Shown: positions 1 through 32,000 of the stretch, piece by piece
How positions within the stretch are numbered: the first letter of the stretch is position 1
How the letters are laid out: every line of letters begins with the position of its first letter
Assembly: GCF_000020385.1 (NCBI RefSeq)
Contig: NC_010814.1
Span: forward strand, 810,001 to 842,000
Origin: Trichlorobacter lovleyi SZ
GTDB lineage: Bacteria > Desulfobacterota > Desulfuromonadia > Geobacterales > Pseudopelobacteraceae
DNA: 32,000 nt
Direction of reading: 5' to 3'
Made by a program: the position numbers and the translations under genes
Notes under the pieces: generated by a model
Database searches by the model: none
Told to the model about the DNA's origin: nothing
The model's input: the letters and a program-made list of their open reading frames with translations, nothing else

Positions 1-120
1 ATTCCATTCTTATACTGTCATGATAACGTGCTGTTGAGAAATAGCGCTATAGCTAATAAACTTAAAGTTATTTCAAAAGATATGTCTATTCGTAGTATTA
101 CCAAAACATTGTATTTATAA
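1..120 (+). CDS. 3' end of an upstream gene entering from the left edge (product unknown)
   Basis: Frame 1 is open for 39 codons from base 1 to TAA at 118-120, in very AT-rich DNA where stops are normally frequent. No recognisable motif. Confidence 0.3.
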   Translation: MPFLYCHDNVLLRNSAIANKLKVISKDMSIRSITKTLYL

Positions 121-131
121 GGTTGCGTCAA

Positions 132-797
132 ATGGGAAAGACAGTATTTATAACTGGTGGTAGTAGAGGTATTGGCAAAGCGATAGTTGATGCATTTTCC
201 AGAAATGGATATACAATAATAGCGCCAACAAGGGCTGAAATGGACCTTTCTTCTGATAGTTCAGTATTGAATTATTTTGAACGTAACAAAATACAAGTTG
301 ATTGTATTGTCAATAATGCTGGTATAAATCCACTATCTCAAATTGAAAATGTAAATGATTGCGATATTGAAGAAGCTATAAATATTAATCTTAAAGCACC
401 TATACTCATTGTGAGATCTCTTGTCTCGAGTATGAAAGAACGGAAATACGGACATATTGTTAATGTCTCATCTATTTGGGGAGTAGTTTCAAAAGAAAAG
501 AGAACAGTTTATTCAATTACAAAAAATGGCTTACATGGTCTTACCAACACACTCGCCGTTGAGCTTGGCGCGTATAACATCCTCGTAAATACCGTATGTC
601 CAGGTTTCACTAATACGGAGCTTACTAAAAAGAATGTCTCCACTGATGAGGCAAAAGCTATTGCCACAAATATTCCTCTCGGCAGATTTGCAGAGCCTGC
701 TGAAATTGCTTCACTGATATATTTTCTTGGATCTGAACAAAATTCTTATATTACGGGTCAGAAAATAGTCATAGATGGAGGTTTTACAGTACTATGA
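132..797 (+). CDS. short-chain dehydrogenase/reductase (FabG-like classical SDR)
   Basis: N-terminal TGGSRGIGKAI dinucleotide motif, NNAG, and catalytic S...YSITK (YxxxK). The ORF track starts at TTG 123; the first ATG is at 132 with AAGG about 10 nt upstream. The stop overlaps the next start (ATGA). AT-rich codon usage. Confidence 0.9.
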   Translation: MGKTVFITGGSRGIGKAIVDAFSRNGYTIIAPTRAEMDLSSDSSVLNYFERNKIQVDCIVNNAGINPLSQIENVNDCDIEEAININLKAPILIVRSLVSSMKERKYGHIVNVSSIWGVVSKEKRTVYSITKNGLHGLTNTLAVELGAYNILVNTVCPGFTNTELTKKNVSTDEAKAIATNIPLGRFAEPAEIASLIYFLGSEQNSYITGQKIVIDGGFTVL

Positions 798-1864
798 ATA
801 TTAATTCTTATAATAAAACATACACTGTTGATACAGTAGATGTTATCGACTTGCAAAATTTTGTTGGTAGTTCTGTATACCTTATTGTTTTTGATAAGAA
901 AGTGTATGATATATATAAAGGCACTGCTTTTAAGGACTTAGATGTAAGTAGAGCTGTTTTTTTAGAGGCCGATGAGAATTGTAAGACTATTGATACTGCT
1001 GTTGAAATATGCAAAATAATGGCTGATATTCCATTTAATAAAAATAGTATCTTAATATCTATTGGGGGGGGAATCATACAGGATATAACTGGGTTTGCTG
1101 CCAATATATACAATAGAGGGATACGATGGATTTTTATTCCAACTACTCTTCTTGCGCAATGTGATAGTTGTATAGGCGGCAAAACATCATTAAATCTTAT
1201 GAATTATAAAAATATTCTGGGAACATTTTATGCGCCGGACAGGATAATGATCGATTTGAATTTTGTAACCACCTTGTCAGAAGACGATTATTTAAGTGGA
1301 CTTGGAGAAGTGGCAAAATTCAATATAATGGCTGCACATGACGGTATAGAGCTACTCGAAAGACACATTGATAGGCTTCTGCACCGAGATATTGAATGTC
1401 TGCGTGCCTTTTTGAAACGTTCTTTGGAGTTTAAGAAAAAATTTATTGAAGAGGATGAGTTTGATAAGGGTGTACGTAACCTCCTTAATTTTGCCCATAC
1501 CTTTGGTCATGCTTTTGAGTCTGTAAGCCATTACGCCATCCCGCACGGTCAGGCAGTTACATTGGGTTTGCTGATGGCTAATATGATCTCCTTTGATCGT
1601 GGGCTTCTTGACCACAATCTGAAGTGTCGGATAGAAAAACTGTGTGTACGGCTAATTTCAGTAAAGCTTGACTACCATTGGTTTGAGCCGAGTAGTATTA
1701 TTGGGGCAATGAAGAGGGATAAAAAGAGGACATCTGAGCAGTTGACGGCAGTGCTCTTTAAAAGCGATTTAGGGCTTGAAATTGTTCATGACTTAAGGCC
1801 TGAAGAAGTAGAGCGAAGCTTGCTTGAGCTGATTTCGTATCTTAAATTGAGCAAGCTTTGCTAA
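794..1864 (+). CDS. 3-dehydroquinate synthase-fold enzyme (sugar-phosphate cyclase / DHQS superfamily)
   Basis: Matches DHQS signature blocks: [55 protein letters not shown] and HGQAVTLG (metal and NAD ligand motifs). Translationally coupled to the SDR. AT-rich. Confidence 0.85.
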
Positions 1865-1928
1865 GCCTTTGTATTGTGTACAGAGATGGTATTCACTTTG
1901 TAGCATACCTCAACCAGTACATACAGAG

Positions 1929-3044
1929 GTGTTGACTTTGAACAAAAATATTCCTTTTCTTGATCTGAAGGCTGCTTATCTGGAACTTAAAGAAGAGCTG
2001 GACGCCGCCTATCATTCTGTTGTGGATTCCGGTTGGTATGTTCTTGGCAAAGAGGTTGACGCATTTGAGGCCGAGTTTGCCTCTTTCTGCGGCGTGCGGC
2101 ACTGTGTTGGTGTTGGTAACGGCCTGGATGCGTTGCATCTGATCCTGCGGGCCATGGATATCGGGCCGGGTGATGAAGTGATTGTGCCGGCCAATACCTA
2201 TATTGCCACCTGGTTGGCGGCCTCCTATGCAGGAGCAACTCCGGTGCCGGTGGAACCGGACGAGCAAACCTATAATATCAACAGCACCGGAATTGAGGCG
2301 GCAATTACTACCCGTACTAAAGCAATTCTGGTCGTCCATCTGTATGGCCAGCCCGCTGATATGGATCCAATCATTGATATTGCCCGCCGTTACAATCTTA
2401 AAGTGATTGAAGATGTTGCCCAGGCCCATGGGGCACGCTACAAGGGCCAACGCACCGGTTCTTTGGGCGATGCGGCTGGTTTTAGCTTTTACCCGGGTAA
2501 AAACCTTGGCGCCTTCGGAGACGGAGGGGCCGTAACAACCAACGATGCCGGTCTTGCCGAACGTATTCGGACGTTGCGTAACTACGGCTCAAAGGTTAAA
2601 TACCACAACGAGCAGAAAGGCTTTAATTCTCGTCTTGACGAGCTGCAAGCTGCTTTGCTGCGTGTTAAATTGAAATACCTGGACAGTTGGAACGCGCGTC
2701 GCGAGATACTTGCTGGCAGATACATGCTGGGTCTACAGGCTACAGGATTACAGCTGCCTTCTGTCCCTGAATGGGCGCAGCCGGTTTGGCATCTGTTTGT
2801 TATTGGATGTCGCAACCGTGAGCAGCTGCAGCAGCAGCTCACTGAAGCAGGGATCGGGACGATGATCCATTATCCGGTTCCTCCTCACCTGCAACCAGCC
2901 TATGCCGAACTTGGTCTCAAGGAAGGCAGCTTCCCTATCACTGAGCGTATTCATAGCACCGTACTCAGCCTTCCAATGTGGCCGCAGATGGATGAAAAAC
3001 AAATTCAGACGGTGATAGATGTCCTACTGGATATCACCTTTTAA
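1929..3044 (+). CDS. DegT/DnrJ/EryC1/StrS-family sugar aminotransferase (PLP-dependent, Lys present)
   Basis: [10 protein letters not shown] start region typical of the family, GNGLDALHL, and [21 protein letters not shown] with the Schiff-base Lys retained. The track start TTG 1869 adds an atypical 20-aa AT-rich extension. GTG 1929 (or TTG 1932/1938) is more likely. Confidence 0.9.
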
Positions 3045-3085
3045 GGACGAAGGCTTTGAGTGCCGGTGCACTTTGAGGTAGCCCC

Positions 3086-3199
3086 ATGCGCATCCTGATC
3101 ATCAAGATATCTTCCCCGGGGGATCTCAGCAAGGTCTTGACCGGACAGGGGGCTTGTAACGTGGGCAGGCCGGATGGAATGGCCGGCAAGGGCCGCTGA
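3086..3199 (+). pseudogene. decapitated heptosyltransferase gene start (37-codon relic ORF MRILIIKISSPGD...)
   Basis: The first 13 codons parallel the real GT9 start at 11789 (MKILIIKTSSLGD). The first 25 nt are identical to 10514-10538. A GAGG Shine-Dalgarno sits 6-7 nt upstream. The ORF ends in TGATG overlapping the next gene's ATG at 3199. Confidence 0.6.
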
Positions 3200-3912
3200 T
3201 GGGGGGATTTGAAGCGGTTATACTTGCCGGTGGCGCCGGAACCCGTCTGAGAAGCGTGGTCAGTGATCTGCCGAAACCGATGGCGGGTGTGGCCGGCCGG
3301 CCTTTTCTGGCGTATCAGCTGGACTACCTGGTGGCGTCGGGGGCTTCCCGTCTTATTCTGTCCGTCGGGTATCGCCGCGAAAAGATCATGGAGTTCTTTG
3401 GTGATCGGTATGCCGGCGTACCGGTCAGCTATGTTGTCGAAGAGGAACCCCTGGGAACCGGCGGCGCGATCAGGGAGTCGCTCAGGGCCGTGTGCGGAGA
3501 GAGTGCCCTGGTCCTGAACGGAGATACCTTTTTTCCGGTGGACCTGAACGGCATGCTGCGCACCCTCCATGCCAACGATTGCGGGCTGGTCATGGCAGTC
3601 AAGGAGCTGTTTCGGTTTGACCGCTATGGCACAGTTGTCATGGTTAAGGACCGGATAACCGGGTTCAGGGCAAAGGGCCTTTGCGAGCGGGGCTACATCA
3701 ATGGCGGCATCTATGCGGTGACAAAGGCCATCACGACCCTGTTCCCGGACAGGCAGGCGTTTTCCTTTGAAGCCGACTTTCTGGAACAGCAGGTCGGCCG
3801 GATCGGTGTCGTACCGTTTTGCAGTGACGCCTACTTTATCGATATCGGTATTCCTGAGGACTATCAGAGGGCCCAGCACGAATTACCGTTGCAGGGGGGT
3901 GAGAAGCGATGA
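3199..3912 (+). CDS. sugar-1-phosphate nucleotidyltransferase, HddC-like (D-glycero-alpha-D-manno-heptose-1-P guanylyltransferase family)
   Basis: AVILAGGAGTRLRSVVSDLPKPMAGVAGRPFL is the classic G-rich NTP-transferase loop in its HddC-like form, followed by EEEPLGTGGAI. Its stop overlaps the next start. Confidence 0.85.
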   Translation: MGGFEAVILAGGAGTRLRSVVSDLPKPMAGVAGRPFLAYQLDYLVASGASRLILSVGYRREKIMEFFGDRYAGVPVSYVVEEEPLGTGGAIRESLRAVCGESALVLNGDTFFPVDLNGMLRTLHANDCGLVMAVKELFRFDRYGTVVMVKDRITGFRAKGLCERGYINGGIYAVTKAITTLFPDRQAFSFEADFLEQQVGRIGVVPFCSDAYFIDIGIPEDYQRAQHELPLQGGEKR

Positions 3913-4904
3913 TTGTTACCAGGGCACCACACAGGATCTCGTTTTTTGGCGGTGGAACCGACTATCCTTCTTATTATCTTGAACATGGCGGCAAGGTTAT
4001 CGGCGGTGCCATCGATAAATACTGCTACATCACCTGCCGCGAACTGCCCCCGTTTTTTGAACACAAGCACCGCATCGTCTATTCCCGCATTGAAAACGTC
4101 AGCCACCTGGATGAGATCGTCCATCCCTCGGTTCGTGAGACCATGCGGTACATGGGGGTGACCACCGGTCTGGAGATTCATCATGATGGCGATATCCCGG
4201 CCCGTTCCGGCATGGGCTCAAGCTCCGCCTTTACGGTCTGTCTGCTCAAGACACTCTACGCCCTGCAGGGGCGGATCATCTCCCGCGAAAACCTGTATAA
4301 AGAAGCAATTTATATTGAGCAGGAGCTGATCAAGGAAAATGTCGGTTCCCAGGACCAGACCTTTGCCGCCTGCGGAGGACTCAACGTAATTGACTTCATG
4401 CAGAACGGCCAGATTGTGGCCCAGCCGCTGGTGATGGCGCCGGAGCGCCTGAAACGCTTTAAGGGGAAACTGATGCTGTTTTTTTCGGGCATCTCCCGTT
4501 TTGCTTCGGACATTGCCAAGGAACAGATCGACAACACCCATAAAAATCTGGACAGCCTGTCTGCCATGAAGGGGCTGGTGGACGACGCCTACGGCATCCT
4601 TACCTCGCCACAGGGCGACTTTGATGAGTTTGGCCGCCTCCTGCATGAAACCTGGCAGTACAAACGGGGGCTGTCCAGGCAGATGAGCACTTCTGAGATT
4701 GACTGCATGTACGAGACCGCCATGAAACATGGCGCAATCGGCGGCAAGTTACTGGGAGCCGGCGGCGGCGGCTTCATGCTCCTGTATGTGCCGGAAGAAC
4801 GCCAGGCTGAGGTTCGCCGGGCATTGGGGGGGTATTTGTTTATCCCGTTCGACTTTGATTTTTCCGGGGCACAGATTGTGGTCTACAAGCCGTCCTTTCA
4901 ATAA
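3909..4904 (+). CDS. GHMP-family sugar kinase, HddA-like (heptose-7-P 1-kinase family)
   Basis: RAPHRISFFGGGTDYPSYY N-terminus typical of HddA/COG2605 kinases, GHMP motif PARSGMGSSSAF, and C-terminal GKLLGAGGGGF. Confidence 0.85.
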   Translation: MIVTRAPHRISFFGGGTDYPSYYLEHGGKVIGGAIDKYCYITCRELPPFFEHKHRIVYSRIENVSHLDEIVHPSVRETMRYMGVTTGLEIHHDGDIPARSGMGSSSAFTVCLLKTLYALQGRIISRENLYKEAIYIEQELIKENVGSQDQTFAACGGLNVIDFMQNGQIVAQPLVMAPERLKRFKGKLMLFFSGISRFASDIAKEQIDNTHKNLDSLSAMKGLVDDAYGILTSPQGDFDEFGRLLHETWQYKRGLSRQMSTSEIDCMYETAMKHGAIGGKLLGAGGGGFMLLYVPEERQAEVRRALGGYLFIPFDFDFSGAQIVVYKPSFQ

Positions 4905-4934
4905 TAATCAGGTTTTTGTCACACGGAGTATACC

Positions 4935-5873
4935 ATGAAAAAACATGTCTTCATCACCGGCGGCGCCGGTTATCTCGGCTCAATCCTCTGTGAGCACCTG
5001 CTGGACAAAGGGTATCGGGTTACCGTCCTCGATTCGCTGATGTACGGAGAACAGAACCTTAATCACCTGTGCGCCAATCCTGATTTTGATTTTCATCGCG
5101 GTGATGCTCGTGATGAAAAACTGGTAGGCTCACTGATCAGGGATGCCGATGTCCTGATCCCCCTGGCTGCCATCGTCGGCGCACCGGCCTGCGACCTGGA
5201 CCCGCTCATGGCCAGCTCAACCAACCGTGACGCCATTGCGATGCTCTGTCGTATTCGCCGCCCTGAACAGCTGATCATCTACCCGACGACGAACAGCGGC
5301 TACGGCACCAAGACCGGCGACGTCTTTTGTACTGAAGAGTCGTCCCTTGACCCGATCTCGCTCTACGGACGGACCAAGTGCGAGGCAGAGGAGATCGTCC
5401 TGGCCGCAGGCAACTCGATTACCCTGCGGCTGGCCACCGTCTTCGGCATGTCTCCCCGGCCGCGCCTTGATCTGCTGGTCAACCACTTTACCTATGCCGC
5501 ATTTTTTGACGGCTATCTGGTGATCTTTGAAAAGGACTTCAAACGCAACTACGTCCATATCCGCGACGTTGCTGACTGCTTTATCCACTGCATCGAGAAT
5601 CCGGCACGGATGACCGGGCGTCCGTTCAACGTCGGTCTGGATGCCGCCAACCTTTCCAAAGAGGAACTGGCACTGAAGATCAAGGAGCATATTCCCCGAT
5701 TCTACCTGCATTTCTCTGAAGTAGGCAGCGACCCGGACAAGCGCAACTACATTGTCTCCAACCAGCGCCTGGCCGATGTCGGTTTTGTTGCCAGGCGTTC
5801 CCTGGATGAGGGGATCCGCGAGTTGATCAAAGGCTATCGCCTGATCGGGCGGATGCCGTGCAAAAATATTTAA
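4935..5873 (+). CDS. NAD-dependent extended SDR (sugar-nucleotide epimerase/4-ketoreductase type, probably not a 4,6-dehydratase)
   Basis: ITGGAGYLGS Rossmann motif and YGRTKCEAE (YxxxK). The position where 4,6-dehydratases carry S/T-D-E reads TTNSGYG. GGAG SD upstream. Confidence 0.85.
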   Translation: MKKHVFITGGAGYLGSILCEHLLDKGYRVTVLDSLMYGEQNLNHLCANPDFDFHRGDARDEKLVGSLIRDADVLIPLAAIVGAPACDLDPLMASSTNRDAIAMLCRIRRPEQLIIYPTTNSGYGTKTGDVFCTEESSLDPISLYGRTKCEAEEIVLAAGNSITLRLATVFGMSPRPRLDLLVNHFTYAAFFDGYLVIFEKDFKRNYVHIRDVADCFIHCIENPARMTGRPFNVGLDAANLSKEELALKIKEHIPRFYLHFSEVGSDPDKRNYIVSNQRLADVGFVARRSLDEGIRELIKGYRLIGRMPCKNI

Positions 5874-6011
5874 ATCCGATCCCATTTCAAGGCGCAATCT
5901 TCGTTGGTTCGTTTCCGTCTCCTTGATGTACTGCGTGTACACCTGCGTCGCCGGATTTCTCACCGCCTTGATATCATCCTTGAACTGGAATCGGAATAAG
6001 GAGCCCATCCT

Positions 6012-6833
6012 ATGACACGAGAACTGTCAGAACTGACAGCCAAGGCCCGCTGGGTCTGGAGTGAGACGCTGCGGATGCACCGCCTGGCGCCCGAGACCAG
6101 AGTCGCCTCATCGCTGTCGGCGGTGGAGATCTTTACCGCGCTGTACTATGGCGGGGTGCTGGAACACAACGGTGCCGACCCGCGCTGGGAAGGGCGGGAC
6201 CGTCTGATCGTCAGCAAAGGGCACGGTTCGATCTGCCTCTTTCCTATCCTGGCTGACCGGGGCTATTTTGCCATGGCCGAGCTGGATCGGATCTGTCAGC
6301 CCGGATCGTTTCTGGGGGGGATTCCGGATACCATTATTCCCGGCTACGAGACCATCAACGGTTCATTGGGGCACGGTATCGGTGTAGGCTGCGGCGTGGC
6401 CCTGGGCCTCAAGCGCAAGGGGGCTGCCCGTCACGTCTTCGTGGTGGCCGGTGACGGCGAGTTCTGTGAGGGCTCCATGTGGGAGGGGATTATGTTCGCA
6501 GCCCATCACCAACTGGACAACCTGACCCTGGTCATTGACAATAACAGGCTTTGCATGCTGGACCGCTGCGAAAAGATCATGACGGTTGAACCGTTCGAGC
6601 AACGTTTTCAGGCCTTTGGCTGGCAGACGGAGCGGGTTGACGGCCATGACATGGCTGCCGTACTGGGTGCCCTGTCCCGCTTGAAACTACGCGGCGCGAC
6701 CGGCTGTCCGGCCGTATTGATCGCGGATACGGTCAAGGGAAGAGGGGTGCCGGAGCTGGAGAACGACACGCTCTGTCATATCCGTACCCTGACGCCGGAC
6801 GAGATTGACCGTGCTACCGGAGGTGTGCGATGA
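6012..6833 (+). CDS. transketolase, N-terminal (ThDP/PP-binding) subunit
   Basis: SKGHGS, GSLGHGIGVGCGVAL, and the GDGEFCEGSMWEG...N ThDP-binding motif. AAGGAG SD 8 nt upstream. The stop overlaps the next start. Confidence 0.9.
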   Translation: MTRELSELTAKARWVWSETLRMHRLAPETRVASSLSAVEIFTALYYGGVLEHNGADPRWEGRDRLIVSKGHGSICLFPILADRGYFAMAELDRICQPGSFLGGIPDTIIPGYETINGSLGHGIGVGCGVALGLKRKGAARHVFVVAGDGEFCEGSMWEGIMFAAHHQLDNLTLVIDNNRLCMLDRCEKIMTVEPFEQRFQAFGWQTERVDGHDMAAVLGALSRLKLRGATGCPAVLIADTVKGRGVPELENDTLCHIRTLTPDEIDRATGGVR

Positions 6834-7780
6834 GTGCCGCTCAGATCATGACCATGCGGGATGCCTTTATCGGTACCCTTTGTGATCGTATGGCCGCTGA
6901 CCATTCCATCTTCTTCCTGGCTGCCGACCTGGGGGCGCCGGCCCTGGACCGGATGCGGAGCGAGTTTCCCGAGCGCTTTATCAACGTGGGCATTGCCGAG
7001 CAGAACCTGATCAACGTCGCCTCCGGTCTGGCGCTGGAAGGCTTCAGCGTCTACACCTATGCCATTGCCCCCTTTATTACCATGCGGGCCTATGAGCAGG
7101 CCAGGGTCAATCTGGCGGTCTCATCGCAGATCCGGCCGGTCAAGGTAACCATGCTCGGCCTGGGGGGCGGTGTCAGTTATGTGGTTTCAGGACCAACGCA
7201 TCACTGCCTGGAGGATCTGGCCATTATGCGGCTGCTCCCCAATATGTCGGTCTACTGCCCGGCGGACTGGGTCACGGCAGGGGCACTTGTCGATCATACC
7301 CGCAGTACGAACGGCCCCGCCTATATCCGTTTTGACGGCAAGGCGCTCCCGGCACTGTATGCGGAACCGGCAACCGTCAACCTGCCCCGGGGGTTCAGCC
7401 AGCTGGTGCAGGGAACGGCTACCTGTCTGGTCAGCACCGGCTTTATGACCCATCGGGCGCTGGCGGTGGCGCAGCAACGCCCCGGTGTTGCCGTCATTGA
7501 CCTTTATTCTCTCAAACCGTGCGACGAGCAGGCCCTGGCAACCGCGTTGCGCCCCTACAACCGGGTGATCAGCATGGAGGAGGGCTTCATCAATAACGGC
7601 GGCCTTGACAGCCTGGTTGCCAAGGTGATCCGTGAATATGAACTGCCGTGCCGCCAGGAGTCGGTCGGTTTTAATGATCGCTATGTCTTTGATCTGGGGA
7701 ACCGCGACCATCTGCACGGCATCAACGGCATGGATGAGGCGGCGGTGATCGCGCTGATTGACCGGCGGAGGGATGTATAG
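6830..7780 (+). CDS. transketolase, C-terminal (pyrimidine-binding + C-terminal domain) subunit
   Basis: FINVGIAEQNLINVASGLALEG and SGPTHHCLEDLAIMRLLPNM are typical of split-transketolase/DXS-like beta subunits. Abuts the next ATG directly. Confidence 0.9.
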   Translation: MSAAQIMTMRDAFIGTLCDRMAADHSIFFLAADLGAPALDRMRSEFPERFINVGIAEQNLINVASGLALEGFSVYTYAIAPFITMRAYEQARVNLAVSSQIRPVKVTMLGLGGGVSYVVSGPTHHCLEDLAIMRLLPNMSVYCPADWVTAGALVDHTRSTNGPAYIRFDGKALPALYAEPATVNLPRGFSQLVQGTATCLVSTGFMTHRALAVAQQRPGVAVIDLYSLKPCDEQALATALRPYNRVISMEEGFINNGGLDSLVAKVIREYELPCRQESVGFNDRYVFDLGNRDHLHGINGMDEAAVIALIDRRRDV

Positions 7781-9250
7781 ATGGCCGCTGTTGATATCGT
7801 TCTGATTAACCCGGGTGACCGTAAACAGGTCTATCAGGGATTGGGGGTCGAACTGGCCGCCATCGAACCGCCCTTCTGGGTGGCGGTCATCGCCGCCTAC
7901 CTGCGCCAGGAGGGGTTCCGGGTGGCCATCATTGACGCCAATGCCGAGAACAGTGCGCCGGCCGAGACCGCTCAGCGGGCTGCGGCACTGCAGCCGCTGC
8001 TTTCCTGTGTGGTCGTGTATGGTTCGCACCCTTCCGCTTCAACCCAGAACATGACCATTGCCGGCGCCATCTGTCGTGCCCTGACCGCGGAATCGGCAGG
8101 CCGGGTGGCCCTGTCCGGGCTGCATCCCTCGGCACTTCCCGAACGGACCATGCGCGAAGAGGCGATTGATTTTGTGGTGGAAGGTGAAGGGCCGGATACC
8201 CTCCGGACACTGCTTGGCGAACTGGCCGCACCGGCCCCTGATCTGTCACGGGTGCCCGGCCTCTGGTACCGCGAAGGGGAGCTGCTCCGTTCCACCCCGC
8301 GGGCGCCGTTGATCAGCGATCTGGACCGTTACCTGCCGATCGCTGCCTGGGACCTGCTGCCGATGCATGTCTACCGTGCCCATAACTGGCACTGCTTTGA
8401 CGATATCGGGCACCGTTCTCCCTATGGGGCCGTCTATACCAGCCTCGGTTGTCCTTACAACTGCATTTTCTGTTGTATCAACGCCCCCTTCGGCAAGCCG
8501 GGGATCCGCTACCGTTCACCGGAACGGGTGGTGGAGGAGATCGCCCTGCTGGCCAATGACTACGGGGTCAAGAACCTGAAGATCGTTGACGAACTGTTTG
8601 TGCTCAAAGAGCAGCATTACATGGCCATTGTGGACGGGATCATTGAACGCGGGCTGGATCTGAATATCTGGGCCTATGCCCGGGTGGACACGATCAAGAC
8701 CGCCAACCTGGCCCGGATGAAACAGGCCGGGATCAACTGGCTGGCCCTGGGGATCGAGTCGGCCAGCCCGGATGTGCGCGACGGCGCCGACAAACGGATG
8801 CAGGCGCGCGATATCAAGGAGGTGGTCCGTTCCATCCGGGAACAGGGCATCAGGATCATCGGAAACTTCATTTTCGGCCTGCCGGATGATACCCGTGAGA
8901 CCATGGAGGAGACCCTGCAGCTGGCCATGGAGCTCAACTGCGAATTTATCAATTTCTACTGTGCCATGGCCTATCCCGGCTCCAGGCTGTATGATCTGGC
9001 CGTGGAACAGGGCTGGGAACTGCCGGTCGCCTGGCATGGCTTCTCCCAGCACGGCTACGACATGCTGCCGCTGCCTACCCGTACCCTGGCTGCCCGCGAG
9101 GTGCTGCAGTTCCGCGACGACGCCTTTCATCGTTATTTTGCCAACCCGGTCTACCTGGATATGGTGGAGCAGGCCTTTGGGGCCGGGGTCAGGGAACACC
9201 TGGTGGAGATGAGTGCCACCCGTTTAAAAAGAAAACTTCTGGGAAACTGA
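7781..9250 (+). CDS. B12-binding-domain radical SAM enzyme (class B rSAM; methyltransferase or rearrangement type)
   Basis: N-terminal Rossmann-like cobalamin-binding region (VAIIDANAEN...VVVYGSHPS). CxxxCxxC cluster in YTSLGCPYNCIFCC. Later radical-SAM core blocks (GIESASPDV, NFIFGLPDDT). Confidence 0.85.
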   Translation: MAAVDIVLINPGDRKQVYQGLGVELAAIEPPFWVAVIAAYLRQEGFRVAIIDANAENSAPAETAQRAAALQPLLSCVVVYGSHPSASTQNMTIAGAICRALTAESAGRVALSGLHPSALPERTMREEAIDFVVEGEGPDTLRTLLGELAAPAPDLSRVPGLWYREGELLRSTPRAPLISDLDRYLPIAAWDLLPMHVYRAHNWHCFDDIGHRSPYGAVYTSLGCPYNCIFCCINAPFGKPGIRYRSPERVVEEIALLANDYGVKNLKIVDELFVLKEQHYMAIVDGIIERGLDLNIWAYARVDTIKTANLARMKQAGINWLALGIESASPDVRDGADKRMQARDIKEVVRSIREQGIRIIGNFIFGLPDDTRETMEETLQLAMELNCEFINFYCAMAYPGSRLYDLAVEQGWELPVAWHGFSQHGYDMLPLPTRTLAAREVLQFRDDAFHRYFANPVYLDMVEQAFGAGVREHLVEMSATRLKRKLLGN

Positions 9251-9254
9251 AATC

Positions 9255-10526
9255 ATGCACAAACGTCAAATCCCCTTTGGGACCATCACCATTACAGAAT
9301 CAGCCAAGCGCCTGATCGTGGAATCGCTGGAGACCAAGCGGATATCCTGCGGCAAGCTGGTCCGTGAATTTGAAAACCGCTTTGCAGGACTGCTGGGTGT
9401 CAAGGAGGCGGTTGCCGTCAGCACCGGCACCGATGCCGACACCCTTGCCCTGGCCGTGCTGCATGACTTCGGCGCCCGGCGTGGCGACGAGGTGATTGTT
9501 CCGGCCCTCTCGTTTGTCGCCACCGGCAATGCCGTGCTGCATGCCGGCTTTACACCGGTCTTTGTCGATATCGAGCGGGAGACCCTGAATATTGATCCGG
9601 CCGGGATCGAGGCCGCCATTACCCCCCGTACCCGAGCCATCATGCCGGTGCATCTGATGGGCAAGCCGGCCGAGATGGATACCATCAACGCCATTGCCAA
9701 AAAACATGGCCTGCTGGTGGTGGAGGATGCCGCTGAGGCCCATGGGGCGCTCTACAAGGGGAAGCCGGCCGGCAGCCTGGCTGACCTGGCAGCCTTCAGT
9801 ACCTATGTGGCCCACATCATCACCACCGGTGAGGGGGGGGTCATTACCACCAACAACGAACAGTACGGCGAGATCCTCCGTTCGCTACGCTCCCACGGCC
9901 GGAACTGCACCTGCAAACACTGCATCATGAATACCGATACGGTGACCTATTGCGCCAAGCGTTTCCGGGGTGAAGGTGGCGAGGATGTCCGCTTCACCTT
10001 TGACCGGATCGGCTATTCCTGCAAGATGAACGAGCTGGAGGCGGCCATCGGCATCGGCGCCATGGAGGTGTACCACGAGATCCTGAAAAAGCGGCATGAC
10101 AACCTGCTCTACGTCCTGGAACGTTTCGACCGTTTTGCCCCCTGGCTCTCCACCATCAAGGAAGAGGCCCATGAACAGATCGGTCCCCATGCCATTCCGA
10201 TCATCATCAACGAAGGGGCACCCTTCAGCCGTGCCGATCTGACCCACTACCTTGAGCAGAACGGCATTGAGACCCGCACCCTCTTCGCCTCAATGCCGAC
10301 CCAGTGCCCCGGTTTTGCCTATCTGGGGTATCGGTTGGGGCAGTTTCCGAACGCTGAATATATGGGGCTCAACGGTATTCATATCGGTGTGCATCAGGAC
10401 GTGGGGATCGAGGATATGGAGTATGTCTTGACAATACTGGGACAGTTTCTTCAAAACTCGGGGCCTGACGGCTCCAGCAGGCCACAGCGGTCCTGGATGA
10501 GGACCGTTCAGGCATGCGCATCCTGA
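9255..10526 (+). CDS. RfbH/DdhC (E1)-like PMP-dependent sugar 3-dehydrase (DegT fold, catalytic Lys replaced by His, Cys cluster)
   Basis: DegT-fold blocks are present, but FSTYVAH(187)IITTGEGG has His where aminotransferases have Lys, as in E1 and ColD. RSHGRNCTCKHCIMNTDTVTYCAKRF (C218,C220,C223,C233) resembles the RfbH Fe-S region as I recall it ([21 protein letters not shown]). The last ~20 aa and the TGA stop lie in junction/repeat DNA. Confidence 0.8.
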   Translation: MHKRQIPFGTITITESAKRLIVESLETKRISCGKLVREFENRFAGLLGVKEAVAVSTGTDADTLALAVLHDFGARRGDEVIVPALSFVATGNAVLHAGFTPVFVDIERETLNIDPAGIEAAITPRTRAIMPVHLMGKPAEMDTINAIAKKHGLLVVEDAAEAHGALYKGKPAGSLADLAAFSTYVAHIITTGEGGVITTNNEQYGEILRSLRSHGRNCTCKHCIMNTDTVTYCAKRFRGEGGEDVRFTFDRIGYSCKMNELEAAIGIGAMEVYHEILKKRHDNLLYVLERFDRFAPWLSTIKEEAHEQIGPHAIPIIINEGAPFSRADLTHYLEQNGIETRTLFASMPTQCPGFAYLGYRLGQFPNAEYMGLNGIHIGVHQDVGIEDMEYVLTILGQFLQNSGPDGSSRPQRSWMRTVQACAS

Positions 10527-10540
10527 TCATCAAGATATAG
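10514..10540 (+). repeat. second decapitated heptosyltransferase start (8-codon ORF MRILIIKI*)
   Basis: ATGCGCATCCTGATCATCAAGATAT is 25/25 identical to 3086-3110 and 21/25 identical to the real GT9 start at 11789-11813. Followed immediately by TAG and AT-rich DNA. Confidence 0.6.
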
Positions 10541-10552
10541 CCTTTAGTTTTT

Positions 10553-10591
10553 ATGCAATATGAAGGTTTTGGTTGCGAATTGCATTTTTTT
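10553..10591 (+). terminator. weak terminator-like hairpin plus T-run
   Basis: ATGCAAT (10553-10559) pairs with ATTGCAT (10579-10585) and is followed by TTTTTTT. The stem is short and AT-rich with a long loop, so this is tentative. Confidence 0.3.
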
Positions 10592-10607
10592 GGCGTAGGG
10601 TGTCTCC

Positions 10608-11792
10608 ATGTTTGCCAGAACCATCACACCAACCCTGTTATCCCTTGCAACGGAATTTCCGGTTGTTACGATCACCGGCCCTCGTCAGAGTGGTAAGACA
10701 ACCCTGTGCCGTACAACCTTTCCCGATAAACCCTATATCAATCTTGAACAACCCGAAACACGGCAATTTGCCAAGGAAGATCCCAAGGGCTTCTTGGCGA
10801 CAATCCCTGATGGCGCTGTCCTGGATGAGATTCAGCGTGTGCCTGATCTCCTCTCGTATATCCAGGTGCTGGTTGATGATAAACCGGCGGCAGGCCGGTT
10901 TATTCTGACGGGCAGCCAGCAGTTTGAAGTGATGAATACCATCAGTCAGTCCCTGGCGGGCAGGACGGCGCTTTTAAAGCTGTTGCCACTCAGTATCGAA
11001 GAACTGACAACTGCGGGTGTTACTGCTTCTTCCAGTCAGCTCATTCTGAACGGGTTCTATCCCCGTATCCATAGCCAGCGGCTTAATCCGACGCGTGTGC
11101 TGAGTGACTATTTTGAGACCTATGTCGAGCGGGATCTCCGTCAGTTGGTCACGCTTAAAAATCTCGGCCTGTTTGAAAAGTTTGTTCGTTTGTGCGCCGG
11201 AAGAGTCGGGCAGCTTCTTAACCTGCAAGGGCTGGGGGCGGAAGTTGGCGTTTCCCATTCAACGGCACGCGAATGGTTGACGTTGCTTGAGGCCAGTTAT
11301 GTTGTGTTTCAGCTGCGACCCTGGCACAGCAACATTTCAAAGCGATTGATCAAGTCTCCGAAACTCTATTTCTACGATGTTGGGCTTGCAAGCTATCTGC
11401 TGGGGCTGGAAACTGAGTCGCAGGTGGGGCGTGACCCTTTACGCGGCAATCTCTTTGAAAATATGGCGATCATTGAGGCCCTAAAATATTGTTACAACCG
11501 GGGCAAAAAGGGGGCAGCCTCTTTTTACCGGGATAGCAACGGCAATGAAGTGGACCTGGTGATGGAGGTCGGGCCAGACCTGTTTCCCGTTGAGATTAAA
11601 TCAGCCGAAACCATAGTGCCGGAATTTTTCAAAGGGCTTGTATCGTTCTCGAAGATAGCCCCTAAAGTACTGCTTGGCGCTGGCCTCGTGTATGGCGGGA
11701 CAGAGCAGCAGAAACGTACAGCCGGAGAGGTCTGGCCGGTTACCAGGATGCATGAGATGCTGGATGGCGTCTATTGCCGTGAGACTGTATGA
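10608..11792 (+). CDS. AAA+ ATPase of the AAA_14/DUF4143 family
   Basis: FPVVTITGPRQSGKTTL Walker A in the characteristic N-terminal context, ILDEIQ-type Walker B (VLDEIQRVP), and a C-terminal DUF4143-like region (NGNEVDLV...VEIK). The stop overlaps the GT9 start (ATGA). Confidence 0.85.
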   Translation: MFARTITPTLLSLATEFPVVTITGPRQSGKTTLCRTTFPDKPYINLEQPETRQFAKEDPKGFLATIPDGAVLDEIQRVPDLLSYIQVLVDDKPAAGRFILTGSQQFEVMNTISQSLAGRTALLKLLPLSIEELTTAGVTASSSQLILNGFYPRIHSQRLNPTRVLSDYFETYVERDLRQLVTLKNLGLFEKFVRLCAGRVGQLLNLQGLGAEVGVSHSTAREWLTLLEASYVVFQLRPWHSNISKRLIKSPKLYFYDVGLASYLLGLETESQVGRDPLRGNLFENMAIIEALKYCYNRGKKGAASFYRDSNGNEVDLVMEVGPDLFPVEIKSAETIVPEFFKGLVSFSKIAPKVLLGAGLVYGGTEQQKRTAGEVWPVTRMHEMLDGVYCRETV

Positions 11793-12850
11793 AAATCCTG
11801 ATCATCAAGACATCTTCCCTGGGTGATATCATCCACGCCTTGCCGGTGCTGGAGTACCTCCGGCAGGCGGAGCCCGCTGCCACCATTGACTGGGTGGTGG
11901 ACGAGGCGTTTGTTGATCTGGTGTCCGGTAACCCGTTGATCAACCGTGTGCTGACGGTTGCCTTCCGGCGCTGGAAAAAGGCTCCCTTTGCCCGACGTAC
12001 CCGGCGGGAGCTGGTGTCGTTTATTCAGACGCTGCGGCAGGAACGCTACGACCTGATCTTTGATCTGCAGGGCAACCTCAAGAGCGGCCTGGTCTGCGCT
12101 TTTGGACGTGCCCCGCTGAAGGTCGGTTTCAGCAGGGCGCATCAGCAGGAACGTCTCAATGCCCTCTTTACAAACCGCAAGGTCGGCTTTCTTCCGCCGG
12201 ACAAAAATGCCGGCCAGCGTTACCTGCGAATTGTCAGTGCCCCCTTCGCCCTGCCCCCCGAGTCGGTTGTCCCCCATGGCGATATCTATACCTCCCCTGA
12301 GGACAATGCCCACGCACAGCAGATGATTGGTGGGGCGGCGGGGCACCCCCTGATGCTGTTTCATAACGGCACCACCTGGACAACCAAGCTCTGGCATGCA
12401 GAGGGCTGGAAGCAGCTGGCAGACGCCCTGCTGCTGCATTATCCGCAGGCCACAATCCTGCTGTCATGGGGTACTGCGGAAGAGCGCATGCTTGCAGAGG
12501 AGATTGCCCGCCATATCGGTGACCGTGCCGTTGTGCTCGGGAAGATGTCGCTCAAACAGTTTGTGGCGGTGTTGAAACGGGTTGATCTGGTGGTGGGGGG
12601 CGATACCGGGCCGATCCATCTGGCCGCTGCCGTGGGGACGCCAACCGTCTCCTTCTACCGTTGTACGGATGGCTCATTGAACGGGCCGCTGGGAAGAGAT
12701 CATATGATTGTGCAATCGCCATTGCCCTGTACCAAATGTCTGCGCAAGAGCTGCGAACGGGATGAGGAGTGCAGAAAGAGCATCAGCGTCAAGGCCATGC
12801 TGACCGCAGCGGAGTCCTGCCTTGACCATGGGAAAGCGGCAGCCCTGTGA
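11789..12850 (+). CDS. waaC: GT9 ADP-heptose:LPS heptosyltransferase, WaaC-like
   Basis: MKILIIKTSSLGDIIHALPVL, DWVVDE, AFRRWKKA, DLQGNLKS and VGGDTGPIHLAAAVG parallel E. coli WaaC blocks as I recall them. Confidence 0.8.
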   Translation: MKILIIKTSSLGDIIHALPVLEYLRQAEPAATIDWVVDEAFVDLVSGNPLINRVLTVAFRRWKKAPFARRTRRELVSFIQTLRQERYDLIFDLQGNLKSGLVCAFGRAPLKVGFSRAHQQERLNALFTNRKVGFLPPDKNAGQRYLRIVSAPFALPPESVVPHGDIYTSPEDNAHAQQMIGGAAGHPLMLFHNGTTWTTKLWHAEGWKQLADALLLHYPQATILLSWGTAEERMLAEEIARHIGDRAVVLGKMSLKQFVAVLKRVDLVVGGDTGPIHLAAAVGTPTVSFYRCTDGSLNGPLGRDHMIVQSPLPCTKCLRKSCERDEECRKSISVKAMLTAAESCLDHGKAAAL

Positions 12851-13854
12851 AGATCGCACTGGTCAGACTTTCATCCCTGGGAGACATCGTCCTCTGCATG
12901 GCCTCATTGCAGGTGATCAGGCAGGCCTTTCCCGACTGCCGGATCACCTGGGTCACGGATCAGAGGTTTGCCGGTCTGCTTGACTGCCAGCCGGATGTTG
13001 AGCAGGTCATCGCCCTTGATCTGAAGGGGATCAAGAAACGTCCCAGCTGGTCCGGTCTGGTCGCGCAGTTTCAGGCCTTGCGTTCCGCCGGTCCGTTTGA
13101 CCGGGTAATCGATCTGCACGGCATGATCAAGTCCGCGGTTGTCGGGTCGCTGCTGGGGGGCAGGCAAGACGGTTTTGCCAGATCATGCCGGAAGGAGTCA
13201 CTGGCCGGTCTTTGGTACCGCGAGGCCTATAGCATCCCCTATGACCTGCCGGCCACCGTGCGCTATACCCTGCTTGTCTGCAGGGCACTGGGCATCGCTT
13301 GCAGCCCTGCAGAGGCGGCGGCCTATCCGCAACGCCCGTACATGCATTGGCAGAAGTGTGATGAAGCGGTGCTGGAACCCTATCTGAGCGACCAGGCAAA
13401 AAATGTGCTGATTGTACCGGGAACCAGCGCGCCGAACAAGAATTACCCGCCGGAGCAGTTTGCAGCCGTGGCCAACCTGTTGAAGCTGAACCTGCTCGTC
13501 TGCCATGGCAATGACGCCGAGTATGCGGCTGCGCTGACCATTGCCGGGCATGCCCCCCACGTCAGGGTGCTGCCGCGGCTTCGCCTGGGGGAACTCAAGG
13601 CATTGGCCGGTCGCATGGATCTGGTGATTGGCGGCGATTCCGGGCCGACGCACCTCGCATTGGCCAGCGGCGTGCCGTCGATCACGCTGTTTGGTGCAAC
13701 GCCGGTCTGCTTTACGCCGGGTCTGCGGAACAGGGTGATCAAGACCGCTACGGTGCCGAATCTGCTGAAGCCGGACCCCCATGACCTTTCAGTGGCAGAG
13801 ATACCGGCCGGTCAGATTGCCGATCTGGCTGCTGAACTGCTTGCAGGGAGCTGA
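12847..13854 (+). CDS. second GT9-family LPS heptosyltransferase
   Basis: MKIALVRLSSLGDIVL, DLHGMIKSA and IGGDSGPTHLALASGVP. GTG start in a GTGA overlap with the previous stop. Heptosyltransferase I versus II cannot be decided by eye. Confidence 0.8.
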   Translation: MKIALVRLSSLGDIVLCMASLQVIRQAFPDCRITWVTDQRFAGLLDCQPDVEQVIALDLKGIKKRPSWSGLVAQFQALRSAGPFDRVIDLHGMIKSAVVGSLLGGRQDGFARSCRKESLAGLWYREAYSIPYDLPATVRYTLLVCRALGIACSPAEAAAYPQRPYMHWQKCDEAVLEPYLSDQAKNVLIVPGTSAPNKNYPPEQFAAVANLLKLNLLVCHGNDAEYAAALTIAGHAPHVRVLPRLRLGELKALAGRMDLVIGGDSGPTHLALASGVPSITLFGATPVCFTPGLRNRVIKTATVPNLLKPDPHDLSVAEIPAGQIADLAAELLAGS

Positions 13855-13858
13855 ACAA

Positions 13859-14587
13859 GTGCAGTCTGTACCTGGATATGAGCAGATTTTTTCCCGCACG
13901 TCACTGCTGATTGGTGATGCCGGACTGCGGCGCCTGGCTGCGGCGCGGGTGCTGATTGCCGGTGTCGGCGGGGTGGGCAGTTGCGCGGTAGAGGTGTTGG
14001 CCCGGGCCGGAATGGGACGTTTGACGCTGGTTGACAGTGATACGGTTCAGGTCAGCAATATCAACCGTCAGCTGCATGCCCTGACAACCACGCTTGGGCA
14101 GCCCAAGGTGAGGGTGATGGCGGAGCGGCTGCTGCAGATCAACCCCGGTCTGCAGGTGGTCCCGCTGCAGGAGCTGATTACTCCTGACAATGTCTCAGAT
14201 CTGCTGGAGCCGGGCTATGACCTTGTGCTTGATGCGATTGACAGCTTTGGCGCCAAGCTGGCATTGCTACAGAACTGTGTTGAATGTCAAATTCCGGTGA
14301 TTTCAAGCATGGGAGCGGCCGGCAAGCTTGATCCGACCCGGATTCAGATTGCCGATATTGCCGACAGCCAGGGCTGCCGCCTGGCCCGTAAACTGCGTAA
14401 GGAGCTGCGTCGCAGTGGTATTTCCACTGGTGTGACGGTGGTCTATTCCGATGAACCGTGCAGCCTCGAATGTCTGGGGGAGCCGGAGACGGAAGGAGAA
14501 CGTCGTCCGTTAGGCACGATCTCCTACCTGCCTGCTGCCTTCGGGCTGTTTATGGCCAGTGCCGCGATCAGGCGTCTACTTGGCTGA
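13859..14587 (+). CDS. tcdA: tRNA threonylcarbamoyladenosine dehydratase (ThiF/E1-like, TcdA/CsdL family)
   Basis: IAGVGGVGSCAVEVLARAG, LVDSDTVQVSNINRQ, MAERLLQINP and DAIDS follow E. coli TcdA closely. The track start 13781 overlaps the GT9 gene by 74 nt. The in-frame GTG at 13859 just after that stop is preferred. Confidence 0.85.
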   Translation: MQSVPGYEQIFSRTSLLIGDAGLRRLAAARVLIAGVGGVGSCAVEVLARAGMGRLTLVDSDTVQVSNINRQLHALTTTLGQPKVRVMAERLLQINPGLQVVPLQELITPDNVSDLLEPGYDLVLDAIDSFGAKLALLQNCVECQIPVISSMGAAGKLDPTRIQIADIADSQGCRLARKLRKELRRSGISTGVTVVYSDEPCSLECLGEPETEGERRPLGTISYLPAAFGLFMASAAIRRLLG

Positions 14588-15608
14588 GTGCTTCGCTACT
14601 TTCTACATGCATCTTTGATTCTACACCATTACGTCCCCGCTCCTTTACCAGATAGAGCGCCCTGTCTGCCCGCTGCAAAAGACTTTCCGGTGTGTCATCG
14701 GCATGGACTTCAGCTACGCCGATGGAGAGGGTTACCTTGAACTCGGTCCCATCCAGGATGAAACGGCTTTCACGGATATTGGTGCAGATTTTTTCAGCAA
14801 GTACCGTTGCCGGCTGCAGGCTGGCCTTGATCAGTATCAAAGCGAATTCGTCCCCGCCAAAACGGGCCAGAAAATCGCTCTCCCGCAGGGAGGCCTTGAT
14901 CTTGAATGCAACCCCCTTCAAGATCCGGTCGCCAGCCTGGTGGCCATGGCTGTCGTTGATGTTCTTGAAGTAATCAACATCAATCATCATCAGCGAGAAC
15001 GGCTCGTTGTAACGCTGGTGCAGCAGGATCATTTCCAGCAGTTTTTCATCAAAGTAGGCCCGGTTGGCCAGTTGGGTCAGGCCGTCAATCCGCACGGCGG
15101 TCTTCAAGGTCTCAATCTGTTCACGCTGGGTCGCAAGTATTGCCTGAGAACTGGCAAGTTCTCCCTTAAGCTCGCTGTTGCTGGCTATCACCCGGTCAAT
15201 TTCGGCAATCAGCAACGCATGGGCAGCAGCCAGGTCACTGGGCAGGCCGGTCTGATCTATTGTTGCCCGGACCTCGTTTAAGGCGTGGGAGGAGTCGCTG
15301 GCAGCCTGATCCGTCCGATTGATCACTGATGCCAGTGAAAGCAGGATACTGCGGATGGTCTGAGCCGAATCGCTGATTTGCTGTTCGCGCGGGTCAACCT
15401 GCCCGGCCGACGGTGTCTCCACCCCCCGCCGGGCCTTGGCAAGATCTGATCTTTTCTGGAAATAGTCGACAATGGCGCTGAACGGTGCGGTAACAATCTG
15501 TCCGATCAGGTCCAGCACGTAATTGATGCCGTCAGACTTCAGCATCCGTGCGAAGGGGTGCAGCATCAGTCCAACAAGCAGCCCTCCGCTGAAGATAAAC
15601 CAGGTCAT
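14568..15608 (-). CDS. membrane-anchored diguanylate cyclase (GGDEF domain with I-site)
   Basis: N-terminal hydrophobic segment, long coiled-coil, then DVDYFKNINDSHGHQAGD and RESDFLARFGGDEF (RxxD five residues before GGDEF). The 3' end overlaps tcdA by 20 nt (convergent). Confidence 0.9.
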   Translation of the reverse strand: MTWFIFSGGLLVGLMLHPFARMLKSDGINYVLDLIGQIVTAPFSAIVDYFQKRSDLAKARRGVETPSAGQVDPREQQISDSAQTIRSILLSLASVINRTDQAASDSSHALNEVRATIDQTGLPSDLAAAHALLIAEIDRVIASNSELKGELASSQAILATQREQIETLKTAVRIDGLTQLANRAYFDEKLLEMILLHQRYNEPFSLMMIDVDYFKNINDSHGHQAGDRILKGVAFKIKASLRESDFLARFGGDEFALILIKASLQPATVLAEKICTNIRESRFILDGTEFKVTLSIGVAEVHADDTPESLLQRADRALYLVKERGRNGVESKMHVESSEALSQVDA

Positions 15609-15630
15609 CGTCTGCTCTCCCGGAGGATAC

Positions 15631-16104
15631 TCAATTTTCAGTCATGAAGTGCTGCTCGTAGAGATCCTCAAGGCGCTGCAGGTGTAATGACTCCTCGGCC
15701 TTGAGACGGGCAAACAGGGCTGCCATGGGGGCACCTGCGCAGCCGTCGGCAACACGGCCATAAAAATCGACAGCCCCTTTTTCCAGATGGATGGCATAGG
15801 CCAGGGCCTCCCGGACTCCGGAATCCGGGCCGAGATCCTGCTGCTTCAGGACATAGTCGAGATTCATGCTGGGGATCTCGCGCAGCATCTCGTCACTGCT
15901 GCTCACCTGGCCCTCAATCAGCGCCTTTTCCAACTGATGCTTGTGGTTGAGTTCGTCCAGGGCATTTTCCCGCAAAATCTCCTTTGCCCCCTTGTTCTGC
16001 ACCGCCTTGAGGGCGCGCAGATAGTTGCGGAATCCTTCCTCTTCCATGCTGATGGCGGTTTCCAGTGCTCCTTCAAAGGTGTAACAGGTTGCTGCATCGC
16101 TCAT
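15631..16104 (-). CDS. ferritin-like/rubrerythrin-type diiron four-helix-bundle protein (no rubredoxin domain)
   Basis: Two E...ExxH pairs (MEEEGF...DELNHKH and HLEKGA...EESLHLQ). GGAGG SD upstream. 22 nt upstream of the GGDEF gene on the same strand. Confidence 0.75.
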   Translation of the reverse strand: MSDAATCYTFEGALETAISMEEEGFRNYLRALKAVQNKGAKEILRENALDELNHKHQLEKALIEGQVSSSDEMLREIPSMNLDYVLKQQDLGPDSGVREALAYAIHLEKGAVDFYGRVADGCAGAPMAALFARLKAEESLHLQRLEDLYEQHFMTEN

Positions 16105-16173
16105 TGACTATACCTCCATGAAGTAGTGATGACGGGTCATACCGTACCATCTTTTTCAAAGAATGCCAGTTTC

Positions 16174-17241
16174 CTATGGGGCAGAAACCTCTGCGCCGAT
16201 CACGCGGATCGCTTCGTAGATTACCGTGTCATACTTGTCCTGGCTGATAGCCAGGGCAACGGCAGGGATCCGCAGGAGTGACTTGACAAAACCGAAACGC
16301 ACATCGCGGGGCAGCAGGGCAATATAGTTGATCAGGTGCTGCTCCTGGTCAGGCTCAAGCTGCGGCGTTAACTGCAACGTGGTAAGCAGGTCGTTGATGG
16401 TGGCTGCCTGGACATCATCACGCTGTGCGGCTGCCCGCTGGGCGGCGTTGTCCCAGTCATCAAGCACCTCCCGTGCCGTCAGGGGGCGCCCCTCCCGGTC
16501 TGCAAGCCAGCGCATGAAGGTGATTGCAGCCTCTTTGCCGATGATGCCGGCATAGACCTCCATGGCCAGGTCACCTGGAAAGCGGCAGTGCTGGCGCAGG
16601 GTGCTGACCATCTCCCAGCCACGCTCGGTCGGCTCGACCTGCATATCCATGGCAGCACCCTGTTTGGCCAGCAGGGCGCTGTTGCCGGCCAGAAAACCGC
16701 GTACCTCGCTGTCCAGTTCACGGCTGGCGGCATAACGTGCCCAGCATTGGAAATCGCTCTCAACATAGAGCATCACCATCCGGTCAATCAGGGCGCGGTC
16801 AAGGGTGGCAACCTGGTAGGTGCCGTCCGGCGGGTTGATGGTGACTACCACCTTGTGACGGGTGGCGAGGCGGTGGGTATGCAGGGCGCGCTGCAACCCC
16901 TCGGTGGGGGGCTCTACAAACTGGAAAATCGCCTGCAGGGTGTCCTCCTGCTGTGCCCGGTTCAGCTCATCACAGTGCACCAGTGTCGGGGGGGCTTCAT
17001 CCGCAGGCCACCAAGAGGGGCGGGACCAGTGCATGACATTGTCTTCGCGAAACGGGATGCCAACCAGATCACCTACCTCCATTTGTCCCAGGCGCAGGGG
17101 GGCATAGCGCCAGCCGATCTCCCGGCAGACCTGCACAATACCGGCTGTCTTGCCGACCCCCCGGTGTCCCACCACGCAGGGAGTCAGGTCGGTTTTGGTC
17201 AGGATCTCTTTCAAAACGAGTTTCATCTGTTCAATATTCAT
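16174..17241 (-). CDS. MoxR/AAA_5-like AAA+ ATPase with an uncharacterised C-terminal half
   Basis: Walker A GHRGVGKT, Walker B LVHCDELNRA, and LDRALIDR (sensor/Arg region). The track start 17301 was trimmed to ATG 17241, which has AAGGAGG 9 nt upstream. Confidence 0.8.
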   Translation of the reverse strand: MNIEQMKLVLKEILTKTDLTPCVVGHRGVGKTAGIVQVCREIGWRYAPLRLGQMEVGDLVGIPFREDNVMHWSRPSWWPADEAPPTLVHCDELNRAQQEDTLQAIFQFVEPPTEGLQRALHTHRLATRHKVVVTINPPDGTYQVATLDRALIDRMVMLYVESDFQCWARYAASRELDSEVRGFLAGNSALLAKQGAAMDMQVEPTERGWEMVSTLRQHCRFPGDLAMEVYAGIIGKEAAITFMRWLADREGRPLTAREVLDDWDNAAQRAAAQRDDVQAATINDLLTTLQLTPQLEPDQEQHLINYIALLPRDVRFGFVKSLLRIPAVALAISQDKYDTVIYEAIRVIGAEVSAP

Positions 17242-17413
17242 GCTGCAGCAGCCTCCTTGCATCGAGTCTAAAATGATAGATGAAAGAGTGGATTGGTTCA
17301 AGCGCTATTGGACTAATTTGCTCTTTTTACATTGCTTTCTTGTTGTTAATGTATTCTGTGCTACATAGATGCAAACAGAAACGATACGGGCAGAAAAGAT
17401 AAGGATACCTGTC

Positions 17414-20011
17414 ATGACTGATGCCGCTTCAGATCGTTGGGGCCTGCGCCAGATTCTGGCTCTGGTGCTGCTGGTTGCCGCTTCACTACTGGGTAATGTT
17501 CTGGCCCCGCAGCTTTTTACCGGTTTTAATTATCTGCTGGGCAGTATCGGTGTGATGCTGGTGTTGCGGCTGTTCGGCATTGTTCCGGCTCTCTGCGCGG
17601 CCTTGCTTGCTGCAGTGTGGTGCAAACAGCTTTTCGGACATTATTATCCGCTGCTCTGGCTGGGGTTGGAGCCGCTCTTTGTCGGGCTCTGGTTGAGGCG
17701 GCGCCCGCAGGACAGCTTGATCATGGCAGATCTGTTCTACTGGCTGACTGCCGGTCTGCCGCTGCTGGTTTTTGTGTTTGTTGCCGTCCTCAAGGTCGCA
17801 GCCCTGGGAACCGCTGCTGCGGCACTGATGTATTTGACCATTGGCGTTACCAATGCCCTGGTTGCAACGCTGCTGCTCAGCCAGTTTTCCCTTGAGCAGC
17901 GGGTCTGGCCGCAGCGTTCTGTTGCTACCGTGAGCATCTCCCAACTGATCTTTCAGGTCTTGATGCTGGCTGTTGTGTTGCCGGCCCTGCTGGTGCTGGT
18001 ACTGACCGGCAGGAACCGTGAAGCGTCCGTAAAACAGAAGATGTTTGATACCCTTGAGATCAAGGCTCGACAGATCGGCCAGGAGGTGCGTCAAAAGATC
18101 TTTCATGGGGTCTATCCTGCGATCTTTGGCCAGGAACATCGTGCACTGCTGGATGTAACGGCTATTACGCAGGTGCTGAAGAATATTCAGCCCAATCAGG
18201 ATGTGCAGCTGCATCTGCTGGCGAATCAGGGAGAGGTGATCGCCTCCACCGATCAGGCGGTTGCAGGGCTGCCCAGCTATGATCCGCTGAGTGGTGGTGC
18301 TGTCCGTTCAACCGACCGGGAACAGCTCTACCAGCGTATGCCGCCTAATAACCCGCCGGTGCCGCTCTGGCAACGGGCAGGGCGAAGTGCCTTTATCCGT
18401 GTTAATCATTTTCCCGGAACAACGGTCTATGCCATTGCAGAGACCCGCTTTGCTCCGTACCAGGCCCAGATACTGAAAGGGCATCGCAACGCCCTTGCCG
18501 CGCTGCTGCTGTATCTGGCAGTCGGCGCCGTGCTGGCTTCGCTGGTGGCACGTAAGATTGCGAAACCTCTGGAACAGTTGTCAAAAACCACAACCGACCT
18601 GCCGGGCAAGCTGGTGTCCGAAGACCTTGTCTGGCCTGACAGCACGATCGTTGAGATTGGCAGCCTTGTTGAGAATGCCCGCCAGATGGCCCGTACGCTG
18701 GGCAGCCAGTTCCGGGAGATCGCCCGGATCAACTCTGAACTTGAAGAGCGTGTTGAGCTGCGAACCCATGAACTGCGTGAAAGCAACCAGTCGTTACGCC
18801 GTGAGATTGATGAGCGGATTACCGCAGAACGCCAGCGTGATCATTTGATGGATGAACTGACCATCCAGCTCCGCTTTTTGCAGACCCTGATGGATGCCAT
18901 CCCCAATCCGATCTATTTCAAGGATACCAGGGGGCAGTACCAGGGGTTCAACCAGGCCTTCGGGCAGGCGCTGGGAGTTGTCCGTGAGCAGGTTATCGGC
19001 AGGACTGCCGACGCGCTCTACCCCCCCGACATTGCCGCGTTTCACCGTGACAAGGATACTCAGCTCTTCACTGAGGGGGGGGTGCAACAGTATGAAACAG
19101 ATCTGATCTATGCCGACAGGAAGGCACATACGATCATTGTCAACAAGGCTACCTATCACAGCCTGTCCGGTGATCTGGCCGGATTGATCGGTGTGTTTGT
19201 TGATATTACCGAGCGCAAACGGGCTGAACTGGAGCGCGACCGGTTGATGCGGGAACTGGAGGCCAAGAATAACGAGCTGGAGGGAATTATCTATGTTGCA
19301 TCCCATGACCTGCGTTCGCCGCTGGTCAACATTCAGGGTTTCAGCCGTAAACTGGCAAAAAACTTTACGGTACTCAGCAAGCATCTGGCCGGGATCGAAC
19401 TGCCGCCGGAGCAGCGGGATGAGCTGCTGAAGCTGCTGACCGAGAGCATGCCCCGCTCAGTCGAGTTCATTACCGGCAGTGTCGAGAAGATGGACAGCCT
19501 GCTGTCAGGCCTGTTACGGCTCTCCCGGCTGGGGCGTGCCGCCATAGCTATAGAAAACCTTGACATGAATCTCTTAATGAGCAAAATAACTAATTCTCTT
19601 GCCTATCAGATTGAATCAGCCGGAGCGCGGATAACCGTCAAAGAGCTGCTGCCCTGTCAGGGGGATGCGGTTCAGGTCAGTCAGGTCTTTACCAACCTGC
19701 TGGATAACGCAATCAAATACCGCATGCCGGAGCGGCCCCTTGAGGTGCTGATATCAAGTACCGTCTGTGATGATGGGATCCGGTACTGTGTCAGAGATAA
19801 TGGTATCGGTATCCCGTCTGACTATCAGGAACAGGTCTGGGAGATCTTCCATCGCATCAACCCGCGTGATATTCCGGGAGAAGGGCTGGGGCTGACCGCG
19901 TCCCGCAGGATACTGGACCGCTTGAATGGCGCTATCTGGCTTGAATCCGGGGAGGGCACCGGGAGCAGTTTTTTTGTCAGGCTGCCTGCTCAACAGGAGC
20001 TGAAAGGATGA
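17414..20011 (+). CDS. multi-pass membrane sensor histidine kinase (membrane sensor region, HAMP/coiled coil, PAS, HisKA, HATPase_c)
   Basis: About 6 N-terminal hydrophobic helices, an extracytoplasmic-looking segment, another TM, and a PAS block (IPNPIYFKD...GVFVDITERK). H-box ASHDLRSPL, N-box NLLDNAIKY, DNGIGIP, GEGLGL. ATG 17414 has an AAGGA SD; the alternative ATG 17369 has none. Confidence 0.9.
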   Translation: MTDAASDRWGLRQILALVLLVAASLLGNVLAPQLFTGFNYLLGSIGVMLVLRLFGIVPALCAALLAAVWCKQLFGHYYPLLWLGLEPLFVGLWLRRRPQDSLIMADLFYWLTAGLPLLVFVFVAVLKVAALGTAAAALMYLTIGVTNALVATLLLSQFSLEQRVWPQRSVATVSISQLIFQVLMLAVVLPALLVLVLTGRNREASVKQKMFDTLEIKARQIGQEVRQKIFHGVYPAIFGQEHRALLDVTAITQVLKNIQPNQDVQLHLLANQGEVIASTDQAVAGLPSYDPLSGGAVRSTDREQLYQRMPPNNPPVPLWQRAGRSAFIRVNHFPGTTVYAIAETRFAPYQAQILKGHRNALAALLLYLAVGAVLASLVARKIAKPLEQLSKTTTDLPGKLVSEDLVWPDSTIVEIGSLVENARQMARTLGSQFREIARINSELEERVELRTHELRESNQSLRREIDERITAERQRDHLMDELTIQLRFLQTLMDAIPNPIYFKDTRGQYQGFNQAFGQALGVVREQVIGRTADALYPPDIAAFHRDKDTQLFTEGGVQQYETDLIYADRKAHTIIVNKATYHSLSGDLAGLIGVFVDITERKRAELERDRLMRELEAKNNELEGIIYVASHDLRSPLVNIQGFSRKLAKNFTVLSKHLAGIELPPEQRDELLKLLTESMPRSVEFITGSVEKMDSLLSGLLRLSRLGRAAIAIENLDMNLLMSKITNSLAYQIESAGARITVKELLPCQGDAVQVSQVFTNLLDNAIKYRMPERPLEVLISSTVCDDGIRYCVRDNGIGIPSDYQEQVWEIFHRINPRDIPGEGLGLTASRRILDRLNGAIWLESGEGTGSSFFVRLPAQQELKG

Positions 20012-20484
20012 TTCAGACGCTCATGGAAAAACTGGCCAAAAGTGAAGTTACCATTCTGATTGCCGAGGATGATGACGGGCATGCCGAGCTGATTGTTGAT
20101 AATCTGCGGGAAGCCGGTCTGACCAACGAGATTGTCCGTTTCCGGGACGGGCAGGAGGCCCTGGATTTTCTGACCGGCGTGCCGGGGACACCGGAAACCC
20201 GCCAAAACGGTACCGCCTATCTGCTGCTGCTGGATATCCGTATGCCGCGGGTGGACGGGGTTGAGGTGCTGCGGCGCGTCAAGGTCGTGCCGGAACTGCA
20301 TAAAATGCCGGTGATTATGCTGACCACCACCGATGATCCCCGTGAGGTTCAGAACTGCTACGAGCTCGGCTGCAGCTGCTATATCACCAAACCGGTGGAT
20401 TATGACCGTTTCTCGGAGATGCTGCACCGGCTGGGGCTGTTCCTGATGGTGGTGCAGGTGCCGGATATTAACGGAAAGGCATAA
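20008..20484 (+). CDS. stand-alone response regulator receiver protein (CheY-like)
   Basis: ILIAEDDD, LLLLDIRMPRVDG (phospho-acceptor Asp), MLTT and ITKP, with no output domain. ATGA overlap with the kinase. Confidence 0.9.
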   Translation: MIQTLMEKLAKSEVTILIAEDDDGHAELIVDNLREAGLTNEIVRFRDGQEALDFLTGVPGTPETRQNGTAYLLLLDIRMPRVDGVEVLRRVKVVPELHKMPVIMLTTTDDPREVQNCYELGCSCYITKPVDYDRFSEMLHRLGLFLMVVQVPDINGKA

Positions 20485-20490
20485 CATTCT

Positions 20491-22320
20491 ATGTGCGGTA
20501 TTGTTGGCTATATTGGAGAACAGGAAGCAACCCCGATCATTTTTGAGGGACTGCGCAAGCTGGAATACCGCGGTTATGATTCTGCCGGTATCGCCACGTT
20601 GCAGCCTGATGATATTGCGGTGCGTCGCAGTGAAGGCAAACTGCTTAATCTGGAGAAGCTGCTGCGGGAACAGCCGCTGGCCGGTTCCATCGGCATCGGC
20701 CATACCCGCTGGGCCACCCATGGACGCCCTTCCGAGACCAACGCCCATCCCCACCGGGCCGGTTCCATCGTGGTGGTACATAACGGCATTATTGAAAACT
20801 ACCTTAGCCTGAAGGAACAACTGCAGGCGGCAGGACACGAGTTTTCCAGTCAGACCGATACCGAGGTGATCGCCCATCTGGTGGAGGAACGTCTGAAAAC
20901 AGCCGGTTCCTTTGAGGTCGCGGTCCGTACCGCCCTGCAGGAGCTGCAGGGGGCCTTTGCGGTCTGTATCCTCTGCAAGGATCAACCTGACACCCTGATT
21001 GCGGCCAAGGCCGGCTCACCGATGGTGGTCGGCCTGGGACAGGGGGAGTTTTTTGTTGCCTCCGATATCCCTGCCATTCTGGCCCATACCCGTGAGATGG
21101 TCTTTATGGAGGATGGCGAGCTGGCGGTCTTTAACGGCCGGTCAGCCCGCTTCTCCACCATTGCCGGAGCGCCGCTGGAGAAGAAGGCACGGCATATCGA
21201 CTGGTCGCCCCTGATGGCGGAAAAGGGGGGCTACAAGCATTTCATGCTGAAGGAGATCCACGAGCAGCCCCGGGCAGTCCGGGATACCATTGCCGGGCGT
21301 TTGCTGGAGCAGCAGGGGGATGTCCATCTGGAGGACCTGGGCTACGCTGACGCCGCTCTGCAGACCGTGCAGCGGATGGTCATCGTGGCCTGCGGCACCT
21401 CCTGGCACGCTGCCCTGACCGGCAAGTTTCTGATCGAGGGGCACTGCCGTATCCCGGTTGAGGTCGATATTGCCTCGGAATTCCGCTACCGCAACCCGGT
21501 AATAGATGAAAAAACGCTGGTGATGGTCATCTCCCAGTCCGGCGAAACCGCCGATACCCTGGCAGCCCTGCGGGAGGCCAGGAAGCTGGGGGCCATGAAC
21601 CTGGCCATCTGCAACGTGCTGGATTCATCCATTGCCCGTGACGCAGCCGGGGTGATCTACACCCATGCCGGTCCGGAGATCGGTGTGGCCTCCACCAAGG
21701 CCTTTGTGACCCAGTTAACTGCGCTCTACCTGTTTACCATCCGTCTTGGCCGGGCCATCGGCCGTTTGAGTGTGACAGAGGGGCAGCAGATGATTGCCGA
21801 TCTGAAAAAGGTGCCGGAACTGCTGGAGCAGACCCTGAAACTGAACGGCCAGACCGAAAAGATCGCCCGCCAGTACATGAACGCCCGTGACTTCCTCTAC
21901 CTGGGCCGGGGCAGGAACTTCCCGATCGCCCTGGAAGGTGCGCTCAAACTGAAGGAGATCTCCTACATCCACGCGGAAGGGTATCCTGCCGGCGAGATGA
22001 AGCATGGCCCGATCGCCCTGATTGACGAGTATGTGCCGGTGGTGGTGCTGGTGCCGAAGAACAGTACCTACGAAAAGACCGTCTCCAACATGGAAGAGGT
22101 GGTCGCACGCAGCGGCCGGGTGATCGCCCTCTGCAGCGAAGGTGACCATGAGGTGCAGGATAAGGCCGAGGCAACGCTGCAACTACCAGGGCTTAGTGAT
22201 GACCTTGACCCGATCCTGCTGTCGGTGCCGTTGCAACTGCTGGCCTACCATATTGCTGTGTTAAAAGGTACTGACGTGGATCAGCCACGCAATCTTGCCA
22301 AGAGCGTGACAGTGGAATAA
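20491..22320 (+). CDS. glmS: glutamine--fructose-6-phosphate aminotransferase (isomerising)
   Basis: [10 protein letters not shown]-terminal nucleophile Cys, two SIS domains (SQSGETADT), and the canonical C-terminus NLAKSVTVE. 609 aa, full length. Confidence 0.97.
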
Positions 22321-22385
22321 ACGACCTGTCCAAGAAAATGGTGAAGATGAACAGATTTTGACATAAAAACGTAACAATTATTTTG

Positions 22386-22414
22386 TTGACAGCTGCATAT
22401 CGTTCCGTTACTTT
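22386..22414 (+). promoter_or_regulatory. sigma70-type promoter for the riboswitch-led operon
   Basis: TTGACA (22386-22391), 17-nt spacer, TACTTT (22409-22414). This places a start site a few nt before the riboswitch P1 stem. Confidence 0.45.
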
Positions 22415-22420
22415 CCGCTC

Positions 22421-22527
22421 ACGTAAAGGGGAGTAGCCACCGGCCGGAGAAATGGCCGCCCCGTATCCGTCAATACGACCAACCGGTCCGGATATGGGAC
22501 GAGAAATCGACCGCAAGACCTTTACCC
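22421..22527 (+). promoter_or_regulatory. yybP-ykoY (Mn2+) riboswitch aptamer
   Basis: 5' core GUAAAGGGGAGUAGCC, internal GUCAAUAC, and 3' core GCAAGACCUUUACCC match the conserved blocks of the yybP-ykoY motif as I remember them. P1 is GUAAAGG (22423-22429) paired with CCUUUAC (22519-22525). A TerC-family gene lies downstream in the same operon. Confidence 0.8.
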
Positions 22528-22569
22528 AAACGATTAATTATCGTTATGGGTAAAGGTCTTTTTTGTTTT
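22516..22569 (+). terminator. intrinsic terminator forming the riboswitch expression platform
   Basis: AGACCTTTACCC (22516-22527) pairs with GGGTAAAGGTCT (22548-22559), with inner ACGAT/ATCGT pairing, followed by TTTTTGTTTT. The 5' arm shares the P1 3' strand, so P1 and the terminator are mutually exclusive (Mn2+-ON logic). Confidence 0.8.
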
Positions 22570-22633
22570 CCGGATTGTTTTTCACGAGGTGCAGCACCGC
22601 TGCCACTCAACTACACACCAGGAGGTTGTACCA

Positions 22634-22858
22634 ATGCCATACCGTATGAAGTCAACCAACAAGGAACCGCGTAAAGAATGCAAGGACATGAAAAAAGAGA
22701 GAACAGCAAAAAACATTGTCAGTCTTACGCTATCTGACAAGGAGCGGAGAGTCATGGAACGTATTACCAAGGCAACGTCAAAAGAGGCTTCAGACGTTAT
22801 CAGAGAGGCGTTCAGCTTCTGGATTTCTAGGCGTCAACGACTCTGTCTGGACGTCTAG
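22634..22858 (+). CDS. small ribbon-helix-helix (CopG/Arc/MetJ-like) protein with Lys-rich N-terminal tail
   Basis: AGGAGG SD 8 nt before ATG 22634. NIVSLTLSDKERRVMERITKATSKEASDVIREAFSFWI fits the beta-strand/helix/helix RHH pattern. Confidence 0.55.
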   Translation: MPYRMKSTNKEPRKECKDMKKERTAKNIVSLTLSDKERRVMERITKATSKEASDVIREAFSFWISRRQRLCLDV

Positions 22859-22937
22859 TATACCATTCACAGGAAATAAATCGGTTATCAACAAGGCCAG
22901 AAAACTGGCAGAACCAAACTGAAAGGAGCATTAATCC

Positions 22938-23228
22938 ATGCACTGTCCCGTCTGTCCTGAAACAAACCTGGTCATGTCGGATCGCCAGGGAGTGGAAATT
23001 GATTATTGTCCCAAATGCCGTGGCGTCTGGCTTGACCGGGGAGAGCTGGACAAGATAATCGAGCGTTCAGCAGCTCAGGAAGCATCGGCACAGCCTGTAT
23101 ATCAGCAGGCAGCCCAGTACCAGCAGCCTCCACAGCAGCATGGACATTATTCAGATAAACACCATGGTCACGGCCATGGCTACCGGTACAAGAAAAAGAA
23201 ATCGTTTCTGGAAGAGCTTTTTGATTAA
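22938..23228 (+). CDS. TFIIB-type zinc-ribbon protein with Gln/His-rich linker and KKKKSFLEELFD tail
   Basis: CPVCx16CPKC four-Cys ribbon followed by GVWLDRGELDKI, typical of this small-protein family. The tail reads HGHYSDKHHGHGHGYRYKKKKSFLEELFD. AAAGGAG SD upstream. Confidence 0.75.
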   Translation: MHCPVCPETNLVMSDRQGVEIDYCPKCRGVWLDRGELDKIIERSAAQEASAQPVYQQAAQYQQPPQQHGHYSDKHHGHGHGYRYKKKKSFLEELFD

Positions 23229-23233
23229 TGCCC

Positions 23234-23267
23234 AGTTCCCTGGTGGCCGAAAAGCCATCAGGGAACT
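23234..23267 (+). other. intercistronic stem-loop between the zinc-ribbon gene and terC-like gene
   Basis: AGTTCCCTG (23234-23242) pairs with CAGGGAACT (23259-23267), with inner TGGC/GCCA pairing. No following T-run. Confidence 0.35.
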
Positions 23268-23287
23268 TACAAGAAAAGGATACTCTC

Positions 23288-24229
23288 ATGTCTTCTCATG
23301 TCGTCTTGTGGGGCGCATTTACGCTGTTGGTGGTTGTCATGTTGGCCGTTGATCTGGGCATGAACCGCAAGAGCCATCAGGTGTCATTCAAAGAGGCACT
23401 GGGTTGGAGCCTGGTCTGGGTGGGGCTTGCCCTGGTATTTAATGTCGGCATCTACTTTATGATGGGCAAGCAACCGGCCCTTGAGTTCCTGACCGGCTAC
23501 CTGATTGAAAAGTCGCTCTCGGTTGACAACCTGTTTGTCTTCATCATGATCTTTACGGTCTTTGGCGTTAAGGGAGAGCTCCAGGCACGGGTGTTGAAGT
23601 GGGGTATCCTGGGCGCCCTGGTCATGCGGGTAGTCTTCATCTTTGTGGGGGCTGAACTGCTGCAGCGCTTTCAGTGGCTGTTCTATATCTTTGGCGCGAT
23701 ACTGCTCTACACCGCCTGGAAGATGGCCTTTGGCCCCAGCCATGAAATGGATCCGGACAAAAACATTATCGTGCGTTTTGCCCGCAAGTTCCTGCCGATG
23801 ACCAGAAAGATCAGGGGAGACTGGTTTTTTACCCGGCGTCTGCAACTCTGGGTGGCCAGCCCGCTGTTTATGGTGCTGCTGGTGGTGGAGGCAAGTGACC
23901 TGGTCTTTGCACTTGATTCCATACCGGCTATTTTTGCGATTACCCTTGACCCGTTCATTGTGCTGACCTCCAATGTCTTTGCCATCATGGGACTACGGTC
24001 GCTGTACTTTCTGCTGGCCGGTGTGATGGGGATGTTTATTTACTTGAAGTACGGCATCTCCTTTATCCTCGGATTTGTAGGCATCAAGATGATCCTGATC
24101 ATGCTGGGGATGCATATACCGGTTGCACTGTCACTAGGCATTATTGTGCTGAGTCTGCTGGTGGCGGTGGTGGCATCGCTACTCTCGGCAAAAAATACGA
24201 TTAACCTTGCCAGCCAAGAGGCTGGATAA
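23288..24229 (+). CDS. TerC-family integral membrane protein (Alx/YkoY-like putative Mn2+ exporter)
   Basis: EKSLSVDNLFVFIMIF and a second LVFALDSIPAIFAIT repeat motif, multiple TM helices. ATG 23288 (AAAGGA SD) gives the usual short N-terminus. The track start 23228 (TAATG overlap) is the alternative. Confidence 0.9.
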   Translation: MSSHVVLWGAFTLLVVVMLAVDLGMNRKSHQVSFKEALGWSLVWVGLALVFNVGIYFMMGKQPALEFLTGYLIEKSLSVDNLFVFIMIFTVFGVKGELQARVLKWGILGALVMRVVFIFVGAELLQRFQWLFYIFGAILLYTAWKMAFGPSHEMDPDKNIIVRFARKFLPMTRKIRGDWFFTRRLQLWVASPLFMVLLVVEASDLVFALDSIPAIFAITLDPFIVLTSNVFAIMGLRSLYFLLAGVMGMFIYLKYGISFILGFVGIKMILIMLGMHIPVALSLGIIVLSLLVAVVASLLSAKNTINLASQEAG

Positions 24230-24338
24230 CAGAACAAAACAAGTTGCCTTAAATTTAATGGACGCTGGAAGGAGATCATCAAGGACAAGCTGAATGCCAT
24301 CAAGGTATTAAAATGCTGATAACAGGGAGGTAGTCAAA

Positions 24339-25142
24339 ATGGCAATGGATGTAATCGATTATGAGATCTTTGGTTCAGAGATGCAGTTTGTAGAGGTGGA
24401 GCTTGATCCGGGTGAGGCAGCCATCGGTGAGGCCGGGGTCATGATGTACATGCAGGATGGCATCCAGATGGACACGGTCTTTGGCGACGGGTCCCAGCAG
24501 ACAAGCGGTTTCATGGGCAAGCTGCTGGGGGCCGGCAAGCGGTTGCTGACTGGTGAAAGTCTGTTCACCACTGTCTTTCACAACGAGAGCAGCGGCAAGC
24601 GGCGGGTGGCCTTTGCAGCCCCCTATCCCGGCAAGATTGTGCCTGTCCAACTGACTGATATCGGCGGCACGCTGATCTGCCAGAAGGACTCATTCCTCTG
24701 TGCCGCCAAAGGGGTCTCCCTTGGCATCGCCTTTCAGAAAAAGATCGGCACCGGCCTGTTCGGGGGTGAAGGCTTTATCATGCAGAAGCTTGACGGCGAC
24801 GGCATGGCGTTTATCCATGCGGGCGGCACCCTGCACGAACGGACACTTGCCCCTGGGGAAACGCTGCGTGTTGATACCGGCTGCGTGGTGGCATTTCAGC
24901 CGTCGGTTGATTTTGATATCCAGTTTGTCGGCAAGATCAAGTCGGCCGTCTTTGGCGGCGAAGGCCTGTTCTTTGCCACTTTAAGCGGGCCGGGCAAGAT
25001 CTGGCTGCAGTCCCTGCCGCTGTCCCGTCTGGCAAACCGGATCGTCATGTCGGCTCCGGCAACAGGCGGGCGTTCAGCCGATCAGAGCTCACTGCTTGGT
25101 GCCGGTGTACTGGGGGGCATCCTTGGCAGTAGTGATGACTGA
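24339..25142 (+). CDS. TIGR00266/AIM24-family protein (DUF124)
   Basis: The opening [31 protein letters not shown] and later [21 protein letters not shown]...[11 protein letters not shown] are characteristic of the family. GGGAGG SD upstream. Confidence 0.8.
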
Positions 25143-26232
25143 CAGTCCATTCATCGGCAGGCTTTTTGGTCCGGGAATACCGGGGGCCGGGGTTGTAGCC
25201 GGAGCCGCCTGGGAACAGTCCGGGCGCTTGCGGATAACAACGTTGGATGCAGGGCACAGCCCCCTGTATGCCGAACAACCGTCCCTGACCAGCGGCGGGT
25301 TTAATGCCGAAGGGATCAGGATAGCATGGCAGGATGGCGAAGCATGCTGGGTATTTATTGTTGATGCAGGAGAAGAACAGGCCCGTTGCACAGCCACAGC
25401 GCCGCCTCAGATCAGCGGACAGCTAAACAGCATAACACGGGAACATAACCGTCTGGAGCGCCGCTTTAAAATAGGCGGCGCTCTGCTTGCTTTTTCGATA
25501 CTGCTGCCGCTGTTGCTGATAAGTCTGTTTCTGGCGAACCGGGAGAGTGTCGCCGCCTGGGTGGTACAGCGTATCCCGGTGTCCCACGAGGCACGTCTGG
25601 GCGATCTGCTGCTGGCCCAGACCCGGCTGCAGATGAAGCTGATCGAAAACGGGCCTGACATTGCTGCCATCCGGGCTATCGGCAGCAAACTTACCGCAGG
25701 CTCCGTCCACCGCTACCGCTGGTTTGTTGCGGAGCGGCCGGAGGTCAACGCCTTTGCCGCTCCCGGCGGTGTGGTGGTGGTTTTCAGGGGATTGCTGAAT
25801 GCTGCAGAAACCCCGGAAGAGCTTGCCGGTGTGCTGGCCCATGAGGTTGCCCACGCTGAACTGCGCCACAGCCTGCAGGGGATGGTCAAGAGTCTGGGGC
25901 TGCGTGCCGCTGCCAGCATGGCCTTTGGCGACATCTCTGACAGCGTTTTCACTGATGCGGCAACCCGGCTTACTGAACTCAGGTTTTCCCGTGATGCCGA
26001 ACGGGAGGCTGATGCAAACGGTCTGCAGCGTCTGGTTGCTGCCCGTATCTCGCCGGAAGGGATGGTCCGTTTTTACGAGCGTCTGGCCTCAGAAAAGCGT
26101 TCTTCCCCCCCAGCCCTGCTTTCCACCCACCCGTCATCCGGTGAACGGCTGGAATGGCTGCGCCGGGAGGTTGCGGGGCTCTCCGGCCCCTGGCAGCCGC
26201 TACAGGTTGGTCTTGGCAGCAACAAACATTGA
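25135..26232 (+). CDS. M48-family zinc metallopeptidase with an extra N-terminal domain and one TM segment
   Basis: [10 protein letters not shown] (HExxH) and a downstream EREADANG third-ligand region. TM segment [24 protein letters not shown] 25135 overlaps the AIM24 stop by 8 nt; the track start 25096 overlaps more. Confidence 0.85.
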
Positions 26233-26259
26233 TACCCTACTGCACACAAAGGACTCGTT

Positions 26260-28935
26260 ATGTTTAAAAATCGTCTCACGCCAATCCTGTTTGCACTTTT
26301 TATCATTGTGCCGGCGCTGACCTATTTGCTTGCCTACTACACTGACTGGCTGTTTTTCGTTGAAACCGGTTTTGCATCGGTTTTCACCACAAAACTGTAT
26401 GCCCAGACCGGGATAGGGGTGCTGTTCGGTGGGCTTCTGTTCGCTTTTCTGGTGCCCAACCTGCTGTATGCCAACAGGGCGGAGTTCCCCCACGCCGGAG
26501 AGTACATAGAGGCCGGTGCCATCCGGTTGCAGCGTAATCAAACCTTACCGATGATCAGGCCGATCGGCGTGCTGATTGCTGCCGGAATTGCACTGTTTGT
26601 GGGGCAGTTTGGCGCACTGCAATGGGAAAACGTCCTGCTGTTCATCAACAGGGTCAGCGTTGGCACAACTGATCCGGTTATCGGCAAGGATATCGGTTTT
26701 TACCTGTTCAGCCTGCCGCTACTGGAGATACTCAGGGGCTACCTGAACTTCATGCTGCTGGCAACGCTGCTGGTAACGCTGCTGGTCTACTACATCCGGG
26801 GCGGTATCGCGTTAACCCTGCGTGGTCTGCTGATTGCCCAGCAGGTACGCCGACATACGGCAATCCTGCTGGCCCTCTTCTCCTGTGTGATTGCCGCTGG
26901 TTTCTATCTGGAAGGGTTCGGCCTGCTGTACGGCAACAAAGGTGCCTTCTATGGCGCTGGCTATGTTGATGTCAATGTCCGTCTGACCACACTCACCACT
27001 TTGGCCTTTATTACCCCTGTGGCAGGTCTGCTACTGGCATTCGGGCTCTGGAAAGGGACCTGGCGGCTGGTGCTGCTGCCTCCGATTGTTGTTGTGGCAG
27101 CCTATATGATCGGCATGCGCGGCTATCCTGCACTGCTGCAGAAATTCAAGGTGGCCCCTAACGAGCTTGCCCTTGAAACCCCCTACATTGAGCACAACAT
27201 CAACTTTACCCGCTTTGGCTATGATCTGAAAAAGATCGAAACCGTACCGTTTGATGTTGACACCAGGCTTTCAGCTGCCGAGATCGCCAACAACGACGCC
27301 ACCATCAAGAACATCAGGCTCTGGGATCATGCCCCGCTGCTCAAGACCTACAGCCAGTTGCAGCAGATCCGTACCTATTACAAGTTTTTTGATGTAGACA
27401 ATGATCGCTACATGGTTAATGGCCAGTACAGCCAGGTCATGCTTTCCCCCCGTGAACTTTCCTACGCTGATCTACCCAGCAAAAACTGGATCAACGAGCG
27501 GTTGATCTTTACTCACGGTAACGGCATCACCATGGGGCCGGTCAGCCGGATCAGCAAAGAAGGGTTGCCGGAGTTCTATATCAAGGATATTCCTGCAGTC
27601 AGTCTGGCAGACATCAAGGTCACCCGCCCGGAAATCTACTTTGGCGAACTGTCCAACGACTACGTCATCGTCAAGACCAGGGTGCCGGAATTCAGTTACC
27701 CGACAGCCACCGGGAACATCAACACCACCTACAACGGCAAGGGCGGTGTAGCGGTTGACTCTCTGCTGAAGAAAGCGCTTTTTGCCGCCCATTTCAGAAC
27801 CGAAAAGATTGTGCTGTCGTCGGATATCACCAGCGAAAGCCGAATACTCTACAACCGGAACATCAGCAAGCGGGTCAAGAAGCTGGCGCCGTTTCTTCGT
27901 TTTGATGCTGATCCCTACATGGTGGTGGACGACAAAGGCAAGCTGAAATGGATCATTGATGCCTACACCCACTCCTACCGCCTGCCCTATTCAAAACCGC
28001 TGAAAGGCGGCATCAACTACATGCGGAACTCGGTCAAGGCGGTGGTTGACGCCTACGACGGTGCTGTTGATTTTTACATCAGTGATCCTGATGACGTTCT
28101 GCTGAAAGTCTATGCGAAGATATTCCCTGCGCTGTTCAAGCCGATGGCTGCCATGCCGGACGGACTAAAAACCCATGTCCGTTATTCCCACCAGTTCCTG
28201 CAGGTACAGGCAGCCATGTTCAGCACCTACCATATGACCGACCCGAAGGTGTTCTATAACAAGGAAAACCTCTGGGAAATACCGGTGCTTGGCGAGAAAC
28301 AGATGGAGCCGTACTACACCATCATGAAGCTGCCGGGGGAAAAGAAGGAGGAGTACATCCTGCTACTACCGTTCAGTCCTTCAAAACGGGATAACCTTGC
28401 CGCCTGGCTGACTGCCCGCTGTGACGGAGAAAACTATGGCAAGATCAAGGCCTACACCTTCCCCCGGGATCGCCTGATCTACGGACCGAAACAGATTGAT
28501 GCCCGGATCAATCAGGACTCCTACATCTCTCAGCAACTGACCCTCTGGAACCAGCGCGGCTCAGAGGTTATCCGCGGCAGCATGCTGGTGATACCGATTG
28601 AAAAGTCATTGCTTTATGTACAGCCGCTGTTCCTGGCTGCCGATAAATCCGGTCTGCCTGAACTGCGCCGGGTTATCGTTGCCTTTGGCGACGAAGTAGT
28701 GATGGAGGAGACTCTGGAGCTGGCCCTGCAGCGGATCTTTGGCGGCAAGCGTCCTGCTGCTGCCACGGCAACCCAGAGCACCGCACCAGACGCCAAGGCA
28801 TTACCGTCCACGCTGGCTAAAGAAGCGATGAGTCTCTACGAGCGGGCAATTAACATGCAGCGTCAAGGTAACTGGAGCGGTTACGGCGAAGAACTGCGCA
28901 AGCTGGAGCAGGTGCTCAAGCAGTTGGCCAAATAA
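26260..28935 (+). CDS. UPF0182-family large membrane protein (COG1615)
   Basis: About 890 aa, with roughly 7 N-terminal TM helices followed by a large soluble region. Blocks such as IEHNINFTRFGYDL, IRLWD, FTHGNGITMGP and LYVQPLFL match my memory of UPF0182 proteins. Confidence 0.8.
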   Translation: MFKNRLTPILFALFIIVPALTYLLAYYTDWLFFVETGFASVFTTKLYAQTGIGVLFGGLLFAFLVPNLLYANRAEFPHAGEYIEAGAIRLQRNQTLPMIRPIGVLIAAGIALFVGQFGALQWENVLLFINRVSVGTTDPVIGKDIGFYLFSLPLLEILRGYLNFMLLATLLVTLLVYYIRGGIALTLRGLLIAQQVRRHTAILLALFSCVIAAGFYLEGFGLLYGNKGAFYGAGYVDVNVRLTTLTTLAFITPVAGLLLAFGLWKGTWRLVLLPPIVVVAAYMIGMRGYPALLQKFKVAPNELALETPYIEHNINFTRFGYDLKKIETVPFDVDTRLSAAEIANNDATIKNIRLWDHAPLLKTYSQLQQIRTYYKFFDVDNDRYMVNGQYSQVMLSPRELSYADLPSKNWINERLIFTHGNGITMGPVSRISKEGLPEFYIKDIPAVSLADIKVTRPEIYFGELSNDYVIVKTRVPEFSYPTATGNINTTYNGKGGVAVDSLLKKALFAAHFRTEKIVLSSDITSESRILYNRNISKRVKKLAPFLRFDADPYMVVDDKGKLKWIIDAYTHSYRLPYSKPLKGGINYMRNSVKAVVDAYDGAVDFYISDPDDVLLKVYAKIFPALFKPMAAMPDGLKTHVRYSHQFLQVQAAMFSTYHMTDPKVFYNKENLWEIPVLGEKQMEPYYTIMKLPGEKKEEYILLLPFSPSKRDNLAAWLTARCDGENYGKIKAYTFPRDRLIYGPKQIDARINQDSYISQQLTLWNQRGSEVIRGSMLVIPIEKSLLYVQPLFLAADKSGLPELRRVIVAFGDEVVMEETLELALQRIFGGKRPAAATATQSTAPDAKALPSTLAKEAMSLYERAINMQRQGNWSGYGEELRKLEQVLKQLAK

Positions 28936-28956
28936 ATCCAAGCGCAAGGGAACATT

Positions 28957-29946
28957 ATGAGACGACCTGTTGTTATCAGCAATCTGCTGGCTATACTTGC
29001 TGTCTGTGCAGTTTTGTACTTCCATCTGGTGCCGGCAGTTTTTGCCGGTCTGGCGGTGTATGTACTTACCCTGAAGCTTGCCCGACACCTGCCGCGCAAC
29101 ATGAATCGTTTTGCCCACAGGGTTGCCCTGGGGGTCGTTGTTGTCTGTGTTATCTCCTGTCTGACTAGTGTTGGTGCTCTGATTTGGTCATACGTCAGCA
29201 GCAGTCAGGCTATTGCGGCATTATTGACAACAGTGGTTGATACCCTTGAAAGCCTCCGTAAAACGCTTCCTGCACAAATAGCGGAAGCCTTGCCGGCAAC
29301 TATTGAAGATTTACATCAACACCTGGTTTCGCTGCTGGGGGTTCATGCCCAGAAAATTTCCATAGTCGGGCTGGAGGGGATCAAATATCTGGCACATATT
29401 ATCCTGGGGATGGTGGTTGGCGGTATGGCTGCCGTGCATCACTTCAATGAACATGAAAAGGTTCCACCCTTTATCAGTGCCATGCGTACAAGGCTGGGAA
29501 ACCTTGCCATCGCCTTTGACAAGGTGGTTTTTGCCCAGGTAAAGATCTCTGGCCTCAATGCAGCCCTAACTGCAGTCTACCTGCTTGTTGCCCTGCCGTT
29601 ATTCGGCATTCATCTGCCCATGGCATCAATACTGGTTTTACTGACGTTTGCAGTCGGAATGCTACCGGTGGTGGGTAACCTGGTTTCAAACTCAGTGATA
29701 GTCGTAATCAGTCTTGGTATTTCATTGGGGGTGGGTGTTGCTTCACTGCTGTTTCTGGTACTGATACACAAGGCTGAGTATTTTATGAATGCCAGAATCG
29801 TCGGGCATGAGGTGCAGGCAACCGCATGGGAGCTGTTGAGCGCCATGCTGCTTCTGGAGGCGGTCTTTGGTATTGCCGGACTGGTGGCGGCGCCGGTGGT
29901 ATATGCCTGGTTAAAGGCAGAGGTAAAAGCGCAAGGAATGATCTAG
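28957..29946 (+). CDS. AI-2E (PerM/UPF0118) family transporter
   Basis: Polytopic membrane protein. The C-terminal half (LPVVGNLVSNSVIVVISL...IHKAEYFMNARIVGHEVQATAWELL...GIAGLVAAPVV) follows the AI-2E family pattern. Confidence 0.75.
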   Translation: MRRPVVISNLLAILAVCAVLYFHLVPAVFAGLAVYVLTLKLARHLPRNMNRFAHRVALGVVVVCVISCLTSVGALIWSYVSSSQAIAALLTTVVDTLESLRKTLPAQIAEALPATIEDLHQHLVSLLGVHAQKISIVGLEGIKYLAHIILGMVVGGMAAVHHFNEHEKVPPFISAMRTRLGNLAIAFDKVVFAQVKISGLNAALTAVYLLVALPLFGIHLPMASILVLLTFAVGMLPVVGNLVSNSVIVVISLGISLGVGVASLLFLVLIHKAEYFMNARIVGHEVQATAWELLSAMLLLEAVFGIAGLVAAPVVYAWLKAEVKAQGMI

Positions 29947-30486
29947 ATCTATGTTGCACTCCAAACTTGGAATTTGCGTGATCAAAAAGTTTACCGGCTG
30001 TTTCCATGTCCTGAGTGTAGTGTTTTGATAAAAATCCGCTGCACGTGAGACGTACTGATTATTTGATGGAGTCGATGGTTCAAAAAAATCACATCGGGGC
30101 AGTTATAACCTCTGTAACTGCCGCCCTTGCCACATTTTCCTTCCTTTTGTTGTGTGGTGACCTCATTACATGACTTTGCGTTTGTCGCCGGGAAACTAGT
30201 GGCGATTCAACGGTTACTTCAAATCCTGATCCAGCCTGGAAGTTTGAGGCTGATGATATTGTGCTCATAATGGGTAAGTCTGATCAGCTGGTCTTTGCTG
30301 CTCATCTGTTTGAAGGGTAGGGAAGGAGATGTCGTGCTTCGCAAGGCAGAGGAAAGCTGCTGTTGAAAACTGGAGGCAACCTCTATATACTGCATCCATA
30401 CATCTGACATTGAAGAGTACCAAACCTTGATTTTACTTTCAGCTCCCAACGTAATCTGTAATCAAAAAGCCCTCCCTCTGTATCCG

Positions 30487-30502
30487 GTTTCTAGCTTTAA
30501 TA
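30487..30502 (+). repeat. 16-bp direct repeat, copy 1 (GTTTCTAGCTTTAATA)
   Basis: Exact copy of 30554-30569, 67 bp apart, just upstream of and inside the first codons of the L,D-transpeptidase ORF. Confidence 0.6.
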
Positions 30503-30541
30503 CTATACGTATACCTGTTGAAAGCGTAAAGTGCTGATATT

Positions 30542-31429
30542 ATGGAGCCGATAGTTTCTAGCTTTAATAAAAAGTCACAGATGCGTGTAAGCCACCGGCT
30601 GGTGCTGGTGGCTTTTTTTACCGTCCTGATAACAGGTGGCTGGCTCATCTGGGAGATTGATACAGTTGATCATCCTGCCGCATCTCCAATTGACAAGGCT
30701 CAGGAGGATTTGTCCAGGATCGAGTATCCCAGCCAGAAAGGGATGCGTTGGCATCCCCGTTTTATCCGTCCCCATGAGACCCTTGAATCGCTCTACGGTA
30801 AGGATTGGATCTGGGTGGCCCGCTTTAACCGGGTTGACCGGCGGCATGTCTATCCCGGCATGACCATCAAAGAGCCGGAGCGGATGGAAGATATTCGGGG
30901 TTATACGCCGTTGCCAAAAGAGCTTCCCGAGGCAAAGGCCCATCGTAAATACATCCTGCTGGATCTCACGGAACAGTGGATCGGCGCCTATGAACGTGGT
31001 GTGCTGAAGTTTTCCATGCCTGCAGCCACTGGAAAGGCCGGCACGGAAACCCCGGTTGGTACCTTCAGGATCAGTGCCCGCCATCAGACCCACACCTCTT
31101 CGCTGTATAAGATCAACGGTGAAGAAGGGGATCAGTATCCGATGGACTATGCCCTGCGTTTCCATATTGATGAAAAAAATGTCGGCTACTATATCCATGC
31201 CCGTGACCTGCCGGGTAGGCCGGCTTCCCATGGTTGCGTCGGCCTGTATGATGAAGAGATGCAGGAACGCACCTTTGGTACGCCGGAAGAGCCGGTTCTG
31301 GTGGATTCCCGCAAGATGTATGAATGGGCGGCACCAGATAGTGAATACGGCGATGATTACGGCGATTTTGAAGAGATCGATAATGGTCCGACCCTTGAGG
31401 TGCGGGGTAGCCTGCCGGTATACCGCTAA
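30542..31429 (+). CDS. L,D-transpeptidase (YkuD/ErfK family) with LysM-like segment and N-terminal anchor
   Basis: Catalytic HGCVGL motif, GTFRI...H core, and a LysM-like HETLESLYGKDWIWVARFNRVDRRHVYPGMTIKEP. Start uncertain: ATG 30542 or ATG 30581 (MRVSHRLVLVAFF...). Neither has a clear SD. Confidence 0.85.
   Translation: MEPIVSSFNKKSQMRVSHRLVLVAFFTVLITGGWLIWEIDTVDHPAASPIDKAQEDLSRIEYPSQKGMRWHPRFIRPHETLESLYGKDWIWVARFNRVDRRHVYPGMTIKEPERMEDIRGYTPLPKELPEAKAHRKYILLDLTEQWIGAYERGVLKFSMPAATGKAGTETPVGTFRISARHQTHTSSLYKINGEEGDQYPMDYALRFHIDEKNVGYYIHARDLPGRPASHGCVGLYDEEMQERTFGTPEEPVLVDSRKMYEWAAPDSEYGDDYGDFEEIDNGPTLEVRGSLPVYR
30554..30569 (+). repeat. 16-bp direct repeat, copy 2 (GTTTCTAGCTTTAATA)
   Basis: Exact copy of 30487-30502. 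Confidence 0.6.
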
Positions 31430-31432
31430 GTT

Positions 31433-31575
31433 GAGCCTCTTTCAAAACTACTGCGAGGCCGTCTACTACGTTGCGCGGTGCTCGCTCCTTCGCCTAACGA
31501 TTTTTGTTGTGTCTCGGTTGCTGCGCGCCGTGCGCCGTGTATCCGGCTTTCCTCATGACGTTTTGAAAGAGGCTC
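31433..31575. repeat. 143-bp imperfect palindromic (MITE/REP-like or long-hairpin) element
   Basis: The perfect 16-bp termini GAGCCTCTTTCAAAAC (31433-31448) and GTTTTGAAAGAGGCTC (31560-31575) are reverse complements. Interior arms are also partly complementary. A T-rich run follows (31586-31598). Confidence 0.6.
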
Positions 31576-31658
31576 GGTTGTTGGTGTTTTTTCTTTTCCT
31601 TACGGTTGTACTGGGCTAGTATGACACGTTATTTTATTTCAATTCGAGGCACCTATCT

Positions 31659-32000
31659 GTGGATAAACTGATTATTAACGGCGGCAGGAAGCTGAAGGGC
31701 GAGGTCACGGTCAGCGGCTCCAAGAACGCCTCCCTGCCGATCTGTATTGCGGCTGTCCTGGCTCCCGGAGCCAGCACCATCACCAATGTCCCCCGTCTGC
31801 GCGACATTACTACCACGGCAAAACTGCTGGAATCTCTTGGCGCAACCATTGAACGTCACGAAAATACCATGCGGATTGATGCCGGTACCATTAACACCGT
31901 TGAAGCCACCTATGACCTGGTCAAGACCATGCGGGCTTCGGTGCTGGTGCTGGGGCCGCTGTTGGCCCGCTTTGGCCGCTCACGGGTCTCACTGCCCGGC
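31659..32000 (+). CDS. murA: UDP-N-acetylglucosamine 1-carboxyvinyltransferase, 5' part (runs off the right edge)
   Basis: A GTG start gives (M)DKLIINGGRKLKGEVTVSGSKNASLPICIAAVLA...VKTMRASVLVLGPLLARFG, the canonical MurA N-terminus. Open to the window end, which is why it is absent from the ORF track. Confidence 0.9.
   Translation, partial: MDKLIINGGRKLKGEVTVSGSKNASLPICIAAVLAPGASTITNVPRLRDITTTAKLLESLGATIERHENTMRIDAGTINTVEATYDLVKTMRASVLVLGPLLARFGRSRVSLPG

Follow-up and report, generated by a model that had tools for sequence, protein, structure and literature searches.

A seven-gene cassette of Trichlorobacter lovleyi SZ that most likely makes a branched, radically tailored sugar from GDP-heptose

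Seven tightly packed plus-strand ORFs span positions 3199-10526 of a 32-kb stretch of Trichlorobacter lovleyi SZ DNA (the whole stretch analysed, called the window below). As judged from sequence, their products most likely convert GDP-heptose into a surface sugar that lacks the 3-hydroxyl, bears a two-carbon branch and has been tailored by radical chemistry. Our best explanation, which we rate at somewhat better than even, reads the genes as one operon that would build and tailor a GDP-activated heptose. GDP-heptose would be converted to the 4-keto and then to the 3-deoxy-4-keto sugar, receive a C2 branch at C4 and be tailored by a B12-binding radical SAM enzyme; we infer the last two steps.

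Cassette layout, context and conservation

The number and outer bounds of the ORFs agree with an earlier note on this DNA. Two neighbouring pairs overlap by 4 bp, one pair abuts, and the other three junctions are gaps of 4, 30 and 138 nt. The predicted functions, with two neighbouring features, are as follows.

3199..3912, plus strand, 237 aa: HddC-like sugar-1-phosphate guanylyltransferase, substrate probably heptose-1-P
3909..4904, plus strand, 331 aa: HddA-like GHMP anomeric sugar kinase
4935..5873, plus strand, 312 aa: Cj1427-type NAD-dependent GDP-heptose C4-dehydrogenase (extended SDR)
6012..6833, plus strand, 273 aa: transketolase-like ThDP enzyme, PP-domain subunit
6830..7780, plus strand, 316 aa: transketolase-like ThDP enzyme, Pyr/C-domain subunit
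7781..9250, plus strand, 489 aa: radical SAM enzyme of class B (B12-binding); its family is highly conserved and uncharacterised
9255..10526, plus strand, 423 aa: PMP-dependent sugar 3-dehydrase of the DegT family; His187 replaces the PLP Lys, and a four-Cys loop is present
1869..3044, plus strand: DegT-family aminotransferase, possible accessory of uncertain membership (Pfam DegT, 413 bits)
11789..13854, plus strand: two tandem GT9 heptosyltransferase-I-like genes, context (Pfam Glyco_transf_9; TIGR02193, 238 and 232 bits, cut-off 185)

Families were called by Pfam and NCBIfam profile searches. Pfam upheld each of the seven assignments made in the earlier note, and HddC, HddA and RfbH were indeed the best NCBIfam matches, all below cut-off. 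None of the seven proteins attained a curated NCBIfam equivalog cut-off, so the substrate identities rest on best-hit homology.

The DegT aminotransferase at 1869..3044 retains the Lys and has host-like GC, the genes preceding it being low-GC; in related loci of other genera it showed no conserved adjacency to the cassette. The tandem GT9 genes suggest an LPS core region. The cassette had been placed immediately upstream of these heptosyltransferases, but an AAA_14/DUF4143 ATPase gene (10608-11792) separates them. The GT9 pair neighbours the cassette in every T. lovleyi-like contig that is long enough, and inconsistently in other genera. By tblastn (E<=1e-3), the 32-kb window held no homologues of GmhA, GmhB, a 4,6-dehydratase, an Fcl-like reductase, NUDIX or L-2-hydroxyglutarate oxidase. 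The window also lacks a C4-reductase, an epimerase, a dedicated glycosyltransferase, a flippase and a reductase partner for an Fe-S dehydrase, and the partners listed earlier as absent from the cassette (GmhA, GmhB, 4,6-dehydratase, E3, dedicated glycosyltransferase, flippase) are missing from the window as well.

We took a census of 42 well-covered loci around homologues of the radical SAM enzyme in many phyla, scoring six core functions: kinase, nucleotidyltransferase, Cj1427-like SDR, 3-dehydrase, two-subunit ThDP enzyme and radical SAM enzyme. At least five of the six were present in 31 loci, on one strand and within about 9 kb; 233 of 242 core hits lay on the strand of the radical SAM gene, and the median span was 9.1 kb. 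Some loci carry optional genes for GmhA, GmhB, an Fcl-like reductase or L-2-hydroxyglutarate oxidase. Co-conservation had been put forward earlier as a check that could refute the cassette, and the gene set recurs in dozens of loci. That unrelated sugar and cofactor genes came together here by chance is extremely improbable, and was already refuted by this census: nothing favours it, and against it stand the recurrence of the functions on one strand over ~9 kb in many phyla and the overlapping stops and starts in the window.

Heptose activation, C4 oxidation and 3-deoxygenation

The 3199..3912 protein (Pfam NTP_transferase) matched HddC best (224 bits, cut-off 300; next family 136), and its best PDB match was the Yersinia '6-deoxy-D-mannoheptose pathway protein' (5XHW/6JQ8, E 7e-43). 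The 3909..4904 protein (Pfam GHMP_kinases_N/C) matched HddA best (137 bits, cut-off 600), its best PDB matches being 4USM/4USK, a sugar kinase, and two heptose kinases, 3K85 and 4N3O. By these comparisons, the two are nearest to structurally solved heptose-pathway enzymes. Homologues of the nucleotidyltransferase were found in 28 of the 42 loci, and of the kinase (47-67% identical) in 34. GmhA and GmhB are cassette members in other genomes, where genes for GmhA-like (195 bits, cut-off 209), GmhB-like and GDP-fucose-synthase-like (461 bits, cut-off 500) proteins lie inside related cassettes. This membership, along with homology, suggests that T. lovleyi would take GmhA and GmhB from its own LPS heptose pathway.

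The SDR (Pfam Epimerase, extended SDR) was 51% identical to PDB 6VO6/6VO8 over residues 1-304 (341 bits, E 6e-101), and the 6VO6 sequence falls in a C. jejuni cluster that occupies the place of Cj1427 in the capsule heptose locus. It carries YGRTK at residue 144 and, as read earlier, TTNSGYG at residue 118. Cj1427 is a GDP-heptose C4-dehydrogenase with L-2-hydroxyglutarate as by-product (PMC10680097). Genes for L-2-hydroxyglutarate oxidase were found within related cassettes, and four cassette-linked FAD oxidases exceeded the NCBIfam cut-off for that enzyme (312-614 bits against 299). With this strong homology, the SDR probably oxidises C4 to give GDP-4-keto-heptose, the bound NADH being re-oxidised with 2-oxoglutarate. 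A Cj1427-type enzyme would form the 4-keto group without a 4,6-dehydratase; the earlier note was right that the cassette has none, but on this reading none need be expected.

The 9255..10526 protein (Pfam DegT_DnrJ_EryC1) aligned over its full length with E1 (3BCX, E 1e-56) and with ColD; RfbH was its best NCBIfam match (266 bits, cut-off 423). Its VAHIITTGEGG pairs with PAHHITMGEGG of E1, placing His187 at the position of the PLP lysine, and His for Lys was found in all cassette-linked DegT proteins of related loci. The protein lacks C193, the canonical cysteine of E1, because it reads EDAAEAHG where E1 has EDCCDALG. The protein has instead a four-cysteine loop (C218, C220, C223 and C233; GRNCTCKHCIMNTDTVTYC) that overlaps the E1 Fe-S loop, and the four cysteines were kept in all nine orthologues (63-90% identical) from other loci. 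The commonest dehydrase in related loci is ColD-type, the window having the type with the four-cysteine loop. Hence the earlier label of an E1/RfbH-type dehydrase holds for the His-for-Lys exchange but not for C193 or the loop, and most related loci are of the other type. A ColD-type dehydrase needs no E3. From its homology and catalytic-residue signature, this PMP-dependent enzyme would strip the 3-hydroxyl to give GDP-3-deoxy-4-keto-heptose, which C. jejuni Cj1427 and a C3-dehydratase produced in vitro (PMC10680097).

Candidate branching and radical steps

The 6012..6833 protein (Pfam Transketolase_N; NCBIfam transketolase, 208 bits, cut-off 488) matched best 6YAK, the N-terminal chain of a split transketolase (E 8e-48), and the 6830..7780 protein (Pfam Transket_pyr and Transketolase_C) matched 6YAJ (E 1e-37). 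The latter subunit keeps the cofactor Glu (GIAEQN) and the GPTHH His. The housekeeping enzyme 6YAJ has an Arg in RLGRSG, presumably the canonical phosphate-clamp Arg, where most cassette proteins have RFDGK or a near variant. A two-subunit ThDP enzyme occurred in 36 of the 42 loci, of transketolase type (17) or PDH-E1 alpha/beta type (20), at the identical operon position. YerE puts a pyruvate-derived acetyl group onto a 3,6-dideoxy-4-keto sugar (PMC9306805), and the same is proposed for AviB1/AviB2 and Pau11/12, with an NDP-4-keto sugar as acceptor and pyruvate as the source of the C2 unit (PMC4753412). By analogy, the transketolase-like enzyme may put a two-carbon (glycolaldehyde-type) unit on the C4 ketone; the window lacks a C4-reductase that could otherwise remove the ketone. 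We know of no transketolase-type enzyme that branches an NDP-sugar, nor of a sugar-branching precedent for the variant in the window. It counts against the best explanation that an Fcl-like SDR, whose C. jejuni relatives are C4-reductases, is present in 24 of the 42 related loci: a reduction of C4 by this SDR would require another site of action for the ThDP enzyme in those loci.

The 7781..9250 protein (Pfam B12-binding and Radical_SAM) has CxxxCxxC at C224/C228/C231. NCBIfam gave HpnJ (164 bits, cut-off 578), BchE (150) and AprD4 (88, cut-off 500), no equivalog being reached, and the nearest folds to its AF2 model (pTM 0.80) were AprD4, TsrM, MgmA, CysS, TokK and OxsB. Relatives 52-82% identical were found in at least 580 species, and the family has thousands of members. 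By sequence it is a very conserved family of its own across phyla, far under every curated family threshold. Its neighbours in sequence and modelled fold are mixed (methylases, a diol dehydratase, a ring-contracting enzyme) and predict no single reaction type. We infer that it performs the final radical step on the branched sugar, for which C-methylation of an unactivated carbon is favoured on priors, with redox-neutral C-C cyclisation as the main alternative.

In that alternative the route is shared up to the C4-branched 3-deoxy-heptose, and the radical SAM enzyme would then be a carbocycle-forming cyclase: H is abstracted from C7, and C7 is joined to the branch carbonyl carbon C8. The product would be a caryose-type 4,8-cyclo-3-deoxy-nonose. 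A transketolase-type module would make it 9-hydroxy, and a PDH-E1-type module 9-deoxy, which is caryose itself. Such a carbocyclic nonose is an attractive candidate. Counting atoms, we find caryose to be an isomer of 4-C-acetyl-3-deoxy-heptose (both C9H16O7), and the 3-deoxy position, C4-C bond, pyruvate-derived terminal methyl and heptose backbone of caryose each match one cassette enzyme. Cyclisation would make a ketoreductase for the branch carbonyl unnecessary, and the minimal cassette of the window has none. HpnJ and BchE, the best NCBIfam matches, are both tied to carbocycle formation (HpnJ: PMC9092360). The T. lovleyi locus holds a YerE and aldolase module like that proposed for caryophyllose-type sugars. 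Caryophyllose occurs together with caryose in B. caryophylli. We nevertheless consider cyclisation unlikely: Burkholderia/Trinickia caryophylli was not among the best 120 named matches of the radical SAM enzyme, caryose is recorded from one species against thousands of family members, characterised B12-radical SAM enzymes are mostly methyltransferases (the fold search showing no preference), and adding a radical to a ketone is difficult chemistry. An AprD4-like radical diol dehydration, of the C6-C7 diol or of a dihydroxyethyl branch, would give a further deoxygenated sugar. AprD4 was the best match of the enzyme both in PDB sequences (E 1e-19) and in structure (TM-score 0.68-0.74), and the Fcl-like SDR beside it in 24 of 42 loci could be a partner, as AprD3 is to AprD4. 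Yet the AprD4 profile scored just 88 bits, the enzyme has a strong B12-binding domain although AprD4 does not use cobalamin, and the window cassette lacks a reductase partner; we regard this reading as very improbable.

The transketolase-like pair might also act ahead of nucleotide activation, the SDR, dehydrase and radical SAM enzyme then tailoring an unbranched higher sugar. It would either supply sedoheptulose 7-phosphate or extend the chain of a sugar phosphate, giving an octulose or nonulose phosphate, with isomerisation, 1-phosphorylation and nucleotidylation to follow as in the lincosamide octose route. Transketolases normally use sugar phosphates, LmbR/N/P/K/O offer a precedent, and a kinase far under the HddA cut-off (137 against 600 bits) may take a non-heptose substrate. 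We judge this order of events distinctly unlikely. In about half of the loci a PDH-E1 alpha/beta-type pair replaces the transketolase pair at the same position, and with pyruvate it would give 1-deoxy-ketoses, which are unable to become aldose-1-phosphates. Further, the cassette transketolases lack the Arg of the RLGRSG motif, the GmhA-like protein of related loci is just under the equivalog cut-off for sedoheptulose-7-P isomerase, and the enzyme with which the SDR shares 51% identity is heptose-specific.

Relation to known pathways

The capsular GDP-heptose pathway of C. jejuni, known from the work of Raushel and Holden, comprises GmhA, HddA, GmhB, HddC, Cj1427, a PLP/PMP C3-dehydratase and Fcl-like C4-reductases (PMC10680097). 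The cassette resembles it in the kinase and nucleotidyltransferase types, the SDR, the His-for-Lys 3-dehydrase and the predicted 3-deoxy-4-keto intermediate made in vitro by the C. jejuni enzymes; related cassettes, though not that of the window, also hold the Fcl-like SDR, GmhA and GmhB. Unlike the cassette, it has neither a ThDP nor a radical SAM enzyme, and its 4-keto sugar is epimerised and reduced, whereas the window lacks both a C4-reductase and an epimerase and its dehydrase has a four-Cys loop absent from ColD-type enzymes.

The yersiniose, erwiniose and caryophyllose pathways (RfbF, RfbG, E1/RfbH with E3, the YerE/ErwE ThDP enzyme and the YerF reductase; PMC9306805) share the order of a 4-keto sugar, 3-deoxygenation by a PMP-dehydrase and ThDP carboligation on the C4 ketone. 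Their substrate is a CDP-6-deoxyhexose, that of the cassette probably a GDP-heptose retaining C6/C7; YerE is a single-chain acetolactate-synthase-type flavoprotein, in contrast to the two-subunit transketolase or E1 type, and no radical SAM step occurs. A classical pathway of this kind, with a genuine RfbH and a YerE-like enzyme, is present just upstream of the window in its own low-GC module. The two-protein ThDP systems AviB1/AviB2 and Pau11/Pau12 (PMC4753412), which are proposed to make C4-acetyl branches in antibiotic sugars, are like the two-subunit enzyme of the cassette; in function, nothing comes closer to the E1 alpha/beta-type module in about half of related cassettes. They belong to Gram-positive secondary metabolism, however, and use dTDP-deoxyhexoses with no radical SAM partner. 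Both are PDH-E1-like. The interchange of transketolase-type and PDH-E1-type pairs argues for action on an NDP-keto-sugar in the cassette.

Among class B radical SAM enzymes, the GenK/Fom3/TsrM-type methylases, AprD4, OxsB, HpnJ and BchE share with the window enzyme the B12-binding and CxxxCxxC core and the predicted fold, but never its GDP-heptose/ThDP context. The lincosamide GDP-octose route (LmbR transaldolase, LmbN, LmbP GHMP kinase, LmbK and LmbO nucleotidyltransferase) likewise joins a C-C bond-forming enzyme to an HddA-like kinase and an HddC-like nucleotidyltransferase to give a GDP-activated higher sugar, but extends the chain by transaldolase at the sugar-phosphate stage, unlike our proposal.

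A full-text literature search found no publication uniting these genes in one pathway. The earlier view that the cassette matches no described pathway is borne out to that extent, but not for its first half (HddA/HddC, SDR and 3-dehydrase), which matches the characterised C. jejuni route. The finished sugar would enter a surface glycan, probably LPS. With a ThDP and radical SAM half for which that search found no described route, the cassette appears to be a variant of nucleotide-sugar tailoring that is of real interest.

Cassette genes and their closest characterised relatives

Each of the seven proteins was matched by Pfam to the family that the earlier note had assigned to it:

3199-3912, plus strand: nucleotidyltransferase (Pfam NTP_transferase)
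3909-4904, plus strand: GHMP kinase (Pfam GHMP kinase)
4935-5873, plus strand: extended SDR (Pfam Epimerase)
6012-6833, plus strand: transketolase (TK)-like subunit (Pfam Transketolase_N)
6830-7780, plus strand: TK-like subunit (Pfam Transket_pyr and Transketolase_C)
7781-9250, plus strand: B12-binding radical SAM protein, referred to as rSAM (Pfam B12-binding and Radical_SAM)
9255-10526, plus strand: DegT dehydrase (Pfam DegT_DnrJ_EryC1)

The tight same-strand packing described in that note was also seen: the seven plus-strand ORFs overlap by 4 bp at two junctions, abut at one and are separated by 4, 30 and 138 nt at the others. Rfam gave zero matches across the whole window, and hence no TPP or cobalamin riboswitch was detected in the 138-nt gap 5' of the TK genes. 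Promoter and terminator scans gave results at chance level.

None of the cassette proteins reached a curated NCBIfam equivalog cut-off. The proteins thus belong to the families assigned to them but, as the best NCBIfam models all stayed under their cut-offs, none is an equivalog of a named enzyme. The nucleotidyltransferase scored 224 bits against the HddC model NF049965 (cut-off 300, not reached), which led the next family by 88 bits, and its best PDB relatives were the HddC structures 5XHW and 6JQ8. The kinase scored 137 bits against the HddA model NF049969 (cut-off 600, not reached); its best PDB relatives were the sugar kinase 4USM and the heptose kinases 3K85 and 4N3O, with E values of 1e-30 to 1e-39. 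Judged by sequence, solved heptose-pathway enzymes are the closest relatives of both proteins.

The decisive new identification among the cassette proteins was that of the SDR, which is predicted to be a GDP-heptose C4-dehydrogenase of the type of C. jejuni Cj1427. It showed full-length similarity to PDB 6VO6/6VO8 (51% identity across 304 residues, E 6e-101). The PDB title is uninformative, and the identity of 6VO6 was established via its C. jejuni cluster, which consists of 313-aa proteins, and the corresponding locus. In C. jejuni, the gene of this cluster is flanked by genes for an Fcl-like SDR and for HddA, GmhA and HddC, with a Capsule_synth-family capsule gene adjoining; these neighbours place 6VO6 at the Cj1427 position. 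The tightly bound NADH of Cj1427 is re-oxidised by 2-oxoglutarate, yielding L-2-hydroxyglutarate (PMC10680097). Against the model for L-2-hydroxyglutarate oxidase (cut-off 299), four cassette-linked FAD oxidases of related loci reached 312-614 bits. Because an L-2-hydroxyglutarate oxidase would be needed to recycle the by-product of Cj1427, these genes lend independent support to the predicted assignment, and indirect support to a ping-pong use of 2-oxoglutarate by the cassette enzyme.

No homologue of GmhA, GmhB, a 4,6-dehydratase, an Fcl-like reductase, NUDIX or L-2-hydroxyglutarate oxidase was found across the 32-kb window. The first three had been listed as missing in the earlier note, and their absence held. 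The implied need for a 4,6-dehydratase did not, since a Cj1427-type SDR would form the 4-keto group directly, with retention of the C6 hydroxyl, so that the missing dehydratase is no longer a puzzle.

Conservation of the gene set across phyla

In a profile scan for rSAM over one genome per species, at least 580 species proved to carry a relative. Among the top 80 loci, identity was 52-82%. They included Desulfuromonadales, Nitrospirota, Planctomycetota (Brocadia, Scalindua), Lentisphaerota, Verrucomicrobiota, Campylobacterota, Myxococcota, Omnitrophota, Cyanobacteria, Patescibacteria and others, along with Alpha-, Beta- and Gammaproteobacteria (Magnetospirillum, Azospirillum halopraeferens, Herbaspirillum lusitanum, Legionellales). 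The rSAM protein of the window shares 98% identity with a protein of Trichlorobacter (Geobacter) lovleyi, and in contigs of T. lovleyi-like MAGs the gene order was as in the window.

A gene census was carried out by tblastn over the 42 loci with at least 19 kb among these 80 best-matching ones. A two-subunit ThDP enzyme of any type was present in 36/42 loci, the kinase in 34, the Cj1427-like SDR in 33, a 3-dehydrase in 31 and the nucleotidyltransferase in 28. A second, Fcl-like SDR was found in 24/42 loci, a GT2 in 15, an L-2-hydroxyglutarate oxidase-like FAD enzyme in 10, a GmhA-like protein in nine, a GMD-like dehydratase in eight and a GmhB-like protein in five. The six core functions (the first five and rSAM) were complete in 18/42 loci, and five of them occurred together in a further 13. 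Core matches lay on the rSAM strand in 233 of 242 cases, and the median span was 9.1 kb. This same-strand clustering across the 42 loci excludes a chance juxtaposition of the seven genes. The neighbourhood search that the earlier note had proposed as a check thus favoured co-conservation, with at least five of the six core functions in 31/42 loci from many phyla.

The Fcl-like second SDR resembles GDP-L-fucose synthase (461 bits, cut-off 500), and the GmhA-like SIS protein of related cassettes scored 195 bits (cut-off 209). Together, they point to a GDP-linked manno-heptose as the probable substrate. In five loci (L015-L017, L020, L022), genes for a DJ-1/PfpI protein, an Fcl-like fusion (571 aa), an altronate/galactarate-dehydratase-like protein and a HAD_2 hydrolase are inserted between the E1 beta gene and the rSAM gene, which hints at a more elaborated product there.

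Dehydrase, ThDP enzyme and rSAM protein

The DegT protein aligned along its full length with both the 3-dehydrase E1 (3BCX) and ColD. His187 occupies the site of the PLP lysine of aminotransferases, VAHIITTGEGG being aligned with PAHHITMGEGG of 3BCX. The equivalent of E1 C193 is an Ala in the window protein (EDAAEAHG vs EDCCDALG). The [2Fe-2S] motif of E1/RfbH is C-X57-C-X1-C-X7-C. This motif was not matched; the CxC pair is kept, together with C223 and C233 in the same loop. All four residues (C218, C220, C223 and C233) lie in the loop that binds [2Fe-2S] in E1, and they were kept in 9/9 orthologues from other loci (63-90% identity). The RfbH model NF011936 gave 266 bits (cut-off 423, not reached), compared with 748 for a true RfbH encoded upstream. 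Hence, the label 'E1/RfbH-type' used earlier stood as regards the His for Lys replacement but failed on the C193 motif and the RfbH score. Because His187 is present, E1 C193 is absent and the four-Cys loop is conserved, the protein is predicted to be a 3-dehydrase of a distinct subtype, not RfbH, and it probably carries an Fe-S cluster. As to an E3 reductase partner, no Pfam match to a ferredoxin-reductase or 2Fe-2S domain was obtained among window ORFs of at least 150 aa.

Every cassette-linked DegT protein in the related loci has His for Lys. Most of them are ColD-like (FSFYYAHHMST or FSTFFSHHIST; best PDB match ColD, E 4e-52), and the four-Cys type is shared by the window with its close relatives and with some Nitrospirota and Brocadia. 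In L001 and L010, the closest non-lovleyi relatives, an amine-oxidase-like flavoprotein gene that is not in the window follows the four-Cys dehydrase gene, directly in L010 (6693-8045) and after a 303-aa ORF in L001 (12800-15063). This flavoprotein is a candidate electron-transfer partner of the four-Cys dehydrase. It may be noted that gene calls for the dehydrase differ in length among T. lovleyi-like contigs, some giving 413 aa (L084 3290-4531, L085 18462-19703) and others, like the window, 423 aa, which may reflect strain-level variation at one gene end.

The TK-like pair carries the Pfam domains Transketolase_N, Transket_pyr and Transketolase_C and conserves the cofactor-activating Glu (GIAEQN), as expected of a ThDP enzyme; the histidine of GPTHH is also kept. 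The transketolase model NF004559 gave 208 and 141 bits for the two subunits (cut-off 488, not reached). In most cassette TKs, RFDGK or a similar sequence stands where the housekeeping split transketolase 6YAJ has RLGRSG, with loss of the Arg; DLSKST is replaced by DFG-SP. We take this Arg to be the sugar-phosphate clamp of canonical transketolases.

In the 42-locus census, the ThDP module was of the transketolase type in 17 loci and of the pyruvate-dehydrogenase-E1 alpha/beta type in 20, at the same operon position. Each ThDP type was found with each dehydrase type among the related loci, giving all four combinations. A minimal pair was observed in Herbaspirillum sp. (L088, 13612-14763), consisting of an E1_dh-like protein of 199 aa and a Transket_pyr protein of 178 aa without Transketolase_C; it is a third form of the module. 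The cassette enzyme is two-subunit and TK-type, unlike YerE, a single-chain acetolactate-synthase-type flavoprotein (TPP_enzyme_N/M/C). It may function like YerE although it lies outside that family. YerE acts on a 3-deoxy-4-keto NDP-sugar, which it branches with a pyruvate-derived acetyl unit (PMC9306805), and the same C2 branching has been proposed for the two-protein ThDP systems AviB1/B2 and Pau11/12 in antibiotic sugars (PMC4753412). For the cassette enzyme we infer C2 addition to an NDP-keto-sugar rather than a part in pentose-phosphate metabolism, because a TK-type and an E1-type module can take each other's place in the operon, the cassette TKs are without the Arg of RLGRSG, and the window is without a C4-reductase that could dispose of the ketone.

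The rSAM protein contains both class B domains (PF02310, 68 bits; PF04055, 69 bits), and its C224-x3-C228-x2-C231 motif was invariant in 15 diverse homologues. The named class B subfamilies (HpnJ, BchE, AprD4, PhpK, HpnR, TsrM, KedN5 and others) gave at best 164 bits, for HpnJ (cut-off 578, not reached), the rest being lower. When the AF2 model (pTM 0.80) was compared by Foldseek, AprD4, TsrM, MgmA, CysS, TokK and OxsB matched about equally. The comparison places rSAM in class B but gives no preference among methylase, dehydratase and rearrangement functions. More distant B12-radical SAM paralogues (24-30% identity to rSAM) lie near the cassette in seven of the related loci (L007, L009, L013, L017, L025, L029, L080).

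Genomic setting, proposed pathway and product

The genes on either side of the cassette in the window are as follows:

123-797: adh_short SDR, in a low-GC stretch
794-1864, plus strand: AroB-related 'sugar phosphate phospholyase (cyclizing)' (TIGR04425, 440 bits, cut-off 400)
1869-3044, plus strand: DegT aminotransferase, catalytic Lys kept, GC host-like
10608-11792, plus strand: AAA_14/DUF4143 ATPase, between the cassette and the heptosyltransferase genes
11789-13854, plus strand: tandem GT9 pair (heptosyltransferase I model, 238 and 232 bits, cut-off 185)

GC content was 33-44% in the first 1.9 kb of the window and 53-61% in the cassette, with a sharp jump at about 1950. The low-GC stretch encodes the adh_short SDR and the AroB-related cyclase and forms the tail of a second sugar module. 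The SDR, the AroB-like cyclase and the aminotransferase were considered as cassette members and rejected, being compositionally distinct and not co-conserved. Together, they look like an aminocyclitol-type or side-chain-forming unit in a glycan locus. The aminotransferase, however, may serve either the upstream module or the cassette; since it is called as 368-376 aa in MAGs, its true start probably lies downstream of the TTG at 1869.

In T. lovleyi-like contigs (L085-L087, 1-10000), the low-GC stretch extends upstream of the window and encodes:

FkbM methyltransferase
glucose-1-P cytidylyltransferase (RfbF; 434 bits, cut-off 300)
CDP-glucose 4,6-dehydratase (520 bits, cut-off 278)
genuine RfbH (748 bits, cut-off 423)
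SDR, acetolactate-synthase-type (YerE-like) ThDP enzyme and HMGL-like aldolase

From their sequences, these genes are predicted to form a classical YerE/ErwE-type acyl-branched 3,6-dideoxyhexose module, as described by Steitz et al. (PMC9306805), which was probably acquired horizontally. The cassette had been placed directly upstream of heptosyltransferases; instead, the ATPase gene lies in between, and it was present in all examined T. lovleyi-like contigs reaching beyond the cassette. The GT9 pair is an apparent duplication of WaaC-like enzymes. Hence, two different branched-sugar modules are adjacent to each other, beside LPS core heptosyltransferases. This arrangement is evidence for, though no proof of, an LPS destination of the cassette product. 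Elsewhere in the window, two ORFs gave no Pfam match (16174-17301, minus strand, 375 aa; 28957-29946, plus strand, 329 aa).

In its first half, the cassette shares homology and mode of action with the GDP-heptose modification pathway of C. jejuni. The second half resembles yersiniose biosynthesis in its logic, but its ThDP enzymes are non-homologous and a B12-rSAM is added. A full-text literature search found no paper uniting the gene set, in agreement with the view that no described pathway does so.

In the proposed pathway, steps 1-3 would comprise GDP-heptose formation, C4 oxidation and C3 deoxygenation, all of which follow characterised chemistry. In step 4, the ThDP enzyme would add a C2 unit to the 3-deoxy-4-keto NDP-sugar, of glycolyl type for TK and of acetyl type for E1 modules. 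In other loci, C4 branching could be at odds with what the Fcl-like SDR does there. Step 5 would be the B12-rSAM reaction, for which C-methylation is favoured on priors, sequence and fold giving no assignment.

The alternative that we find most interesting is that step 5 is a redox-neutral cyclisation. GDP-heptose would be C4-oxidised, C3-deoxygenated and acyl-branched at C4 by the ThDP enzyme, after which rSAM would join C7 to the branch carbonyl carbon, giving a cyclopentane of the caryose type. By atom count, caryose is an isomer of 4-C-acetyl-3-deoxy-heptose. Its heptose backbone, 3-deoxy position, C4-C8 bond and terminal methyl each map to one cassette enzyme, and the C7-C8 bond is the only feature left for rSAM. 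We regard a caryose-type product as a hypothesis of rather low probability. In a protein search with the Herbaspirillum rSAM, the caryose producer Trinickia/Burkholderia caryophylli was not among the named organisms of the best 120 matches, which were all of at least 76% identity and mostly unnamed. Bradyrhizose was also considered and rejected, being a C10 sugar with a six-membered carbocycle that does not fit a scheme of heptose plus C2; as of 2016 its genes were given as 'unknown', and a dTDP-glucose 4,6-dehydratase is encoded in the cluster implicated.

We rate the cassette as a nucleotide-sugar tailoring system that includes a member of a large orphan rSAM family and in which transketolase-type enzymes may have a new role, the branching of NDP-sugars being the role suggested for them. 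If the proposed pathway is correct, PMP-dependent deoxygenation, ThDP carboligation and cobalamin-dependent radical SAM catalysis would be coupled on one nucleotide sugar, a combination that is not known from other systems. The pathway would be widely distributed, including in cultivable Herbaspirillum, Magnetospirillum and Azospirillum halopraeferens and in anammox bacteria, and a large, highly conserved orphan B12-rSAM family would gain a function-ready context with a defined, already synthesisable substrate. Under the model, Geobacter relatives, Nitrospirota and Planctomycetes are predicted to have undescribed C9/C10 sugars in their LPS or glycans. The cassette offers a concrete, testable proposal for how caryose and other carbocyclic or branched higher sugars are made. 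Since it occurs in hundreds of species from many phyla, bicyclic nonoses would, if the caryose reading were true, be a widespread and overlooked component of environmental bacterial surfaces.

Follow-up and report, generated by a model that had tools for sequence, protein, structure and literature searches.

Partial copies of a heptosyltransferase gene start as probable scars of repeated one-ended recombination in the LPS locus of Trichlorobacter lovleyi

The start of a heptosyltransferase I-like gene (GT9) occurs three times in the analysed stretch of the Trichlorobacter lovleyi SZ genome (the window: 32,000 nucleotides, positions 810,001 to 842,000 of contig NC_010814.1). According to the explanation that we consider probable, one of these copies is the live gene start and the other two are scars of repeated one-ended (homology-facilitated illegitimate, HFIR) recombination in a mosaic LPS locus, situated where the hypervariable LPS region of the T. 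lovleyi group meets the conserved core, GT9-GT9-ThiF.

In regard to the copies themselves, the 25-mer ATGCGCATCCTGATCATCAAGATAT matches exactly at positions 3086-3110 (R1) and 10514-10538 (R2), with 0 matches in 100 dinucleotide shuffles, and the exact identity extends to 26 nt when the preceding C is included (3085-3110 and 10513-10538). The live start (R3, 11789-11813) is identical at 21 of the 25 positions, and its four mismatches consist of codon 2, which is AAA instead of CGC, and of nucleotide 22, which is C instead of T. R1 remains similar to the live gene up to approximately position 3144 (48 nt at 83%), and the score of their local alignment (59) was reached by 0 of 2000 shuffles. The identity of the first two copies, the 21/25 match and a similarity of about 13 codons between R1 and the live gene had been proposed in an earlier sequence-only reading, and all were recovered. 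The same holds for the blocks of about 7.4 and 1.25 kb which the repeats were said to bracket, as the copies are spaced by 7428 nt (R1-R2) and 1275 nt (R2-R3). R2 encodes MRILIIKI followed by TAG, and the TGA within it (10524-10526) is the stop of the RfbH-like ORF at 9255-10526, in agreement with its description as an 8-codon stub supplying that stop. The last ~20 codons of the RfbH-like gene are a read-through into the spacer and R2: its homologues have 400-410 aa with 94-95% query coverage, and related strains have a TAG 10 codons earlier, giving 413 aa instead of 423 aa. The motif is the GT9 start and nothing else, and not a generic dispersed repeat, a possibility that the reading had named against itself. 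Features of the locus are listed in Table 1.

Table 1. Features around the three copies of the GT9 start (positions within the window)
Feature	Position	Strand	Basis
DegT/DnrJ-type aminotransferase, last gene of the variable upstream block	1869-3044	+	Pfam PF01041, 1.4e-123
Original DegT-GT9 intergenic spacer with GAGG ribosome-binding site	3045-3085	+	aligns with L008 spacer ...CTTGAAATAGCCCC ATG
Relic R1, first ~57-59 nt of the heptosyltransferase gene, original position	3086-3144	+	repeat match, alignments
37-codon relic ORF, GT9 start fused in frame with sugar-block leader; TGATG overlap with next ATG	3086-3199	+	ORF reading
Sugar-block leader	3145-3198	+	...GCCGGAT..GG..CGCTGATGG also in L094 3949-3985 and L096 3931-3986
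Sugar gene 1, HddC-like sugar-1-phosphate nucleotidyltransferase	3199-3912	+	PF00483; NF049965 1.7e-66, below curated cutoff
Sugar gene 2, GHMP (HddA-like) kinase	3909-4904	+	PF00288, PF08544; NF049969 below cutoff
Sugar gene 3, NAD-dependent epimerase/dehydratase	4935-5873	+	PF01370
Sugar genes 4-5, split transketolase (N-terminal 6012-6833, C-terminal 6830-7780)	6012-7780	+	PF00456, PF02779, PF02780
Sugar gene 6, B12-binding radical SAM enzyme	7781-9250	+	PF02310, PF04055
Sugar gene 7, RfbH-like DegT-family enzyme	9255-10526	+	PF01041
Relic R2, first 25 nt of GT9 start carried by the sugar block; codon 2 CGC	10514-10538	+	25-mer match
ATPase-block leader; conserved, partly palindromic motif at ~10553-10590	10539-10607	+	alignment
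AAA_14 + DUF4143 ATPase, PADLOC PDC-S01 candidate defence gene	10608-11792	+	Pfam; PADLOC 5.8e-99
Live heptosyltransferase I-like GT9 gene; R3 with ATPase-linked signature ATGAAA	11789-12850	+	PF01075; TIGR02193 238 bits vs cutoff 185
Conserved downstream anchor: second GT9 (12847-13854) and ThiF-family gene	12847-14587	+	domain searches, related loci

Among the close relatives of the Trichlorobacter (Geobacter) lovleyi group used for comparison (loci numbered with an L prefix), four structural haplotypes were found on one shared downstream backbone. The arrangement of the window, DegT-R1-sugar-R2-ATPase-GT9, recurs in L001-L007 and L104, and the same order with different upstream genes is present in L096, L097 and L089. 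In L094, and in the independent sample L105, the blocks are swapped (DegT-relic-ATPase-12-nt relic-sugar-GT9), and the position of R2 is there occupied by the live GT9 start, ATGCGT. Finally, L008 has an empty site, in which the DegT tail leads straight into a GT9 gene starting with ATGCGCATCCTGATCATCAAGACAT; its flanks are 95-98% identical to the window in protein, and the 3′ tail of DegT with the spacer in the window is homologous to the sequence directly 5′ of its GT9. Both the empty and the alternatively filled sites that the sequence-only reading had expected in related genomes are therefore present, and the blocks vary in presence and order rather than always accompanying the same three copies. 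Identity between the window and L094 was determined for three parts, namely the sugar block (3194-10535 vs 3978-11265, 89.9%), the ATPase block (10541-11801 vs 2687-3948, 90.0%) and the downstream region (11795-21774 vs 11250-21228, 90.9%), and the locus, with its mosaic identity profile, is a recombination mosaic. The GT9(-GT9)-ThiF backbone is common to the close loci L008, L094 and L096, and to L104 within the reach of its contig; in the more distant L090, L092, L093 and L098, the shared part consists of one GT9 and ThiF, which other genes separate. An ATPase-only type was found solely in more distant relatives (L090, L092, L093), and no relative showed the predicted intermediate in which only the sugar block is present.

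Both blocks come with a GT9 start of their own. Without exception, the ATPase block terminates in ATGAAAATCCTGA and the ATPase is followed by (A/G)TGAAAATCCTGA; in the window, the ATPase stop and the GT9 ATG overlap (ATGA). The sugar block always ends with ATGCG(C/T)ATCC, and the RfbH-like gene is followed by ATGCG(C/T)ATCCTGATCATCAAGA. In L094, the relic GTGAAAATCCTGA directly follows the ATPase. In both haplotypes the older block's signature is found in the stub and the newer block's in the live gene, so the newest block is the one adjoining GT9. These codon-2 signatures are consistent with the serial insertion suggested before, each event leaving a decapitated start. The stubs decay neutrally and are unconstrained: R1 matches the functional L008 start at 25 of 26 positions, at 12 of the next 14 and at 12 of the following 20, and its orthologue in L096, R1′, is far more decayed, with only 65% identity to R1, compared to differences of 9-15% at third positions of the neighbouring genes. 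R2 of L089, L096 and L097 contains a 1-nt insertion, and the tail of the RfbH-like gene is polymorphic for its stop.

The joints between stubs and blocks are located at +12 (L094), +25 (window), ~+51 (relic Ra of L094, alignment score reached by 16 of 2000 shuffles), +57 (window and L096) and ~+58 (L093). In L098, the ATPase block lies between 66-nt direct repeats, 94% identical, of a GT2 gene start, which gives a joint at +66. The sequence-only reading had regarded the conserved first 25-40 nt of GT9 as the anchor of recombination. Given the scatter of the joints, this part of the gene is the place of an illegitimate joint, extending from +12 to ~+58 and not confined to a single position, and the homology anchor is more likely GT9 together with the conserved downstream genes.

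The most likely molecular route is one-ended homologous recombination, either as HFIR or as a single crossover of a circularised fragment. Gene blocks would have been added repeatedly, directly 5′ of GT9, with the incoming block bringing a GT9 5′ end on the same DNA, which would explain why a complete GT9 gene follows after each addition. At its other end the block would be attached by an illegitimate joint, anywhere from a few to a few dozen bases into the resident GT9, and the resident start would remain ahead of the new block as a dead stub. In the lineage of the window, the sugar block would have arrived first, generating R1, and the ATPase block second, generating R2 with its sugar-linked CGC codon, and in the lineage of L094 the order of arrival would be the reverse. 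Only short stubs may persist, as a long stub would either cut the upstream gene short or lead to renewed loss of the block by repeat recombination. In experiments, one-ended recombination has given rise to insertions or has duplicated part of the homologous segment (PMC3240628), and HFIR was proposed for arrays of sequentially displaced modules (PMC5361080). Simple HFIR alone would not lead one to expect every one of the six joints at 12-66 nt from where the anchor gene starts, and selection or repeat instability must be invoked. Likewise, the 26/26 identity of R1 and R2 needs an extra step, conversion or refreshment of nucleotides 1-40 of R1, because R1′ of L096 is decayed.

Alternatively, the GT9 start itself could be the recombination site, with blocks looping out as circles by repeat recombination and re-entering any copy of the start, whether in their own genome or in another one, by a single crossover, similarly to an integron without a dedicated integrase. 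Exact direct repeats are indeed present on both sides of both blocks in the window (26 nt between R1 and R2, 16 nt between R2 and R3), three relics (~51-58 nt) are about as long as the conserved N-terminal motif of GT9, where the DNA of the gene is best conserved, and in E. coli a part of the homologous locus becomes duplicated when circularised fragments integrate by a single crossover (PMC3240628). The L008 start has R1-like codons 1-2 and is identical to R3 of L096 from codon 3, as expected of a deletion between R1 and R3, and the empty site of L008 may have arisen secondarily, by deletion, instead of being ancestral. The relics of L093 and L098 are also 92-94% identical to their live copies despite the old association with the ATPase. 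Such a model, however, predicts a constant relic length for each block, and the relic before the ATPase measures 25 nt in the window and ~51 nt in L094, that before the sugar block 57 nt and 12 nt, respectively. Furthermore, the 7 nt shared at the L094 joint (ATCCTGA) are too little for a RecA-type crossover, no circle or deletion junction was observed, and the block leaders are cut at differing points in the two haplotypes, so that neither order is derivable from the other by repeat recombination alone. Hence we consider this explanation unlikely.

It was also considered that the ATPase, whose DUF4143 domain is catalogued in the PD-(D/E)XK nuclease family (PMC3424549), could be a selfish, homing-like gene that inserts itself at the 5′ ends of genes and duplicates their starts. 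Relics of the downstream gene's start precede it in four contexts (window/L096, L094, L093 and, with GT2, L098), its family occurs very widely and has been transferred between domains (PMC12988326), and its GC3 is lower than that of the neighbouring genes in all lineages. On the other hand, the sugar block left similar scars (R1 and the 12-nt stub of L094) at joints to which the ATPase is not adjacent, significant flanking direct repeats were present in 0 of 6 plasmid-borne homologues and absent from L090, L092 and L100, and viral relatives of the ATPase were not found. Four-fold sites of the ATPase in comparisons of the window with L090, L092 and L093 are saturated (0.33-0.39 identical), like those of the neighbouring genes, which indicates that in the LPS loci of Geobacteraceae it is a long-standing resident, strongly conserved and under purifying selection, and not a recently hopping gene. 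An alignment of its leader from 8 loci presents invariant TG.AAT...TTGC.A...CA columns. We therefore regard a selfish origin as very improbable. The sequence-only reading, which counted the ATPase among the inserted cassettes, needs refinement here, as the gene is not a recent foreign cassette.

The copies could also be maintained as functional elements, such as leader peptides or devices for translational coupling. As was stated before, the relic ORF at R1 retains a GAGG ribosome-binding site, 7 nt 5′ of its ATG, stays open for 37 codons and terminates in TGATG overlapping the ATG of the first sugar gene at 3199; the counterparts in L096 (37 codons) and L094 (15 codons) are likewise open and end in TGATG, which amounts to three haplotypes and two independent joints. 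Nevertheless, two in-frame joints would arise by chance about once in nine, only 16 of 37 residues are identical between the window and L096, and an AGGG/AAGGG site of the nucleotidyltransferase itself lies 6-7 nt before its ATG. Considering that R2 has only 8 codons and carries a frameshifting insertion in related strains, and that function would account for the retention of the copies and not for their origin, this explanation is very improbable as well. Still less credible is that an integron, integrative island or transposon, as conventional site-specific elements, took the GT9 start for its att or target site, with a recombinase encoded outside the window. Inserted DNA between directly repeated pieces of its target gene is indeed typical of att sites, and the stacking of the newest unit at a fixed point resembles attI insertion (PMC5361080). 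However, there are six joint positions instead of one crossover point, the blocks have no end sequences in common, attC-like hairpins and terminal inverted repeats were not found at the block ends, nor Rfam elements at the locus, and integrase or transposase domains were detected neither in any large ORF of the window, as the sequence-only reading had also noted, nor in the 20-kb related loci, except for an unrelated IS1595-family copy in L008.

Several known systems resemble the repeated one-ended recombination preferred here. Integron cassette arrays are also built of promoterless or self-contained units stacked at one point, with the newest unit closest and the order varying by strain, but IntI, attI, attC and a fixed crossover point are missing here, and the units are of 1.3 and 7.4 kb and without common ends. 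In Campylobacter, the heptosyltransferase genes waaC and waaF border the LOS locus. The classes of this locus are diversified by recombination (PMC7248181). Replacement of LPS, LOS, O-antigen and capsule clusters in general, through recombination within conserved genes on their flanks, shares with our locus a hypervariable polysaccharide region beside conserved heptosyltransferase genes and a mosaic identity generated by recombination between gene regions; classical replacement, however, proceeds through homology on both flanks and is scarless, whereas here blocks are added, with one stub per addition.

Closer parallels are HFIR and single-crossover integration, in which one flank is homologous, the other end is joined without homology, and foreign genes are added beside the anchor. 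According to the work cited in PMC5361080, HFIR was described experimentally in Acinetobacter, S. pneumoniae and P. stutzeri, in contrast to natural haplotypes, from which we infer it here. In the E. coli experiments, most products of the integration of circularised one-ended fragments carry a partial duplication of the homologous locus (PMC3240628), the same anatomy as observed here, although the duplications are of 109-950 bp there and 12-66 nt here, where the anchor gene's start codon is always part of them. Sequential displacement has generated arrays of orphan immunity genes within T6SS clusters of Vibrio cholerae and of orphan toxin tips in Rhs/CDI loci (PMC5361080). In these arrays, too, new modules are placed beside a conserved anchor and push the older ones away, recording the order of arrival, and they share remnants of displaced genes, polymorphism among strains, HFIR as the proposed route and no integrase. 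The T. lovleyi locus differs in being a mirror image, with the anchor downstream (GT9-GT9-ThiF) and scars made of 5′ gene starts instead of 3′ ends, in its older blocks being complete and apparently functional rather than decapitated, and in its cargo of LPS sugar genes and a candidate defence ATPase in place of toxin-immunity pairs. The locus would thus represent a neat variant of a known process, the mirror image of what is seen in the arrays of displaced modules at T6SS and Rhs loci.

The 25-mer ATGCGCATCCTGATCATCAAGATAT occurs exactly at two sites in the window (no matches in 100 dinucleotide shuffles), in two relics of the start of a heptosyltransferase I-like (GT9) gene, R1 and R2, and the start of the live GT9 gene joins this family at 81% identity. 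The repeat finder extends the identity between R1 and R2 to 26 nt and gives spacings of 7428 and 1275 nt between the three copies. Similarity of R1 to the live gene reaches position ~3144, its alignment score being equalled by none of 2000 shuffles, and the ORF opening at R1 ends in TGATG, its stop sharing bases with the next ATG. R2 is a stub of 8 codons, and the TGA inside it serves as the stop of the RfbH-like ORF. The sequence-only reading had described all three of these structures, and they are present as it described them. It had also taken the 25-mer to be something other than a generic dispersed repeat, and the dispersed-repeat explanation was rejected, as the window has the motif at no more than these three sites, and its occurrences in related loci are all GT9 starts or relics of them. 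A metagenome scan with the degenerate 25-mer returned only two loci, the related locus L089 and one unrelated GT9 start.

The GT9 gene scores 238.2 bits against TIGR02193 (LPS heptosyltransferase I), above the curated equivalog cutoff of 185.3, and by this criterion is predicted to encode LPS heptosyltransferase I; the second GT9 gene, with 231.9 bits, likewise exceeds the cutoff. The window had been described as devoid of integrases and transposases, and domain searches of its large ORFs indeed found neither. No integrase domain was present among the called genes of the related loci L094 and L096, no inverted repeats were found at the block ends, no Rfam families across the whole window, and nothing in sigma-70 promoter and terminator scans around R1 and R2.

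Positions of the features discussed, listed by locus
Feature	Locus	Position	Remark
SDR and AroB-like sugar phosphate cyclase (TIGR04425) genes	window	1-1750	in this order; very low GC, 32-35%
DegT aminotransferase gene	window		after the cyclase, before R1
R1 (25-mer)	window	3086-3110	relic
Relic-start ORF	window	3086-3199	37 codons
Sugar block	window	3199-10526	between R1 and R2: HddC-like nucleotidyltransferase, GHMP kinase, epimerase, split transketolase (two genes), B12 radical SAM enzyme, RfbH-like enzyme
RfbH-like ORF	window	9255-10526	
TGG codon of RfbH-like ORF	window	10494-10496	
R2 (25-mer)	window	10514-10538	relic
ATPase-upstream motif	window	10553-10590	
ATPase gene (AAA_14 + DUF4143)	window	10608-11792	3' of R2
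Live GT9 start	window	11788-11813	
GT9 gene	window	11789-12850	
Second GT9 gene	window	12847-13854	followed by the ThiF gene
ThiF region	window	13889-14600	
PAS histidine kinase and response regulator	window	17369-20484	
Same genes	L003	6204-9275	
IS1595-family transposase gene	L008	1313-1963	
Relic-start ORF	L094	3936-3983	
Relic-start ORF	L096	3871-3984	
Seven sugar genes	L095	4034-11215	
Seven sugar genes	L102	3980-11212	
ATPase-upstream motif	L094	2700-2740	
ATPase-upstream motif	L090/L092	~3945-3985	
ATPase-upstream motif	L093	~1022-1060	
ATPase-upstream motif	L098	4942-4980 and 6283-6318	
ATPase homologue	L109	1989-3155	

In regard to the related haplotypes, the window arrangement is also present in several independent assemblies (L001-L007 and L104). 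The related strain L008, whose SDR and cyclase proteins are 97-99% and GT9 proteins 95-96% identical to those of the window, holds neither the sugar block nor the ATPase block. There, a transposase gene replaced most of DegT, and the DegT tail and a spacer lead straight into the GT9 gene, which starts ATGCGCATCCTGATCATCAAGACAT. Because this spacer aligns with the sequence preceding R1, R1 is read as the original gene start left in place. In L094, and independently in L105, a decayed relic stands between DegT and the ATPase, and a relic of 12 nt (GTGAAAATCCTGA) between the ATPase and the sugar block, which is followed by a live GT9 gene starting ATGCGT. According to blastn, the window and L094 hold the same three blocks in permuted order (sugar 89.9%, ATPase 90.0% and downstream 90.9% identical), while the upstream DegT region is only 72% identical. 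The loci L096, L097 and L089 show the window order behind other upstream genes (methyltransferase, HAD, two FdtA and DegT'), with a strongly decayed counterpart of R1 (R1') and an R2 carrying a 1-nt insertion. The intervening blocks are thus polymorphic among relatives, as the sequence-only reading required, being absent from L008 and swapped in L094 and L105. Simpler arrangements are represented by the empty site of L008 and by ATPase-only loci (L090, L092, L093); a sugar-block-only arrangement was not found among the compared loci.

The two GT9 genes, ThiF and further downstream genes are collinear in all close haplotypes, at 89-98% identity, while the upstream side is 72% identical or unrelated. 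Within this supposedly conserved anchor, identity to L096 falls to 44-76% in the ThiF region, against 91-99% in the flanking GT9 genes, and the region is another recombination patch. At the upstream end, DNA of the SDR and cyclase genes is 97% identical to L008, the downstream genes only 80-89%, which points to the upstream block having been exchanged recently. The assembly L003, from the same organism, has the PAS histidine kinase called together with the next response regulator as one 1023-aa fusion; elsewhere they are separate (865 and 158 aa).

Scars of the same kind are found elsewhere. ATPase homologues in L090, L092 and L093 (81-84% identical) lie directly upstream of a GT9 gene and overlap it, with ThiF following, and in L093 a GT9-start relic of ~58 nt precedes the ATPase (core 24/26 identical; 0 of 2000 shuffles). 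In L098, the ATPase (76% identical) lies between 66-nt direct repeats of the start of a GT2 gene, which are 94% identical. Counted from the start of the resident gene, the joints fall at +12, +25, about +51, +57 and about +58 in GT9, and at +66 in the GT2 gene of L098.

The order of arrival can be read from the gene starts. All haplotypes have (A/G)TGAAAATCCTGA after the ATPase and, beyond a shared spacer of ~45 nt, ATGCG(C/T)ATCCTGATCATCAAGA after the RfbH-like gene; therefore, each block brings its own GT9 start along. The window has the sugar-linked CGC at codon 2 of the stub R2 and the ATPase-linked AAA in the live gene, while L094 is reciprocal, with AAA in the stub and CGT in the live gene. 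On the simplest reading, the sugar block would have come first and the ATPase second in the window lineage and the reverse in the L094 lineage, with the newest block adjoining GT9 in both. The earlier proposal of serial addition leaving gene-start remnants is supported in its essentials by these reciprocal signatures and by the polymorphic relatives.

In regard to the mechanism, the homologous flank is present on one side only and the non-homologous joint lies at six different positions. One-ended recombination produces just such an anatomy, in which one side has a conserved flank, the opposite side ends in a joint lacking homology, and part of the anchor is duplicated. An incoming block with its own GT9 start would be anchored on the downstream homology, and its other end would be joined illegitimately inside the resident GT9. 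An illegitimate joint is favoured over a crossover in a short repeat because the stub of L094 measures 12 nt and only 7 nt (ATCCTGA) are shared at its joint, the only hint of microhomology at a joint. Identity profiles along GT9-ThiF are too mosaic for a single crossover to be placed. The position of all joints within 66 nt of the start codon plausibly reflects a filter rather than the mechanism: as the genes overlap or nearly touch, the gene in front would lose its end to a joint lying further upstream, and the repeat formed by a much longer stub would suffice to delete the block again.

Alternatively, the conserved stretch of ~20 codons at the beginning of the heptosyltransferase gene (in L098, of a GT2 gene) could act as a recombinase-free cassette dock, where the cell's own recombination cuts out blocks bounded by gene-start copies, inserts them again and changes their order, the left-over start sometimes being reused as an upstream ORF for translational coupling. 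If so, LPS-modifying and defence genes could shuffle within a population, and the relic ORF would feed ribosomes into the first gene of the block. We give this explanation a small chance; the window and L094 haplotypes differ in where the block leaders are cut, so that neither order can be derived from the other by recombination between repeats alone. Insertion by a site-specific system of the integron or transposon type is unlikely, given joints at varying positions, blocks without end sequences in common and the absence of a recombinase.

The stubs are not conserved elements. R2 has acquired an indel in related strains, and R1 and R1' share 65% identity, against a difference of no more than 9-15% at third positions in the sugar genes next to them; the divergence of R1 and R1' equals that of the locus on its DegT side. 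Later conversion or crossover would have refreshed the 5' part of R1, because nucleotides 1-40 of R1 are 37/40 identical to the functional L008 start and R1 matches R2 at 26/26, against only 30/40 for R1'. The T shared by R1 and R2 at nt 22 need not be a pseudogene mutation, since a live GT9 gene in L090 has Ile at that codon.

In three haplotypes (window, L096 and L094), the relic-start ORF stays open as far as a TGATG on the first sugar gene, with two independent joints among them and no conservation of the peptide sequence; translational coupling to the sugar gene is possible. At the other end of the block, the RfbH-like product has 423 aa, compared with 400-410 aa in homologues, which natively end ~20 codons before the stop in the window. 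The window has TGG where L089, L096, L097 and L104 have TAG, giving a 413-aa product that stops 10 codons earlier, and the tail is read-through. The same seven sugar genes are found in two other Geobacteraceae (L095 and L102) in a different order, epimerase first, adjoining TPR-protein genes and far from any GT9. The sugar-block leader showed no similarity to the 3' end of the epimerase gene, which precedes the nucleotidyltransferase in both, and its derivation from that gene end was rejected on this ground. HddC/HddA-like enzymes together with the split transketolase, B12 radical SAM and RfbH-like enzymes suggest an unusual modified heptose or a branched deoxysugar.

By family HMM and domain architecture, the ATPase gene is assigned to the PADLOC candidate defence family PDC-S01 (PDLC04790, 5.8e-99; PF13173 and PF13635), described as very common and unvalidated (PMC12988326); DUF4143 is listed among PD-(D/E)XK families (PMC3424549). 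It is found in LPS/glycosyltransferase clusters of the window, L090, L092, L093, L098 and L100 at 66-84% protein identity, compared with about 50% for the neighbouring GT9 and ThiF proteins (present in L090, L092, L093 and L098), and its GC3 is 0.46-0.57 versus 0.63-0.71 in the neighbours, with synonymous sites saturated. The ATPase thus appears to be a long-term, strongly conserved resident of LPS clusters of Geobacteraceae/Desulfuromonadales. A recent transfer between distant Geobacteraceae, hinted at by 81-84% against ~50% protein identity, was rejected: four-fold sites between distant lineages are 0.33-0.39 identical, like those of GT9 and ThiF, and because of this the high protein identity is attributed to purifying selection. 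That an ATPase-driven process made the scars is unlikely as well, since the sugar block left scars of the same kind, none of six plasmid homologues (35-50% identity) has significant flanking repeats, and the identity across lineages reflects selection and not recent transfer.

A viral-contig scan with the ATPase found no relatives, and a PDB sequence search no match. In plasmid pEMTOL02 of Emticicia oligotrophica (L109), a 43%-identical homologue without flanking repeats lies within an arabinose operon, between araD and araA and in opposite orientation. Just 5' of every ATPase copy stands a conserved motif that is in part a palindrome, TTTTATG(C/T)AAT-N14-(C/G)TTGC(A/G)AATT(G/A)CAT; L098 also has it 5' of its GT2 gene. 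The motif could serve as promoter or operator, but a simple sigma-70 scan was negative.

Among known systems, orphan-module arrays of T6SS effector-immunity, Rhs and CDI loci are the closest described analogues, sharing a newest module that adjoins the anchor and remnants of displaced genes. The arrangement here is their mirror image, however, with the anchor downstream, 5' gene starts as scars and older blocks intact. Integrons are alike only in stacking order, as there is no IntI next to the array, no attC hairpins and no fixed crossover. Unlike transposons and insertion sequences, the blocks have no transposase or terminal inverted repeats, and the duplicated target of 12-66 nt is not of fixed length. 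The LOS and O-antigen loci in this comparison are bordered by heptosyltransferase genes. They likewise diversify by recombination (PMC7248181), but the scar present here is normally absent there. Homology-facilitated illegitimate recombination (HFIR) and single crossover of circularised fragments, by which the homologous locus is duplicated in part, have been described in E. coli (PMC3240628), and HFIR is the proposed route for sequentially displaced T6SS and Rhs arrays (PMC5361080). The scars are best regarded as a variant of this known type of recombination scar, with good comparative support, and no new class of mobile element is revealed.

The locus offers a readable record of how a surface-polysaccharide region grew, in which stubs and codon-2 signatures show the last-arrived block, and close relatives preserve the alternative outcomes: the empty site and both orders of ATPase and sugar block. 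Most knowledge of one-ended recombination comes from transformation assays in the laboratory and from toxin-immunity arrays, and here it becomes testable as a natural route in an LPS locus. LPS is a phage receptor, and such a route would add whole sugar pathways and a candidate phage-defence gene to the locus. Finally, the tenancy of the ATPase in LPS loci of Geobacteraceae provides a lead on the function of the widespread PDC-S01 family.
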